NCBI GenBank assembly: GCA_045595685.1
Contig: JAZOAX010000166.1
Span: 1-44,788, forward strand
Reading direction: 5' to 3'
DNA: 44,788 nt
Source: Acutalibacteraceae bacterium
GTDB taxonomy: Bacteria; Bacillota; Clostridia; Oscillospirales; Acutalibacteraceae
Shown: positions 1 through 44,788 of the stretch, piece after piece
How positions within the stretch are numbered: the first letter of the stretch is position 1
Layout of the letters: each line of letters starts with the position of its first letter
Notes under the pieces: model-generated
What the model saw: the letters and a program-made list of their open reading frames with translations, nothing else
What the model was told of the DNA's origin: nothing
Databases searched by the model: none
Position numbers and translations under genes: made by a program

Positions 1-71
1 CAACGAGCGAAGCGCGGCGATAGCGCGGTAGCGCGGGACAAAATCCCTTACAGCGCGCCATAGGAAAACGA

Positions 72-103
72 GGTTCTACGAAAGTAGGACCCTTTTCTTT
101 TTA
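72..103 (+). terminator. Rho-independent terminator-like hairpin at the window start
   Basis: GGTTCTAC-GAAA-GTAGGACC (8-bp stem with one G-T pair, GNRA loop) followed by CTTTTCTTTTT. It lies just after a short reading-frame tail ending at TAG 61-63. Confidence 0.5.
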
Positions 104-158
104 TTTGTAAATATAAAGAAGGGATTCGAACAAGGAGGGAGAAATCCGCTGCTTTATC

Positions 159-186
159 TTGACAAACGGGAGTATCCGTGTATAAA
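159..186 (+). promoter_or_regulatory. Sigma-A type promoter for the 217-1239 gene
   Basis: TTGACA (159-164), 16-nt spacer, TATAAA (181-186) with TG immediately upstream. The ORF-track GTG start at 178 lies inside this promoter. Confidence 0.55.
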
Positions 187-216
187 ATTGTATCAGATAA
201 AAGGCGAGGTGAAACT

Positions 217-1239
217 ATGAAATTCCGTGTGCCGTCATATTACAGTGATTTTCACTGCATAGCCGATAAATGCACAGATAACTGCTGCGTCGGTTGGGAA
301 ATTGAAACAGACAGCGACACTCTTGCGTATTATAAATCCGTTGGTGGTGATTTCGGCAAAAGGCTGAAAGAAAATATATCTGCCGAAAACACTTTTATTC
401 TCAGAAACGAAAGGTGCCCCTTTCTTAACGGCAAAAACCTTTGCGATATTATAATAAACTGCGGTGAAGAGCACCTTTGTCAGATATGCCGTGACCATCC
501 CAGATATTTTGAGTGGTACGGTGATATCAAAGAGGGCGGAGTGGGCCTTTCCTGCGAAGAAGCGGCAAGACTTGTTCTTAACAACAGTGATTTCGGTTTT
601 TGCGAAAGTGAAGTTAACGAAGAGAAGGAAGAAGTTGATGAAGAACTCTTTTCTTTGCTTTATTCGGTCCGTGAAGACATTTTTTTGCTTCTGAGCGAAA
701 ACATCTCACTCGGAGAAAAACTTTGCCTGCTTCTTGATTTTGCAGAAAAACTGCAATTCAGAATTGACAATCCTCACATTGAAAATGATTGTCGGTACTC
801 CGAAATACCTGAGGGTCAGAAGTCGGATATAAAAGAAATAGTCAATCTGTTTGCAGATTTTGAGTCCATTGACAGTGTCTGGACTTCTGAATTTAAAACA
901 CTTGCCGCAAGAGAAGGTAAGAATATAAAAAGACTTTCGGAAAAATCGGAAAAGTTTATGTTGAATCTGTGCAGATATTTTATCTGGCGGTATTTTATGA
1001 AAGGCGTTTTCGATGAAGAAATACTTTCAAAAGTGAAGTTTGCAATAGTATCCGTTCTGTTTATCTTTTTTATGTGTGGCGGCGGAGATGCCTTGGATTT
1101 GTGGCAGGAAAAAAGCAAACTGTATTCCAAAGAAATGGAATACAGCGACGAAAACAGAGAGATGTTTTATGATTACTGCTATGAAAAAGAATGTCTTTCA
1201 TCTGCAGAAATTAAAAGTATCATCAGAAGTTTATTATAA
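217..1239 (+). CDS. FliB-like flagellin lysine-N-methylase / YkgJ-type Cys-cluster protein (340 aa)
   Basis: Start moved to ATG 217 (MKFRVPSYY), preceded by GAGGTG 6 nt upstream. The N-terminus FHCIADKCTDNCCVGWEIE...CPFL...CxxC resembles the FliB/CxxCxxCC family. No flagellar genes are nearby. Confidence 0.5.
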   Translation: MKFRVPSYYSDFHCIADKCTDNCCVGWEIETDSDTLAYYKSVGGDFGKRLKENISAENTFILRNERCPFLNGKNLCDIIINCGEEHLCQICRDHPRYFEWYGDIKEGGVGLSCEEAARLVLNNSDFGFCESEVNEEKEEVDEELFSLLYSVREDIFLLLSENISLGEKLCLLLDFAEKLQFRIDNPHIENDCRYSEIPEGQKSDIKEIVNLFADFESIDSVWTSEFKTLAAREGKNIKRLSEKSEKFMLNLCRYFIWRYFMKGVFDEEILSKVKFAIVSVLFIFFMCGGGDALDLWQEKSKLYSKEMEYSDENREMFYDYCYEKECLSSAEIKSIIRSLL

Positions 1240-1243
1240 TAAA

Positions 1244-1279
1244 AAGCCTGAAAATTCTTGGAATTTCAGGCTTTTTTGT
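1244..1279. terminator. Bidirectional terminator between convergent genes
   Basis: AAGCCTGAAA / TTTCAGGCTT 10-bp stem, A-run on the left and TTTTTGTTTT on the right. Confidence 0.8.
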
Positions 1280-1280
1280 T

Positions 1281-2663
1281 TTAATCGTCAACCACAGTGT
1301 TAAGCCATACGCCTTTGTGAACAAAGGCATATCCGAGAATACACTTTATAATATCCGCACTTAAAACGGTGATGTAAAGGGGTACAATGGGAACTTCTGT
1401 GAAACGGCTGAGACAGAACGCAAGGGGCACGGATACCATCCACACAAAGCCACTGTCAAAAAGGAAAGTGATGAATGTTTTACCGCCTGAACGCAGTGTG
1501 AAATAGCAGGCATTGGTGAAAGCCTGAACAGGCATAAATGACGCAATAACAATTATGATGGTCGAGGCAAGGTCTTTCACTTCCTGCTCAGTGTTATAAA
1601 TTCCGGGGAACAGACGGGAAAAACACATCATAACAACCGCAAAACCCAGAACAACTGAAGTGGCAAAGAAAATCATTCTCGGGCCGGATTTCGCTGCTTC
1701 ATCCTTTTTGCCTGCGCCGAGCATCTGGCTTAAAATAATACCGATAGCACTGCCGAAGGCAATGAAAGCAACATTGAAAACATTGTTGAGGGTATTTACA
1801 ATGTTGATTGCGGCAACAACGGAAAGACCTCTTACACTGTAGCATTGGTTAAGAAATGCCATACCCATTGACCAGAGCCCCTCGTTTATGAGAAGGGGTG
1901 TTGATACAATAATAATTTTTTTAATCTGCTCTTTTGTAAGGGTGGTTTTTGAAACAACTCTTTTAAGAAAGGGATATTTCTTTTTGTGGGTGTGTCCCCA
2001 TACCATCAGAATTCCGCACTCGGCAAAACGGGCAATTACTGTTGCAATGGCTGCACCTTCAATACCCATTTCAGGAGCACCGAAGTGTCCGAAAATGAGA
2101 ATATAGTTAAGAATAAGGTTAATAAAAACTGCCGTAACAGTGGAAATCATGGGAATGACTCTATCATTGGTTTCACGCATTGTGCTTGCGTAGGCAGAGG
2201 CAATTGCAAAGGGGAGATTACCCCAGAGCATAATGTTAAGATAACTTTTACTGTAAGATGCAACAAGGGCAATATCCTGAGGGTCCGAATCGCTTTGTAT
2301 GTAGGCGGAAATAAGGTTGTCACCGAAGAGTATAAAAACGGCAAGTCCCGCAAGGGTGAGAATAATTGCCGAAACAATTTTGAACTGCAGAGTGTTTTTT
2401 ACGCCTTCATCATCTTTTTTGCCGTAAAACTGCGCCGTGAAAATACCTGCACCGCTGAGGGCACCGAAAATGCACAGATTAAAAACAAAAATCAACTGGT
2501 TGACAATGGAAACACTTGTCATCTGAAGTGTGCCGACCTGACCTACCATTATATTATCCAGCATATTAACAAAGTTTGTAACGCCGTTCTGAATCATAAT
2601 GGGAAAGGCTATGGTTATCATCCGTTTGTAATAGGGTATACTTGACTTAATATAATTAATCAT
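1281..2663 (-). CDS. MATE family efflux transporter (460 aa)
   Basis: Polytopic membrane protein with a typical MATE N-terminus (YKRMITIAFPIMIQNGVTNFVNMLDNIMVGQ). Start set at ATG 2663 with AAGGAAA RBS. The 113-aa N-terminal extension in the ORF track overlaps a terminator, a promoter and the neighbouring gene. Confidence 0.85.
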   Translation of the reverse strand: MINYIKSSIPYYKRMITIAFPIMIQNGVTNFVNMLDNIMVGQVGTLQMTSVSIVNQLIFVFNLCIFGALSGAGIFTAQFYGKKDDEGVKNTLQFKIVSAIILTLAGLAVFILFGDNLISAYIQSDSDPQDIALVASYSKSYLNIMLWGNLPFAIASAYASTMRETNDRVIPMISTVTAVFINLILNYILIFGHFGAPEMGIEGAAIATVIARFAECGILMVWGHTHKKKYPFLKRVVSKTTLTKEQIKKIIIVSTPLLINEGLWSMGMAFLNQCYSVRGLSVVAAINIVNTLNNVFNVAFIAFGSAIGIILSQMLGAGKKDEAAKSGPRMIFFATSVVLGFAVVMMCFSRLFPGIYNTEQEVKDLASTIIIVIASFMPVQAFTNACYFTLRSGGKTFITFLFDSGFVWMVSVPLAFCLSRFTEVPIVPLYITVLSADIIKCILGYAFVHKGVWLNTVVDD

Positions 2664-2730
2664 TGGATTTTCCTTTCGGTTTTTTGCGAGTATAAGAATA
2701 CAACAAAGGCAGAATAAAGTCAATAGGGCA

Positions 2731-2758
2731 GAAAAATCCTCCCGATTCTTTCGGGAGG
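2731..2758 (-). terminator. Terminator of the small secreted protein gene
   Basis: On the minus strand: CCTCCCGA-AAGAA-TCGGGAGG (8-bp stem) followed by ATTTTTC. Confidence 0.7.
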
Positions 2759-2766
2759 TTGAATTC

Positions 2767-3168
2767 TTATTGGGCTGCAGTGGTGTCTGCTGCGGTTGTT
2801 TCAGCGGGTGCTGTGGGGAACATATCCATAAATCCGCCACCGAGGAATTCACCTGCTTTTGCTGCAAGTTCAATGATTTTGTTGATGATGTCTCTGAATG
2901 CTCTGAGAATCTTACCCATGATGCCGCTGACTTCGCGAACTTCATCTTCGGCACCTGCAAGACCACCAAGGTTTTCAGATACCATTGCGTCGATTTCTTC
3001 ATCTAAACTTGAAGTGGGCTCTAAAGTGGTGGGTACATATGTAAGAGGATGGGTTGTTGATTCTGATGCTGTTGTGTCGGCAGCAGAGCCTGATACCGAT
3101 GCACCTACCATAAGGGCTGCAAGAAGAATTGCAATTATGGGGATTAGAAATTTGTTACGGATTTTCAT
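2767..3168 (-). CDS. Small secreted protein of unknown function (133 aa) with signal peptide, Thr/Ser-rich linkers and a central amphipathic helix
   Basis: Signal peptide MKIRNKFLIPIIAILLAALMVGASVSG. GGAG RBS (CAAAGGAGATAACCGAAATG). Has its own promoter and terminator. I recognise no family. Confidence 0.7.
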   Translation of the reverse strand: MKIRNKFLIPIIAILLAALMVGASVSGSAADTTASESTTHPLTYVPTTLEPTSSLDEEIDAMVSENLGGLAGAEDEVREVSGIMGKILRAFRDIINKIIELAAKAGEFLGGGFMDMFPTAPAETTAADTTAAQ

Positions 3169-3212
3169 TTCGGTTATCTCCTTTGTATTAGTTTATAAAA
3201 TTACCTGACTTC

Positions 3213-3241
3213 ATTATAGCAAAAACAAAAGCGTTATGCAA
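3213..3241 (-). promoter_or_regulatory. Sigma-A promoter of the 2767-3168 gene
   Basis: Minus strand: TTGCAT, 17 nt, TATAAT. Confidence 0.6.
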
Positions 3242-3414
3242 CACATACTAAAGATTTTTTACTTGTAGGCTGACAGAATTTGACTTATCGAATATTTAAA
3301 GCGGCAAAGGCAAAAAGCAGAATCGGCAATTCAGGGGCGTTTCGCCACCGATAACTTATACCGCAAAAGCGTCTTAATACTTCTCTTAATTCATTTTATG
3401 CACAATTGCAGTGA

Positions 3415-3444
3415 TTGACATAAAGGGATTTTATGAGATATAAT
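3415..3444 (+). promoter_or_regulatory. Sigma-A promoter of the nucleosidase gene
   Basis: TTGACA (3415-3420), 18 nt, TATAAT (3439-3444). This leaves only about 30 nt of 5' UTR. Confidence 0.65.
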
Positions 3445-3481
3445 ATCAGAGAATATTTTAAAAAAAGAAAGGACTTTACTT

Positions 3482-4204
3482 ATGAATAAAACAGTAGGCT
3501 GCATTTTTGCAGATTCAATGGAATACGGACCTTTTCTTCAGTGGGCAAAAGAAAACGGCGGCACAGAAAGTGTAAGAAGAGGCAACGAAAGTGTTGAACT
3601 CACACTCACAAATAACGGCAGAACGCTTAAAGTAGTTGGTGTCAAGTGCGGTATAGGCAAAGTGAATGCTGCTTCGGCAACGGCATTTTTAATTGCAGAC
3701 GACAAGGCAGATTTTATCCTCAATGCAGGTCTTTCAGGTGCAGTGCACGGACTTAAAAGAGAAGATATGGTTGCAGCCACAACATATATCGAGTGTGACT
3801 TTGACCTTACTGCAATCGGTTACGGCCTGGGTGTAAAGGCAGACGGACAGAAATACCTTTATAATTCCGACGAAAAACTTCTTGCCCTCGCATTGCAGAG
3901 TCCCGGTATCATTGCTGCAAAAACAGGTACCGGTGACATTTTCCTTGCAGACCCCGTTAAAAAAGAACTTTTCAGAAATACTTTTTCCGTTGATTCTTTT
4001 GATATGGAAACCGCGGCCATTGCCGGTGTGTGCGACAAAACAGGGGTGCCGATGCTCTCGCTTCGCAAAATAAGTGACGATGCAGACGGTGATGCTTATG
4101 AAACCTACCGTGAAATGAATGAGCGTCAGGAGTCCTGCCTTACTGAACTTCTTTGCAACATTATGTTGCGATATCTGGATTCAGACGAGATGTGGATAAG
4201 TTGA
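3482..4204 (+). CDS. mtnN: 5'-methylthioadenosine/S-adenosylhomocysteine nucleosidase family (PNP_UDP_1 fold)
   Basis: Motifs GVKCGIGKVNAASATAFLI, NAGLSGAV, FDMETAAIAGVC and SLRKISD are typical of Pfs/MtnN. Confidence 0.75.
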   Translation: MNKTVGCIFADSMEYGPFLQWAKENGGTESVRRGNESVELTLTNNGRTLKVVGVKCGIGKVNAASATAFLIADDKADFILNAGLSGAVHGLKREDMVAATTYIECDFDLTAIGYGLGVKADGQKYLYNSDEKLLALALQSPGIIAAKTGTGDIFLADPVKKELFRNTFSVDSFDMETAAIAGVCDKTGVPMLSLRKISDDADGDAYETYREMNERQESCLTELLCNIMLRYLDSDEMWIS

Positions 4205-4252
4205 CGGGCATAAAAAAGGTATAAAAAAGGTATAAAAATTCATTTTTTCCTC

Positions 4253-4281
4253 TTGAAAAAAAGAAAATCGGATAGTATAAT
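4253..4281 (+). promoter_or_regulatory. Sigma-A promoter upstream of PHP gene 1
   Basis: TTGAAA (4253-4258), 17 nt, TATAAT (4276-4281). Confidence 0.6.
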
Positions 4282-4372
4282 TAAAGATGGAATATTAGCA
4301 TAGAGGAAGTATACCCTTTTTTCTTGAATTTATTGAAAAAGGGCAAAACTTCAGGAAAAGGGGATAAGGATT

Positions 4373-5251
4373 TTGAAAGCAGATTTACATTGCCACACTA
4401 AACTTTCAGACGGCACAATGGGCATTGACGATATTCTCGTTCTTGCCAAAAACAGCGGTGTAACAACTCTTGCAATCACGGACCATGACTGCCTTGCAGG
4501 CGTTGTGAGAGCAGAACTTATCGGTCAGAGATACGGCGTAACCGTTATTCCTGCCGTTGAGTTTTCCGCAACTGATTACAAGAGAAATTCAAAAGTACAT
4601 ATTCTTTGCTATCTTCCCGACAAACCGGAAAGACTTGAAGGCCTTTGCAAGAGCAACTCCCTTCTCAGAAAAAGAGCAGGACAGATGATGGTGCTCAAAA
4701 CAGCAAAGAAATTCCCGGTTACTCCGGAATTTATCACAAAATGTTGTCAGGGCTCAACAAACATCTATAAGCAGCACATTATGCAGGCCCTTATGGAATG
4801 CGGCTACACAACCACAATTTTCGGTGACCTTTACAAAATGCTTTTCACAAAAGAATCAAGAATGAATGTTCTTATGGAAACAAAGTATCCCGAGCCCACC
4901 GAAATCATCAATGCAATTCACGAAGCAGGCGGTGTCGCAGTTCTTGCTCACCCCGGATTTTACGATAACTTTGAACTTTTTGAAGAACTTATTCCCGAAG
5001 GTCTTGACGGCGTTGAAGTATGGCATCCGGAAAACACTCCCGAGCAGCAGGAACACCTCATACAAATTGCAAAAAAACACGGCCTTGTTATGACAGGCGG
5101 CAGTGACTTCCACGGTGCATATAACGCTTATCCCATAAGACTCGGCGATTACGGCCCCGATGAAGAAAACCTTAACCGTCTTATGACATATAAAGCAAAA
5201 AAACGCAGAAAACAGAAGAAACTTGAAGCGGCAGCGGCGGCAGAAGGTTGA
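4373..5251 (+). CDS. PHP-domain phosphoesterase (TrpH/YciV-like), TTG start
   Basis: KADLHCHTKLSDG...ITDHD...LAHP...GGSDFHG metal-binding His/Asp motifs of the PHP family. RBS is AAGGGGATAAGGA. Confidence 0.8.
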   Translation: MKADLHCHTKLSDGTMGIDDILVLAKNSGVTTLAITDHDCLAGVVRAELIGQRYGVTVIPAVEFSATDYKRNSKVHILCYLPDKPERLEGLCKSNSLLRKRAGQMMVLKTAKKFPVTPEFITKCCQGSTNIYKQHIMQALMECGYTTTIFGDLYKMLFTKESRMNVLMETKYPEPTEIINAIHEAGGVAVLAHPGFYDNFELFEELIPEGLDGVEVWHPENTPEQQEHLIQIAKKHGLVMTGGSDFHGAYNAYPIRLGDYGPDEENLNRLMTYKAKKRRKQKKLEAAAAAEG

Positions 5252-5275
5252 TTCTGAATCCGAAAGGAGAATACG

Positions 5276-5860
5276 ATGAGCGAAAACGATGTTAAAATTT
5301 ATCACAGCAAAAGTGAACTGAACAAAAGCGGCAGTGACCTTTCTTCTGCTTTTGATGCAGTTATTGTTCACCGTACCAACGGAAATCTTGATAAAGCCAG
5401 AATTCTCGGCGAAAGCCTTGCAACAATAACACCCTCGGCAAACGGTGACGGAATAATCGTTGACCTGAAAGACCACCTTGCACCCAAATATTTTGCACCT
5501 GATATTCTTTATCAGATCAAGGTGCTTCTTGTGTTTGCCTGCGAAACCCTTCTGCAGATTGAAATTCCCGTATCAGTGGTGTCCACAACGGCAATTACTG
5601 CTATGCACAACAAAATCAAGGAACTTTCACCGGGCTTTTATGCAAACATTTCAAACGGAGCGGCATTTACTTTTTATTACCTTGCTGTTCAGAAAGGCGG
5701 AGACCTTTCCGAAAACATCGGTGAAGCCTTTGCAATGCTTTGCTCTGTAAAGAATAAGGAAGGCTTTGTAAATGCAGGCAAAACTGTGTGGAACATTGCC
5801 GTTGACCTTATTGAAAAAGAAATTGAAAAAGCAGATTTCAAGGTTATTATGACTGAATAA
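5276..5860 (+). CDS. Hypothetical protein (194 aa), no family recognised
   Basis: Long ORF with AAAGGAGA RBS, 24 nt after the PHP gene stop. Codon usage resembles its neighbours. Confidence 0.7.
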   Translation: MSENDVKIYHSKSELNKSGSDLSSAFDAVIVHRTNGNLDKARILGESLATITPSANGDGIIVDLKDHLAPKYFAPDILYQIKVLLVFACETLLQIEIPVSVVSTTAITAMHNKIKELSPGFYANISNGAAFTFYYLAVQKGGDLSENIGEAFAMLCSVKNKEGFVNAGKTVWNIAVDLIEKEIEKADFKVIMTE

Positions 5861-5896
5861 AAATAAAAAGAATTAACCCGGTAAAGTCCGGGAAAA

Positions 5897-5923
5897 GACG
5901 GACTGGGAACCTCAGTCCGTTTT
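5897..5923 (+). terminator. Intercistronic hairpin with a short T-tract (weak terminator or attenuator) directly before the DRTGG operon RBS
   Basis: ACGGACTG-GGAACCT-CAGTCCGT (8 bp, 9 with a G-T pair) then TTTG. It is preceded by a second GC hairpin CCCGG-TAAAGT-CCGGG (5877-5892). The GGAGGA RBS starts at 5932. Confidence 0.5.
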
Positions 5924-5944
5924 GTACTATTGGAGGAATATAAA

Positions 5945-6295
5945 ATGAAAATCAGCGACATTCAGAAAATTCTTGAAGCAGAAGTTATCTGCAAGGCAGA
6001 TATGCTTGAAAAAGAGGTTAAGGCTGCCTGCGGCAGTGATATGATGAGTGATGTTCTTGCTTTTGTTAAAGAGCAGGCAGCACTTCTAACAGGTCTTGTT
6101 AATCCTCAGGTGGTCAGAACTGCCGAAATGATGGATATGCACTGCATAATTTTTGTAAGAGGAAAAAGACCTACCTTGGATATGATTGAAATGGCTGAAG
6201 ACAGAGATATGGTGATGCTCTGCACAGACCTTGAAATGTTCACAGCCTGCGGAAAACTTTATTCTGAAGGCTTGAGAGGAGGCAGCGGAAAATAA
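5945..6295 (+). CDS. DRTGG-domain protein A (116 aa)
   Basis: Start set at ATG 5945, 7 nt after GGAGGA. The sequence ...SDMMSDVLAF...ALLTGLVNPQVVRTAEMMDMHCIIFVRGKRP... is typical of small stand-alone DRTGG proteins. Confidence 0.75.
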   Translation: MKISDIQKILEAEVICKADMLEKEVKAACGSDMMSDVLAFVKEQAALLTGLVNPQVVRTAEMMDMHCIIFVRGKRPTLDMIEMAEDRDMVMLCTDLEMFTACGKLYSEGLRGGSGK

Positions 6296-6717
6296 TGGAC
6301 AGCATCAGACTGCATTATGTTGTACCCGGAGATGATTTCACAAGGGCAGGTGCTGCCTCAAGCGATGTTAAACGCACACTGAAAGAACTCGGAATTTCCC
6401 CGTCGGTTATAAGAAATGTTTCCATTGCCATGTATGAAGGTGAAATCAATATGGTAATTCACGCAGGCGGCGGAGATATCGATGTGGAAATTACCGAAAA
6501 TGAAATCATTATGACCCTTTCCGATCAGGGCCCCGGTATTGAAAATCTTGACCTTGCAATGAAGGAAGGTTTCTCCACTGCACCCGATAATATCCGTTGC
6601 CTCGGATTCGGTGCGGGTATGGGTCTTCCGAATATCAAAAAGTATACCGATGAATTTGCTATCGACACAAAAGTGGGTGTCGGCACAACTTTGCACCTGA
6701 AGGTATACATACAATAA
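6295..6717 (+). CDS. GHKL-type ATP-binding protein, RsbW/SpoIIAB-like (HATPase_c_2) putative serine kinase/anti-sigma-like (140 aa)
   Basis: N-box YEGEINMVIHA, G1 box DQGPGI, G2 box GFGAGMGL. Its ATG overlaps the upstream stop codon (TAATG). Confidence 0.8.
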   Translation: MDSIRLHYVVPGDDFTRAGAASSDVKRTLKELGISPSVIRNVSIAMYEGEINMVIHAGGGDIDVEITENEIIMTLSDQGPGIENLDLAMKEGFSTAPDNIRCLGFGAGMGLPNIKKYTDEFAIDTKVGVGTTLHLKVYIQ

Positions 6718-6735
6718 GTTAAAAAGGAGATAGTC

Positions 6736-8073
6736 ATGTCTATATTATTCCATTCGGTGCGTCTGGATGCAGACAAATGTCAGGGCTGTACCAATTGCAT
6801 CAAACGGTGTCCTACTCAGGCTATCAGAGTAAGAAATAAAAAAGCATACATAATTTCTGACCGTTGCATTGACTGCGGTGAGTGTATCCGAGTGTGTCCT
6901 CACCACGCAAAATATGCCATCAGTGAGCATTTCAACGAACTTCTGAAATATAAATACAGAATTGCACTTCCCGCGCCTGCCCTTTACGGACAGTTCAACA
7001 ACCTTGAAAATGTGGACTATGTTCTCACGGGCCTTAAAAAAATGGGCTTTGATGAAGTTGTTGAAGTTTCAAAGGGCGCAGAACTTCTCAGCAGTGCCAC
7101 AAGAATGATGATGGAATCGGGTGAACTAAGAAAGCCTGTTATTTCTTCAGCGTGTCCTGCTGCAGTGCGTCTTATAAGAACAAGATTCCCCAATCTTCTG
7201 CAGAATCTTCTGCCCACCTGCGCACCCATTGACATTGCGGCAATGATTGCAAGAAAAAATGCGGCAGAAAAAACGGGATACAAAAACGAAGAAATAGGCG
7301 TATTCTTCCTTTCTCCCTGCCCTGCGAAAAGAACTGCCATAATGAATCCTCTCTGTCACGAAAACTACGGTATCAACGGCGCAATTGCAATTAAAGATAT
7401 TTATCCCGTTCTTGTGCAGACAATGGATAAACTTCAGCCCGAAGAAATTGAAAACATAAACGATTCTGGTATTATCGGTGTTGGCTGGGCAAGTAGCGGC
7501 GGAGAAGCGGCAGGTATTCTTAAAGAAAGATATCTTGCTGCCGACGGTGTTGAAAATATCATCAATGTTCTTGAAGAACTTGAAGACGAAAAACTCAACG
7601 ACCTTGACTTTATTGAACTCAACTGCTGCACAGGCGGATGTGTGGGCGGTGTACTTACCGTTGAAAATCCTTATGTGGCAAAAGCAAGAATACAGAGACT
7701 TCGCAAGTTTATGCCTGTTTCCTGCAATTCACTTCCCGAGGACAGTGACCTGAGCGTTTTCAGTTGGACAAAAGAACTCACTCCGTCGCCTGCAATGAAA
7801 CTTGCAGACAATGTTATAAAAGCCATGAAGATGATGACGAGAATGAAAGAAATTGAAGCATCACTTCCGGGACTTGACTGCGGAATATGCGGTGCGCCTT
7901 CCTGCAGAGCCCTTGCAGAAGATATTGTGCGCGGCTATGCGGAAGAAAATGACTGCGTGCTTCATCACATTCAGGTTGGCGGAAACGGAAAGGGCGAAGA
8001 CTGGCTTCCCGCACCTTTCAGAGTAAAAGTAATGAATGAAGAAATAAACGAGGAAAAATCCGATGAATGTTAA
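6736..8073 (+). CDS. [FeFe]-hydrogenase-like Fe-S protein (445 aa): 2x[4Fe-4S] ferredoxin domain, Fe_hyd_lg_C-like domain and a C-terminal RnfB-N-like CxxCGxxxC domain; putative sensory type
   Basis: CQGCTNCIKRCP and CIDCGECIRVCP motifs. H-cluster motif equivalents are SSAC140P, SPC195PAK and NCC298TGGC302. The C-terminus carries C382GIC385GAPSC390...C407. Confidence 0.8.
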   Translation: MSILFHSVRLDADKCQGCTNCIKRCPTQAIRVRNKKAYIISDRCIDCGECIRVCPHHAKYAISEHFNELLKYKYRIALPAPALYGQFNNLENVDYVLTGLKKMGFDEVVEVSKGAELLSSATRMMMESGELRKPVISSACPAAVRLIRTRFPNLLQNLLPTCAPIDIAAMIARKNAAEKTGYKNEEIGVFFLSPCPAKRTAIMNPLCHENYGINGAIAIKDIYPVLVQTMDKLQPEEIENINDSGIIGVGWASSGGEAAGILKERYLAADGVENIINVLEELEDEKLNDLDFIELNCCTGGCVGGVLTVENPYVAKARIQRLRKFMPVSCNSLPEDSDLSVFSWTKELTPSPAMKLADNVIKAMKMMTRMKEIEASLPGLDCGICGAPSCRALAEDIVRGYAEENDCVLHHIQVGGNGKGEDWLPAPFRVKVMNEEINEEKSDEC

Positions 8074-8389
8074 ACAACTTGCAGAAAAACTGAATTTAGA
8101 AATTCTCTCACAAGGCAACCTTGAAGCAGAATGTACAGGCTGTTACAGCGGTGACCTGCTTTCATGGGTTATGTCCAAGGCTGAGGCAGGGGATATATGG
8201 CTCACGGTTATGGGTAACATCAATGCCGTTGCAGTGAGTGTTCTTTGCGACTGTGCCTGCATAATCCTCACAGAAAAAGCCGCCCTGGACGATGCGGCTA
8301 AAATGAAAGCCGAAATGCAGGGCGTTAATATTCTCACAAGCGAAAAGAATGCCTATGAACTCAGCGTGGCAATTTCAGAACTGATATGA
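8063..8389 (+). CDS. DRTGG-domain protein B (108 aa)
   Basis: GDLLSWVMSKA...WLTVMGNINAVAVSVLCDCACIILTE is paralogous in layout to 5945-6295. It overlaps the upstream gene by 11 nt. Confidence 0.75.
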   Translation: MNVKQLAEKLNLEILSQGNLEAECTGCYSGDLLSWVMSKAEAGDIWLTVMGNINAVAVSVLCDCACIILTEKAALDDAAKMKAEMQGVNILTSEKNAYELSVAISELI

Positions 8390-9105
8390 AATTATATTAC
8401 GATTTACATCTGCATTCCTGCCTTTCGCCTTGCGGTGACAATGAAATGACACCCTATAACCTTGTGAATATGGCAAAAATTTTCGGCTATGACATAATTG
8501 CCCTCACAGACCATAACAGTTGCCTTAACTGTGAAAGTGCAATGAAAATAGGCGAACAGATCGGAATAACCGTTGTGCCGGGTATGGAACTTTGCACTTC
8601 GGAAGAAATTCACTGTGTCTGCCTTTTTCCTTGCCTTGAGAATGCAAAGAAGTTCAGCGATTTTGTGAAAACCCTTATGCCTCCCGTAAAAAACAAAGAG
8701 CATATTTTCGGTGAGCAGCTTATAATGGACACAGAAGACGGAATTCTCGGAAAAGAAGAAATTCTTCTCACAACGGCAGCAAACATCAGCATTGACCATC
8801 TGCCCGATGTAATTGACAGTTACGGCGGAGTATGTTTCCCTGCCCACATTGACAGAAGTTCTTACAGCATTATTTCCGCCTTGGGTGACTTCAGTAAATA
8901 TCTGCGGGTCAACTGCTTTGAACTCACTCCCGATGCCGACGAAAAGGAGTACCTTACGAAATATGAAGGCACAAGGGACAAGATAATTCTCAGAAGTTCC
9001 GATGCCCATTATCTCACAAGTATGCGTGAACCTCAGTTTACGGTTAATCTTCCCGAAAATTCACCCGAGGCCCTTATCGGTTACCTGAAAGGAGAACTTC
9101 AATGA
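8386..9105 (+). CDS. PHP-domain phosphoesterase 2 (239 aa)
   Basis: DLHLHSCLSPCGD...ALTDHNS...PAHIDR...SDAH motifs. ATGA overlap with the upstream gene. Confidence 0.8.
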   Translation: MKLYYDLHLHSCLSPCGDNEMTPYNLVNMAKIFGYDIIALTDHNSCLNCESAMKIGEQIGITVVPGMELCTSEEIHCVCLFPCLENAKKFSDFVKTLMPPVKNKEHIFGEQLIMDTEDGILGKEEILLTTAANISIDHLPDVIDSYGGVCFPAHIDRSSYSIISALGDFSKYLRVNCFELTPDADEKEYLTKYEGTRDKIILRSSDAHYLTSMREPQFTVNLPENSPEALIGYLKGELQ

Positions 9106-9551
9106 CGGAAAAAGAAAAGGCCAGAGAACTGTTTCTGGAAGGATATAACTGTTCACAGTCTGTGTTCGTGGCTTTCAGCAGCCGCTTCGGTATTGACGAA
9201 AGCACTGCAAAAAAAATCAGTGCAGGTCTTGGCGGCGGACTCGGAAGACAAAGAGAGGTCTGCGGTGCAGTTTCTGCGGCAAGTATGGTGCTTGGAAGCA
9301 TTGTTGCCGCTCAGGAAGGTGCAGACCGGGAAAGCAAAAAGAAGAACTACGAACTTGTGCGGGAATTCTGCAGAAGGTTTCGGGAAAAACATCCGAGTAT
9401 TATCTGCCGTGAAATGCTTGGAAGCCTTGCAAAAAACAATACCGCCGTTCCCGATGAGAGAACAGCGGAGTATTATCGCAAACGACCATGTGTAAGAGTT
9501 GTTGAAGATGCGGCTGAAATACTTGCGCAGATGCTGAGTGAAAACGAATAA
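9102..9551 (+). CDS. C_GCAxxG_C_C family putative redox-active protein (149 aa)
   Basis: GYNCSQS...EVCGAVSAASMVLG...IICREML...RPCVRVV matches the family's spaced Cys pattern. ATGA overlap with PHP gene 2. Confidence 0.75.
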   Translation: MTEKEKARELFLEGYNCSQSVFVAFSSRFGIDESTAKKISAGLGGGLGRQREVCGAVSAASMVLGSIVAAQEGADRESKKKNYELVREFCRRFREKHPSIICREMLGSLAKNNTAVPDERTAEYYRKRPCVRVVEDAAEILAQMLSENE

Positions 9552-9555
9552 AGAA

Positions 9556-9593
9556 AGAACTGATGATTAAATAGTCATCAGTTCTGTTTTTTT
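9556..9593. terminator. Terminator closing the 5945-9551 operon (shared with the convergent gene)
   Basis: AGAACTGATGA...TCATCAGTTCT 11-bp stem followed by GTTTTTTT. Confidence 0.8.
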
Positions 9594-9603
9594 ACCGTCA
9601 GAT

Positions 9604-10461
9604 TTATAAATATGTATCAGTACCCGTCCATCTGATTTTTCCCTTTGCGTTTTCATCGTCCATAATAATTTCTTCTGCCGAGGGAACGGTTATTTCGCCT
9701 TCAAGGGGATTTTTAATGCTCACAATGGGGACAAGAAGATTTGCATAAACTTCGGACTTTTCAAAAGCAAGGTCTGCGTCAATCATTTTGCAATCAATAA
9801 GTTTCAGGTTTTTGCAGTAGCAAAGAGGCTGAGTGCCAACAAGTGTGCAGTTTATGAAAGTCACATTTTCACAGTACCAGCCAAGGTATTCACCCGTAAC
9901 TGTGCAGTTTTTCAAAGTGACATTTTTTGCGTGCCAGAGCGAGTCCTTCGTGTTCAGTGTGCAATCGGTGAAATCCGAATCTTCAATATACTGAAAAGAG
10001 TATTTTCCTTTGAGGTGAAGTCCGTTTGCAGAGATGTTTTTACCTCTTAGCATAAAATACTCACCTTCGGCAGTGCAGTTATTGAAAACAATGTCTTTAG
10101 TTGACCAGCCGAACTCAGAAGAAGAAACACTGCATTCTGCCATGCTGACATTAGTGCACTCTCTGAGGGCTTTGATGCCGTGCAAAGAAGAATTCTTTAT
10201 TGTAACACCGTCTGAATACCACAGAGCCGCCCTGCAGTTTTCTGTGAAACGGCAGTTAAGTATTTTCACAAAAGAGTCGTGCCAGAAAGGGTAGCGGAGA
10301 TTAAAATAACATTCGTCAACGGTAATCCGCTTACATTCCTTGAGAGCGCTTTCTCCGTCTGCTTCGCCGTCAAAACTGCATCGGCGAAGTTCAACATCAC
10401 GTTCACCGTAAAATGCACGTTCTTCATCAAAGGTTTGGTTTTCTGTTACGGTTGCAATCAT
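9604..10461 (-). CDS. DUF3737-family protein (beta-helix-like repeats)
   Basis: Repeated Cx(F/L)xxC...NC(T/K) units (RRCSFDG, VDECYF, ILNCRF, FNNCTAEG, FTDCTLN, LKNCTVTG, FINCTLVG, LIDCKM) are typical of the DUF3737 right-handed repeat family. Confidence 0.65.
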   Translation of the reverse strand: MIATVTENQTFDEERAFYGERDVELRRCSFDGEADGESALKECKRITVDECYFNLRYPFWHDSFVKILNCRFTENCRAALWYSDGVTIKNSSLHGIKALRECTNVSMAECSVSSSEFGWSTKDIVFNNCTAEGEYFMLRGKNISANGLHLKGKYSFQYIEDSDFTDCTLNTKDSLWHAKNVTLKNCTVTGEYLGWYCENVTFINCTLVGTQPLCYCKNLKLIDCKMIDADLAFEKSEVYANLLVPIVSIKNPLEGEITVPSAEEIIMDDENAKGKIRWTGTDTYL

Positions 10462-11837
10462 TTTAATTCCTCCCTATCCTGCTTTTTGTTTTTCATAATG
10501 TAATACACCATAAACATAATAAAGAGAAGTACATTATGACCTATCATACATCCCCAGGCACTGATAAGACCCATTGAAAGAAGTTTTGTGCAGATGAATG
10601 TGCCGACAATTCTTATTCCCCACATACCGACAATGTTGAAAACAAAGGGTGTTTTTGTGTTACCTTCACCCTGAAGCATACCTTCTATAATTATCGATAC
10701 GCCATAGATTGGCTCTGAAAGGGCTACCATCTGAAGCACAGCGGCACCGATGCGGATAACCTCACTGTCTTTTGAAAAAATACCCATCATATCGGGTGCA
10801 AAGACGAAAAGTAAGCTTCCTGAAAGCACCATAAGAAGAACTTCCACAAGAATGAGGAGTTTTGCAAGGTCTTTCATTCTTTGTCTGTCTTTTGCGCCAA
10901 GGGCGTTGCCCGTAAGGGTTGCAGCCGCTGCCTGCATACCGTAGCCGGGAATATAAAAGGCAGACTCAACGGTGTTTGCAATGGTGTGTGCCGCTGTTGC
11001 CACTTCGCCAAGGGCGTTTATCATTGAAGCAAAAGCAACATATCCCAGAGAAGTTCCGAAACGCTGGAACATATTGGGAATTGCAATTTTAAGGCAGGGT
11101 TTAAGCACTTCCCAGTCGGGCTTCAGGCTCATTCTGCCGGGAGAAATCTCTTTGTGCCGCCATAATGCCACTGTGATTATAACACCGCCCACTGCATAAG
11201 CAAGGGCACTTGCACCTGCGGCTCCGATAACGCCGTAACCTGCACCCCAAATTGTAAAGGAAGTGCCGAAAAGGGTGATTTGCCTTGTGGGATAAATCCA
11301 CAGAAAATTGAAAACAACATTTATAAGGTTAACAATAACACCCACACGCATAGGAGTTTTACTGTCGCCTGCTCCGCGCAGAAGTGAGCCGAAAATTATA
11401 CTCGCAGTACGGGGGAGCATGGGCAGATACAAAACGAAAAAGTAGTCTGCCGCGGTTTTTCTTATGTCTTCGTCAACCTGCATCCACACGGGCACAAAAC
11501 TGCTCAGAGACAAGGTGATAACGGTGAATAAAATGCCCGTAACCACTGTTACAAGCACTGCCTGAGAGGCGGCTTTAACGGCAAGGGTTTTATTCTTTGC
11601 ACCGAAAGCCTGAGAAATGATTGCAAGAAATCCCACGCCGAGAGCGGAAACAGAACTGCCGATAAGCCAGTTAACCGTTGTTGTGGCACCGACTGCGGCA
11701 GTGGCCTGAGTGCCGAGAGAGCCGACCATTGCAGTGTCGATATACTGAACTGCCGTCTGCAACAGTTGTTCAAGCATAGTCGGCCATGCGAGAGCGATAA
11801 TTGCAGGCAGCATACTCCATCTGAATTTTTTTAGCAT
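10458..11837 (-). CDS. MATE family efflux transporter (459 aa)
   Basis: Twelve-TM-like profile with the N-terminus LAWPTMLEQLLQTAVQYIDTAMVGSLG. ATGA-type overlap with the downstream DUF3737 gene. Confidence 0.85.
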   Translation of the reverse strand: MLKKFRWSMLPAIIALAWPTMLEQLLQTAVQYIDTAMVGSLGTQATAAVGATTTVNWLIGSSVSALGVGFLAIISQAFGAKNKTLAVKAASQAVLVTVVTGILFTVITLSLSSFVPVWMQVDEDIRKTAADYFFVLYLPMLPRTASIIFGSLLRGAGDSKTPMRVGVIVNLINVVFNFLWIYPTRQITLFGTSFTIWGAGYGVIGAAGASALAYAVGGVIITVALWRHKEISPGRMSLKPDWEVLKPCLKIAIPNMFQRFGTSLGYVAFASMINALGEVATAAHTIANTVESAFYIPGYGMQAAAATLTGNALGAKDRQRMKDLAKLLILVEVLLMVLSGSLLFVFAPDMMGIFSKDSEVIRIGAAVLQMVALSEPIYGVSIIIEGMLQGEGNTKTPFVFNIVGMWGIRIVGTFICTKLLSMGLISAWGCMIGHNVLLFIMFMVYYIMKNKKQDREELK

Positions 11838-11882
11838 ATTAATTTCCTTTTCTTTATGTTATGTGAAACTGAAAGCCTGAGT

Positions 11883-11911
11883 ATTATACAATATTTATCT
11901 TCGGTAATCAA
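11883..11911 (-). promoter_or_regulatory. Candidate sigma-A promoter for the MATE-DUF3737 operon
   Basis: Minus strand: TTGATT, 17 nt, TATAAT. The -35 element overlaps the stop of the Crp-family gene. Confidence 0.45.
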
Positions 11912-12582
11912 TAGTGAAAAAAGCCGGAAAGTTCAAAATTGTTTTTTCTGCAATTTATAATACCTTCCTTTTTCATTTTACCGATTTCGGCAGAAAGTCC
12001 GCTTCTGTCAACCTGAAGAAAATCTGCAAGTTCCTGACGGTCAAAGGGTATGGAAAACTTTGCTTTGCCGTTTTTCTTGGCTTCACTCATAAGGTAAGCC
12101 ATCAGTTTTTCCCTTGTGGTGCGTTTTGATGTAATCTGAGCCTTTTGCTGCAGAATAAGATTCTTTTCTGCAACGGTTTTCATCAGGTTAAATATAATTC
12201 TGCTGTGAAAACTGCACACATTACTGCAAGGCTCGGCAATGCGGTGGCGGTCAATGAAAAGTATCTCACTTTCTTTGACGGCAACGGCACAAACGGGTAT
12301 TTTTTGAACATCGGCACAGGCAAAAGTTTCTGCAAAAAGTTCCGACTCAGATGCAGTGCCGAGAATACTTCTGTTACCGTAAAAATCGTTCATTTCAATC
12401 TGAACTGCGCCTGAAAGCACAATGCAGATATACTTCGCTTCACTGCCTTCGGCAAGGACTGTATCTTTTTTGTTGAAATGCTCCACTTTTGTGCCAAGGC
12501 AACTGAGGGTGTGAAGAAGATTTTCTTCCTCTATGCCGTAAAACAGAGGACATTTTTTGAGAATTTCAGAATATTTTTTCAT
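11908..12582 (-). CDS. Crp/Fnr family transcriptional regulator (224 aa)
   Basis: An N-terminal cNMP-binding-like beta-roll is followed by a C-terminal HTH (RQELADFLQVDRSGLSAEIGKMKKEGII). No N-terminal FNR Cys cluster is seen. Confidence 0.8.
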   Translation of the reverse strand: MKKYSEILKKCPLFYGIEEENLLHTLSCLGTKVEHFNKKDTVLAEGSEAKYICIVLSGAVQIEMNDFYGNRSILGTASESELFAETFACADVQKIPVCAVAVKESEILFIDRHRIAEPCSNVCSFHSRIIFNLMKTVAEKNLILQQKAQITSKRTTREKLMAYLMSEAKKNGKAKFSIPFDRQELADFLQVDRSGLSAEIGKMKKEGIINCRKNNFELSGFFHY

Positions 12583-12596
12583 TTTTTCTCCTTTTT

Positions 12597-12639
12597 TGTT
12601 GAAAATTCAACATACTTTCTTCTGCAATTATACTATAAT
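12597..12639 (+). promoter_or_regulatory. Perfect 16-bp palindrome (candidate Crp/Fnr-family operator) positioned as a class II activator site for the 12671 gene
   Basis: TGTTGAA-AA-TTCAACA at 12597-12612. TATAAT at 12634-12639. Exactly 29 nt separate the dyad centre from the -10 hexamer, so the centre is near -41.5. Confidence 0.5.
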
Positions 12640-12670
12640 GAAACCACAATAATCAAGGAGGATTCAGAAA

Positions 12671-13375
12671 ATGATAAGAAAAATTATAAAAATAGATGAA
12701 GAAAAATGTAATGGCTGCGGTCTTTGTGCAGCAGCCTGCCACGAAGGCGCCATTGAAATGGTGAACGGCAAAGCAAAACTTACAAGGGAAGATTACTGCG
12801 ACGGTCTGGGAGACTGTCTTCCCGCTTGCCCCACCAACGCAATTTCCTTTGAAGAAAGAGAGGCGCCTGCCTATAACGAAGCGGCAGTTCTTGAAGCAAA
12901 GGCACAGAAGACGGAGAAGCCTGCCAAACTTCCCTGCGGCTGCCCCGGCACAAATTCAAAATTTATAAAAAGAGAAAGCAGCACCTGTGCAGTGCCCTCT
13001 GCGAACATTACAAGCAGACTCAGTCAGTGGCCCGTACAGATTAAACTTGTGCCCGTAAACGCATCTTATTTTGAAAACGCGAACCTGCTTGTTGCGGCAG
13101 ACTGCACCGCATTTGCCTACGGTAATTTCCACAACGATTTCATAAGAAATCACATCACCCTTATCGGTTGCCCGAAACTTGATGAAGGCGACTACGCAGA
13201 AAAACTCACACAGATAATCTGCAACAATAACATTAAAAGTGTTAAGGTTGTGCGTATGGAAGTGCCTTGCTGCGGCGGTATTGAAAATGCAGTTAAAAGA
13301 GCACTTATGAACAGCGGAAAATTCATTCCATGGCAGGTTGTAACAGTATCAACCGACGGCAGAATACTTGACTGA
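12671..13375 (+). CDS. 4Fe-4S dicluster domain protein with a Cys-rich C-terminal domain (234 aa)
   Basis: CNGCGLCAAACHEG and CDGLGDCLPACP motifs. The C-terminus has CTAFAYG...GCPKLD...VPCCGG. Confidence 0.75.
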   Translation: MIRKIIKIDEEKCNGCGLCAAACHEGAIEMVNGKAKLTREDYCDGLGDCLPACPTNAISFEEREAPAYNEAAVLEAKAQKTEKPAKLPCGCPGTNSKFIKRESSTCAVPSANITSRLSQWPVQIKLVPVNASYFENANLLVAADCTAFAYGNFHNDFIRNHITLIGCPKLDEGDYAEKLTQIICNNNIKSVKVVRMEVPCCGGIENAVKRALMNSGKFIPWQVVTVSTDGRILD

Positions 13376-13417
13376 ACAAAAAATCTCTTCCGATTTTTTT
13401 CGGAAGAGATTTTTTTT
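13375..13417. terminator. Bidirectional terminator
   Basis: AAATCTCTTCCG / CGGAAGAGATTT 12-bp stem flanked by an A-run and a T-run. Confidence 0.85.
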
Positions 13418-14141
13418 AGTTAACACCGACAAAACGGGCAATTTCTTTTGAGGTGATATTCATCTGTTCTTCGTTTGTCACAGTGGCAGAGCCGTCACCT
13501 TCCTGCTCTCCGTACATACCGAAATATGCGTGGCACCCTCCGTCTATAATCCTTTCGCAAAAATCCTGGGGCAGATTGCTTTTGCATTCATCGTATTTTT
13601 CTTTATTAAGTACAGTGTCTTCACTGCCGTAAACTGACAGCACATCAACATCAGCAGCACTGAGGTCAGAGGTGGAATATGCCGCAAGAAGAATAAGACC
13701 GTCAAAATCGTCGGGATTTTCTGCAAGGTGTGCTGCTGCCATTGAGCCGCCCAGAGAATGTCCGCCGATATACCAGTTTTTGATTTGAGGATATTTTTCA
13801 CATATACCATTTGCGGCATTGATGTCGAAAACCGCAAGGTTAAAAGGCATCCTGAGAAGAATGCACATCACGCCTTTCTGTGCGCACAGTTTCATCAAAG
13901 GCTCATATGCAGTGTACTCAACCTTTCCGCCGGGATAAAAAATCAGGGCAGTGTCGGTTTCTTCGGGCTCATAAACAATCATACCTTCAATGTCAGTATT
14001 AACGGAATAATCTCCCTTGACAGAAAAGGAAAGTACAGCGGCGGTATCGGTTTTATAGTAGTCACCGACATAGGCGAAAAAGAATGCAACCAAAGATACC
14101 GTGACCACTGCAGCAATAATTATTAAAATTTTTCTTTTCAT
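13416..14141 (-). CDS. Membrane-anchored alpha/beta hydrolase (241 aa)
   Basis: N-terminal TM helix and nucleophile elbow GGHSLGG. It is the last gene of the minus-strand Mo/W operon, with a 26-nt gap. Confidence 0.7.
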   Translation of the reverse strand: MKRKILIIIAAVVTVSLVAFFFAYVGDYYKTDTAAVLSFSVKGDYSVNTDIEGMIVYEPEETDTALIFYPGGKVEYTAYEPLMKLCAQKGVMCILLRMPFNLAVFDINAANGICEKYPQIKNWYIGGHSLGGSMAAAHLAENPDDFDGLILLAAYSTSDLSAADVDVLSVYGSEDTVLNKEKYDECKSNLPQDFCERIIDGGCHAYFGMYGEQEGDGSATVTNEEQMNITSKEIARFVGVN

Positions 14142-14167
14142 TGTGTCACTCCAAAAAATACTATTAA

Positions 14168-14602
14168 TTACAGCACTTCTATTTCGTCGCCCTCAAACAC
14201 CTTGCCGCCTTTTACAACTTCAGCAAAGATGCCTTCTCTGGGCATAACGCACTGTCCCACAAGTTTTTTAATGGCGCAGCCGTCGTGACACTCTTTCCCT
14301 ATCTGTGAAATTCTGATTACACATTCGCCAACCTGAAGAAGTGTACCCACGGGAATAGTATAAAGTTCAATTCCCTCGGTTGTGATGTTTTCGGCAAACA
14401 CGCCGTGGCAAAGTCCGTCGGTGGGAAGACCCTTTGCCTTGTCAATGCTTTCTTTTGCAAGAAGGCTTACCTGTCTGTGCCATTTGCCTGCGTGGGCGTC
14501 GCCCTCAAAACCGAAATTTTCAATAAGTACACCGGGATTGATTTTAGTTTTCGGTGTACCTTTCTTTTCGCTTATGTTAATTGATATAACTTTACCTTTC
14601 AT
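14168..14602 (-). CDS. MOSC domain-containing protein (144 aa)
   Basis: ...FGFEGDAHAGKWHRQVSLL...VGTLLQVGECVIRISQIGKECH... resembles the small MOSC proteins of clostridial moa operons. Confidence 0.7.
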   Translation of the reverse strand: MKGKVISINISEKKGTPKTKINPGVLIENFGFEGDAHAGKWHRQVSLLAKESIDKAKGLPTDGLCHGVFAENITTEGIELYTIPVGTLLQVGECVIRISQIGKECHDGCAIKKLVGQCVMPREGIFAEVVKGGKVFEGDEIEVL

Positions 14603-14604
14603 AG

Positions 14605-15555
14605 TCAGCCTCCTATTTTGTTGAGCCCGTGAGATGCACCGTAACCGCAGGAAAATTTATGCTCCATAGGCTTTGAAAGAATGGCTTTTCTCACTTTTTC
14701 TTCAAGTAATTTTTCATCGTTGAGATAAGGTTTCAGGTCAATAACCTCGTCAGAGCCGAGGCAAACCTTGACCTTTCCGTCACAGAGAAGTCTTATGCGG
14801 TTGCATTCACTGCAGAATTTATCGCTGATGGGTGTTATGAAACCTATCCTGCCTTTGAAGGATTCGCCTTCGTAATATTTTGCCACACTTTTTTCAAAGG
14901 GAGTGCCTTTGGTGTCAACGGGTCTGAGAAAGGGGAATTTTTTCAGTATCTCATCGCTTTTTATCACAAGATTTTCGTTGTCGCCGTCATCGGAAAAGGG
15001 CATAAGTTCAATGAAACGGACATCGATTTTTCTGTTTTTTGCAATGTTTATAAGGCTTTCAGCGTCACCTTCGTTCTGCCCTCTTATAAGAACGGCATTG
15101 ATTCTCAGAGGGTGAAGACCGACTCTTTCACATTCGTCAATGCCCTCAAAAACCTTGTGCAGTCCGTCATATCCCGTTATGGATTTAAAACGTTCCCTGT
15201 CCACTGTGTCAAGGCTTATGTTAACTGCCGTAACACCTGCCATTTTAAGTTTTTCGGCGTACTGTTTAAGATTCATTCCGTTGGTGGTAACGGCAAGTTT
15301 TTTCACGCCGTCAATTCGGCTTATTCTTCGGGCAATGTCACAGATGTCTTTTCTTACCAAAGGCTCACCGCCCGTAAGACGCACCTTGTTTATGCCGCAC
15401 TGAACAAAGGCTCTCACAATCTTTTCAAACTCTTCAGGCTTCAGTTCAGTGTTATCTTTTTCATTCTGCGCACCGCAATAAGTGCAGTTGAGATTGCACC
15501 TTTTTGTGACGGAGACACGCAGATAGTTAATTTCTCTGCCGTAACTGTCAATCAT
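14605..15555 (-). CDS. moaA: GTP 3',8-cyclase MoaA (radical SAM)
   Basis: CNLNCTYC radical-SAM motif, GGEPL, and C-terminal CSECNRIRLLCDGKVKVC for the second cluster. Confidence 0.9.
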   Translation of the reverse strand: MIDSYGREINYLRVSVTKRCNLNCTYCGAQNEKDNTELKPEEFEKIVRAFVQCGINKVRLTGGEPLVRKDICDIARRISRIDGVKKLAVTTNGMNLKQYAEKLKMAGVTAVNISLDTVDRERFKSITGYDGLHKVFEGIDECERVGLHPLRINAVLIRGQNEGDAESLINIAKNRKIDVRFIELMPFSDDGDNENLVIKSDEILKKFPFLRPVDTKGTPFEKSVAKYYEGESFKGRIGFITPISDKFCSECNRIRLLCDGKVKVCLGSDEVIDLKPYLNDEKLLEEKVRKAILSKPMEHKFSCGYGASHGLNKIGG

Positions 15556-16018
15556 TTTTAAAATCGCTCTTTCCGCCTGTTTTTTCTAAAAGTTTAACTT
15601 CTCTTATTTCCATTTTTCTGTCTATTGCTTTGCACATATCGTAAACCGTAAGTGCCGCAACGGAAACTGCCGTAAGGGCTTCCATTTCTATGCCCGTTTT
15701 ATATGAGCACTTTGCAACAGAATAGATATAAAGTTCGTCTTCACTGTTATTGTCAAAAGTGATTTCAACACTGTCTATGGGAATATTATGGCAAAGGGGA
15801 ACGAGTTCCCAGGTGCGTTTTGCCGCCATGATTCCCGCAATTCTTGCCGCTGCAAGTCCGTCCCCTTTTTTGAGGTCGGAAGAAAGAAGTTTTTGGAGTG
15901 TTTCTGTTTCCATTTTCACTTTGGCAAAGGCTGAGGCTGTTCTTCGGGTGACATTTTTTTCTCCCACATCAACCATTACCGCTTCACCGTTTTTGTTAAG
16001 ATGAGTAAAATCAGCCAA
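15548..16018 (-). CDS. moaC: Cyclic pyranopterin monophosphate synthase MoaC (156 aa from a TTG start)
   Basis: FTHLN..GEAVMVDVGEK..T.R.A and a conserved core. Start moved to TTG 16018, 8 nt after GGGAGG. The ORF-track ATG at 16063 would overlap moeA by 53 nt. Confidence 0.8.
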   Translation of the reverse strand: MADFTHLNKNGEAVMVDVGEKNVTRRTASAFAKVKMETETLQKLLSSDLKKGDGLAAARIAGIMAAKRTWELVPLCHNIPIDSVEITFDNNSEDELYIYSVAKCSYKTGIEMEALTAVSVAALTVYDMCKAIDRKMEIREVKLLEKTGGKSDFKND

Positions 16019-17888
16019 CTGTATAGCCTCCCATCTGTGAAAGTCTGTTTCTGAATTCTTCACTTTTCAGCATTCTCAGAAAACTCTGCACCTTGTCTTC
16101 TTCAAAAACCTTTTCGTCAATAAGAACATCATATTCTTCAATGCAGATTTCTATAAAATCAAGGTCATACATTTTTGCCGCCGAATAAATTCCAAGACCG
16201 CAGTCGGCATTACCTGCGGCAATAAGTGCTGCAACGCCTGTGTGGGTGAATTCTTCGTTGCGGTAACCGTCAAGGGCTGTTTTGTCTATACCGTATTTTC
16301 CCAGAAGGTAATCGCAGAGGATTCTTGTGCCTGAGCCTGCCTGTCGGTTGACATATCTGCCTTTGACTATGTCTTTGAAAGATTCAATTTTCAGGGGGTT
16401 GCCTTTCTGCACCATAAGGCCCTGAACTCTGCCAACACCTTTAACGAGTTTCACATTGCCGTCGGGGAAGTATTTTTTAACATAACTTTCGTTATATCTG
16501 CCCGTTTCTGTGTCCAGCAGATGTATGCAGCCAAGGTGTGCCTGACCGTTTTTTATGGCGGTTATTGCACCCATACTGCCCACGTGGCTGGAAGTAATGC
16601 TGAAAGATGAATCCTCTTTTTTCAGCATATCGGAAAGTTCGTCAATAAGGGGGTCATGGCTTCCCGTTACAATAAGGGAAGAATTAATCTGCCTGAGAGG
16701 TCTGAGAAGCCTTATTTCAACTTCCTGCCCTGCGTCAAAGCCCTCAGTGTTCTGGGGTACAACAAGTATGCCGTCTGCCTTGGTGAAACTTGTGATTACG
16801 CCTGCACCTCTGCTCAGGGGTACTGCGGTGAGGGTGTCTCCCGACTTGCCGAGAGTAACCCTGACATATTCCTGATATTTAAGAGATGAGACCACTCTTT
16901 TGCCGAGAACCGCCTTTACTGTATTACGGTTTTCTTCATTTTCCTTATACCACATTGATACAATCTTTTTCACAATCTCATCCATTATCACTATTGCCGA
17001 AACGGGATAACCGGGCAGTCCCACAACGGGCACATTTCCCACGGCACCTAAAACTGCAGGCTTGCCGGGTTTTACGGCAATGCCGTGAAAAACCACCTTG
17101 CCGAGAGAGGATATAATTGTGCTTGTGTAATCGTCTCTGCCTGCGGAAGACCCTGCAAGAACAAGAAGAATGTCACATTCCTCTGTGCCTTTTTTCACTG
17201 CCGCTTCAAGCAGATCTTTTTTGTCTTTGACAATATCGTAAATTCTGGTTTCTGCACCCCACTGATGAAGCATAGAGGAAAAAACTGCCGAATTGAATTC
17301 GATTATTTCACCTTTTTCGGGGTTCTTTTTCGGTGATACGATTTCGTCACCTGTGGGAATAATTCCCACAAGAGGCTTTTTTATAACTTCAACCTCGAGC
17401 ACTCCTCCTGCAAGAAAAGCACCGCAGAGAGACGGCGTTATCTTTGTGTATGAGGGCGCAATCATATCGCCCATACATATATCTTCGCCCACCTGACGAA
17501 CATTCTGCCAGGGGTGATTGGCTGAAAGGATACTCACGTTTCCGTTTTCGAGTTCCGTTACATCTTCAACCATTATAACGGAGTCTGCGCCTTCGGGAAT
17601 CGGGTCACCCGTATCTACTACGGTGTACTGCTCCGGTGAAAGTATAACGGAGGAGGCTTCACTTGCTCCGTAGGTGTCTGTTGCCTTTACGGCAATACCG
17701 TCCATAGCGCTGGCGTTATAGTGGGGAGAACATATTGAAGCATAAACTGCTTTGGCAAGGATTCTTCCCGAACTTTCAAAGGATGGTATTTTTTCTATGC
17801 AGTGGGAAAATGAACTTTCTTTGAGGAAAGAAAAGTATTCCGTCAGCACTTTATTCAAAGGTGCGTTATCAAGATAGTTGTGTCGCAT
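16011..17888 (-). CDS. moeA: MoeA-type molybdopterin/tungstopterin metal-insertion protein fused to a C-terminal periplasmic-binding-protein-like (oxyanion-binding) domain (625 aa)
   Basis: MoeA N, MoCF and C domains (ASAMDGIAV, GIIPTGDE, LAGSSAGRDDY, HGIAVKPGKP). An extra domain of roughly 210 aa (VTGSHDP...NRQAGSGTR) resembles PBP-like domains. Confidence 0.8.
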   Translation of the reverse strand: MRHNYLDNAPLNKVLTEYFSFLKESSFSHCIEKIPSFESSGRILAKAVYASICSPHYNASAMDGIAVKATDTYGASEASSVILSPEQYTVVDTGDPIPEGADSVIMVEDVTELENGNVSILSANHPWQNVRQVGEDICMGDMIAPSYTKITPSLCGAFLAGGVLEVEVIKKPLVGIIPTGDEIVSPKKNPEKGEIIEFNSAVFSSMLHQWGAETRIYDIVKDKKDLLEAAVKKGTEECDILLVLAGSSAGRDDYTSTIISSLGKVVFHGIAVKPGKPAVLGAVGNVPVVGLPGYPVSAIVIMDEIVKKIVSMWYKENEENRNTVKAVLGKRVVSSLKYQEYVRVTLGKSGDTLTAVPLSRGAGVITSFTKADGILVVPQNTEGFDAGQEVEIRLLRPLRQINSSLIVTGSHDPLIDELSDMLKKEDSSFSITSSHVGSMGAITAIKNGQAHLGCIHLLDTETGRYNESYVKKYFPDGNVKLVKGVGRVQGLMVQKGNPLKIESFKDIVKGRYVNRQAGSGTRILCDYLLGKYGIDKTALDGYRNEEFTHTGVAALIAAGNADCGLGIYSAAKMYDLDFIEICIEEYDVLIDEKVFEEDKVQSFLRMLKSEEFRNRLSQMGGYTVG

Positions 17889-17899
17889 ATTTTCACCTC

Positions 17900-19102
17900 T
17901 TAAAACAGATGTACTTTCACTTTTTCGCCGCTTCTGAGCCCTTCACGGTTACGGTCAATGATGATGTAACCGTCGCTTTGTGAAAGAACAGATATTACAC
18001 CGCTTTTGCTGAAAATGGGCTCTGCGCCTTTCGGGGTAAGTTTCACGCATATAATTTCTTCTCTGCCGTGGTTGGAAGATATGTTCTGCGTAATTACAGA
18101 TTCCGTATATTTTTCTTTACTCTTGCGGCAAAGCAGAGAATCGGCAAGGGGTACAATAAAACGAAGGCAGACAAAATAACTTGCAAGGGGATGGCCGGGA
18201 AGACCGAATACAGCCTTATTGTCAATTTTGCCTATAATGGTGGGTTTGCCCGGCTTTAATGCAATGCCGTGAACATAAACTTCGCCAAGGGAAGAAATGA
18301 TGTCCGCCGTCATATCTCTTGCTCCTGCAGAGGAGCCGCCTGAAATAAGTATTATATCGTTTTCTTTCACTGCCTTCACAACGGCGCTGTGTATGTCTTC
18401 ATATATGTCTTTAACAATGCCGTATTCTTTTGTGATGCAGCCGTGTTCTGTCATTAAAGATGAGAGAATGTGACTGTTTATATCTCTGATTTTTCCGAAA
18501 GTTATTTCACTGTCTACGGGTACTATTTCGTCACCCGTTGAGATAATACCGACACGCAGTTTTTCTCTTACGGGGATTTCGGTAATTCCCAGTGAAGCAA
18601 GAATACCTGTTTCACGGGATGTGATTTCGGTGCCTTTACTAAGAACGGTCTGCCCTTCGGTTATATCGTCACCTTTTTTTGTAACATTTTCAAAGGGGCT
18701 CACTGTTTTGTATACAAGGCACAGAGAATCAAAACTGTTGTCGGTGTGCTCCACCATTACCACACTGTCTGAGCCCTGAGGAAGCATACCGCCTGTGGAA
18801 ATTTTAATGCACTGACCCTCTGCTATTTTCTGAGTTGCCTCTTCACCCATAAGAATTTCACCGATAATTTCAAGTTGTGCAGGTATGCTTTCGCTGCAAC
18901 CGTAGGTGTCGGAGGCTTTGACTGCATAGCCGTCAACTGTGGAACGGTTAAAAGCAGGAATATTTTCTGAAGAAAGAATATCTTGAGAAACAACTCTGCC
19001 CAAAGAGTGATAAAGGCTTACTTTTTCCGTTTCTGAATCACTGTGATTAAATTTTTCTTCGATTATCTGAAGCGCCTCTTGGGCTGAAACTACTTTAAGC
19101 AC
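17900..19102 (-). CDS. moeA: Molybdopterin molybdo/tungsto-transferase MoeA (400 aa)
   Basis: RSTVDGYAV, IISTGDE, ISGGSSAGARDM and HGIALKPGKP motifs. Confidence 0.85.
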   Translation of the reverse strand: MLKVVSAQEALQIIEEKFNHSDSETEKVSLYHSLGRVVSQDILSSENIPAFNRSTVDGYAVKASDTYGCSESIPAQLEIIGEILMGEEATQKIAEGQCIKISTGGMLPQGSDSVVMVEHTDNSFDSLCLVYKTVSPFENVTKKGDDITEGQTVLSKGTEITSRETGILASLGITEIPVREKLRVGIISTGDEIVPVDSEITFGKIRDINSHILSSLMTEHGCITKEYGIVKDIYEDIHSAVVKAVKENDIILISGGSSAGARDMTADIISSLGEVYVHGIALKPGKPTIIGKIDNKAVFGLPGHPLASYFVCLRFIVPLADSLLCRKSKEKYTESVITQNISSNHGREEIICVKLTPKGAEPIFSKSGVISVLSQSDGYIIIDRNREGLRSGEKVKVHLF

Positions 19103-19113
19103 TTTGCCACCTC

Positions 19114-19785
19114 TTATTTTTCAAAATCCCAGAAATCAATGAACTTTTTGCTCCACAGACTTTTGGGTGAAGACAGAAGTTCTTCGGGTGTGCCTTCTTC
19201 GGCAATTTCACCTTTATGAAGAATCACAATTCTGTCGGCAAGTCTTCTTGCCTGACCCGGTGAATGAGTTGTCATAACAATTCCGCAACCTGTTTTTTTC
19301 TTATACTCTCTGATGGCGTTTTCAATAATTTCCGTACCCTCAATATCGGCAGCGCTTGAGGGCTCGTCAAGAAAGAGAAAATCGCCCTTGTTGATAAGAA
19401 CCCTGCCGAGAGCCAGCCGCTGACATTCACCGCCTGAAAGACGTGAAGCGTTTTTGTCGGCTAAATCTGTCAGAGAAAGAAGTGAGATTATATCTTCTGC
19501 TGCCTTTTCTTTGCCGATTTTATCTTTGGCAGAAAACAGAAGATTTTTTCTCACGGTTTTTCTGAAAGGTATACTTTCCTGAGGCAGATAGTATAATGTT
19601 CCGTCAACAGAAAATTCGCCCGAAGTTTTTTCCGCAATGCCCGAAAGAATTTTCAGAAGGGTGCTTTTACCGCTTCCGTTGGGACCTGCAATAACGAGAG
19701 TTTCGCCTTTTTTTATTGTGAGAGATTCAATGTTCAGAACTGTTCTCTCACCGTATTTTTTTGTAAGATTCTTAATTTCAATCAT
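19114..19785 (-). CDS. tupC: ABC transporter ATP-binding protein (tungstate TupC-like)
   Basis: Walker A GPNGSGKST, signature LSGGECQR, Walker B FLFLDEP. In an operon with the TupA/TupB-like genes. Confidence 0.75.
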   Translation of the reverse strand: MIEIKNLTKKYGERTVLNIESLTIKKGETLVIAGPNGSGKSTLLKILSGIAEKTSGEFSVDGTLYYLPQESIPFRKTVRKNLLFSAKDKIGKEKAAEDIISLLSLTDLADKNASRLSGGECQRLALGRVLINKGDFLFLDEPSSAADIEGTEIIENAIREYKKKTGCGIVMTTHSPGQARRLADRIVILHKGEIAEEGTPEELLSSPKSLWSKKFIDFWDFEK

Positions 19786-20465
19786 TGTTTATCCTCCCTT
19801 GTCAAAAATGATGCGAGGATATTTACTATAAGAGAAATTATAAGAAGAACTATACCGAGACTCAGGGCAAAGGTGAAGTTGCCCTTGTTTGTTTCAAGCA
19901 TAATTGCTGTTGTCATAACCCTTGTTTTCCATTGGATGTTGCCGCCTACAAGGCTTACAGCACCAACCTCTGCAATTGACCTGCCAAAAGCAGTGAGAAC
20001 AACACTCATAAGAGCGAATCTGTTTTCAGCGAGAAGCAGAAGTGCGGTTTTTCCTGAGGAAAAAGCAAGTCCTTTTGCCGTTTCCGTCAGCGCCCTGACA
20101 TTGACGGAGATAATGGACTCAGTAAGGTTTATCACAACGGGAATTATGAGCATACACTGTGCAATTACCATAACTTCAACGGTGAAAAGGAGCCCCAGAG
20201 AGCCGAAGATGCCGTATTTTGTGAAAAGCATATAGACAATCAGGCCTGCCACCACAGGAGGCAAGCCCATAAACGTACCGGTTAATTTTTTGATTGTCCT
20301 TTTGCCTTTGAAGTTGCTTTTTGCCAGAATCACGCCAAGGGGCATACCGACAAGGCATGAAATCAGTGTGCTGAAAAAGGACATACGGAGTGTTACACCG
20401 ATAATCTGTAACAACTCCTTGTCCATAGTCAGAAGCATTTCAAAAGCTTCAATAATTTTTTCCAA
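19782..20465 (-). CDS. tupB: ABC transporter permease (tungstate TupB-like)
   Basis: Membrane protein with about 5-6 TM helices. ATGA-type overlap with the ATPase gene. Confidence 0.75.
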   Translation of the reverse strand: MEKIIEAFEMLLTMDKELLQIIGVTLRMSFFSTLISCLVGMPLGVILAKSNFKGKRTIKKLTGTFMGLPPVVAGLIVYMLFTKYGIFGSLGLLFTVEVMVIAQCMLIIPVVINLTESIISVNVRALTETAKGLAFSSGKTALLLLAENRFALMSVVLTAFGRSIAEVGAVSLVGGNIQWKTRVMTTAIMLETNKGNFTFALSLGIVLLIISLIVNILASFLTREDKQ

Positions 20466-20468
20466 AAC

Positions 20469-21311
20469 TTATTCTTCGATAAGATAGAAGAGTGCTTCGC
20501 CGTACTGCTCTTTGCCGTATTCAGCAATAAGTGCAGATGCTTCGTCGCCTGTCATCCATTCAATAAGAGCCTTGGCACCTTCGGTGTTAACACCTTCAAG
20601 TTTTTCGGGGTTACATTCAATAAGAGAATATGTATTCTTCATATCTTCGCCTTCAGCAAGAATGATTTCAAGGTTGAGGGACTGCTTGTTTGAAAGGAAT
20701 GTAGCCTTGTCTGTAAGGCAGTATGCAGCCTTTTCACTTGCCATTGTAAGACATGCGCCCATACCCTGACCTGCACTGATGTACCAGGAAGCAGTCTCGG
20801 CATCGGGAACGTTTTCACCCCAGATTTTGAGTTCTGCCTTGTGTGTACCGCTTTCGTCACCGCGTGAAACGAAGGGTGCTTCTGCATCGGCAATTTTACC
20901 GAATGCCACAGCAGCGCTTTCACTGTCTTTGATTCCTGCAGGGTCTGCTTCGGGACCTGCAACTACAAAGTAGTTATACATAAAGGGGATTCTTTCAACG
21001 CCGTAGCCTTCAGAAATGAATTCTTCTTCTGATGCTTTTGCGTGAACGAGGATAAGGTCTGCGTTTCCGTCTTTTGCTTTCTGGATAGCGGCACCTGTAC
21101 CTGCTGACTGAACTTCAACGGTGTAACCTGTTGCTTTTTCAAAAGCGGGAAGAAGGTAGGGAAGAAGTCCTGAGTCGTTTACAGATGTGGTGGTTGACAT
21201 ACGGATAACGGGATTTGCGGGAGCATTACCCGGTGTTGCTTCTCCGCCGCCGCAGGCTGAAAGAGCGAAGAGCATAAGTGCTGCAAGTAATACTGCAAGA
21301 AGTTTTTTCAT
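20469..21311 (-). CDS. tupA: Tungstate-binding lipoprotein TupA-like (ABC substrate-binding protein)
   Basis: Lipobox LSAC. IRMSTTTSVNDSGLLPYLLPAFEKATGYTV...GTGAAI...LILVHA closely resembles the TupA TTTS signature region. Confidence 0.75.
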   Translation of the reverse strand: MKKLLAVLLAALMLFALSACGGGEATPGNAPANPVIRMSTTTSVNDSGLLPYLLPAFEKATGYTVEVQSAGTGAAIQKAKDGNADLILVHAKASEEEFISEGYGVERIPFMYNYFVVAGPEADPAGIKDSESAAVAFGKIADAEAPFVSRGDESGTHKAELKIWGENVPDAETASWYISAGQGMGACLTMASEKAAYCLTDKATFLSNKQSLNLEIILAEGEDMKNTYSLIECNPEKLEGVNTEGAKALIEWMTGDEASALIAEYGKEQYGEALFYLIEE

Positions 21312-21334
21312 AATTCATTCTCCTTTTCAATCAC

Positions 21335-21496
21335 GGAAGGTATAAAAGTTTCCCTTTGTACCCTTTGACCGGTGCCTGTGTTTTTTCTCCGTTTTGCAGG
21401 CAGTGTTTTTTCGGTCACGCACGGCTTTTCGTGCATAAATGTTTAGAAAATGCCGCGTCGGAATATGAATTAAAGCGGCAAAGCCGCTGACTTCCC
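21335..21496 (-). ncRNA. Structured 5' leader of the tup-moe-moa operon; candidate Moco/tungsten-cofactor riboswitch
   Basis: About 160 nt closed by GGAAG...CTTCC just 5' of the RBS. Internal hairpins on the minus strand are AGCGGC-TTT-GCCGCT, GCACG-AAAAGC-CGTGC, and TGACCG...CGGTCA enclosing GCCTG...CAGGC. GCCGC/GCGGC is an alternative pairing. The consensus match has not been verified. Confidence 0.35.
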
Positions 21497-21616
21497 ATGG
21501 ATGCATATAATTTTAATAAATATTTATAAAAAACAGTTAAATTTCTTGTAAATTTTGTATCTTTATGATATTATATATCAATAAAGAAAATATTTCAAGT
21601 GGGGGAGTGGTAAAAA

Positions 21617-22108
21617 GTGAATTTCGCAGTGCTGTGTGTCAGTGACAGATGCTCTCAGGGTCTTTGCGAAGATAAAAGCGGACCTCTTATTAAAGAAATG
21701 CTCACTTCCCTTGGAAAAACCAAGGAATATATAATTGTTCCCGATGACCTCAAAGAAATTGAAAAAGCCCTCATTTATCTTTGTGACGATGTTTGTGCCG
21801 ATGTGGTGTTCACAACGGGCGGCACGGGCTTTGCACCCAGAGATATTACCCCCGAAGCCACAAAGGCGGTTATTGAAAAAGAAGCCCCCGGCATTGCAGA
21901 GGGAATCAGAATGAAAAGCATGGAAATTACACCCAAGGCCATGCTTTCAAGGGCAGTATCGGGCATAAGAAAAAACTCTCTTATTATAAATCTGCCGGGA
22001 AGTCCCAAGGCCGTGAAGGAGTCACTGGAATTTGTGCTTCCCGTTCTGCCTCACGCAGTGGAAGTTTTAAGCGGTGATACCCTTAACTGCGGCGGCAACT
22101 ACAAGTGA
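21617..22108 (+). CDS. mog: MogA/MoaB family molybdopterin adenylyltransferase (GTG start)
   Basis: VLCVSDRCSQGLCEDKSGPLI...FTTGGTGFAPRDITPEAT...INLPGSP motifs. RBS GGGGGAG lies 9 nt upstream. Confidence 0.85.
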   Translation: MNFAVLCVSDRCSQGLCEDKSGPLIKEMLTSLGKTKEYIIVPDDLKEIEKALIYLCDDVCADVVFTTGGTGFAPRDITPEATKAVIEKEAPGIAEGIRMKSMEITPKAMLSRAVSGIRKNSLIINLPGSPKAVKESLEFVLPVLPHAVEVLSGDTLNCGGNYK

Positions 22109-22799
22109 GGTGAGTTTTCTGAACACAAAAGCAGAAACGCAGGGTTTTGATATTTCAAAAAAAAGCGTGTGCCTCATAGGTTGCGGCGGACTCGGCTGCA
22201 ATGTTGCCGTGCATCTTGCGGGTGCAGGCGTGGGAAAACTTTACCTTTGCGATTTTGACACGGTAAATGAATCAAACCTTAACAGACAGTTCCTTTACAC
22301 CAAGGACTCTGTCGGCAAACCGAAATGCAGGGTGGCAGAAGAAAGACTTGCATCGTTTTCTGCGGATACGGAATATATTGCCGCAGAAAAAAAGATCAGC
22401 AATGAAGAAGATCTTGATTTTGCAAGGGAATGTGACATTGTTATTCTTGCAGTGGATAATGCCAAAACAAGAGTTGTTCTTCAACAGTTCTGCACGAAGA
22501 ACAGAATACCCCTTGTCTGCGGCGGAATTGACGGCTTTTACGGTATGTGCTATCTCTACATTCCCGATGTTTCGCCCTGTCCCGACTGTGCGGGAATGAA
22601 CGAGGGTACACGGGCAAAACACAATGTGTCGGCAACGGCAGGTATAATCGGCTCTGCTGAAAGTGCCCTTGCCATAGAATATCTTGTTACTGAAAACAAA
22701 AATCTTTCGGGCAAAATTCTTATGTTTGACGAATCGGATTTTCAGACATTGAAAATCAGTCCCCGTTCAGACTGTCCTCTTTGCAAAAAAAGAGGATAA
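22074..22799 (+). CDS. ThiF/MoeB/HesA-family E1-like adenylyltransferase (start uncertain: GTG 22074 or GTG 22110)
   Basis: Nucleotide-binding motif IGCGGLGCNVAVHLAGAGVG, NLNRQFLY, and two CxxC pairs (CPDC, CPLC). No rhodanese domain. Confidence 0.8.
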   Translation: MIPLTAAATTSEVSFLNTKAETQGFDISKKSVCLIGCGGLGCNVAVHLAGAGVGKLYLCDFDTVNESNLNRQFLYTKDSVGKPKCRVAEERLASFSADTEYIAAEKKISNEEDLDFARECDIVILAVDNAKTRVVLQQFCTKNRIPLVCGGIDGFYGMCYLYIPDVSPCPDCAGMNEGTRAKHNVSATAGIIGSAESALAIEYLVTENKNLSGKILMFDESDFQTLKISPRSDCPLCKKRG

Positions 22800-22859
22800 C
22801 AATTTATGAGTTAAACAACTAACTGTAATTATTTGAACAAATCACTCGAGAAAGGAGAC

Positions 22860-22884
22860 ATAACTGAATTTGAGCTTCAGTTAT
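22860..22884 (+). promoter_or_regulatory. Perfect 9-bp hairpin between the only strong SD (22851-22858) and the AOR start
   Basis: ATAACTGAA-TTTGAGC-TTCAGTTAT. The 3' arm contains the first two nucleotides of the ATG (22883) of an 8-codon uORF that overlaps the AOR ATG at 22897. Confidence 0.4.
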
Positions 22885-22896
22885 GCGTGAAGAAAA

Positions 22897-24831
22897 ATGG
22901 GCAAATTAAAAGGCTATATGGGAAAGGTTCTTTTTGTTGACCTTACAAAAAAGACATACGAAGAATTTCCCTGGAGCGATGAAGACAGAATCAGAACTAT
23001 CGGCGGTAAGGTTATGGCGGCCGATATCCTTCTTCAGCACATCAGACCGGGTATGAAAGCCTTTGACGAGGACAACTGGCTTGTTATTACAACAGGTCCT
23101 ATGACCCGTTGTAAATCACCGTCATCAACCCGATTCAATATTTCCACCGTTTCACCCCTTACGGGTATTCTGACTTCGTCAAATTGCGGCGGCCCCTTCG
23201 GCAGAAGACTTAAAAAAGCAGGCTGGGACGCTATGATTATCACAGGCAGAGCAGAAGAACTTACCTGGATTGAAATTGTTGACGACAAAGTAACATTCCA
23301 CGATGTGCCCGAAATGAAAGGTATGCTCACCGGCGAAGCGCAAAAGAAGTTCCCCGGCGGCACAAGTGCTCTTACAATCGGCCCCGCAGGTGAAAACAAA
23401 GTTCTTTATGCAGGTGTTTTCAGCGGCGAAAGAACTGCAGGCAGAGGCGGTGTAGGTGCAGTATTCGGTGACAAAAACTTAAAAGTTGTTACTGCCAAGG
23501 GTACACAGAATCCTGAAATTTACGACAAGGAAAGACTGGATTTTCTCAATAAGCAGTGGGAAATGCAACTCAAACGCCATCCCATCACAGGTGCACAGCT
23601 TGCAAAACTCGGAACGGCAGGTCTTGTGGCGCCTATGCAGGCTCACAGAATTCTTGCAACAAAGAACTTCAGCAAAGGTCGCTTTGACAACTTTGAAAAG
23701 GTTTCAGGTGAAGAACTTGCCGAAAAGCATCTTATCAAAAACGGTAACTGCTATTCCTGCCCTATGAGATGTGAAAGACGAGTTTCATATAACGGTAAGA
23801 ATGTAAAAGGCCCCGAACTTGAAACTCTCGGTCTTCTGGGTCCCAACATTATGAACGACGATATTGAAAAAATCATCAAGTGGAACTATGAACTCGATGA
23901 ACTGGGTATTGATACCATTTCCGCTGCAGGCTCCATCGCTTTTGCAATGGAACTTAACGAAAAAGGTATGTGGGACTGCGGTCTCGAATTCGGCAAAACC
24001 GACAACCTTAGTGAAGTGTTTGAACTTATTGCAAAAAGAGAAGGTATCGGCGACATTCTTGCAGACGGTACAAGAAAAATGAGTGAACGCTTCGGCGGTA
24101 AAGAATTTGCAATCCACGCAAAAGGACTTGAACTTGCCGCCTACGAGCCCAGAGGTGCCGTAGGTCAGGGCCTCGGATATGCAACTTCCAACAGAGGCGG
24201 GTGCCACCTCAATGCAGGATATATGGTAGTTCTTGAAGGTCTGGGACTTAATATGGACTCCTACACTCCCAAGGGGAAAGCGGGTCTTGCAATCACTTTC
24301 CAGAATGTTATGGAAGGTGCTTCTGCGGCAGGCTTCTGCGTGTTTACTTCTTATGCAATTCTGCCCTGGTTTATTGTTGCAAAGCCTACAAGCGTTATGA
24401 CAAGAGTTGTTCAGCAGGTGTTCAAATTCACCGCTCCCATTCTCTATATCGCAACACAGTATCCCGAAATTCTTGCAGTCAACATTCCTCTCATTCAGTA
24501 TCCGAGAGTGCTCAATGCGGCAACAGGCTCAAAGTATACTGCAGGTAAGTTCATCAAAGTAGGCTCTTACGGATATAATGTTGAAAGAATTGCGAACATC
24601 ATTCTCGGTCTTCCTGTAGGCGATGATACAGATACTCTTCCCAAGCGCCTTACAGATGAAGAACAGGTACCCGGTGACAAAAAGACAAAAGTACCTCTTG
24701 GCAAAATGAAAAAGAGTTACTATATAATCCGAGGCTGGAAAAACGGTGCACCCACAATGCACACAATAAAGAGACTCGGAATCACCCTTCCCGAATGTGC
24801 AAAGGAGGTATATCCTTATGGTAAAGGTTAA
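22897..24831 (+). CDS. aor: Tungsten-containing aldehyde:ferredoxin oxidoreductase (AOR family)
   Basis: N-terminus GKVLFVDLTKKTYEEF as in AOR. 4Fe-4S motif C-YS-C-PMR-C. GLGYATSNRGGCH pterin-binding region. The start could alternatively be ATG 22918. Confidence 0.85.
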   Translation: MGKLKGYMGKVLFVDLTKKTYEEFPWSDEDRIRTIGGKVMAADILLQHIRPGMKAFDEDNWLVITTGPMTRCKSPSSTRFNISTVSPLTGILTSSNCGGPFGRRLKKAGWDAMIITGRAEELTWIEIVDDKVTFHDVPEMKGMLTGEAQKKFPGGTSALTIGPAGENKVLYAGVFSGERTAGRGGVGAVFGDKNLKVVTAKGTQNPEIYDKERLDFLNKQWEMQLKRHPITGAQLAKLGTAGLVAPMQAHRILATKNFSKGRFDNFEKVSGEELAEKHLIKNGNCYSCPMRCERRVSYNGKNVKGPELETLGLLGPNIMNDDIEKIIKWNYELDELGIDTISAAGSIAFAMELNEKGMWDCGLEFGKTDNLSEVFELIAKREGIGDILADGTRKMSERFGGKEFAIHAKGLELAAYEPRGAVGQGLGYATSNRGGCHLNAGYMVVLEGLGLNMDSYTPKGKAGLAITFQNVMEGASAAGFCVFTSYAILPWFIVAKPTSVMTRVVQQVFKFTAPILYIATQYPEILAVNIPLIQYPRVLNAATGSKYTAGKFIKVGSYGYNVERIANIILGLPVGDDTDTLPKRLTDEEQVPGDKKTKVPLGKMKKSYYIIRGWKNGAPTMHTIKRLGITLPECAKEVYPYGKG

Positions 24832-25147
24832 AATTTTCGGCGTTATCAGGTCAACAACAGGCTTCGGAACCATTGATGTTGAAGCTAAAAATCTGAAAGA
24901 AGTCTTCGGTGAGATTTCCTCCAGAATGGAAAAGGGCTATTACGACAACCTTGAGAAAAAAGAAAAAATGAAAAATGACCCCGATGTCAAATATATCAAG
25001 CCTGTTAACCCTGCCCTTGAGCCTCACAAAAAATTGGAGTTCGGCGATGCCATTGTTTATGTAAACGGTGAACGCTGTATGAAAAAGGGCAAGAAACTTT
25101 CTGACGGTGACGAGATATGGCTTCTTTCTCCTGCCGCAGGCGGTTAA
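24818..25147 (+). CDS. MoaD/ThiS-like ubiquitin-fold sulfur-carrier protein ending in Gly-Gly (109 aa)
   Basis: Start set at ATG 24818, 9 nt after AGGAGG, overlapping the AOR 3' end by 14 nt. The C-terminus is DGDEIWLLSPAAGG-stop. It contains a charged insert of about 35 aa. Confidence 0.7.
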   Translation: MVKVKIFGVIRSTTGFGTIDVEAKNLKEVFGEISSRMEKGYYDNLEKKEKMKNDPDVKYIKPVNPALEPHKKLEFGDAIVYVNGERCMKKGKKLSDGDEIWLLSPAAGG

Positions 25148-25204
25148 GGTGACAGCATAGATAAACTGAAAAAGTAAAAATAAAAAATCAAAGGAGACAT
25201 CACA

Positions 25205-26776
25205 ATGAAAAAAATTATTTCTCTGATGCTCGCGCTTATTATGACTTTTGGCTGCTTCGGACTTTCCTCAGGTGTAATTGCCGTTGATGACAGTTCTGAA
25301 ACAGAAAAAGGCGTTCAGGTGCAGATTGCTCCCTTCCTTTACAAGTCAACCCTTTATCAGATGGAATTCCCCAGCCATCAGTCTTATGACATCAAAGAAA
25401 AGAGCGTTGCAGGTGACTATGCAATCTCCCGTGAACTCAACGACCTTTCCTACACATTTGTATTCCCCGCAGGCACAACAAAAATAGATTGCTCATTGTC
25501 TCTCAACGGCGAGACCGACTGGCGAGGTTTTACAGTTAACTCCACAGAACATCCGTCTTACTGGGAAAAGGACAAAAAAGGCAATATCGACTACACAAAA
25601 CCTCTTACCTTTGTCCGTAGTGAAATCACTGCAGAACGTGACGAATACGGCGTTCTTTACAGAGATTATCTTAAAGATGCATCTGTAGGCGGTTACAGAG
25701 ATATTGACAAAATTTACTGGAAACTCAACTACATTTGCGCAGGAGAAGAAATTACAGAATATTTTGACATCAAGGTTTACGATTACGACAAAGCCGAAAA
25801 ACAAACCGTAAAAGCAGTAAACTTCAATGTTGCAGGTCTTCCCTTTGCTGTATTCCAGGGCACAGATGTTGCCGCTAACCAGAAAGTTGCCGCAAAGTAT
25901 CTTTCAGAAAATAAATTTGACATTGTTGCTGTTCAGGAAGACTTCGGATATCACAAGCAGCTTGTGGGAAGTATGAGCGGTTTCAACTATATGACCAACC
26001 ACACAGGCGACATTCCCGGCGGTGACGGACTTAACATTTTCACCCCTGATATGCCCATTTACAACGAAACAAGAGTTGCATGGAAAGACTCATACGGCAT
26101 TCTTTCTGCCGGCTCTGACGAACTCACCCCCAAAGGTTTCATATACACTGTTATTGATATCGGCAACGGCATTTATGTTGATTTCTATAACTTACACGCA
26201 GACGCATACGCCGGAAAAGGCTCTGTTGCCGCAAGAACAAGCCAGTACAAGCAACTTGCAGAATTCATTCAGGCACGCTCCCGGGAAAATGACAGACCCG
26301 TTATTGTAACAGGCGACTTCAATAACCATATCCACACCCACGAAGACAACGGTGCTCTTTATAAAACACTTTATCTTCAGTGCGGACTTAAAGATGCATG
26401 GATAGAACACCACAACAACGGTGACTATTTCAATATGTATGAATGGCACATAACAGGTCTTCCCGCATGGGGCAACTGGGACTCAGTTGAAAGATTTATG
26501 TATAAATCCGGCGGCGGTGTTGACATTGTTGTAAATGACTTCAGATATGTTGAAGTCTGCGACGGAGACGGTGAAGCGATTTCCGACCACTCATCTGCAG
26601 AGTGCGACTTCACATTCATCAAAACTGAAGACTTTGTTGAAAACAGTCAGAATCTTCAGGTAAACAAACCCCGGAAGAATGACTTCATTCACCATCTTAT
26701 GTGGCTTTTGACCGCTCTTATGAAGATTTTTTCAGACATCGGTAACCTTCCCGAATTAATGAAAGAACTCGGCTGA
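25205..26776 (+). CDS. Secreted endonuclease/exonuclease/phosphatase (EEP) family protein, sphingomyelinase-C-like, with an unknown N-terminal domain of about 190 aa (523 aa)
   Basis: Signal peptide present. FNVAGLP, VAVQEDF, GDFNNH and ISDHSS catalytic-type EEP motifs. The C-terminus has the hydrophobic/amphipathic helix HHLMWLLTALMKIFSDIGNL. Confidence 0.65.
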   Translation: MKKIISLMLALIMTFGCFGLSSGVIAVDDSSETEKGVQVQIAPFLYKSTLYQMEFPSHQSYDIKEKSVAGDYAISRELNDLSYTFVFPAGTTKIDCSLSLNGETDWRGFTVNSTEHPSYWEKDKKGNIDYTKPLTFVRSEITAERDEYGVLYRDYLKDASVGGYRDIDKIYWKLNYICAGEEITEYFDIKVYDYDKAEKQTVKAVNFNVAGLPFAVFQGTDVAANQKVAAKYLSENKFDIVAVQEDFGYHKQLVGSMSGFNYMTNHTGDIPGGDGLNIFTPDMPIYNETRVAWKDSYGILSAGSDELTPKGFIYTVIDIGNGIYVDFYNLHADAYAGKGSVAARTSQYKQLAEFIQARSRENDRPVIVTGDFNNHIHTHEDNGALYKTLYLQCGLKDAWIEHHNNGDYFNMYEWHITGLPAWGNWDSVERFMYKSGGGVDIVVNDFRYVEVCDGDGEAISDHSSAECDFTFIKTEDFVENSQNLQVNKPRKNDFIHHLMWLLTALMKIFSDIGNLPELMKELG

Positions 26777-26792
26777 TTGAATTAAAAGAATA

Positions 26793-26836
26793 ACGCCATT
26801 CCGAAACAGCAGTTCCGGAATGGCGTGTTTTGTTTG
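26793..26836. terminator. Terminator between the EEP gene and the convergent tRNA
   Basis: ACGCCATTCCG / CGGAATGGCGT 11-bp stem, then GTTTTGTTTG. Confidence 0.8.
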
Positions 26837-26882
26837 TGGCGCGGGAAAAAACAAGCAGCAACCTTTCGGTTACTGCATTTCT

Positions 26883-26959
26883 TGGTCGAGGCGACAGGAC
26901 TCGAACCTGCGGCATCTTGCTCCCAAAGCAAGCGCGCTACCAAACTGCGCCACGCCTCG
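26883..26959 (-). tRNA. tRNA-Pro (anticodon UGG), 77 nt with encoded CCA
   Basis: Hand-folded cloverleaf: CGAGGCG/CGCCTCG acceptor, GCGC/GCGC D stem, CTTGC-TTTGGGA-GCAAG anticodon arm (TGG at 34-36, G37), GCAGG-TTCGAGT-CCTGT T arm, discriminator A and CCA. Confidence 0.9.
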
Positions 26960-27132
26960 ATATTATTTACATTTTGAAAAAGTTAGTGCGGTGCTTTTCT
27001 TCTTGCTTTGTCCAAAGCAAGCTTACTCTTGCGGTGCCCAAAATTCATTGCGGCTTGTAGCGCCTATGAATTTTGACCGCTGCGCCATCCTTGCCTTGCT
27101 TCATCGTCCGCAGGACGCGCTTCGGCAACGAT

Positions 27133-27159
27133 GCTACCAAACTGCGCCACGCCTCGATA
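27133..27159 (-). repeat. Exact 27-nt duplicate of the tRNA-Pro 5' end (3 upstream nt + nt 1-24) lying in the tRNA leader
   Basis: GCTACCAAACTGCGCCACGCCTCGATA occurs at 26936-26962 and again at 27133-27159. A degenerate anticodon-arm-like hairpin CTTGCTTT-GTCC-AAAGCAAG lies at 27002-27021. Confidence 0.85.
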
Positions 27160-27199
27160 AAACTTATATAATTTTCGCACCGTTTTTTAATGCCCGAAC

Positions 27200-27228
27200 A
27201 GTATACACCATAGTGCTTGTTTTGTCAA
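27200..27228 (-). promoter_or_regulatory. Sigma-A promoter driving the tRNA-Pro transcript, including its roughly 230-nt leader
   Basis: Minus strand: TTGACA, 17 nt, TATACT. Confidence 0.6.
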
Positions 27229-27349
27229 GATTTTGTTTTGTGCAGATAACTATGTTTTTGGAGTGTATATTCCTATTCAGAAATTTATTATCCTTAAAGG
27301 ATGTTATATTATAAATCAGCAGGACAAAAAATATAAGGAAGGTAAAAAT

Positions 27350-28717
27350 ATGAAGATTTTAATTGTCAACGGCAGTCCGAAAGGTAAGTACAGTATTACT
27401 TTGCAGACCTGCAGATATCTTGAACTCCTTCACCCCGAACACGAATTCAAGGTGCTCAACGCAGGTCAGCAGATTAAAAAACTCCAGAGAGATTTCTCCT
27501 CTGCCGAAGAAATGCTCAGGGAAGCAGAACTTATTATTTTCTCTTATCCAATCTATACTTTTATTGCACCGTCCCAACTGCATTATTTTATAAACCTTAT
27601 GAAAAAATGCGATATCGACTGGTCAGAGAAGTATGCAACACAGATTACCACATCAAAGCACTTTTACGATATCACTGCCCATAAGTATGTTGAAGATAAC
27701 TGCTACGATATGGGGCTCAGGGTTATCAAAGGTCTTTCGGCTGATATGGACGACCTTACAACAGAAAAGGGACAAAAGGAAGCAGAAGAATTTTTCAGAC
27801 TTGTTGCCTGGTCCTGTGAAAACGCTTTTTACGAAAAAGCAGTACCTGCGGCAAAGCCTAAAAAGGCTGTTAAGGTTTCACCCGCACCCTCTATTGTTGC
27901 AAAAGGCTCAGGTGAAGTGGTTATCGTAACAGACTGCGAAAAGGATAACACTCAACTTAAAAATATGATTGAGCGCTTCCGTGCGGTGCTCCCCGTTCAG
28001 TCAAAGATTGTCAACATCGGAGAATATCCCATCAAGGGCGGTTGTCTCGGATGTTTCAACTGTGCGGTTTCGGGTAAATGCGTTTATAAGGACGGATTTG
28101 ACGATATGCTCCGCAACGAAATTCAGTCCGGCTCTGCAATTGTGTATGCATTCACAATAAAAGACCATTCTATGGGTCCCCGTTTCAAGATGTACGATGA
28201 CAGACAGTTCTGCAACGGACACCGTACCGTTACAATGGGTATGCCCGTGGGATACATTGTCAGCGGTGAATATTCAAAAGAAGCAAACCTTCAGATGATT
28301 ATTGAAGGCAGAAGCGAAGTGGGAGGCAACTTCCTTTGCGGTGTTGCAACAGATGAAATCAATCCCGACGGTGAGATTGACCGTCTTGCAAAAACTCTTG
28401 CCTATGCAATTCAGCACAAATACACAAGACCTGCCAACTTTTACGGTGTTGGCGGTATGAAGATTTTCCGTGACCTTATCTACATTATGCAGGGACTTAT
28501 GAAAGCAGACCACAAGTTCTATAAGGCACACGGTCAGTACGATTTCCCCCAGAAGCAAAGACCGAGAATGCTGGCAATGTATCTTGTTGGCGGACTTATG
28601 CTTCTGCCCAAATCAAAGATGCCTGCCAACGCAATGAACGAAGGTATGCTTATGCCTTACAAGGCAGCAATTACCAAGGCACAGAAAATTGCAGAAAGCA
28701 GAAAGAAAGACAAATGA
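27350..28717 (+). CDS. Two-domain flavodoxin-like/NAD(P)H-dependent FMN reductase-like protein with an iron-sulfur-flavoprotein (Isf) type Cys motif in domain 2 (455 aa)
   Basis: Start set at ATG 27350 (AAGGAAGG RBS). MKILIVNGSPKGK... is typical of FMN_red. The second domain has VVIVTD... and C-LG-C-FN-C-AVSGK-C (CX2CX2CX5C). Confidence 0.7.
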   Translation: MKILIVNGSPKGKYSITLQTCRYLELLHPEHEFKVLNAGQQIKKLQRDFSSAEEMLREAELIIFSYPIYTFIAPSQLHYFINLMKKCDIDWSEKYATQITTSKHFYDITAHKYVEDNCYDMGLRVIKGLSADMDDLTTEKGQKEAEEFFRLVAWSCENAFYEKAVPAAKPKKAVKVSPAPSIVAKGSGEVVIVTDCEKDNTQLKNMIERFRAVLPVQSKIVNIGEYPIKGGCLGCFNCAVSGKCVYKDGFDDMLRNEIQSGSAIVYAFTIKDHSMGPRFKMYDDRQFCNGHRTVTMGMPVGYIVSGEYSKEANLQMIIEGRSEVGGNFLCGVATDEINPDGEIDRLAKTLAYAIQHKYTRPANFYGVGGMKIFRDLIYIMQGLMKADHKFYKAHGQYDFPQKQRPRMLAMYLVGGLMLLPKSKMPANAMNEGMLMPYKAAITKAQKIAESRKKDK

Positions 28718-28865
28718 TATATTTTAGATTTTACTGTCAAAAATGAAGTGTATTAACATTTGTTTAACAGATTGTTACTACTAATGTATCATATTTGATG
28801 TATATATAACTGTGCGTGCCTAAAAGGCACAAGAAATCAACTCGGAAAATCAGGAGGCAATCAAA

Positions 28866-29405
28866 ATGAAAAGACTCACAGCAATCGTTCTTGCAGCACT
28901 TATGCTCTTCACACTTGCAGCATGCGCAGGTAACAACGCAACAAACGGCAACGCAGCAACCACTTACGAAGGAACACTTTCTTCTCTTTGCACAAAGATG
29001 TATGAAACAAATCCCCTTGAACTTATGGTTATGACTGAAGGCGCTCCCGTTGATCTTGCAGACGCAGACTCACTCAAGTATTACCTTGGTGTTGAAGATG
29101 CAGCAGCATTCAAAGAAGTAATCTTCTCAGAAACAATGATGGGCTCACAGGCTTACTCACTTGTTCTTGCAAGAGTTGCAGACACTGCAAAAACAGAAGA
29201 ACTCAAATCTTCAATCCTCAACGGCATTGACACAAGAAAATGGATCTGTGTTGAAGCAAACCAGGTTCGCGTTGCATCTGCAGCAGACCTTATTATGCTT
29301 GTTATGGTTGATTCATCATTCGGTGAAACAATTGCAGACGATATGGTTGAAGCATTCAAGACAAATGTTGGGGAACTTACCGGCGAAACTCTTACAAAAG
29401 GCTAA
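28866..29405 (+). CDS. Lipoprotein, DUF4358-like (179 aa)
   Basis: Lipobox LAAC. Size and position (immediately upstream of an MBOAT gene) fit the DUF4358 family. The family assignment is from memory only. Confidence 0.55.
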   Translation: MKRLTAIVLAALMLFTLAACAGNNATNGNAATTYEGTLSSLCTKMYETNPLELMVMTEGAPVDLADADSLKYYLGVEDAAAFKEVIFSETMMGSQAYSLVLARVADTAKTEELKSSILNGIDTRKWICVEANQVRVASAADLIMLVMVDSSFGETIADDMVEAFKTNVGELTGETLTKG

Positions 29406-29412
29406 TTGAATT

Positions 29413-30804
29413 ATGGTATTTTCGTCCCTTGAATTTTTATATGCGTTTCTTCCTTTGGTTTTAGCGGTATATTTTATCGCACCGAAGAAACTTAAAAACA
29501 CAGTGCTTCTGGTGTTCTCTTTCGCATTTTATTGGTGGGGAGAGCCGAAGTATGCGGTTCTGATGCTTGTCACCATAACCTTCTGTTATTTTGCGGGACG
29601 TGTTATTGAAAGAATTCGTGAAACCCGATGGGCAAAGCCGTTACTGATTATATCAGTGGCAGTGCCCCTTGGGTTTCTTGCCGTTTTTAAATATACGGAC
29701 TTTCTTATCTCAACCGTCAACGGCATAACAAATGCCGATATCCCGCTTTTAAAACTTGCACTTCCCATCGGTATCAGTTTCTATACTTTTCAGGCACTCA
29801 GTTATGTTGTGGATGTTTACAGAAAAGATACCCCTGCACAGAAAAACTGGATAAATCTTGCGGCATATATCGTTCTTTTCCCGCAACTTATTGCGGGCCC
29901 CATTGTTCGATACACAACCGTTGCAGAAGACCTTGAGGAAAGAACACACAGCCTTGAAAAAGTGGCAAAAGGTATGCGACGTTTTGTTTTCGGACTCGGC
30001 AAAAAAGTTCTTATTGCAAATATTCTCGGCTCACTTGTAACGGCGTACAGAGTCTCGGCAGAGCCGTCGGTTGTTTTCAGTTGGGTTTATGCTGTGGCAT
30101 ACTCACTGCAGATTTATTTCGACTTCTCTGCCTATAGTGATATGGCAATCGGTATGGGTGACATTTTAGGTTTCAGATTCCTCGAAAACTTTAACTATCC
30201 CTATATTTCAAAAAGCATTACTGAATTCTGGAGAAGATGGCATATTTCTCTCGGCAGCTGGTTCAGAGATTATGTTTACATTCCCCTTGGCGGCAACAGA
30301 ACAACAAAGTTCCGCCATATTATAAATATCCTTATCGTCTGGGCACTTACAGGTATCTGGCACGGCGCAGGATGGACATTTATGAGTTGGGGCGTATATT
30401 TCGGTATTCTGCTTATTCTTGAAAAGTTTATTTTCGGTAAGGCACTTAAAAAGGCACCGTCATTTGTGCAGCATTTTTATGTTGTTTTTGCCGTCATCAT
30501 TTCATTCGTACTTTTCAATGCCACCACTTTCACAGAAGCCTGGACAGACCTTAAAAATATGTTCGGCTTCGGCGGACTTCCGTTTATCACTGCTGATACT
30601 CTTTATAACATCAGGTCATACATTGTGGTGCTTATAGTTGCAATGTTTGCCGCAACTCCCGTATTCAGAAAAATCGGTGAAAGAATTGAAAGCAAAAAGT
30701 TTATGGTTGTAGTTGAGCCTTTGCTTGTTGCATTGGTGCTTGTTGTATGCACGGCATACCTCGTTGACGGCTCATTCAACCCGTTCCTTTATTTCAGATT
30801 TTAG
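29413..30804 (+). CDS. MBOAT family O-acyltransferase (AlgI/DltB-like)
   Basis: Polytopic membrane protein with the signature FWRRWHISLGSWFRDYVYIPLGGN. Confidence 0.9.
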   Translation: MVFSSLEFLYAFLPLVLAVYFIAPKKLKNTVLLVFSFAFYWWGEPKYAVLMLVTITFCYFAGRVIERIRETRWAKPLLIISVAVPLGFLAVFKYTDFLISTVNGITNADIPLLKLALPIGISFYTFQALSYVVDVYRKDTPAQKNWINLAAYIVLFPQLIAGPIVRYTTVAEDLEERTHSLEKVAKGMRRFVFGLGKKVLIANILGSLVTAYRVSAEPSVVFSWVYAVAYSLQIYFDFSAYSDMAIGMGDILGFRFLENFNYPYISKSITEFWRRWHISLGSWFRDYVYIPLGGNRTTKFRHIINILIVWALTGIWHGAGWTFMSWGVYFGILLILEKFIFGKALKKAPSFVQHFYVVFAVIISFVLFNATTFTEAWTDLKNMFGFGGLPFITADTLYNIRSYIVVLIVAMFAATPVFRKIGERIESKKFMVVVEPLLVALVLVVCTAYLVDGSFNPFLYFRF

Positions 30805-30816
30805 GAGGTGCCGAAG

Positions 30817-31911
30817 ATGAAAAAAATGCGATATACAGCAATTATACTTGTTTTCTGTTTTATCATCGGCGGCACAGTGATTTTCAGTGCCTTCAAAGGT
30901 GATGAAGAACTCTCCTCCTGGGAAAGAAGAAAACTTCAGCAATTTCCTCAGGTCAGCTGGTCTTCTCTTCAGAGCGGGGATTTTATGAAAGATTTCGCAA
31001 GTTATCTTTCAGACCAGTTCCCCATGCGTGATATGTTCAGAAGACTGAAAGCAAAAATTCATTTTGATGTGCTTATGCAGAAAGATAATTCAGGTGTTTA
31101 TGTAGCCGACGGTCACGCAAGCAAAATTGACGCAAAACTCAATGAAGATCTTGTGGCAGGCTTCACAGAAAAGGTTACAAAACTTTATTCTGACTATATC
31201 AAAGATACAGACTGCAAGGTATATTACAGTGTGATACCCGACAAAAACTTTTTCCTCAGCGAAAAGAACGGATACCCCGCTTTCGATTACGCTGAACTTT
31301 TCAGTACCGTTGATAAAAATCTTTCATATATGACAAAAATCGACATTACAGATCTGTTGTCAATAGAGGATTACTACACAACGGACACTCACTGGAAGCA
31401 GGAAAAGATCACCGATGTTGCATCGGAAATCCGTGAAAAAATGGGTATGAAGGGTGAAGTTAATTACGAGGAAAAGACCGTTGGCGACTTTTACGGAGTT
31501 TATTACGGACAGTCTGCCCTTGACCTTGCACCTGATGAAATTAAATATCTCACAAACAAAGAAATTGAGTCCTGCTCCGTTTTTAACCTTGAAACAGGAA
31601 AAACCACTGCAGTTTACGATATGAATAAACTTGACAGTATGGACTTATATGATGTTTATCTTTCGGGAGCAGTTTCTTTTATGGAAATCAAAAATCCCAC
31701 CGCAAAAAGCGGCAAAGAACTTGTTGTTTTCCGTGACTCTTTCGGCAGCAGTCTTACTCCCTTGCTTCTTTCGGGCTATGACAAAGTAACATTGATTGAC
31801 ACAAGATATATTATGCCTCAGATGATAGGCGAGTATATCACCTTCAATAATCAGGATGTACTTTTTATTTATTCTTCAATGATGATAAATGCAAGCAACG
31901 CAATGAAATAA
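30817..31911 (+). CDS. DHHW-family protein (AlgX/AlgJ-like SGNH partner of MBOAT), N-terminal membrane anchor (364 aa)
   Basis: Start set at ATG 30817, 8 nt after AGGAGG. YYTTDTHW sits at the position of the family's DHHW signature. FRDSFGS is SGNH-like. Confidence 0.7.
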   Translation: MKKMRYTAIILVFCFIIGGTVIFSAFKGDEELSSWERRKLQQFPQVSWSSLQSGDFMKDFASYLSDQFPMRDMFRRLKAKIHFDVLMQKDNSGVYVADGHASKIDAKLNEDLVAGFTEKVTKLYSDYIKDTDCKVYYSVIPDKNFFLSEKNGYPAFDYAELFSTVDKNLSYMTKIDITDLLSIEDYYTTDTHWKQEKITDVASEIREKMGMKGEVNYEEKTVGDFYGVYYGQSALDLAPDEIKYLTNKEIESCSVFNLETGKTTAVYDMNKLDSMDLYDVYLSGAVSFMEIKNPTAKSGKELVVFRDSFGSSLTPLLLSGYDKVTLIDTRYIMPQMIGEYITFNNQDVLFIYSSMMINASNAMK

Positions 31912-31922
31912 AAAAGCAAATA

Positions 31923-31956
31923 AAAATCCCGTAATACGCGAGTATTACGGGATTTT
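31923..31956. terminator. Bidirectional terminator with TAATACGCGAGTATTA core
   Basis: AAAATCCCGTAATAC-GCGA-GTATTACGGGATTTT between convergent genes. Confidence 0.85.
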
Positions 31957-31969
31957 CTGATGTTAAATC

Positions 31970-32404
31970 TTAGAAGTTGAAGATTTCTGCGAAGTATTCA
32001 AAGAGCATATTGATTCTTTCGAAAATAGACTCAATGAAGTTCCAGAATGACTGGTAACCTGTTGTGTCTTTCTGAGTGTATTCTGCTGTGTAAACAATAG
32101 TCTTTGTTGTTTCGCCTTCAGCAAGTGCGGGTGTGGGGAATGTTGATGTGTGATAGAGTTTGCCGTCTTCACCTTTCCAGCCTGCGAAGGTGTAGTCTGT
32201 GTCGTCTGTGTCTGCTCTTTCAGGACTTGCGGGAACATAAGAAGTAAGGATAGTGCCAGGGTCAACCATAACTTCCTTGATGATTTTGCCGTCCCAGTCT
32301 TTGAATTGAACTGTGATTGCGGGATCTTCTGCTGCAAATGCCATAACTCCTACCATGGAGAAAATAACAAGAACAGAAAGAATAACTGATAATGCTTTTT
32401 TCAT
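31970..32404 (-). CDS. Small secreted protein with one Listeria-Bacteroides (Flg_new) repeat and a C-terminal amphipathic helix (144 aa)
   Basis: Signal peptide ...VMAFA/AEDP. Repeat hallmarks VQFKDWDG...YTFAGWKGEDG...VYTAEY. C-terminus is FWNFIESIFERINMLFEYFAEIFNF. Confidence 0.7.
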   Translation of the reverse strand: MKKALSVILSVLVIFSMVGVMAFAAEDPAITVQFKDWDGKIIKEVMVDPGTILTSYVPASPERADTDDTDYTFAGWKGEDGKLYHTSTFPTPALAEGETTKTIVYTAEYTQKDTTGYQSFWNFIESIFERINMLFEYFAEIFNF

Positions 32405-32461
32405 AGGAATTCCTCCGTTTCAATTGTGTGATAAGTGCTACTGAGGCACTTTAACAATATG

Positions 32462-32490
32462 ATTATAAATCATAAGTGCGTCTTTGTCAA
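32462..32490 (-). promoter_or_regulatory. Sigma-A promoter of the 31970-32404 gene
   Basis: Minus strand: TTGACA, 17 nt, TATAAT. Confidence 0.65.
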
Positions 32491-32532
32491 TATTTTACGG
32501 GATTTTTTACCTTTTGCAAGGCTCGATGGGGG

Positions 32533-35034
32533 TTATCTGCGGTTTTTCAGTTGGGTGAACACGATGTGTCCGATGGCTCTGGCTCCTTTTGTTATATATT
32601 TGCCAAGGTTACCTGAAATTCCCGTCATAATGGGACTTTTCAGGTCTTTTTCGTTTATGCTGTCTGCTTTGCCTTTCTGAACGGATACATTTTCTTTAGT
32701 GAAAGCAAGAACATTTTCGTCGTCAGGTCCCGCTGCAACGGCACCGTCAGCAAAAGCGCAGATGTGCTTCTTTTCTTCGTCAGACAGACCTTCTGCACCA
32801 AGGGGGAAAAGGGCAGTAAGAGCAGTTTCCGAACTGCCGTTATATGAGGGCGCAATGGATTTTCCCTGAGGTGTAACAAGAGTGTAAACATCAAGAATCT
32901 GGTCCTTTGCTCTGCCGTGATGGTGCCTTTGTTTTCCGTAGTAGGTTCCGAAAGGATTCATACGGACAGTGCGGTCTTTTTCAAGCCTCATAGGGCAGTG
33001 TGCCATTGAAGAAAGCACCTGTCTTGCATTGGCAATAACAATGCCGCCTTTTTCGTCATAAAGACCTACAAATCCGCCCGTAAGCTGATGGTTGAAAGAC
33101 GCAAGGCTGTCGTTCTTTTCGTCACATTCAGAAAAACTGCCCGTTCTGAAAGAAGAAACATCGTCCATAAAATTCCTTTTGATAACCCGGATATCACCGT
33201 CAAGTTTCGGTGTAATCTGGAATGGTACTGTCTGGGTCCATTTCATATCACTGAATCTTCCCAATGCTGAGTTTTCTGTGGAAATTGAAGTGGTTTCCGC
33301 AGTATAGGGGTAGTTGACGGTTGTTTTTACGAAAATGCCGTGTGAAAGGGGAGTTTTGAAAAAGTCAAAAGTGAAAGTACCGCCGCTGATTTCTTCGGGC
33401 AGATGTATTTCACCTTTGATCCTCACGCCTTCGCCGTCACCTGCAAGGCAAAGAGGCACAACAGAAGTGCTTGTGAACTCATAGTCTTTTTTGCCGTAGG
33501 TGATGAAAGAACGGAGAAACTCATCGTCACCGATTTTTCTGCCGTCACAGATTGCATAAAGAATTCTGCCCGACGGGGTGAACATAAGGGAAAGGCGGTC
33601 TGTTTCAAGAAGGTTGCGGAAAGCGGGGACATCTTTGCCTTTTTCCTCAATGTCAATTTTAACTGTATAACTTTTCTGTACTTTGTCAAATTTCATCATC
33701 AGGAAAACAGAGTCGTTTTCATCGTCGGTGGGAACTGCCGTGTAGTTAATGAGTCCTCTTGCCGAAACTTTAAGGCGGGAAATATCGGAAAGTTTTTCTC
33801 TGAGCTGCAGCTGCACACACTGGAAATCTGAGTTTGTGATGTTGAACACAGTGAGTTTTTCTTTTTTCGGCATAGCGGCAGTTTCATCGGCTATAACCGC
33901 TTTGCTGAGGGCGAGGGCAGTTTTCTCTCTTTCAATGTTGAGAACGGGTGTGGCAAGTCCGAAATGGGTTGTTGAAAGAAGCAGAACTCTGTTTCTGAAA
34001 GAGGGGGAGTCCATATCTCTTTTTGACGTAACCTTAGCCATAGCCCTTGCTCTTTCAAGGCGTGTCCAGACCTGTCTGTTGAAAGGTTTTTCAGACCAGG
34101 AGGCATAACCTGTGAAGTTGCCGTCAGCCGTATCCTGAGTGAAGTCAACGGTGCCGAGAGGCTTATGGGTGTCAAGATATCCGCCGGGAGTGTCAAACAC
34201 AATATAGGGCAGATCTGCAATTTCTTCAACAAGGCCGTGTATGCCGTCTGTGTTGGCAATTTTTCCCGTTAAAGGACCCAGGTCAATTGTTTCCCAGAAC
34301 ATTGCATCGGCGTCCATATTGATGAAAAGGAAAAGGTCGTGGTTTATAAGTCCCTTTTCCTGCTTTTTTCTCAGGGATTTCACCCAGGCACGAAGTGTGC
34401 CCGAGTCGCAGACATCGGAGTTGCTGTAGGTGGGGATAATGGTCATACTTTCGTTTTTGTATGTGTATGTAAGAGGGTTATATGCATAGACATCGGAAAG
34501 TTTCGGTACAATTGTTCTGAATGCGTCAAAGGGTACGCAGCTGTAATAAAGGCAAAGAGCGCGTACACCGAGTTTGTTATATAAACTTACCTGAGAGGGT
34601 GTGAACATAACTTCCTGAGGGCGCACAATTTTTTCGCATTTGCCGAAAATGTCAACAAGTCCGCTTCCGCTTTCATTGGTGAGGGCAAGATTGATGCTTT
34701 CACAGAATTCATCTTCCGTCATTGCGGAAAGGGCACCGTTGTTGTAGCCCATAATAATGTTTTCATCGCCGTATTTTTCAACACGCTCTTTCATTTTTTC
34801 AATAATATCAGGGGCGTATTCGGGAAGAATTTTCTGCAGTGAGAAAAAGTTTTCTGTGTCCCAGGTGCCTTTTACGGGGATGCCTTTTTTGTTGAAGTCA
34901 GTGAGTATGTCAAGAATTTTTCTGATAATTCTTATATCCGAGCCGAAACCCAGATTGTCGTTACTGTCACCTCTGTAGGAATGGTAGCAGTTTACGTGAA
35001 AACCGTATGCCACGTGAATTTTGTTTTCTTTCAT
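32533..35034 (-). CDS. Large cytoplasmic carbohydrate-active enzyme, GH57-like (family assignment tentative; 833 aa)
   Basis: The N-terminus AYGFHVNCYHSYRGD...WDTENFF...GYNNGA...RPQEVMFTP resembles the (beta/alpha)7 barrel of GH57/GH38-type enzymes. No signal peptide. Confidence 0.4.
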   Translation of the reverse strand: MKENKIHVAYGFHVNCYHSYRGDSNDNLGFGSDIRIIRKILDILTDFNKKGIPVKGTWDTENFFSLQKILPEYAPDIIEKMKERVEKYGDENIIMGYNNGALSAMTEDEFCESINLALTNESGSGLVDIFGKCEKIVRPQEVMFTPSQVSLYNKLGVRALCLYYSCVPFDAFRTIVPKLSDVYAYNPLTYTYKNESMTIIPTYSNSDVCDSGTLRAWVKSLRKKQEKGLINHDLFLFINMDADAMFWETIDLGPLTGKIANTDGIHGLVEEIADLPYIVFDTPGGYLDTHKPLGTVDFTQDTADGNFTGYASWSEKPFNRQVWTRLERARAMAKVTSKRDMDSPSFRNRVLLLSTTHFGLATPVLNIEREKTALALSKAVIADETAAMPKKEKLTVFNITNSDFQCVQLQLREKLSDISRLKVSARGLINYTAVPTDDENDSVFLMMKFDKVQKSYTVKIDIEEKGKDVPAFRNLLETDRLSLMFTPSGRILYAICDGRKIGDDEFLRSFITYGKKDYEFTSTSVVPLCLAGDGEGVRIKGEIHLPEEISGGTFTFDFFKTPLSHGIFVKTTVNYPYTAETTSISTENSALGRFSDMKWTQTVPFQITPKLDGDIRVIKRNFMDDVSSFRTGSFSECDEKNDSLASFNHQLTGGFVGLYDEKGGIVIANARQVLSSMAHCPMRLEKDRTVRMNPFGTYYGKQRHHHGRAKDQILDVYTLVTPQGKSIAPSYNGSSETALTALFPLGAEGLSDEEKKHICAFADGAVAAGPDDENVLAFTKENVSVQKGKADSINEKDLKSPIMTGISGNLGKYITKGARAIGHIVFTQLKNRR

Positions 35035-35186
35035 TGCCTTTTCACCCTTTCGGAAATATATGAAACCATTGTACCATTAAAAATCCCTTGTGTAAATATA
35101 ATTATTTTTTGCTTTTATGGTGACAAAGTGCATTTTTTATGTTATACTACTAAATTGTATAAATATTTCAAAAAGGAGTTTATCCT

Positions 35187-36074
35187 ATGAGTAACATGTA
35201 CGAAACATTCAGAAGTATACTCACTTCGCTTGAAACAGAACTTTCAAAATACGGTTTTGAAGCACAAAAGGCAGAAGACGGCAGTTATGTTTCAGAAACC
35301 GACGGCACCATCACTGCATTTTATCAGGGTGATAAAGGCACCGTAAAATTTGAATATGCAAACGGCGTACTCGGTCTTTTTGCAGGTGACGAGGCTGAAA
35401 CTGCAACAAAGAGACTTTCCGCTTCACTTCTTTCCGAAGAAGCAGATGCAAAAGATGTGAAATATGTTATTGCTGAAATGACAGAAACTCTTCAGGCAAA
35501 ATTCGGTGTGAAGAACCCCACAGTTTATAAAAAGGCTCAGCAGAAAGCACCGCAGACCGTTTCCAAAAATGCTGTAAGAAACGGCTCATTCTACGATGCA
35601 AACACCCTTGCAAGTAAACTTTGCCTTGTTTTCCCCGACCTTCGCCCCATGTATAAAGAAAACCTTGCAAAATACGGCGAATTTTTCGGTGAAGAGTTCT
35701 TTGCAGAATACGGAACAAAGGTTGTTATTGATGCAATCAAGGAAAACAATCCTCAGACAATGAAAAAACTTTTCCAGACTCTTAACGAAATTTACGACGA
35801 CGGCACAACGGCAGTTCAGGGCCTTATTGCAGTTACAATTCTGGGTGAACTCAATAACGACCAGATTCTTCTTGCACGCTGTGTTGACTATATGAGTGAA
35901 ATGATGACACCTCCCGTAATTGAGGTTAACAGATATCTTGCTTCTTCAGCAGGCAAAAAGGCAAAGAAAAAACTTCTCGATCCTCCCGCATATAAACCCA
36001 AGAAAGAAAAGAAACCCGGCATTTTTGCTCAGGCAATGGCTCAGAGCGGCGGCGGTGCAATGCCCCCGATGTAA
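35187..36074 (+). CDS. Hypothetical protein (295 aa) with a Lys-rich C-terminal tail
   Basis: Long ORF with AAAGGAG RBS and a GTGACA-17-TATACT promoter upstream. No family recognised. Confidence 0.65.
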   Translation: MSNMYETFRSILTSLETELSKYGFEAQKAEDGSYVSETDGTITAFYQGDKGTVKFEYANGVLGLFAGDEAETATKRLSASLLSEEADAKDVKYVIAEMTETLQAKFGVKNPTVYKKAQQKAPQTVSKNAVRNGSFYDANTLASKLCLVFPDLRPMYKENLAKYGEFFGEEFFAEYGTKVVIDAIKENNPQTMKKLFQTLNEIYDDGTTAVQGLIAVTILGELNNDQILLARCVDYMSEMMTPPVIEVNRYLASSAGKKAKKKLLDPPAYKPKKEKKPGIFAQAMAQSGGGAMPPM

Positions 36075-36114
36075 TAAACTGAGAAAAGGTTTACTTTTAT
36101 AAGGATGTGATTTT

Positions 36115-37026
36115 ATGCTTAATAAAATTTTAGCGGCATTCTGGCAGAACACAAAAAAGCAGGACGATAAGAGAATTGCCACTCTTTCTGTTCCCGAAGG
36201 CGTTTTTGAATCAAACGACCACGAATATCTTGCTGACGGACACATCTACCACAAACTTGATGTGTACTATCCCGAAGGTACAATCGGAAAACTCCCCGTT
36301 ATTGTTGATATTCACGGCGGCGGATTTATGTACGGCGACAAGGAACTCAACAAGATTTACTGCTTATCTCTTGCCCAAAAAGGTTATGTTGTTTTTAATA
36401 TGAGTTACCGTTTATATCCCGAAGTTACAATGAAAGAGCAACTGTGGGATATTATGGAGTGCCTTAAATGGATAAAAGCGCATCTCGAAGAATATCCTTG
36501 CGATACAGATAATCTCTTTGTCACAGGTGACTCTGCAGGCGGTATGCTTTCGTTTATGACTGCCATGCTCACACAAAGCAGTGAACTCAGAGATATTTAC
36601 GAAGTGTCTGATGCGGGTATCCGCTTCAATGCAGTCGGTCTTACCTGCCCCGTACTTTTTATGGATGACGGCACATATACAAGTTATTACACAAAAATTA
36701 TGCTTGGCAAGAATTATAAAAATGAACTCTGGGGAAAATATGTGAATATGGATAAGGTTATGCCTCTTGGCAAACTTCCTCCCACATTCCTTCTCACTGC
36801 ATCGGGTGATACTCTCACAAGGGCACAGACAAGAAAGGGTGCTGCACTTCTTAAAGAAAAGGGACATCCTTATCGCCTTATGGACTTCGAAAAATACGAA
36901 GGAACAAATCTTCCTCACGTTTTCCCTGTGCTTCATCCCGAATCGGAAGTTTCCCAAAGGGCAATAGACGGTATGCTCGAATTTTTCGCAAAATATGAAA
37001 AGAAAGCAGTTGCCGTAACTGAATAA
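36115..37026 (+). CDS. Alpha/beta hydrolase, hormone-sensitive-lipase-type esterase
   Basis: HGGGF oxyanion motif (DIHGGGFMYG) and GDSAGG nucleophile elbow. Confidence 0.8.
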   Translation: MLNKILAAFWQNTKKQDDKRIATLSVPEGVFESNDHEYLADGHIYHKLDVYYPEGTIGKLPVIVDIHGGGFMYGDKELNKIYCLSLAQKGYVVFNMSYRLYPEVTMKEQLWDIMECLKWIKAHLEEYPCDTDNLFVTGDSAGGMLSFMTAMLTQSSELRDIYEVSDAGIRFNAVGLTCPVLFMDDGTYTSYYTKIMLGKNYKNELWGKYVNMDKVMPLGKLPPTFLLTASGDTLTRAQTRKGAALLKEKGHPYRLMDFEKYEGTNLPHVFPVLHPESEVSQRAIDGMLEFFAKYEKKAVAVTE

Positions 37027-37035
37027 TCCGAACCC

Positions 37036-37068
37036 GCAGGGGCGCCGTCGGGCGTCTCTGCTTTTTTT
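37036..37068 (+). terminator. Terminator after the esterase gene
   Basis: GC-rich hairpin GCAGGGGCGCC-GTCG-GGCGTCTCTGC followed by TTTTTTT. Confidence 0.7.
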
Positions 37069-37092
37069 ATTATTGACTGAAAGGGGTACAAA

Positions 37093-37668
37093 ATGAAAAC
37101 TCTTTTTGATATGTTTCTGGTTTTTGCCAGAATCGGCGGATTCACATTCGGCGGCGGATACGCAATGCTTCCCATGCTTCAGAGGGAAGTTGTTGAAAAC
37201 AAAAAATGGGCTACGCAGGAAGAACTTATGGACTATTACGCCATCGGTCAGTGCACTCCGGGCATTATTGCCGTTAATGTGGCAACCTTTGTGGGCTATA
37301 AAGAAAAAGGCTTCTGGGGTGCGGTTTTTTCAACTTTAGGTGTTATCACTCCCTCCGTGATTATTGTTGGTACCATTGCAATGTTCATCAGCAATTTTCA
37401 GGAGTATGAAGTTGTGCAATACGCCTTTGCAGGCATCAGAGCAGCCGTTGTTGCACTCATAGCGGCATCGGTTATCAAACTTTTCAAAAAAAGCGTTATT
37501 GATGCCGTTACGGGCATAATTTTTGCACTCGTAACCCTGCTTTCATTTTTCACCGATATTTCGCCCATTGTTTTTGTTGTTGTCAGCGGAGTTTTAGGTC
37601 TCACTGCAAAACTTGTGAAGGCTAAACTTCTGCGTAATAAGGCTCAGGGCTCAAAGGAGGCAGAATAA
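37093..37668 (+). CDS. Chromate transporter (CHR) family half-protein 1
   Basis: FLVFARIGGFTFGGGYAMLPML...W is the typical CHR N-terminal signature. Confidence 0.8.
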   Translation: MKTLFDMFLVFARIGGFTFGGGYAMLPMLQREVVENKKWATQEELMDYYAIGQCTPGIIAVNVATFVGYKEKGFWGAVFSTLGVITPSVIIVGTIAMFISNFQEYEVVQYAFAGIRAAVVALIAASVIKLFKKSVIDAVTGIIFALVTLLSFFTDISPIVFVVVSGVLGLTAKLVKAKLLRNKAQGSKEAE

Positions 37669-38270
37669 TGGCAGTTGTATCAACTATTTTTGAACTGTTT
37701 TTCCGTTTCTTTTTTGTGGGTCTGTTTTCTGTTGGCGGCGGACTTGCAACACTGCCCTTTCTTTCGGATATGGGCGCCGCAACGGGCTGGTTTGACCAGA
37801 TGGATATATCCAATATGGTTGCAATTTCCGAATCAACTCCCGGCCCTTTGGGAATAAATATGGCAACATATATCGGCTATCAGGTGCTTGAACCTTACGG
37901 TATGGGATACGGTGTGCTTGGCTGCATTTTTGCATCTGCGGGACTTACGGCACCTGCCCTTATCACAATTCTGCTGATTATGAAAGTTCTTCAGAAGTTC
38001 CGCAATTCAAAAACGGTGGAATATGTGTTTTACGGTCTTCGTGCCGCATCGGTGGGACTTATTACTGCGGCTTGTCTCGGTGTTGCAAAAATTGCCTTTT
38101 ACAGTGTTGATGCTATGGGCGAAACGGGCAACATCTTTATGGCAATTGATTATAAAAGTATAATTTTGTCGGCAGCGATATTTTTCGCAGTAACAAAATT
38201 CAAAAAGATACATCCCATTGTTTTTATCCTTGTTTCTGCAGTTGTGGGTATCGTTTTCAAAATGGGATAA
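37668..38270 (+). CDS. Chromate transporter (CHR) family half-protein 2
   Basis: FFFVGLFSVGGGLATLPFL... is the second CHR repeat. TAATG overlap with half 1, with an AAGGAGG RBS. Confidence 0.8.
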   Translation: MAVVSTIFELFFRFFFVGLFSVGGGLATLPFLSDMGAATGWFDQMDISNMVAISESTPGPLGINMATYIGYQVLEPYGMGYGVLGCIFASAGLTAPALITILLIMKVLQKFRNSKTVEYVFYGLRAASVGLITAACLGVAKIAFYSVDAMGETGNIFMAIDYKSIILSAAIFFAVTKFKKIHPIVFILVSAVVGIVFKMG

Positions 38271-38281
38271 TGAATTATCAG

Positions 38282-38316
38282 GAGTCTGTTTTATTAAAAG
38301 CAGACTCTTATTTAGT
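38282..38316 (+). terminator. Terminator-like hairpin after the CHR pair
   Basis: GAGTCTG...CAGACTC stem extended by T/A pairs. The T-tract is weak. Confidence 0.45.
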
Positions 38317-38423
38317 GTTTGATGCATTTTTTCTTTCTAACGGTTGTTTTTTTCTTTTCTGTTTGATATAATATAAAGAAAGAGAAAAACTCTGAAAACG
38401 GCAGAAAGGACGGCACAGGGAAA

Positions 38424-39227
38424 ATGGAAATCGGTGCATCTTCAGCGTGCTTTTATCCCCTTGAAACAGAAAAAGCATTTTTGCACATTGCTGAACTTGG
38501 TTTCAAATACAGCGAAATATTTTTTAATTGCCGCAGTGAACTCAAACCGTCTTTTGTCCGCCAGCTCAAAGAGATAAAAGATGCATATTCAATGAATGTT
38601 GTGTCTGTTCATCCTTACCGTTCATTTTCAGAGGGATATGACTTTTTTTCAAGTTATGAAAGAAGATACCGTGACGGTATTGACGGATATAAAAGATATT
38701 TCGAGGCGGCATCAACACTCGGCGCAGAATACATTGTAATGCACGGTGCCAGAGGAAAAATTGATATCTCCCTTGAAGAATATGCCGAGCGTTTTGCAAA
38801 ACTCAATGAGGTTGCCCACAGTTTCGGCTGTACCGTTGCCCACGAAAATGTTGTTCGTTTCATGGGGGAATCACCGGAGTTTATGCTGTTTATGAAAAAA
38901 TACCTAGGTGACGACTTTAAAATGGTGCTTGATGTCAAGCAGGCAAGAAGAGCCGACGTTGACCCTTATGAATTCATCAACATTATGGGACGCAACATTG
39001 CCCACGTTCACCTGAGTGACTATGATAAAGACGGTCACGACTGTATTCCTCCCGACGAAAGCGGTGAATTCAGTTTCAGAAAACTCTTCAGGGAACTTCA
39101 CAAAGTGGGATATAACGGAAAATATATGATTGAACTTTATTCCGATAATTTCCGCGATAAAAATGAGATAATCAGATCGGCAAGATACCTGGAAAATATT
39201 TTAAATGAAGTAAGACAAGGAAAATAA
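38424..39227 (+). CDS. Sugar phosphate isomerase/epimerase (xylose isomerase-like TIM barrel)
   Basis: Size and motifs (VMHG...HENV...HVHLSD...ELY) fit the AP_endonuc_2 fold family. Confidence 0.6.
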
Positions 39228-39250
39228 AACCGAAAAGGGGTATAATAAAA

Positions 39251-39706
39251 ATGAAATGTCCGTTTTGCAGTTTTGAAGAAAGTAAAGTTATTGACTCAAG
39301 ACCCACCGACGAGGGTGAAAAAATCCGCCGCCGCCGTGAATGTATTTCCTGCGGCAAACGCTTCACAACTTATGAGATTATTGAAAGCGTTCCCATTATT
39401 GTTGTGAAAAAGGATAAATCCCGTCAGGCTTTTGACCGTGTGAAACTTTTCAACGGTATGCTTCGCGCCTGCGAAAAAAGACCTGTTTCAATTGAGCAGA
39501 TTGATAAGGTTGTAAGCGAAATTGAAGCAGATCTTCAGAACTCTCTTGACAGAGAAGTAACATCAGTCCGCATTGGTGAACTTGTTATGGATAAACTCAA
39601 GGAACTTGACGAAGTTGCCTATGTTCGTTTTGCTTCTGTTTACCGTCAGTTCAAGGATATCAATACTTTTATGGATGAACTTGCAAAACTTCTTGGCGAA
39701 AAATAA
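39251..39706 (+). CDS. nrdR: Transcriptional repressor NrdR
   Basis: MKCPFCS...VIDSR...[17 protein letters not shown] zinc ribbon plus an ATP-cone. Confidence 0.9.
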
Positions 39707-39725
39707 TCATAAAAGGTGACATACA

Positions 39726-40652
39726 ATGATATATAAAGGTTTTTCCTCCCTTGTGGGAGGAACTCCTCTTTATGAGGCAGTTTCTTTTGCTGAAAGCCGT
39801 AAACTCGGAATCAGACTTCTTACAAAAATTGAATTTTTTAATCCCGCAGGCTCTGTTAAAGACAGAGTTGCAGTTAATATGCTGCAAAAAGCACTGGAGC
39901 AGGGGATTATCACAAAAGGTGCAGTTATTATCGAGCCTACAAGCGGTAACACGGGTATCGGTCTTGCGGCAGCGGCAGTTTCAATGGGCTTTAAGGCAAT
40001 TCTTGTTATGCCCGACACAATGAGCGTTGAAAGGCAGCAACTTTTAAGGGCATACGGTGCTGAAATTGTTCTTACGGAAGGTGCAAAGGGTATGCTCGGC
40101 TCTATTGAAAAGGCCAATCAATTGAAAAACAGTATCCCCAACAGTTTTATTCCCTCACAGTTTGAAAATCCCCACAACCCCGAAAGCCATATGCTTTCAA
40201 CGGGCAAGGAAATCTGGGAGGACACAGAAGGTAAGGTGGATATTCTTGTTGCCTGCATCGGTACGGGCGGCACTGTTTCGGGAACGGGCAGATATCTTAA
40301 AGAAAAGAACCCTGCAGTTGAGGTTATCGGCGTTGAGCCTGAGGAATCTCCTCTCATAACAAAGGGTGTTGCAGGCAGTCACGGAATTCAGGGCATCGGG
40401 GCGAACTTTATTCCCGAAAATTATGACAGTTCGGTGGTTGACAGAGTTGTTACGGTGAAAACCGCAACGGCAAAAGAAATGTGCCGCATTTTTGCAAAAA
40501 CAGAAGGTCTTCTCGTCGGTATTTCATCAGGTGCCGCACTGGCAGCGGCAGAGCAGATTGCCAAAGAAAACGTGGGCAAAACCGTTGTTGCAATTCTGCC
40601 CGACTCAGGTGAAAGATATATGAGTACGGGACTTTTCGATTCTCAGGATTAA
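39726..40652 (+). CDS. cysK: Cysteine synthase A (O-acetylserine sulfhydrylase)
   Basis: NPAGSVKDR (PLP lysine), SGNTGIGLA and GTGGT motifs. Confidence 0.9.
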   Translation: MIYKGFSSLVGGTPLYEAVSFAESRKLGIRLLTKIEFFNPAGSVKDRVAVNMLQKALEQGIITKGAVIIEPTSGNTGIGLAAAAVSMGFKAILVMPDTMSVERQQLLRAYGAEIVLTEGAKGMLGSIEKANQLKNSIPNSFIPSQFENPHNPESHMLSTGKEIWEDTEGKVDILVACIGTGGTVSGTGRYLKEKNPAVEVIGVEPEESPLITKGVAGSHGIQGIGANFIPENYDSSVVDRVVTVKTATAKEMCRIFAKTEGLLVGISSGAALAAAEQIAKENVGKTVVAILPDSGERYMSTGLFDSQD

Positions 40653-40681
40653 GCCCGTTTTTCAGAAAAATAAAAAGCAAA

Positions 40682-40711
40682 AAGACCGTCGCTTGTGCGA
40701 TGGTCTTTTCT
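40682..40711 (+). terminator. Terminator after cysK
   Basis: AGACCGTCGC-TTGT-GCGATGGTCT followed by TTTTC. Confidence 0.75.
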
Positions 40712-40988
40712 CGTCTTCATATTTATTTTCTCTTTTTTAAAAGCAAAACGAATTGCTGAAAGTTCTTTTTGACTGCTTTGATATTCTATCACTTAAAGGC
40801 GGATTAATCAATATCAAAACTCAACAAAGTAATACGTAGTTTTTTGTTGTTATTACCATAGGAAAAGACGAATTGTATAAAAAGAAAAGCGGCAACTGTT
40901 CATTTTGCACAAAAGAGCAAATCAAATTGCTTTGCAAGAAAAAAGTGCTACAGCAACTTCAGGCAGTGAATGGTTTGGCGGAATAACC

Positions 40989-41018
40989 TTGACAAACACC
41001 TGTGATATTTAGTACAAT
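40989..41018 (+). promoter_or_regulatory. Sigma-A promoter of the beta-galactosidase gene
   Basis: TTGACA (40989-40994), 18 nt, TACAAT (41013-41018). Confidence 0.55.
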
Positions 41019-41030
41019 AATAAAGTATAG

Positions 41031-44210
<3,180 letters not shown>

Positions 44211-44254
44211 TTTTATTAAAATGTTTATAATTTATTAAACACTGTGAATTGTTG

Positions 44255-44283
44255 TTGACAAAACATATTATTTGGTTTAAAAT
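44255..44283 (+). promoter_or_regulatory. Sigma-A promoter of the 43-codon small ORF
   Basis: TTGACA (44255-44260), 17 nt, TAAAAT (44278-44283). Confidence 0.6.
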
Positions 44284-44315
44284 TGTTTAAAAATATAAAG
44301 AAAGGACTAGAGACA

Positions 44316-44447
44316 ATGGAGCTTTTTACAAACCTCTACAATGCAATCATTGCATTCATCGAAAACCTTCTCAGCTTCTTCGGCCTCAACACTGAAAAAG
44401 TACCCGATCAGATTACTACTCAGCCCGAAGAAACAACAGGTGAATAA
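44316..44447 (+). CDS. Stand-alone small ORF (43 aa): leaderless hydrophobic/amphipathic helix plus an acidic Thr/Pro-rich tail
   Basis: MELFTNLYNAIIAFIENLLSFFGLNTEKVPDQITTQPEETTGE. Not in the ORF track because it is under 60 aa. It has its own promoter, a GAAAGGA RBS-like motif and a strong terminator. Confidence 0.5.
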   Translation: MELFTNLYNAIIAFIENLLSFFGLNTEKVPDQITTQPEETTGE

Positions 44448-44456
44448 TTAAAACCG

Positions 44457-44497
44457 AAAATCCCCTTAATACGCGAGTATTAAGGGGATTTTTTTGT
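44457..44497 (+). terminator. Terminator with the same TAATACGCGAGTATTA core as 31923-31956
   Basis: AAAATCCCCTTAATAC-GCGA-GTATTAAGGGGATTTT followed by TTTGTTTG. Confidence 0.85.
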
Positions 44498-44526
44498 TTG
44501 CGTATAGTTTTTACTGCTTTTTTATA

Positions 44527-44615
44527 GGTGTATTTTAACCCCGTTTTCAACAGCGGGATATTTTTTATCTTTAACTTCAATTTCTTCCGTCAACTTCTCT
44601 CGCTCGAGCCGCGGG
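44527..44615. repeat. 89-nt direct repeat, copy 1 (library insert adjoining the adapter)
   Basis: Identical by eye to 44700-44788. Confidence 0.95.
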
Positions 44616-44699
44616 AAGTCGGATCGTAGCCATGTCGTTCTGTGAGCCAAGGAGTTGGCACAATAATTTGTCTTCCTAAGACCGCTTGGCCTCCGACTT
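44616..44699. other. MGI/BGI DNBSEQ library adapter (sequencing artefact, not genomic)
   Basis: AAGTCGGATCGTAGCCATGTCGTTCTGTGAGCCAAGGAGTTG (44616-44657), then the 10-nt index-like GCACAATAAT, then TTGTCTTCCTAAGACCGCTTGGCCTCCGACTT (44668-44699). The last is the reverse complement of AAGTCGGAGGCCAAGCGGTCTTAGGAAGACAA. Confidence 0.9.
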
Positions 44700-44788
44700 G
44701 GTGTATTTTAACCCCGTTTTCAACAGCGGGATATTTTTTATCTTTAACTTCAATTTCTTCCGTCAACTTCTCTCGCTCGAGCCGCGGG
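44700..44788. repeat. 89-nt direct repeat, copy 2 (the same library insert read around the circular template)
   Basis: Identical by eye to 44527-44615. Runs to the window end. Confidence 0.95.

Follow-up and report, generated by a model that had tools for sequence, protein, structure and literature searches.

A gut-Clostridia copy of a widespread five-gene module around a putative H2-sensing [FeFe]-hydrogenase

The locus at positions 5945-9551 of the analyzed window, a whole contig of 44.8 kb from a mesophilic gut Oscillospirales (Acutalibacteraceae-like) lineage, carries a gut-Clostridia version of a five-gene module that is very widespread and centres on HydS, a putative H2-sensing [FeFe]-hydrogenase. 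We consider the best explanation to be a signalling module in which a Group D (M2e) HydS operates with four partners (probability of about 0.6). Six open reading frames, g1 to g6, lie on the plus strand (Table 1) and are joined successively by a 1-nt overlap, an 18-nt gap, and overlaps of 11, 4, and 4 nt, which agrees exactly with the layout given in the first-pass annotation. The domain assignments made there for all six proteins were recovered by HMM searches, g4 scoring just below the Pfam cut-off.

Table 1. Features of the HydS locus, in window coordinates
Feature	Position	Strand	Basis
Candidate sigma-70-like promoter, TTGAAA-16-TATTAT	5823..5850	+	Consensus match, 10/12
Two leader/intergenic hairpins	5877..5923	+	-27.9 kcal/mol, z = -4.3
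g1, DRTGG-up, 116 aa	5945..6295	+	Pfam DRTGG 28.8 bits (cut-off 25.2)
g2, SpoIIAB/RsbW-type GHKL ATPase, 140 aa	6295..6717	+	Pfam, NCBIfam, PDB
g3, HydS, 445 aa	6736..8073	+	Pfam domains, cysteine motifs, TamHydS identity
g4, DRTGG-dn, 108 aa	8063..8389	+	Pfam DRTGG 23.9 bits (cut-off 25.2)
g5, PHP-family metal phosphoesterase, 239 aa	8386..9105	+	Pfam PHP 34 bits
g6, C_GCAxxG_C_C protein, 149 aa	9102..9551	+	Pfam 119.3 bits; TIGR01909 84.2 (cut-off 47.4)
Intrinsic terminator, 13-bp stem + U7	9556..9593	+	Hairpin 9556-9585, folding energy

The core, in the order DRTGG-up, SpoIIAB-like ATPase, HydS, DRTGG-dn, and PHP, was complete in 75 of the 78 assessable Oscillospirales species-representative loci and was kept in relatives at 33-39% HydS identity. 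Since 78 loci share both the gene order and the close spacing (medians of -4, +28, -4, and -2.5 nt), the arrangement is not due to chance; together with the retention of the core in divergent relatives, these overlapping or very short junctions identify the module as a selected unit. PHP, adjacent in 75/78 assessable loci, is the last gene of this core. The C_GCAxxG_C_C gene was found in nine of 80 species loci, all within the window's own clade, and inserted open reading frames separate it from PHP in two loci (L003 and L011). It is a clade-specific accessory outside the conserved core and was appended to the HydS module. The six-gene module proposed at first thus stands as a five-gene core, without its last member.

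The Pfam domains of g3 comprised two Fer4 domains, Fe_hyd_lg_C (108.8 bits), and FeS PF04060 (48 bits). Specifically, an N-terminal domain with 2x[4Fe-4S] precedes an H-domain with the motifs SSAC140P, SPC195PAK, and ELNC298CTGGC302VGG, and the C-terminus carries C382x2C385x4C390x16C407 (Cx2Cx4Cx16C). The full set of H-cluster and Fe-S cysteines is present and was invariant across 58 diverse sequences. Two active-site positions are substituted (C299 to Ala and M353 to Ser), no PAS domain was detected in g3, and the protein is about 47% identical to TamHydS of Thermoanaerobacter mathranii (about 48% over residues 3-274). Judged from these sequence features and from the Group D hallmarks defined in PMC8163306, g3 is clearly assignable to the Group D (M2e) putative sensory [FeFe]-hydrogenases, as the first-pass annotation had suggested. 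Its relatives in this group include TamHydS, Cthe_0335, TTE0887, Csac_1857, and Cphy_3798; the cluster and domain layout, the missing PAS domain, the loss of C299, and the M353 to Ser change are all shared with Group D and TamHydS. TamHydS combines high H2 affinity and low turnover with an H2-induced change in secondary structure (PMC8163306, PMC13104023). On the other hand, in the described Group D examples the trimeric bifurcating hydABC follows after a few genes (PMC3561251, PMC8163306), whereas the present operon closes with a C_GCAxxG_C_C gene, and neither hydABC nor hydEFG was found within the 44.8-kb window. Its host lineage is a mesophilic gut one and no thermophile. Unlike TamHydS, for which an AraC neighbour has been reported, the locus has no AraC regulator.

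The ATPase g2 matched HATPase_c (37.8 bits) and HATPase_c_2 (34.9 bits), and its best PDB matches were the SpoIIAB structures 1TIL, 1L0O, and 1TH8 (E ~3e-6). The N (E..N), G1 (DQGPGI), and G2 (GFGAGMGLPN) boxes are intact and at least 95% conserved over 66 orthologues, so that the enzyme looks active; the earlier reading of a SpoIIAB/RsbW-type ATPase with these boxes is therefore sustained by structure matches and box conservation. The match to TIGR01925 spIIAB (E = 1.5e-13) lies under the cut-off, and with 50.8 bits versus 135 g2 falls far short of the SpoIIAB/RsbW equivalog cut-offs.

The two small subunits flanking the ATPase and HydS are both DRTGG proteins. The upstream one, g1, is nearly invariant at residues ~29-75, and its AF2 model (pLDDT 73.8, which is moderate and lowest within the most conserved stretch) resembles the DRTGG structure 2IOJ, the DRTGG domain of CBS-PPase, and the HPrK/P N-domain. 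Mur-ligase N-domains were matched as well, indicating a predicted HPrK-N/Mur-N-like fold. The downstream one, g4, which overlaps g3 by the 11 nt given above and is conserved in 61 loci, gave a weak Hpr_kinase_N match in Pfam; its orthologues are clearly DRTGG, and the family HMM also assigns g4 itself to DRTGG. The two had been taken for paralogues. They do share the DRTGG domain but are only 23% identical (E = 0.003) and form two distinct orthologous groups.

All metal-ligand motifs are kept in g5, most of their positions being at least 95% conserved in 73 orthologues and the motifs being invariant in a 40-sequence alignment, and the HSCLSPCG cysteine pair is invariant. On the basis of the conserved metal motifs, the PHP enzyme looks active. 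The folds nearest to its AF2 model (pLDDT 87.7) were EndoQ (TM 0.69), RNase AM, pAp phosphatases, and Pol III PHP; protein phosphatases of the CpsB/YwqE type were absent among the model matches at E <= 1e-3. These resemblances do not favour the role of opposing phosphatase once suggested for g5.

All ten over-long family representatives turned out to be fusions, each in gene order: one ATPase::HydS (P0157) and two DRTGG-up::HydS (P0159 and P0197), joined at the HydS N-terminus, and seven HydS::DRTGG-dn, one of which was found in two independent samples. No PHP::HydS fusion was seen. These natural fusions argue that the ATPase, DRTGG-up, and DRTGG-dn form a complex with HydS. They prove functional coupling, and the docking geometry on HydS is a proposal based on these fusions together with translational coupling: the ATPase and DRTGG-up would sit at the N-terminal ferredoxin end, and DRTGG-dn at the C-terminal [4Fe-4S] end. 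By analogy with the TamHydS literature, HydS would bind and slowly turn over H2 at an H-cluster that has no fast proton relay, and the docked proteins would read its redox or conformational state. The ATPase may then convert that state into an output, by binding ATP or by transferring a phosphoryl group; PHP may either reset this output or serve as the effector, with a substrate of the nucleotide type.

In 39 of 61 assessable species, hydC, an HK-like ATPase gene, a ferredoxin-like gene, hydB, and hydA adjoin the module (downstream in 26 and divergent in 13), and on this adjacency the module is counted as linked to H2 metabolism, in agreement with the literature (PMC3561251). In the remaining 22/61 assessable Oscillospirales species, spread over at least six tree branches, hydCBA is not adjacent. 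The locus had been called an orphan, and while the window indeed holds no hydABC, this situation is common. The most likely target would be the electron-bifurcating HydABC or fermentative redox balance, and in this organism it would have to be encoded elsewhere. No DNA-binding protein, sigma factor, or second-messenger enzyme that could act as an output is conserved beside the module. Contrary to the initial statement that DNA-binding proteins are absent within 45 kb, the window encodes a Crp/Fnr regulator (11908-12582, 2.4 kb downstream of the module), whose synteny with the module is not kept in other species of the clade, and NrdR (39251-39706).

Regarding expression signals, the candidate promoter falls within the 3' end of the gene upstream of g1 and could possibly serve the module. 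The second leader hairpin (5895-5923, 13 bp, followed by UUUUG) would either terminate the upstream 194-aa gene or act as an attenuator before g1, and a search of Rfam families with both hairpins gave zero matches. A GGAGG motif lies 8 nt before the ATG of g1. The strong terminator noted earlier after g6 was confirmed: its hairpin (-17.9 kcal/mol, z = -6.25) was equalled in stability by none of 200 shuffles, and it is bidirectional and sits between convergent genes.

Several known systems resemble the module in part. Like Group C (M2f) proteins, i.e., HydS of Thermotoga maritima and Ruminococcus albus and HfsB of Thermoanaerobacterium, g3 has N-terminal clusters, an H-domain without the proton relay, and a C-terminal [4Fe-4S] motif, and the loci encode phospho-signalling enzymes. 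There is genetic evidence for a regulatory role of hfsB (PMC5707799). Group C proteins, however, have a PAS domain at the C-terminus, and their partners are HfsC, a homologue of Ser phosphatases, and a Ser/Thr kinase (PMC5707799, PMC11837493), whereas g3 lacks PAS and is accompanied by the SpoIIAB-like ATPase, PHP, and the two DRTGG proteins. In the SpoIIAB-SpoIIAA and RsbW-RsbV modules, as here, a stand-alone GHKL ATPase of ~140 aa is encoded alongside small partners and a phosphoesterase; yet the STAS partner, PP2C phosphatase, and sigma factor are all absent from this locus, the partners are of the DRTGG (HPrK-N-like) fold, and g2 stays under the family cut-offs. The logic also recalls HoxBC-HoxJ-HoxA of Cupriavidus necator, in which a slow high-affinity hydrogenase complexed with a GHKL-type kinase reports H2 (PMC5707799), although that system employs the unrelated [NiFe] class and signals through a histidine kinase with a PAS domain and a response regulator to a known output.

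Strict partner switching, in which g2 would phosphorylate Ser/Thr of one or both of the DRTGG proteins, PHP would reverse this, and the DRTGG state would release or sequester a regulator, appears unlikely. The affinity of g2 to SpoIIAB and RsbW with intact ATP-binding boxes speaks for it, as do the Ser/Thr positions conserved in both DRTGG groups (GSDMMSDVL and LLTG in that of g1; GDLLSWVM and WLTVMG in that of g4) and the Group C loci, which encode a homologue of Ser phosphatases and for which a Ser/Thr kinase is the proposed signal receiver (PMC5707799, PMC11837493). Against it, the DRTGG model matched DRTGG, HPrK/P-N, and Mur-N structures with no STAS or SpoIIAA among the 50 matches listed, and the modelled fold offers nothing pointing to a phospho-acceptor role, which disfavours the DRTGG proteins as the partner-switching substrates first envisaged. 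The equivalog shortfall of g2, the nucleotide-enzyme neighbours of g5, and the lack of a conserved sigma factor or other sequestered target nearby weigh in the same direction, and PHP is missing from three Group D loci (L013, L018, and L086).

Those few loci also count against PHP being the effector, i.e., an H2-gated nucleotide or nucleic-acid phosphoesterase regulated by the other four core proteins, which we regard as rather improbable. Its substrate would be a signalling nucleotide, for example pAp or a dinucleotide in linear or cyclic form, or else a particular RNA or DNA, and the module would then need no encoded transcription factor, in line with the lack of a conserved output regulator nearby. 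The nearest structures of g5 are all nucleotide or nucleic-acid enzymes, RNase AM and nucleoside bisphosphate phosphatase are weakly matched in NCBIfam, an orthologue carries the JGI name 'PHP family Zn ribbon phosphoesterase', and PHP ends the core. However, the likeness is at fold level alone (14-19% identity), no HydS-PHP fusion was seen, and g5 has 239 aa versus ~400 residues in the matched EndoQ chains; EndoQ carries Zn-finger and C-terminal domains, which g5 is too short to accommodate. A role other than sensing, with HydS as a low-rate catalytic or electron-transfer hydrogenase or the module as an ATP-dependent factor for HydABC assembly, activation, or protection, seems very improbable. 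TamHydS does catalyse reversible H+/H2 interconversion (PMC8163306), hydCBA adjoins the module in most assessable species, and hydCBA operons carry an additional GHKL ATPase of their own. Yet TamHydS lacks the proton relay and turns over slowly (PMC8163306), and in the 22 species without adjacent hydCBA the module is still kept, with its catalytic residues complete. PDB searches reached solved HydABC complexes through HydA and HydB chains only. To our knowledge, those complexes do not contain the module's small proteins.

For the signalling module around HydS, the first-pass remark that the signalling chemistry is not established holds in the literature, where the identification of the interaction partners is still called for (PMC13104023, 2026). 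Sensors of this type have been described before; the genes conserved alongside HydS point to likely candidates for relaying its signal.

As the first-pass annotation had proposed, six open reading frames lie together on the plus strand, and all of their junctions were reproduced: a 1-nt overlap and an 18-nt gap, followed by overlaps of 11, 4 and 4 nt. The start codon of the first gene is the ATG at 5945, and a GGAGG lies 8 nt 5' of it. The operon ends at the predicted terminator, a hairpin with a 13-bp stem that is followed by a U7 tract (free energy -17.9 kcal/mol, z = -6.25). All six domain assignments were backed by Pfam profile searches, the DRTGG match of g4 being marginally under the cut-off, and g6 is a full-length member of its family (PF09719, 119.3 bits for a cut-off of 27; TIGR01909, 84.2 bits for a cut-off of 47.4). 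Between the upstream gene and g1, 3' of a promoter-like match, a strong double hairpin is followed by a U-run (5877-5923) and may serve either to terminate transcription or as an attenuator of the module. A riboswitch in this leader was considered and dropped, as the hairpin matched no Rfam family.

Genes of the module and regulatory or ferredoxin-type genes elsewhere in the window
Feature	Coordinates	Strand	Domains or family	Remark	Source
g1 (DRTGG-up)	5945-6295	+	DRTGG		Pfam
g2 (SpoIIAB-like ATPase)	6295-6717	+	HATPase_c + HATPase_c_2		Pfam
g3 (HydS)	6736-8073	+	two ferredoxin-type 4Fe-4S motifs, Fe_hyd_lg_C, PF04060 FeS motif		Pfam
g4 (DRTGG-dn)	8063-8389	+	DRTGG	marginally below cut-off	Pfam
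g5 (PHP)	8386-9105	+	PHP		Pfam
g6 (C_GCAxxG_C_C)	9102-9551	+	C_GCAxxG_C_C		Pfam
Regulator	11908-12582	-	Crp/Fnr family	2.4 kb downstream of the module	Pfam
Ferredoxin-domain protein	12671-13375	+	2x[4Fe-4S]	234 aa; divergent from Crp/Fnr	
NrdR	39251-39706		NrdR		Pfam

The hydrogenase-like protein g3 is a Group D (M2e) putative sensory [FeFe]-hydrogenase, HydS, as initially suspected, and carries every hallmark by which Land et al. defined these enzymes (PMC8163306). Its Fe_hyd_lg_C match reached 108.8 bits, and Fer4 family matches covered residues 8-58, corresponding to two N-terminal [4Fe-4S] motifs. In an alignment of 58 diverse relatives with identities as low as 30%, all but one of the 20 cluster cysteines are invariant, including those of the H-cluster (C140, C195, C298 and C302) and seven of the eight at the N-terminus (C15, C21, C25, C44, C47, C50 and C54); the eighth, C18, is invariant in a 15-sequence alignment. 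The C-terminal motif read from the translation, C382-x2-C385-x4-C390-x16-C407 (PF04060, 48 bits), has the Cx2Cx4Cx16C spacing of Group D, and the positions of the proton-relay Cys299 and of Met353 are occupied by Ala (SSACP) and Ser (SPCPAK), the group being characterized by a non-conserved Cys299 and by Ser or Thr in place of Met353 (PMC8163306). Group C (M2f) sensory enzymes have a PAS domain after the C-terminal [4Fe-4S] motif, whereas g3 ends 38 residues past its last cluster cysteine and no PAS family was present among its Pfam and NCBIfam matches. When compared by tblastn with the coding sequence of TamHydS, the characterized Group D enzyme of Thermoanaerobacter mathranii, g3 was 48% identical over residues 3-274 (E = 2e-90) and 70% identical over the C-terminal motif, a coverage that is underestimated because the TamHydS sequence was available as text with OCR frameshifts in the supplement of PMC13104023. 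A sequence search of the PDB did not retrieve a Group D structure. The family is large: at least 8000 clusters (90% identity) were scored, and 494 representatives at 50% clustering had E <= 1e-30. Loading of the H-cluster and reactivity with H2 are putative properties of g3.

Conservation of the neighbourhood was analyzed in one genome per species, using the 15-sequence alignment as seed, as the 58-sequence Group D alignment was too diverse for seeding. The best 80 loci all came from Oscillospirales (Acutalibacteraceae, Ruminococcaceae and Oscillospiraceae), mostly ruminant or human gut MAGs, with HydS identities between 53% and 86%. With one HMM per neighbour family run on all ORFs, the order DRTGG-up, ATPase, HydS, DRTGG-dn and PHP was complete in 75 of the 78 assessable loci, with overlapping or very short junctions (medians of -4, +28, -4 and -2.5 nt). 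Breadth outside Oscillospirales was assessed through the literature and through five individually inspected Group D representatives at a greater distance (33-39% identity), which had the same core, with PHP missing in one. These five core genes are a selected unit. Among the best 80 loci, the C_GCAxxG_C_C gene was confined to the clade to which the window belongs (9 of the 80 species; HydS identity of at least 77%), and extra ORFs separate it from PHP in two loci (L003 and L011). Because it is clade-restricted and separable, g6 is an accessory to a five-gene core; the six genes described in the first-pass annotation are present, but the conserved unit comprises five of them. Upstream of the module, at 4373-5860, are a second PHP protein (292 aa) that resembles pAp phosphatase, RNase AM or cyclic-phosphate dihydrolase, and a 194-aa protein with no relatives in Pfam, NCBIfam or the PDB. 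Both accompany C_GCAxxG_C_C in every clade locus that reaches upstream (locus L005 ends first), and the pair was absent from all census loci outside the clade. A rearranged Group D locus (that of family representative P0159) encodes, in this order, PHP, a histidine-kinase-type ATPase, a DRTGG-up::HydS fusion and hydC, so some lineages depart from the usual order of the module.

Natural gene fusions provided the strongest result. The 150 best family representatives were surveyed with Pfam and the neighbour-family HMMs, and ten of them were 70-160 residues too long; each of the ten is a fusion whose parts follow the order of the genes. HydS partners are repeatedly fused to it: a g2-type ATPase at the N-terminus (n=1), g1-type DRTGG proteins at the N-terminus (n=2) and g4-type DRTGG proteins at the C-terminus (n=7). 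One C-terminal fusion was recovered with identical sequence from an NCBI genome and a JGI metagenome, and at the locus of this recurring form the fusion stands in place of the separate g4 gene; a sequencing error is thereby excluded as its origin. The two DRTGG proteins of the window had been described as paralogues; both do belong to the DRTGG family, but they share 23% identity and fall into separate orthologous groups, each at a fixed position, and close paralogy was discarded. Finding the interaction partners of TamHydS has been considered critical (PMC13104023, 2026), and the 80-species census together with the fusions nominates g1, g2 and g4 as candidates for this role. The literature searched contained no mention of DRTGG proteins in the context of hydrogenases and no description of the partner genes.

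Pfam annotation of the whole window, which comprises the entire contig, detected no NuoE-, NuoF- or HydA-type genes and no hydEFG in 44.8 kb, confirming the reported absence of the trimeric bifurcating hydrogenase (hydABC or hydCBA). This block, annotated with Pfam in Acutalibacter intestini as hydC, a histidine-kinase-type ATPase, a 126-aa protein, hydB and hydA, adjoins the module in 39 of 61 assessable species, either directly downstream (26 of the best 80 loci) or divergently upstream (13 loci). In another 22 loci, whose flanks extend for 3 kb or more in both directions (the full 10 kb in 16 of them), it is not adjacent; the 19 loci left out of the count are at contig edges and undecidable. 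The neighbourhood survey that the first-pass annotation recommended thus found the module unlinked in 22 of 61 species, and the term orphan is justified by the local lack of hydABC but does not denote an exceptional case. On the HydS tree the unlinked loci are distributed over at least six distinct branches, with the unlinked state stable inside each, and the cluster ligands and enzyme motifs are conserved in family-wide alignments that include these loci. A position upstream of hydABC is the arrangement described in thermophiles (PMC3561251; PMC8163306). The module is usually, but not obligatorily, next to the bifurcating hydrogenase, and the combination of an unlinked module with C_GCAxxG_C_C is a variant of the clade, frequently encountered among public genomes. 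The two extra genes between hydC and hydB were observed at 13327-14343 of locus L068 and in 27-29 other loci, and neither occurs in the window. One encodes a 181-191-aa ATPase with a histidine-kinase-type CA domain and without HisKA or sensor domain, the other a protein of ~126 aa with no Pfam matches. That this ATPase and g2 are paralogues was rejected, as they have no pairwise similarity and the former is a histidine-kinase CA domain.

The first-pass annotation had interpreted the module as a partner-switching-like circuit, in which g2 phosphorylates the DRTGG proteins and g5 is the opposing phosphatase. The ATPase is of the SpoIIAB/RsbW type as claimed, with N, G1 and G2 boxes at least 95% conserved, and its nearest solved relatives are SpoIIAB structures. 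Its NCBIfam scores were 50.8 bits for spIIAB (E = 1.5e-13; equivalog cut-off 135 bits) and 23.5 bits for RsbW (cut-off 145 bits), and a serine-kinase role is putative. Known RsbW/SpoIIAB systems comprise a STAS antagonist, a PP2C phosphatase and a sigma factor, whereas the module has DRTGG and PHP proteins and none of these three. The AlphaFold2 model of g1, of moderate confidence (pLDDT 73.8), matched the DRTGG protein 2IOJ, the DRTGG domain of a CBS-pyrophosphatase, the N-domain of HPr kinase and N-domains of Mur ligases, with no STAS or SpoIIAA structures among the 50 matches listed and no STAS match in Pfam; the module therefore lacks the substrate that characterizes partner-switching systems. 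No PP2C-type phosphatase was found by Pfam, the phosphoesterase of the module being of the PHP family, and no sigma factor was present in the window (Pfam) or conserved in the 80 related loci. The kinase, phospho-DRTGG and PHP-phosphatase scheme has a low probability, and none of the tests run backed it. In the hfs system of Thermoanaerobacterium, HfsC is homologous to Ser phosphatases and HfsD is a hydrogenase of the HydA2-like type (PMC11837493), which contradicts a reading of the two as an RsbW-like kinase and a PP2C phosphatase. Residues 29-47 of g1 (CGSDMMSDVLAFVKEQA) are its most conserved stretch, nearly invariant in 57 species, and also the least confident part of the model (pLDDT below 50), which would fit a segment that is ordered only when bound to a partner.

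The assignment of g5 as a protein phosphatase fared no better, although a ranking of folds does not prove a substrate. Its confident model (pLDDT 87.7) retrieved EndoQ, RNase AM, pAp phosphatases (3',5'-bisphosphate nucleotidases), TM0559, PsfC and Pol III/PolC PHP domains with Foldseek at E <= 1e-3; CpsB/YwqE protein phosphatases were absent from these matches, and NCBIfam gave no CpsB-type match. Endonuclease Q (COG1379) consists of a PHP core, a Zn-finger and C-terminal helical domains, ~400 aa in total. Its PHP core is structurally similar to g5 (TM 0.69, 18% identity), but g5, with only 239 aa compared with the ~400 residues of the matched EndoQ chains (TMt 0.43), has no room for the extra domains. 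The metal-ligand motifs of g5 are conserved across orthologues, and a role directed at nucleotides or nucleic acids is at least as likely as the protein-phosphatase scheme. Residues 8-18 (H-x-H-S-C-L-S-P-C-G-D) contain an invariant Cys pair adjoining the first metal-binding motif (HxH), possibly a redox switch or an extra metal site; the upstream PHP paralogue lacks the pair (DLHCHTKLSDG).

The window had been reported to contain no DNA-binding protein within 45 kb, a statement that is wrong given the Crp/Fnr-family regulator and NrdR identified by Pfam. The pair formed by the Crp/Fnr regulator and the ferredoxin-domain protein (11908-13375) was found only in a contig of the same species (L001) and is not syntenic elsewhere in the clade, and Crp/Fnr was consequently dropped as the missing output. 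Further downstream, a large molybdopterin/tungsten cofactor cluster (14168-24831) encodes MOSC, MoaA, MoaC, two MoeA (one fused to a PBP-like domain), a tungstate/molybdate-type ABC transporter, and MogA-like and ThiF/MoeB proteins. It is adjoined by an aldehyde:ferredoxin oxidoreductase (22897-24831), a ferredoxin-linked redox enzyme ~13 kb from the module. Two ORFs, 32533-35034 (minus strand, 833 aa) and 178-1239 (plus strand, 353 aa), had no Pfam matches at E <= 0.01.

The locus would not surprise a specialist. Its hydrogenase is typical of an already known group, and the genes that accompany it are those commonly found there. The best explanation for the module is a hetero-oligomeric sensor of H2 or redox state, whose enzymes look active judging by their intact motifs. 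TamHydS has sensor-like kinetics and undergoes an H2-induced structural change (PMC8163306, PMC13104023), and H2 reportedly does not reduce its C-terminal cluster. In such a sensor, the state of the H-cluster would be relayed to the ATPase and the DRTGG proteins docked on HydS; an output would then be generated or reset by ATP-dependent reactions together with the PHP enzyme, and this output may tune H2 metabolism or fermentation, in trans in this organism. In agreement with the first-pass annotation, the literature searched offered no account of Group D signalling. A bolder version, which we consider unlikely, is that HydS, both DRTGG proteins, the ATPase and PHP form a new kind of gas-sensing machine with nucleotide or RNA cleavage as its output. 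If this were true, H2 on the H-cluster would gate an ATP-dependent switch, and a signalling nucleotide or RNA would be cleaved rather than a transcription factor controlled; the module would then survive unlinked from hydABC on many branches because it acts genome-wide.

Anaerobic Clostridia from guts and rumens contain Group D [FeFe]-hydrogenases in great abundance, and these enzymes are thought to sense H2, the key currency of fermentation and methanogenesis. The comparative evidence turns the question of HydS partners into a specific, testable proposal. Since the module is often away from hydABC, unlinked copies are good systems for finding its real output.
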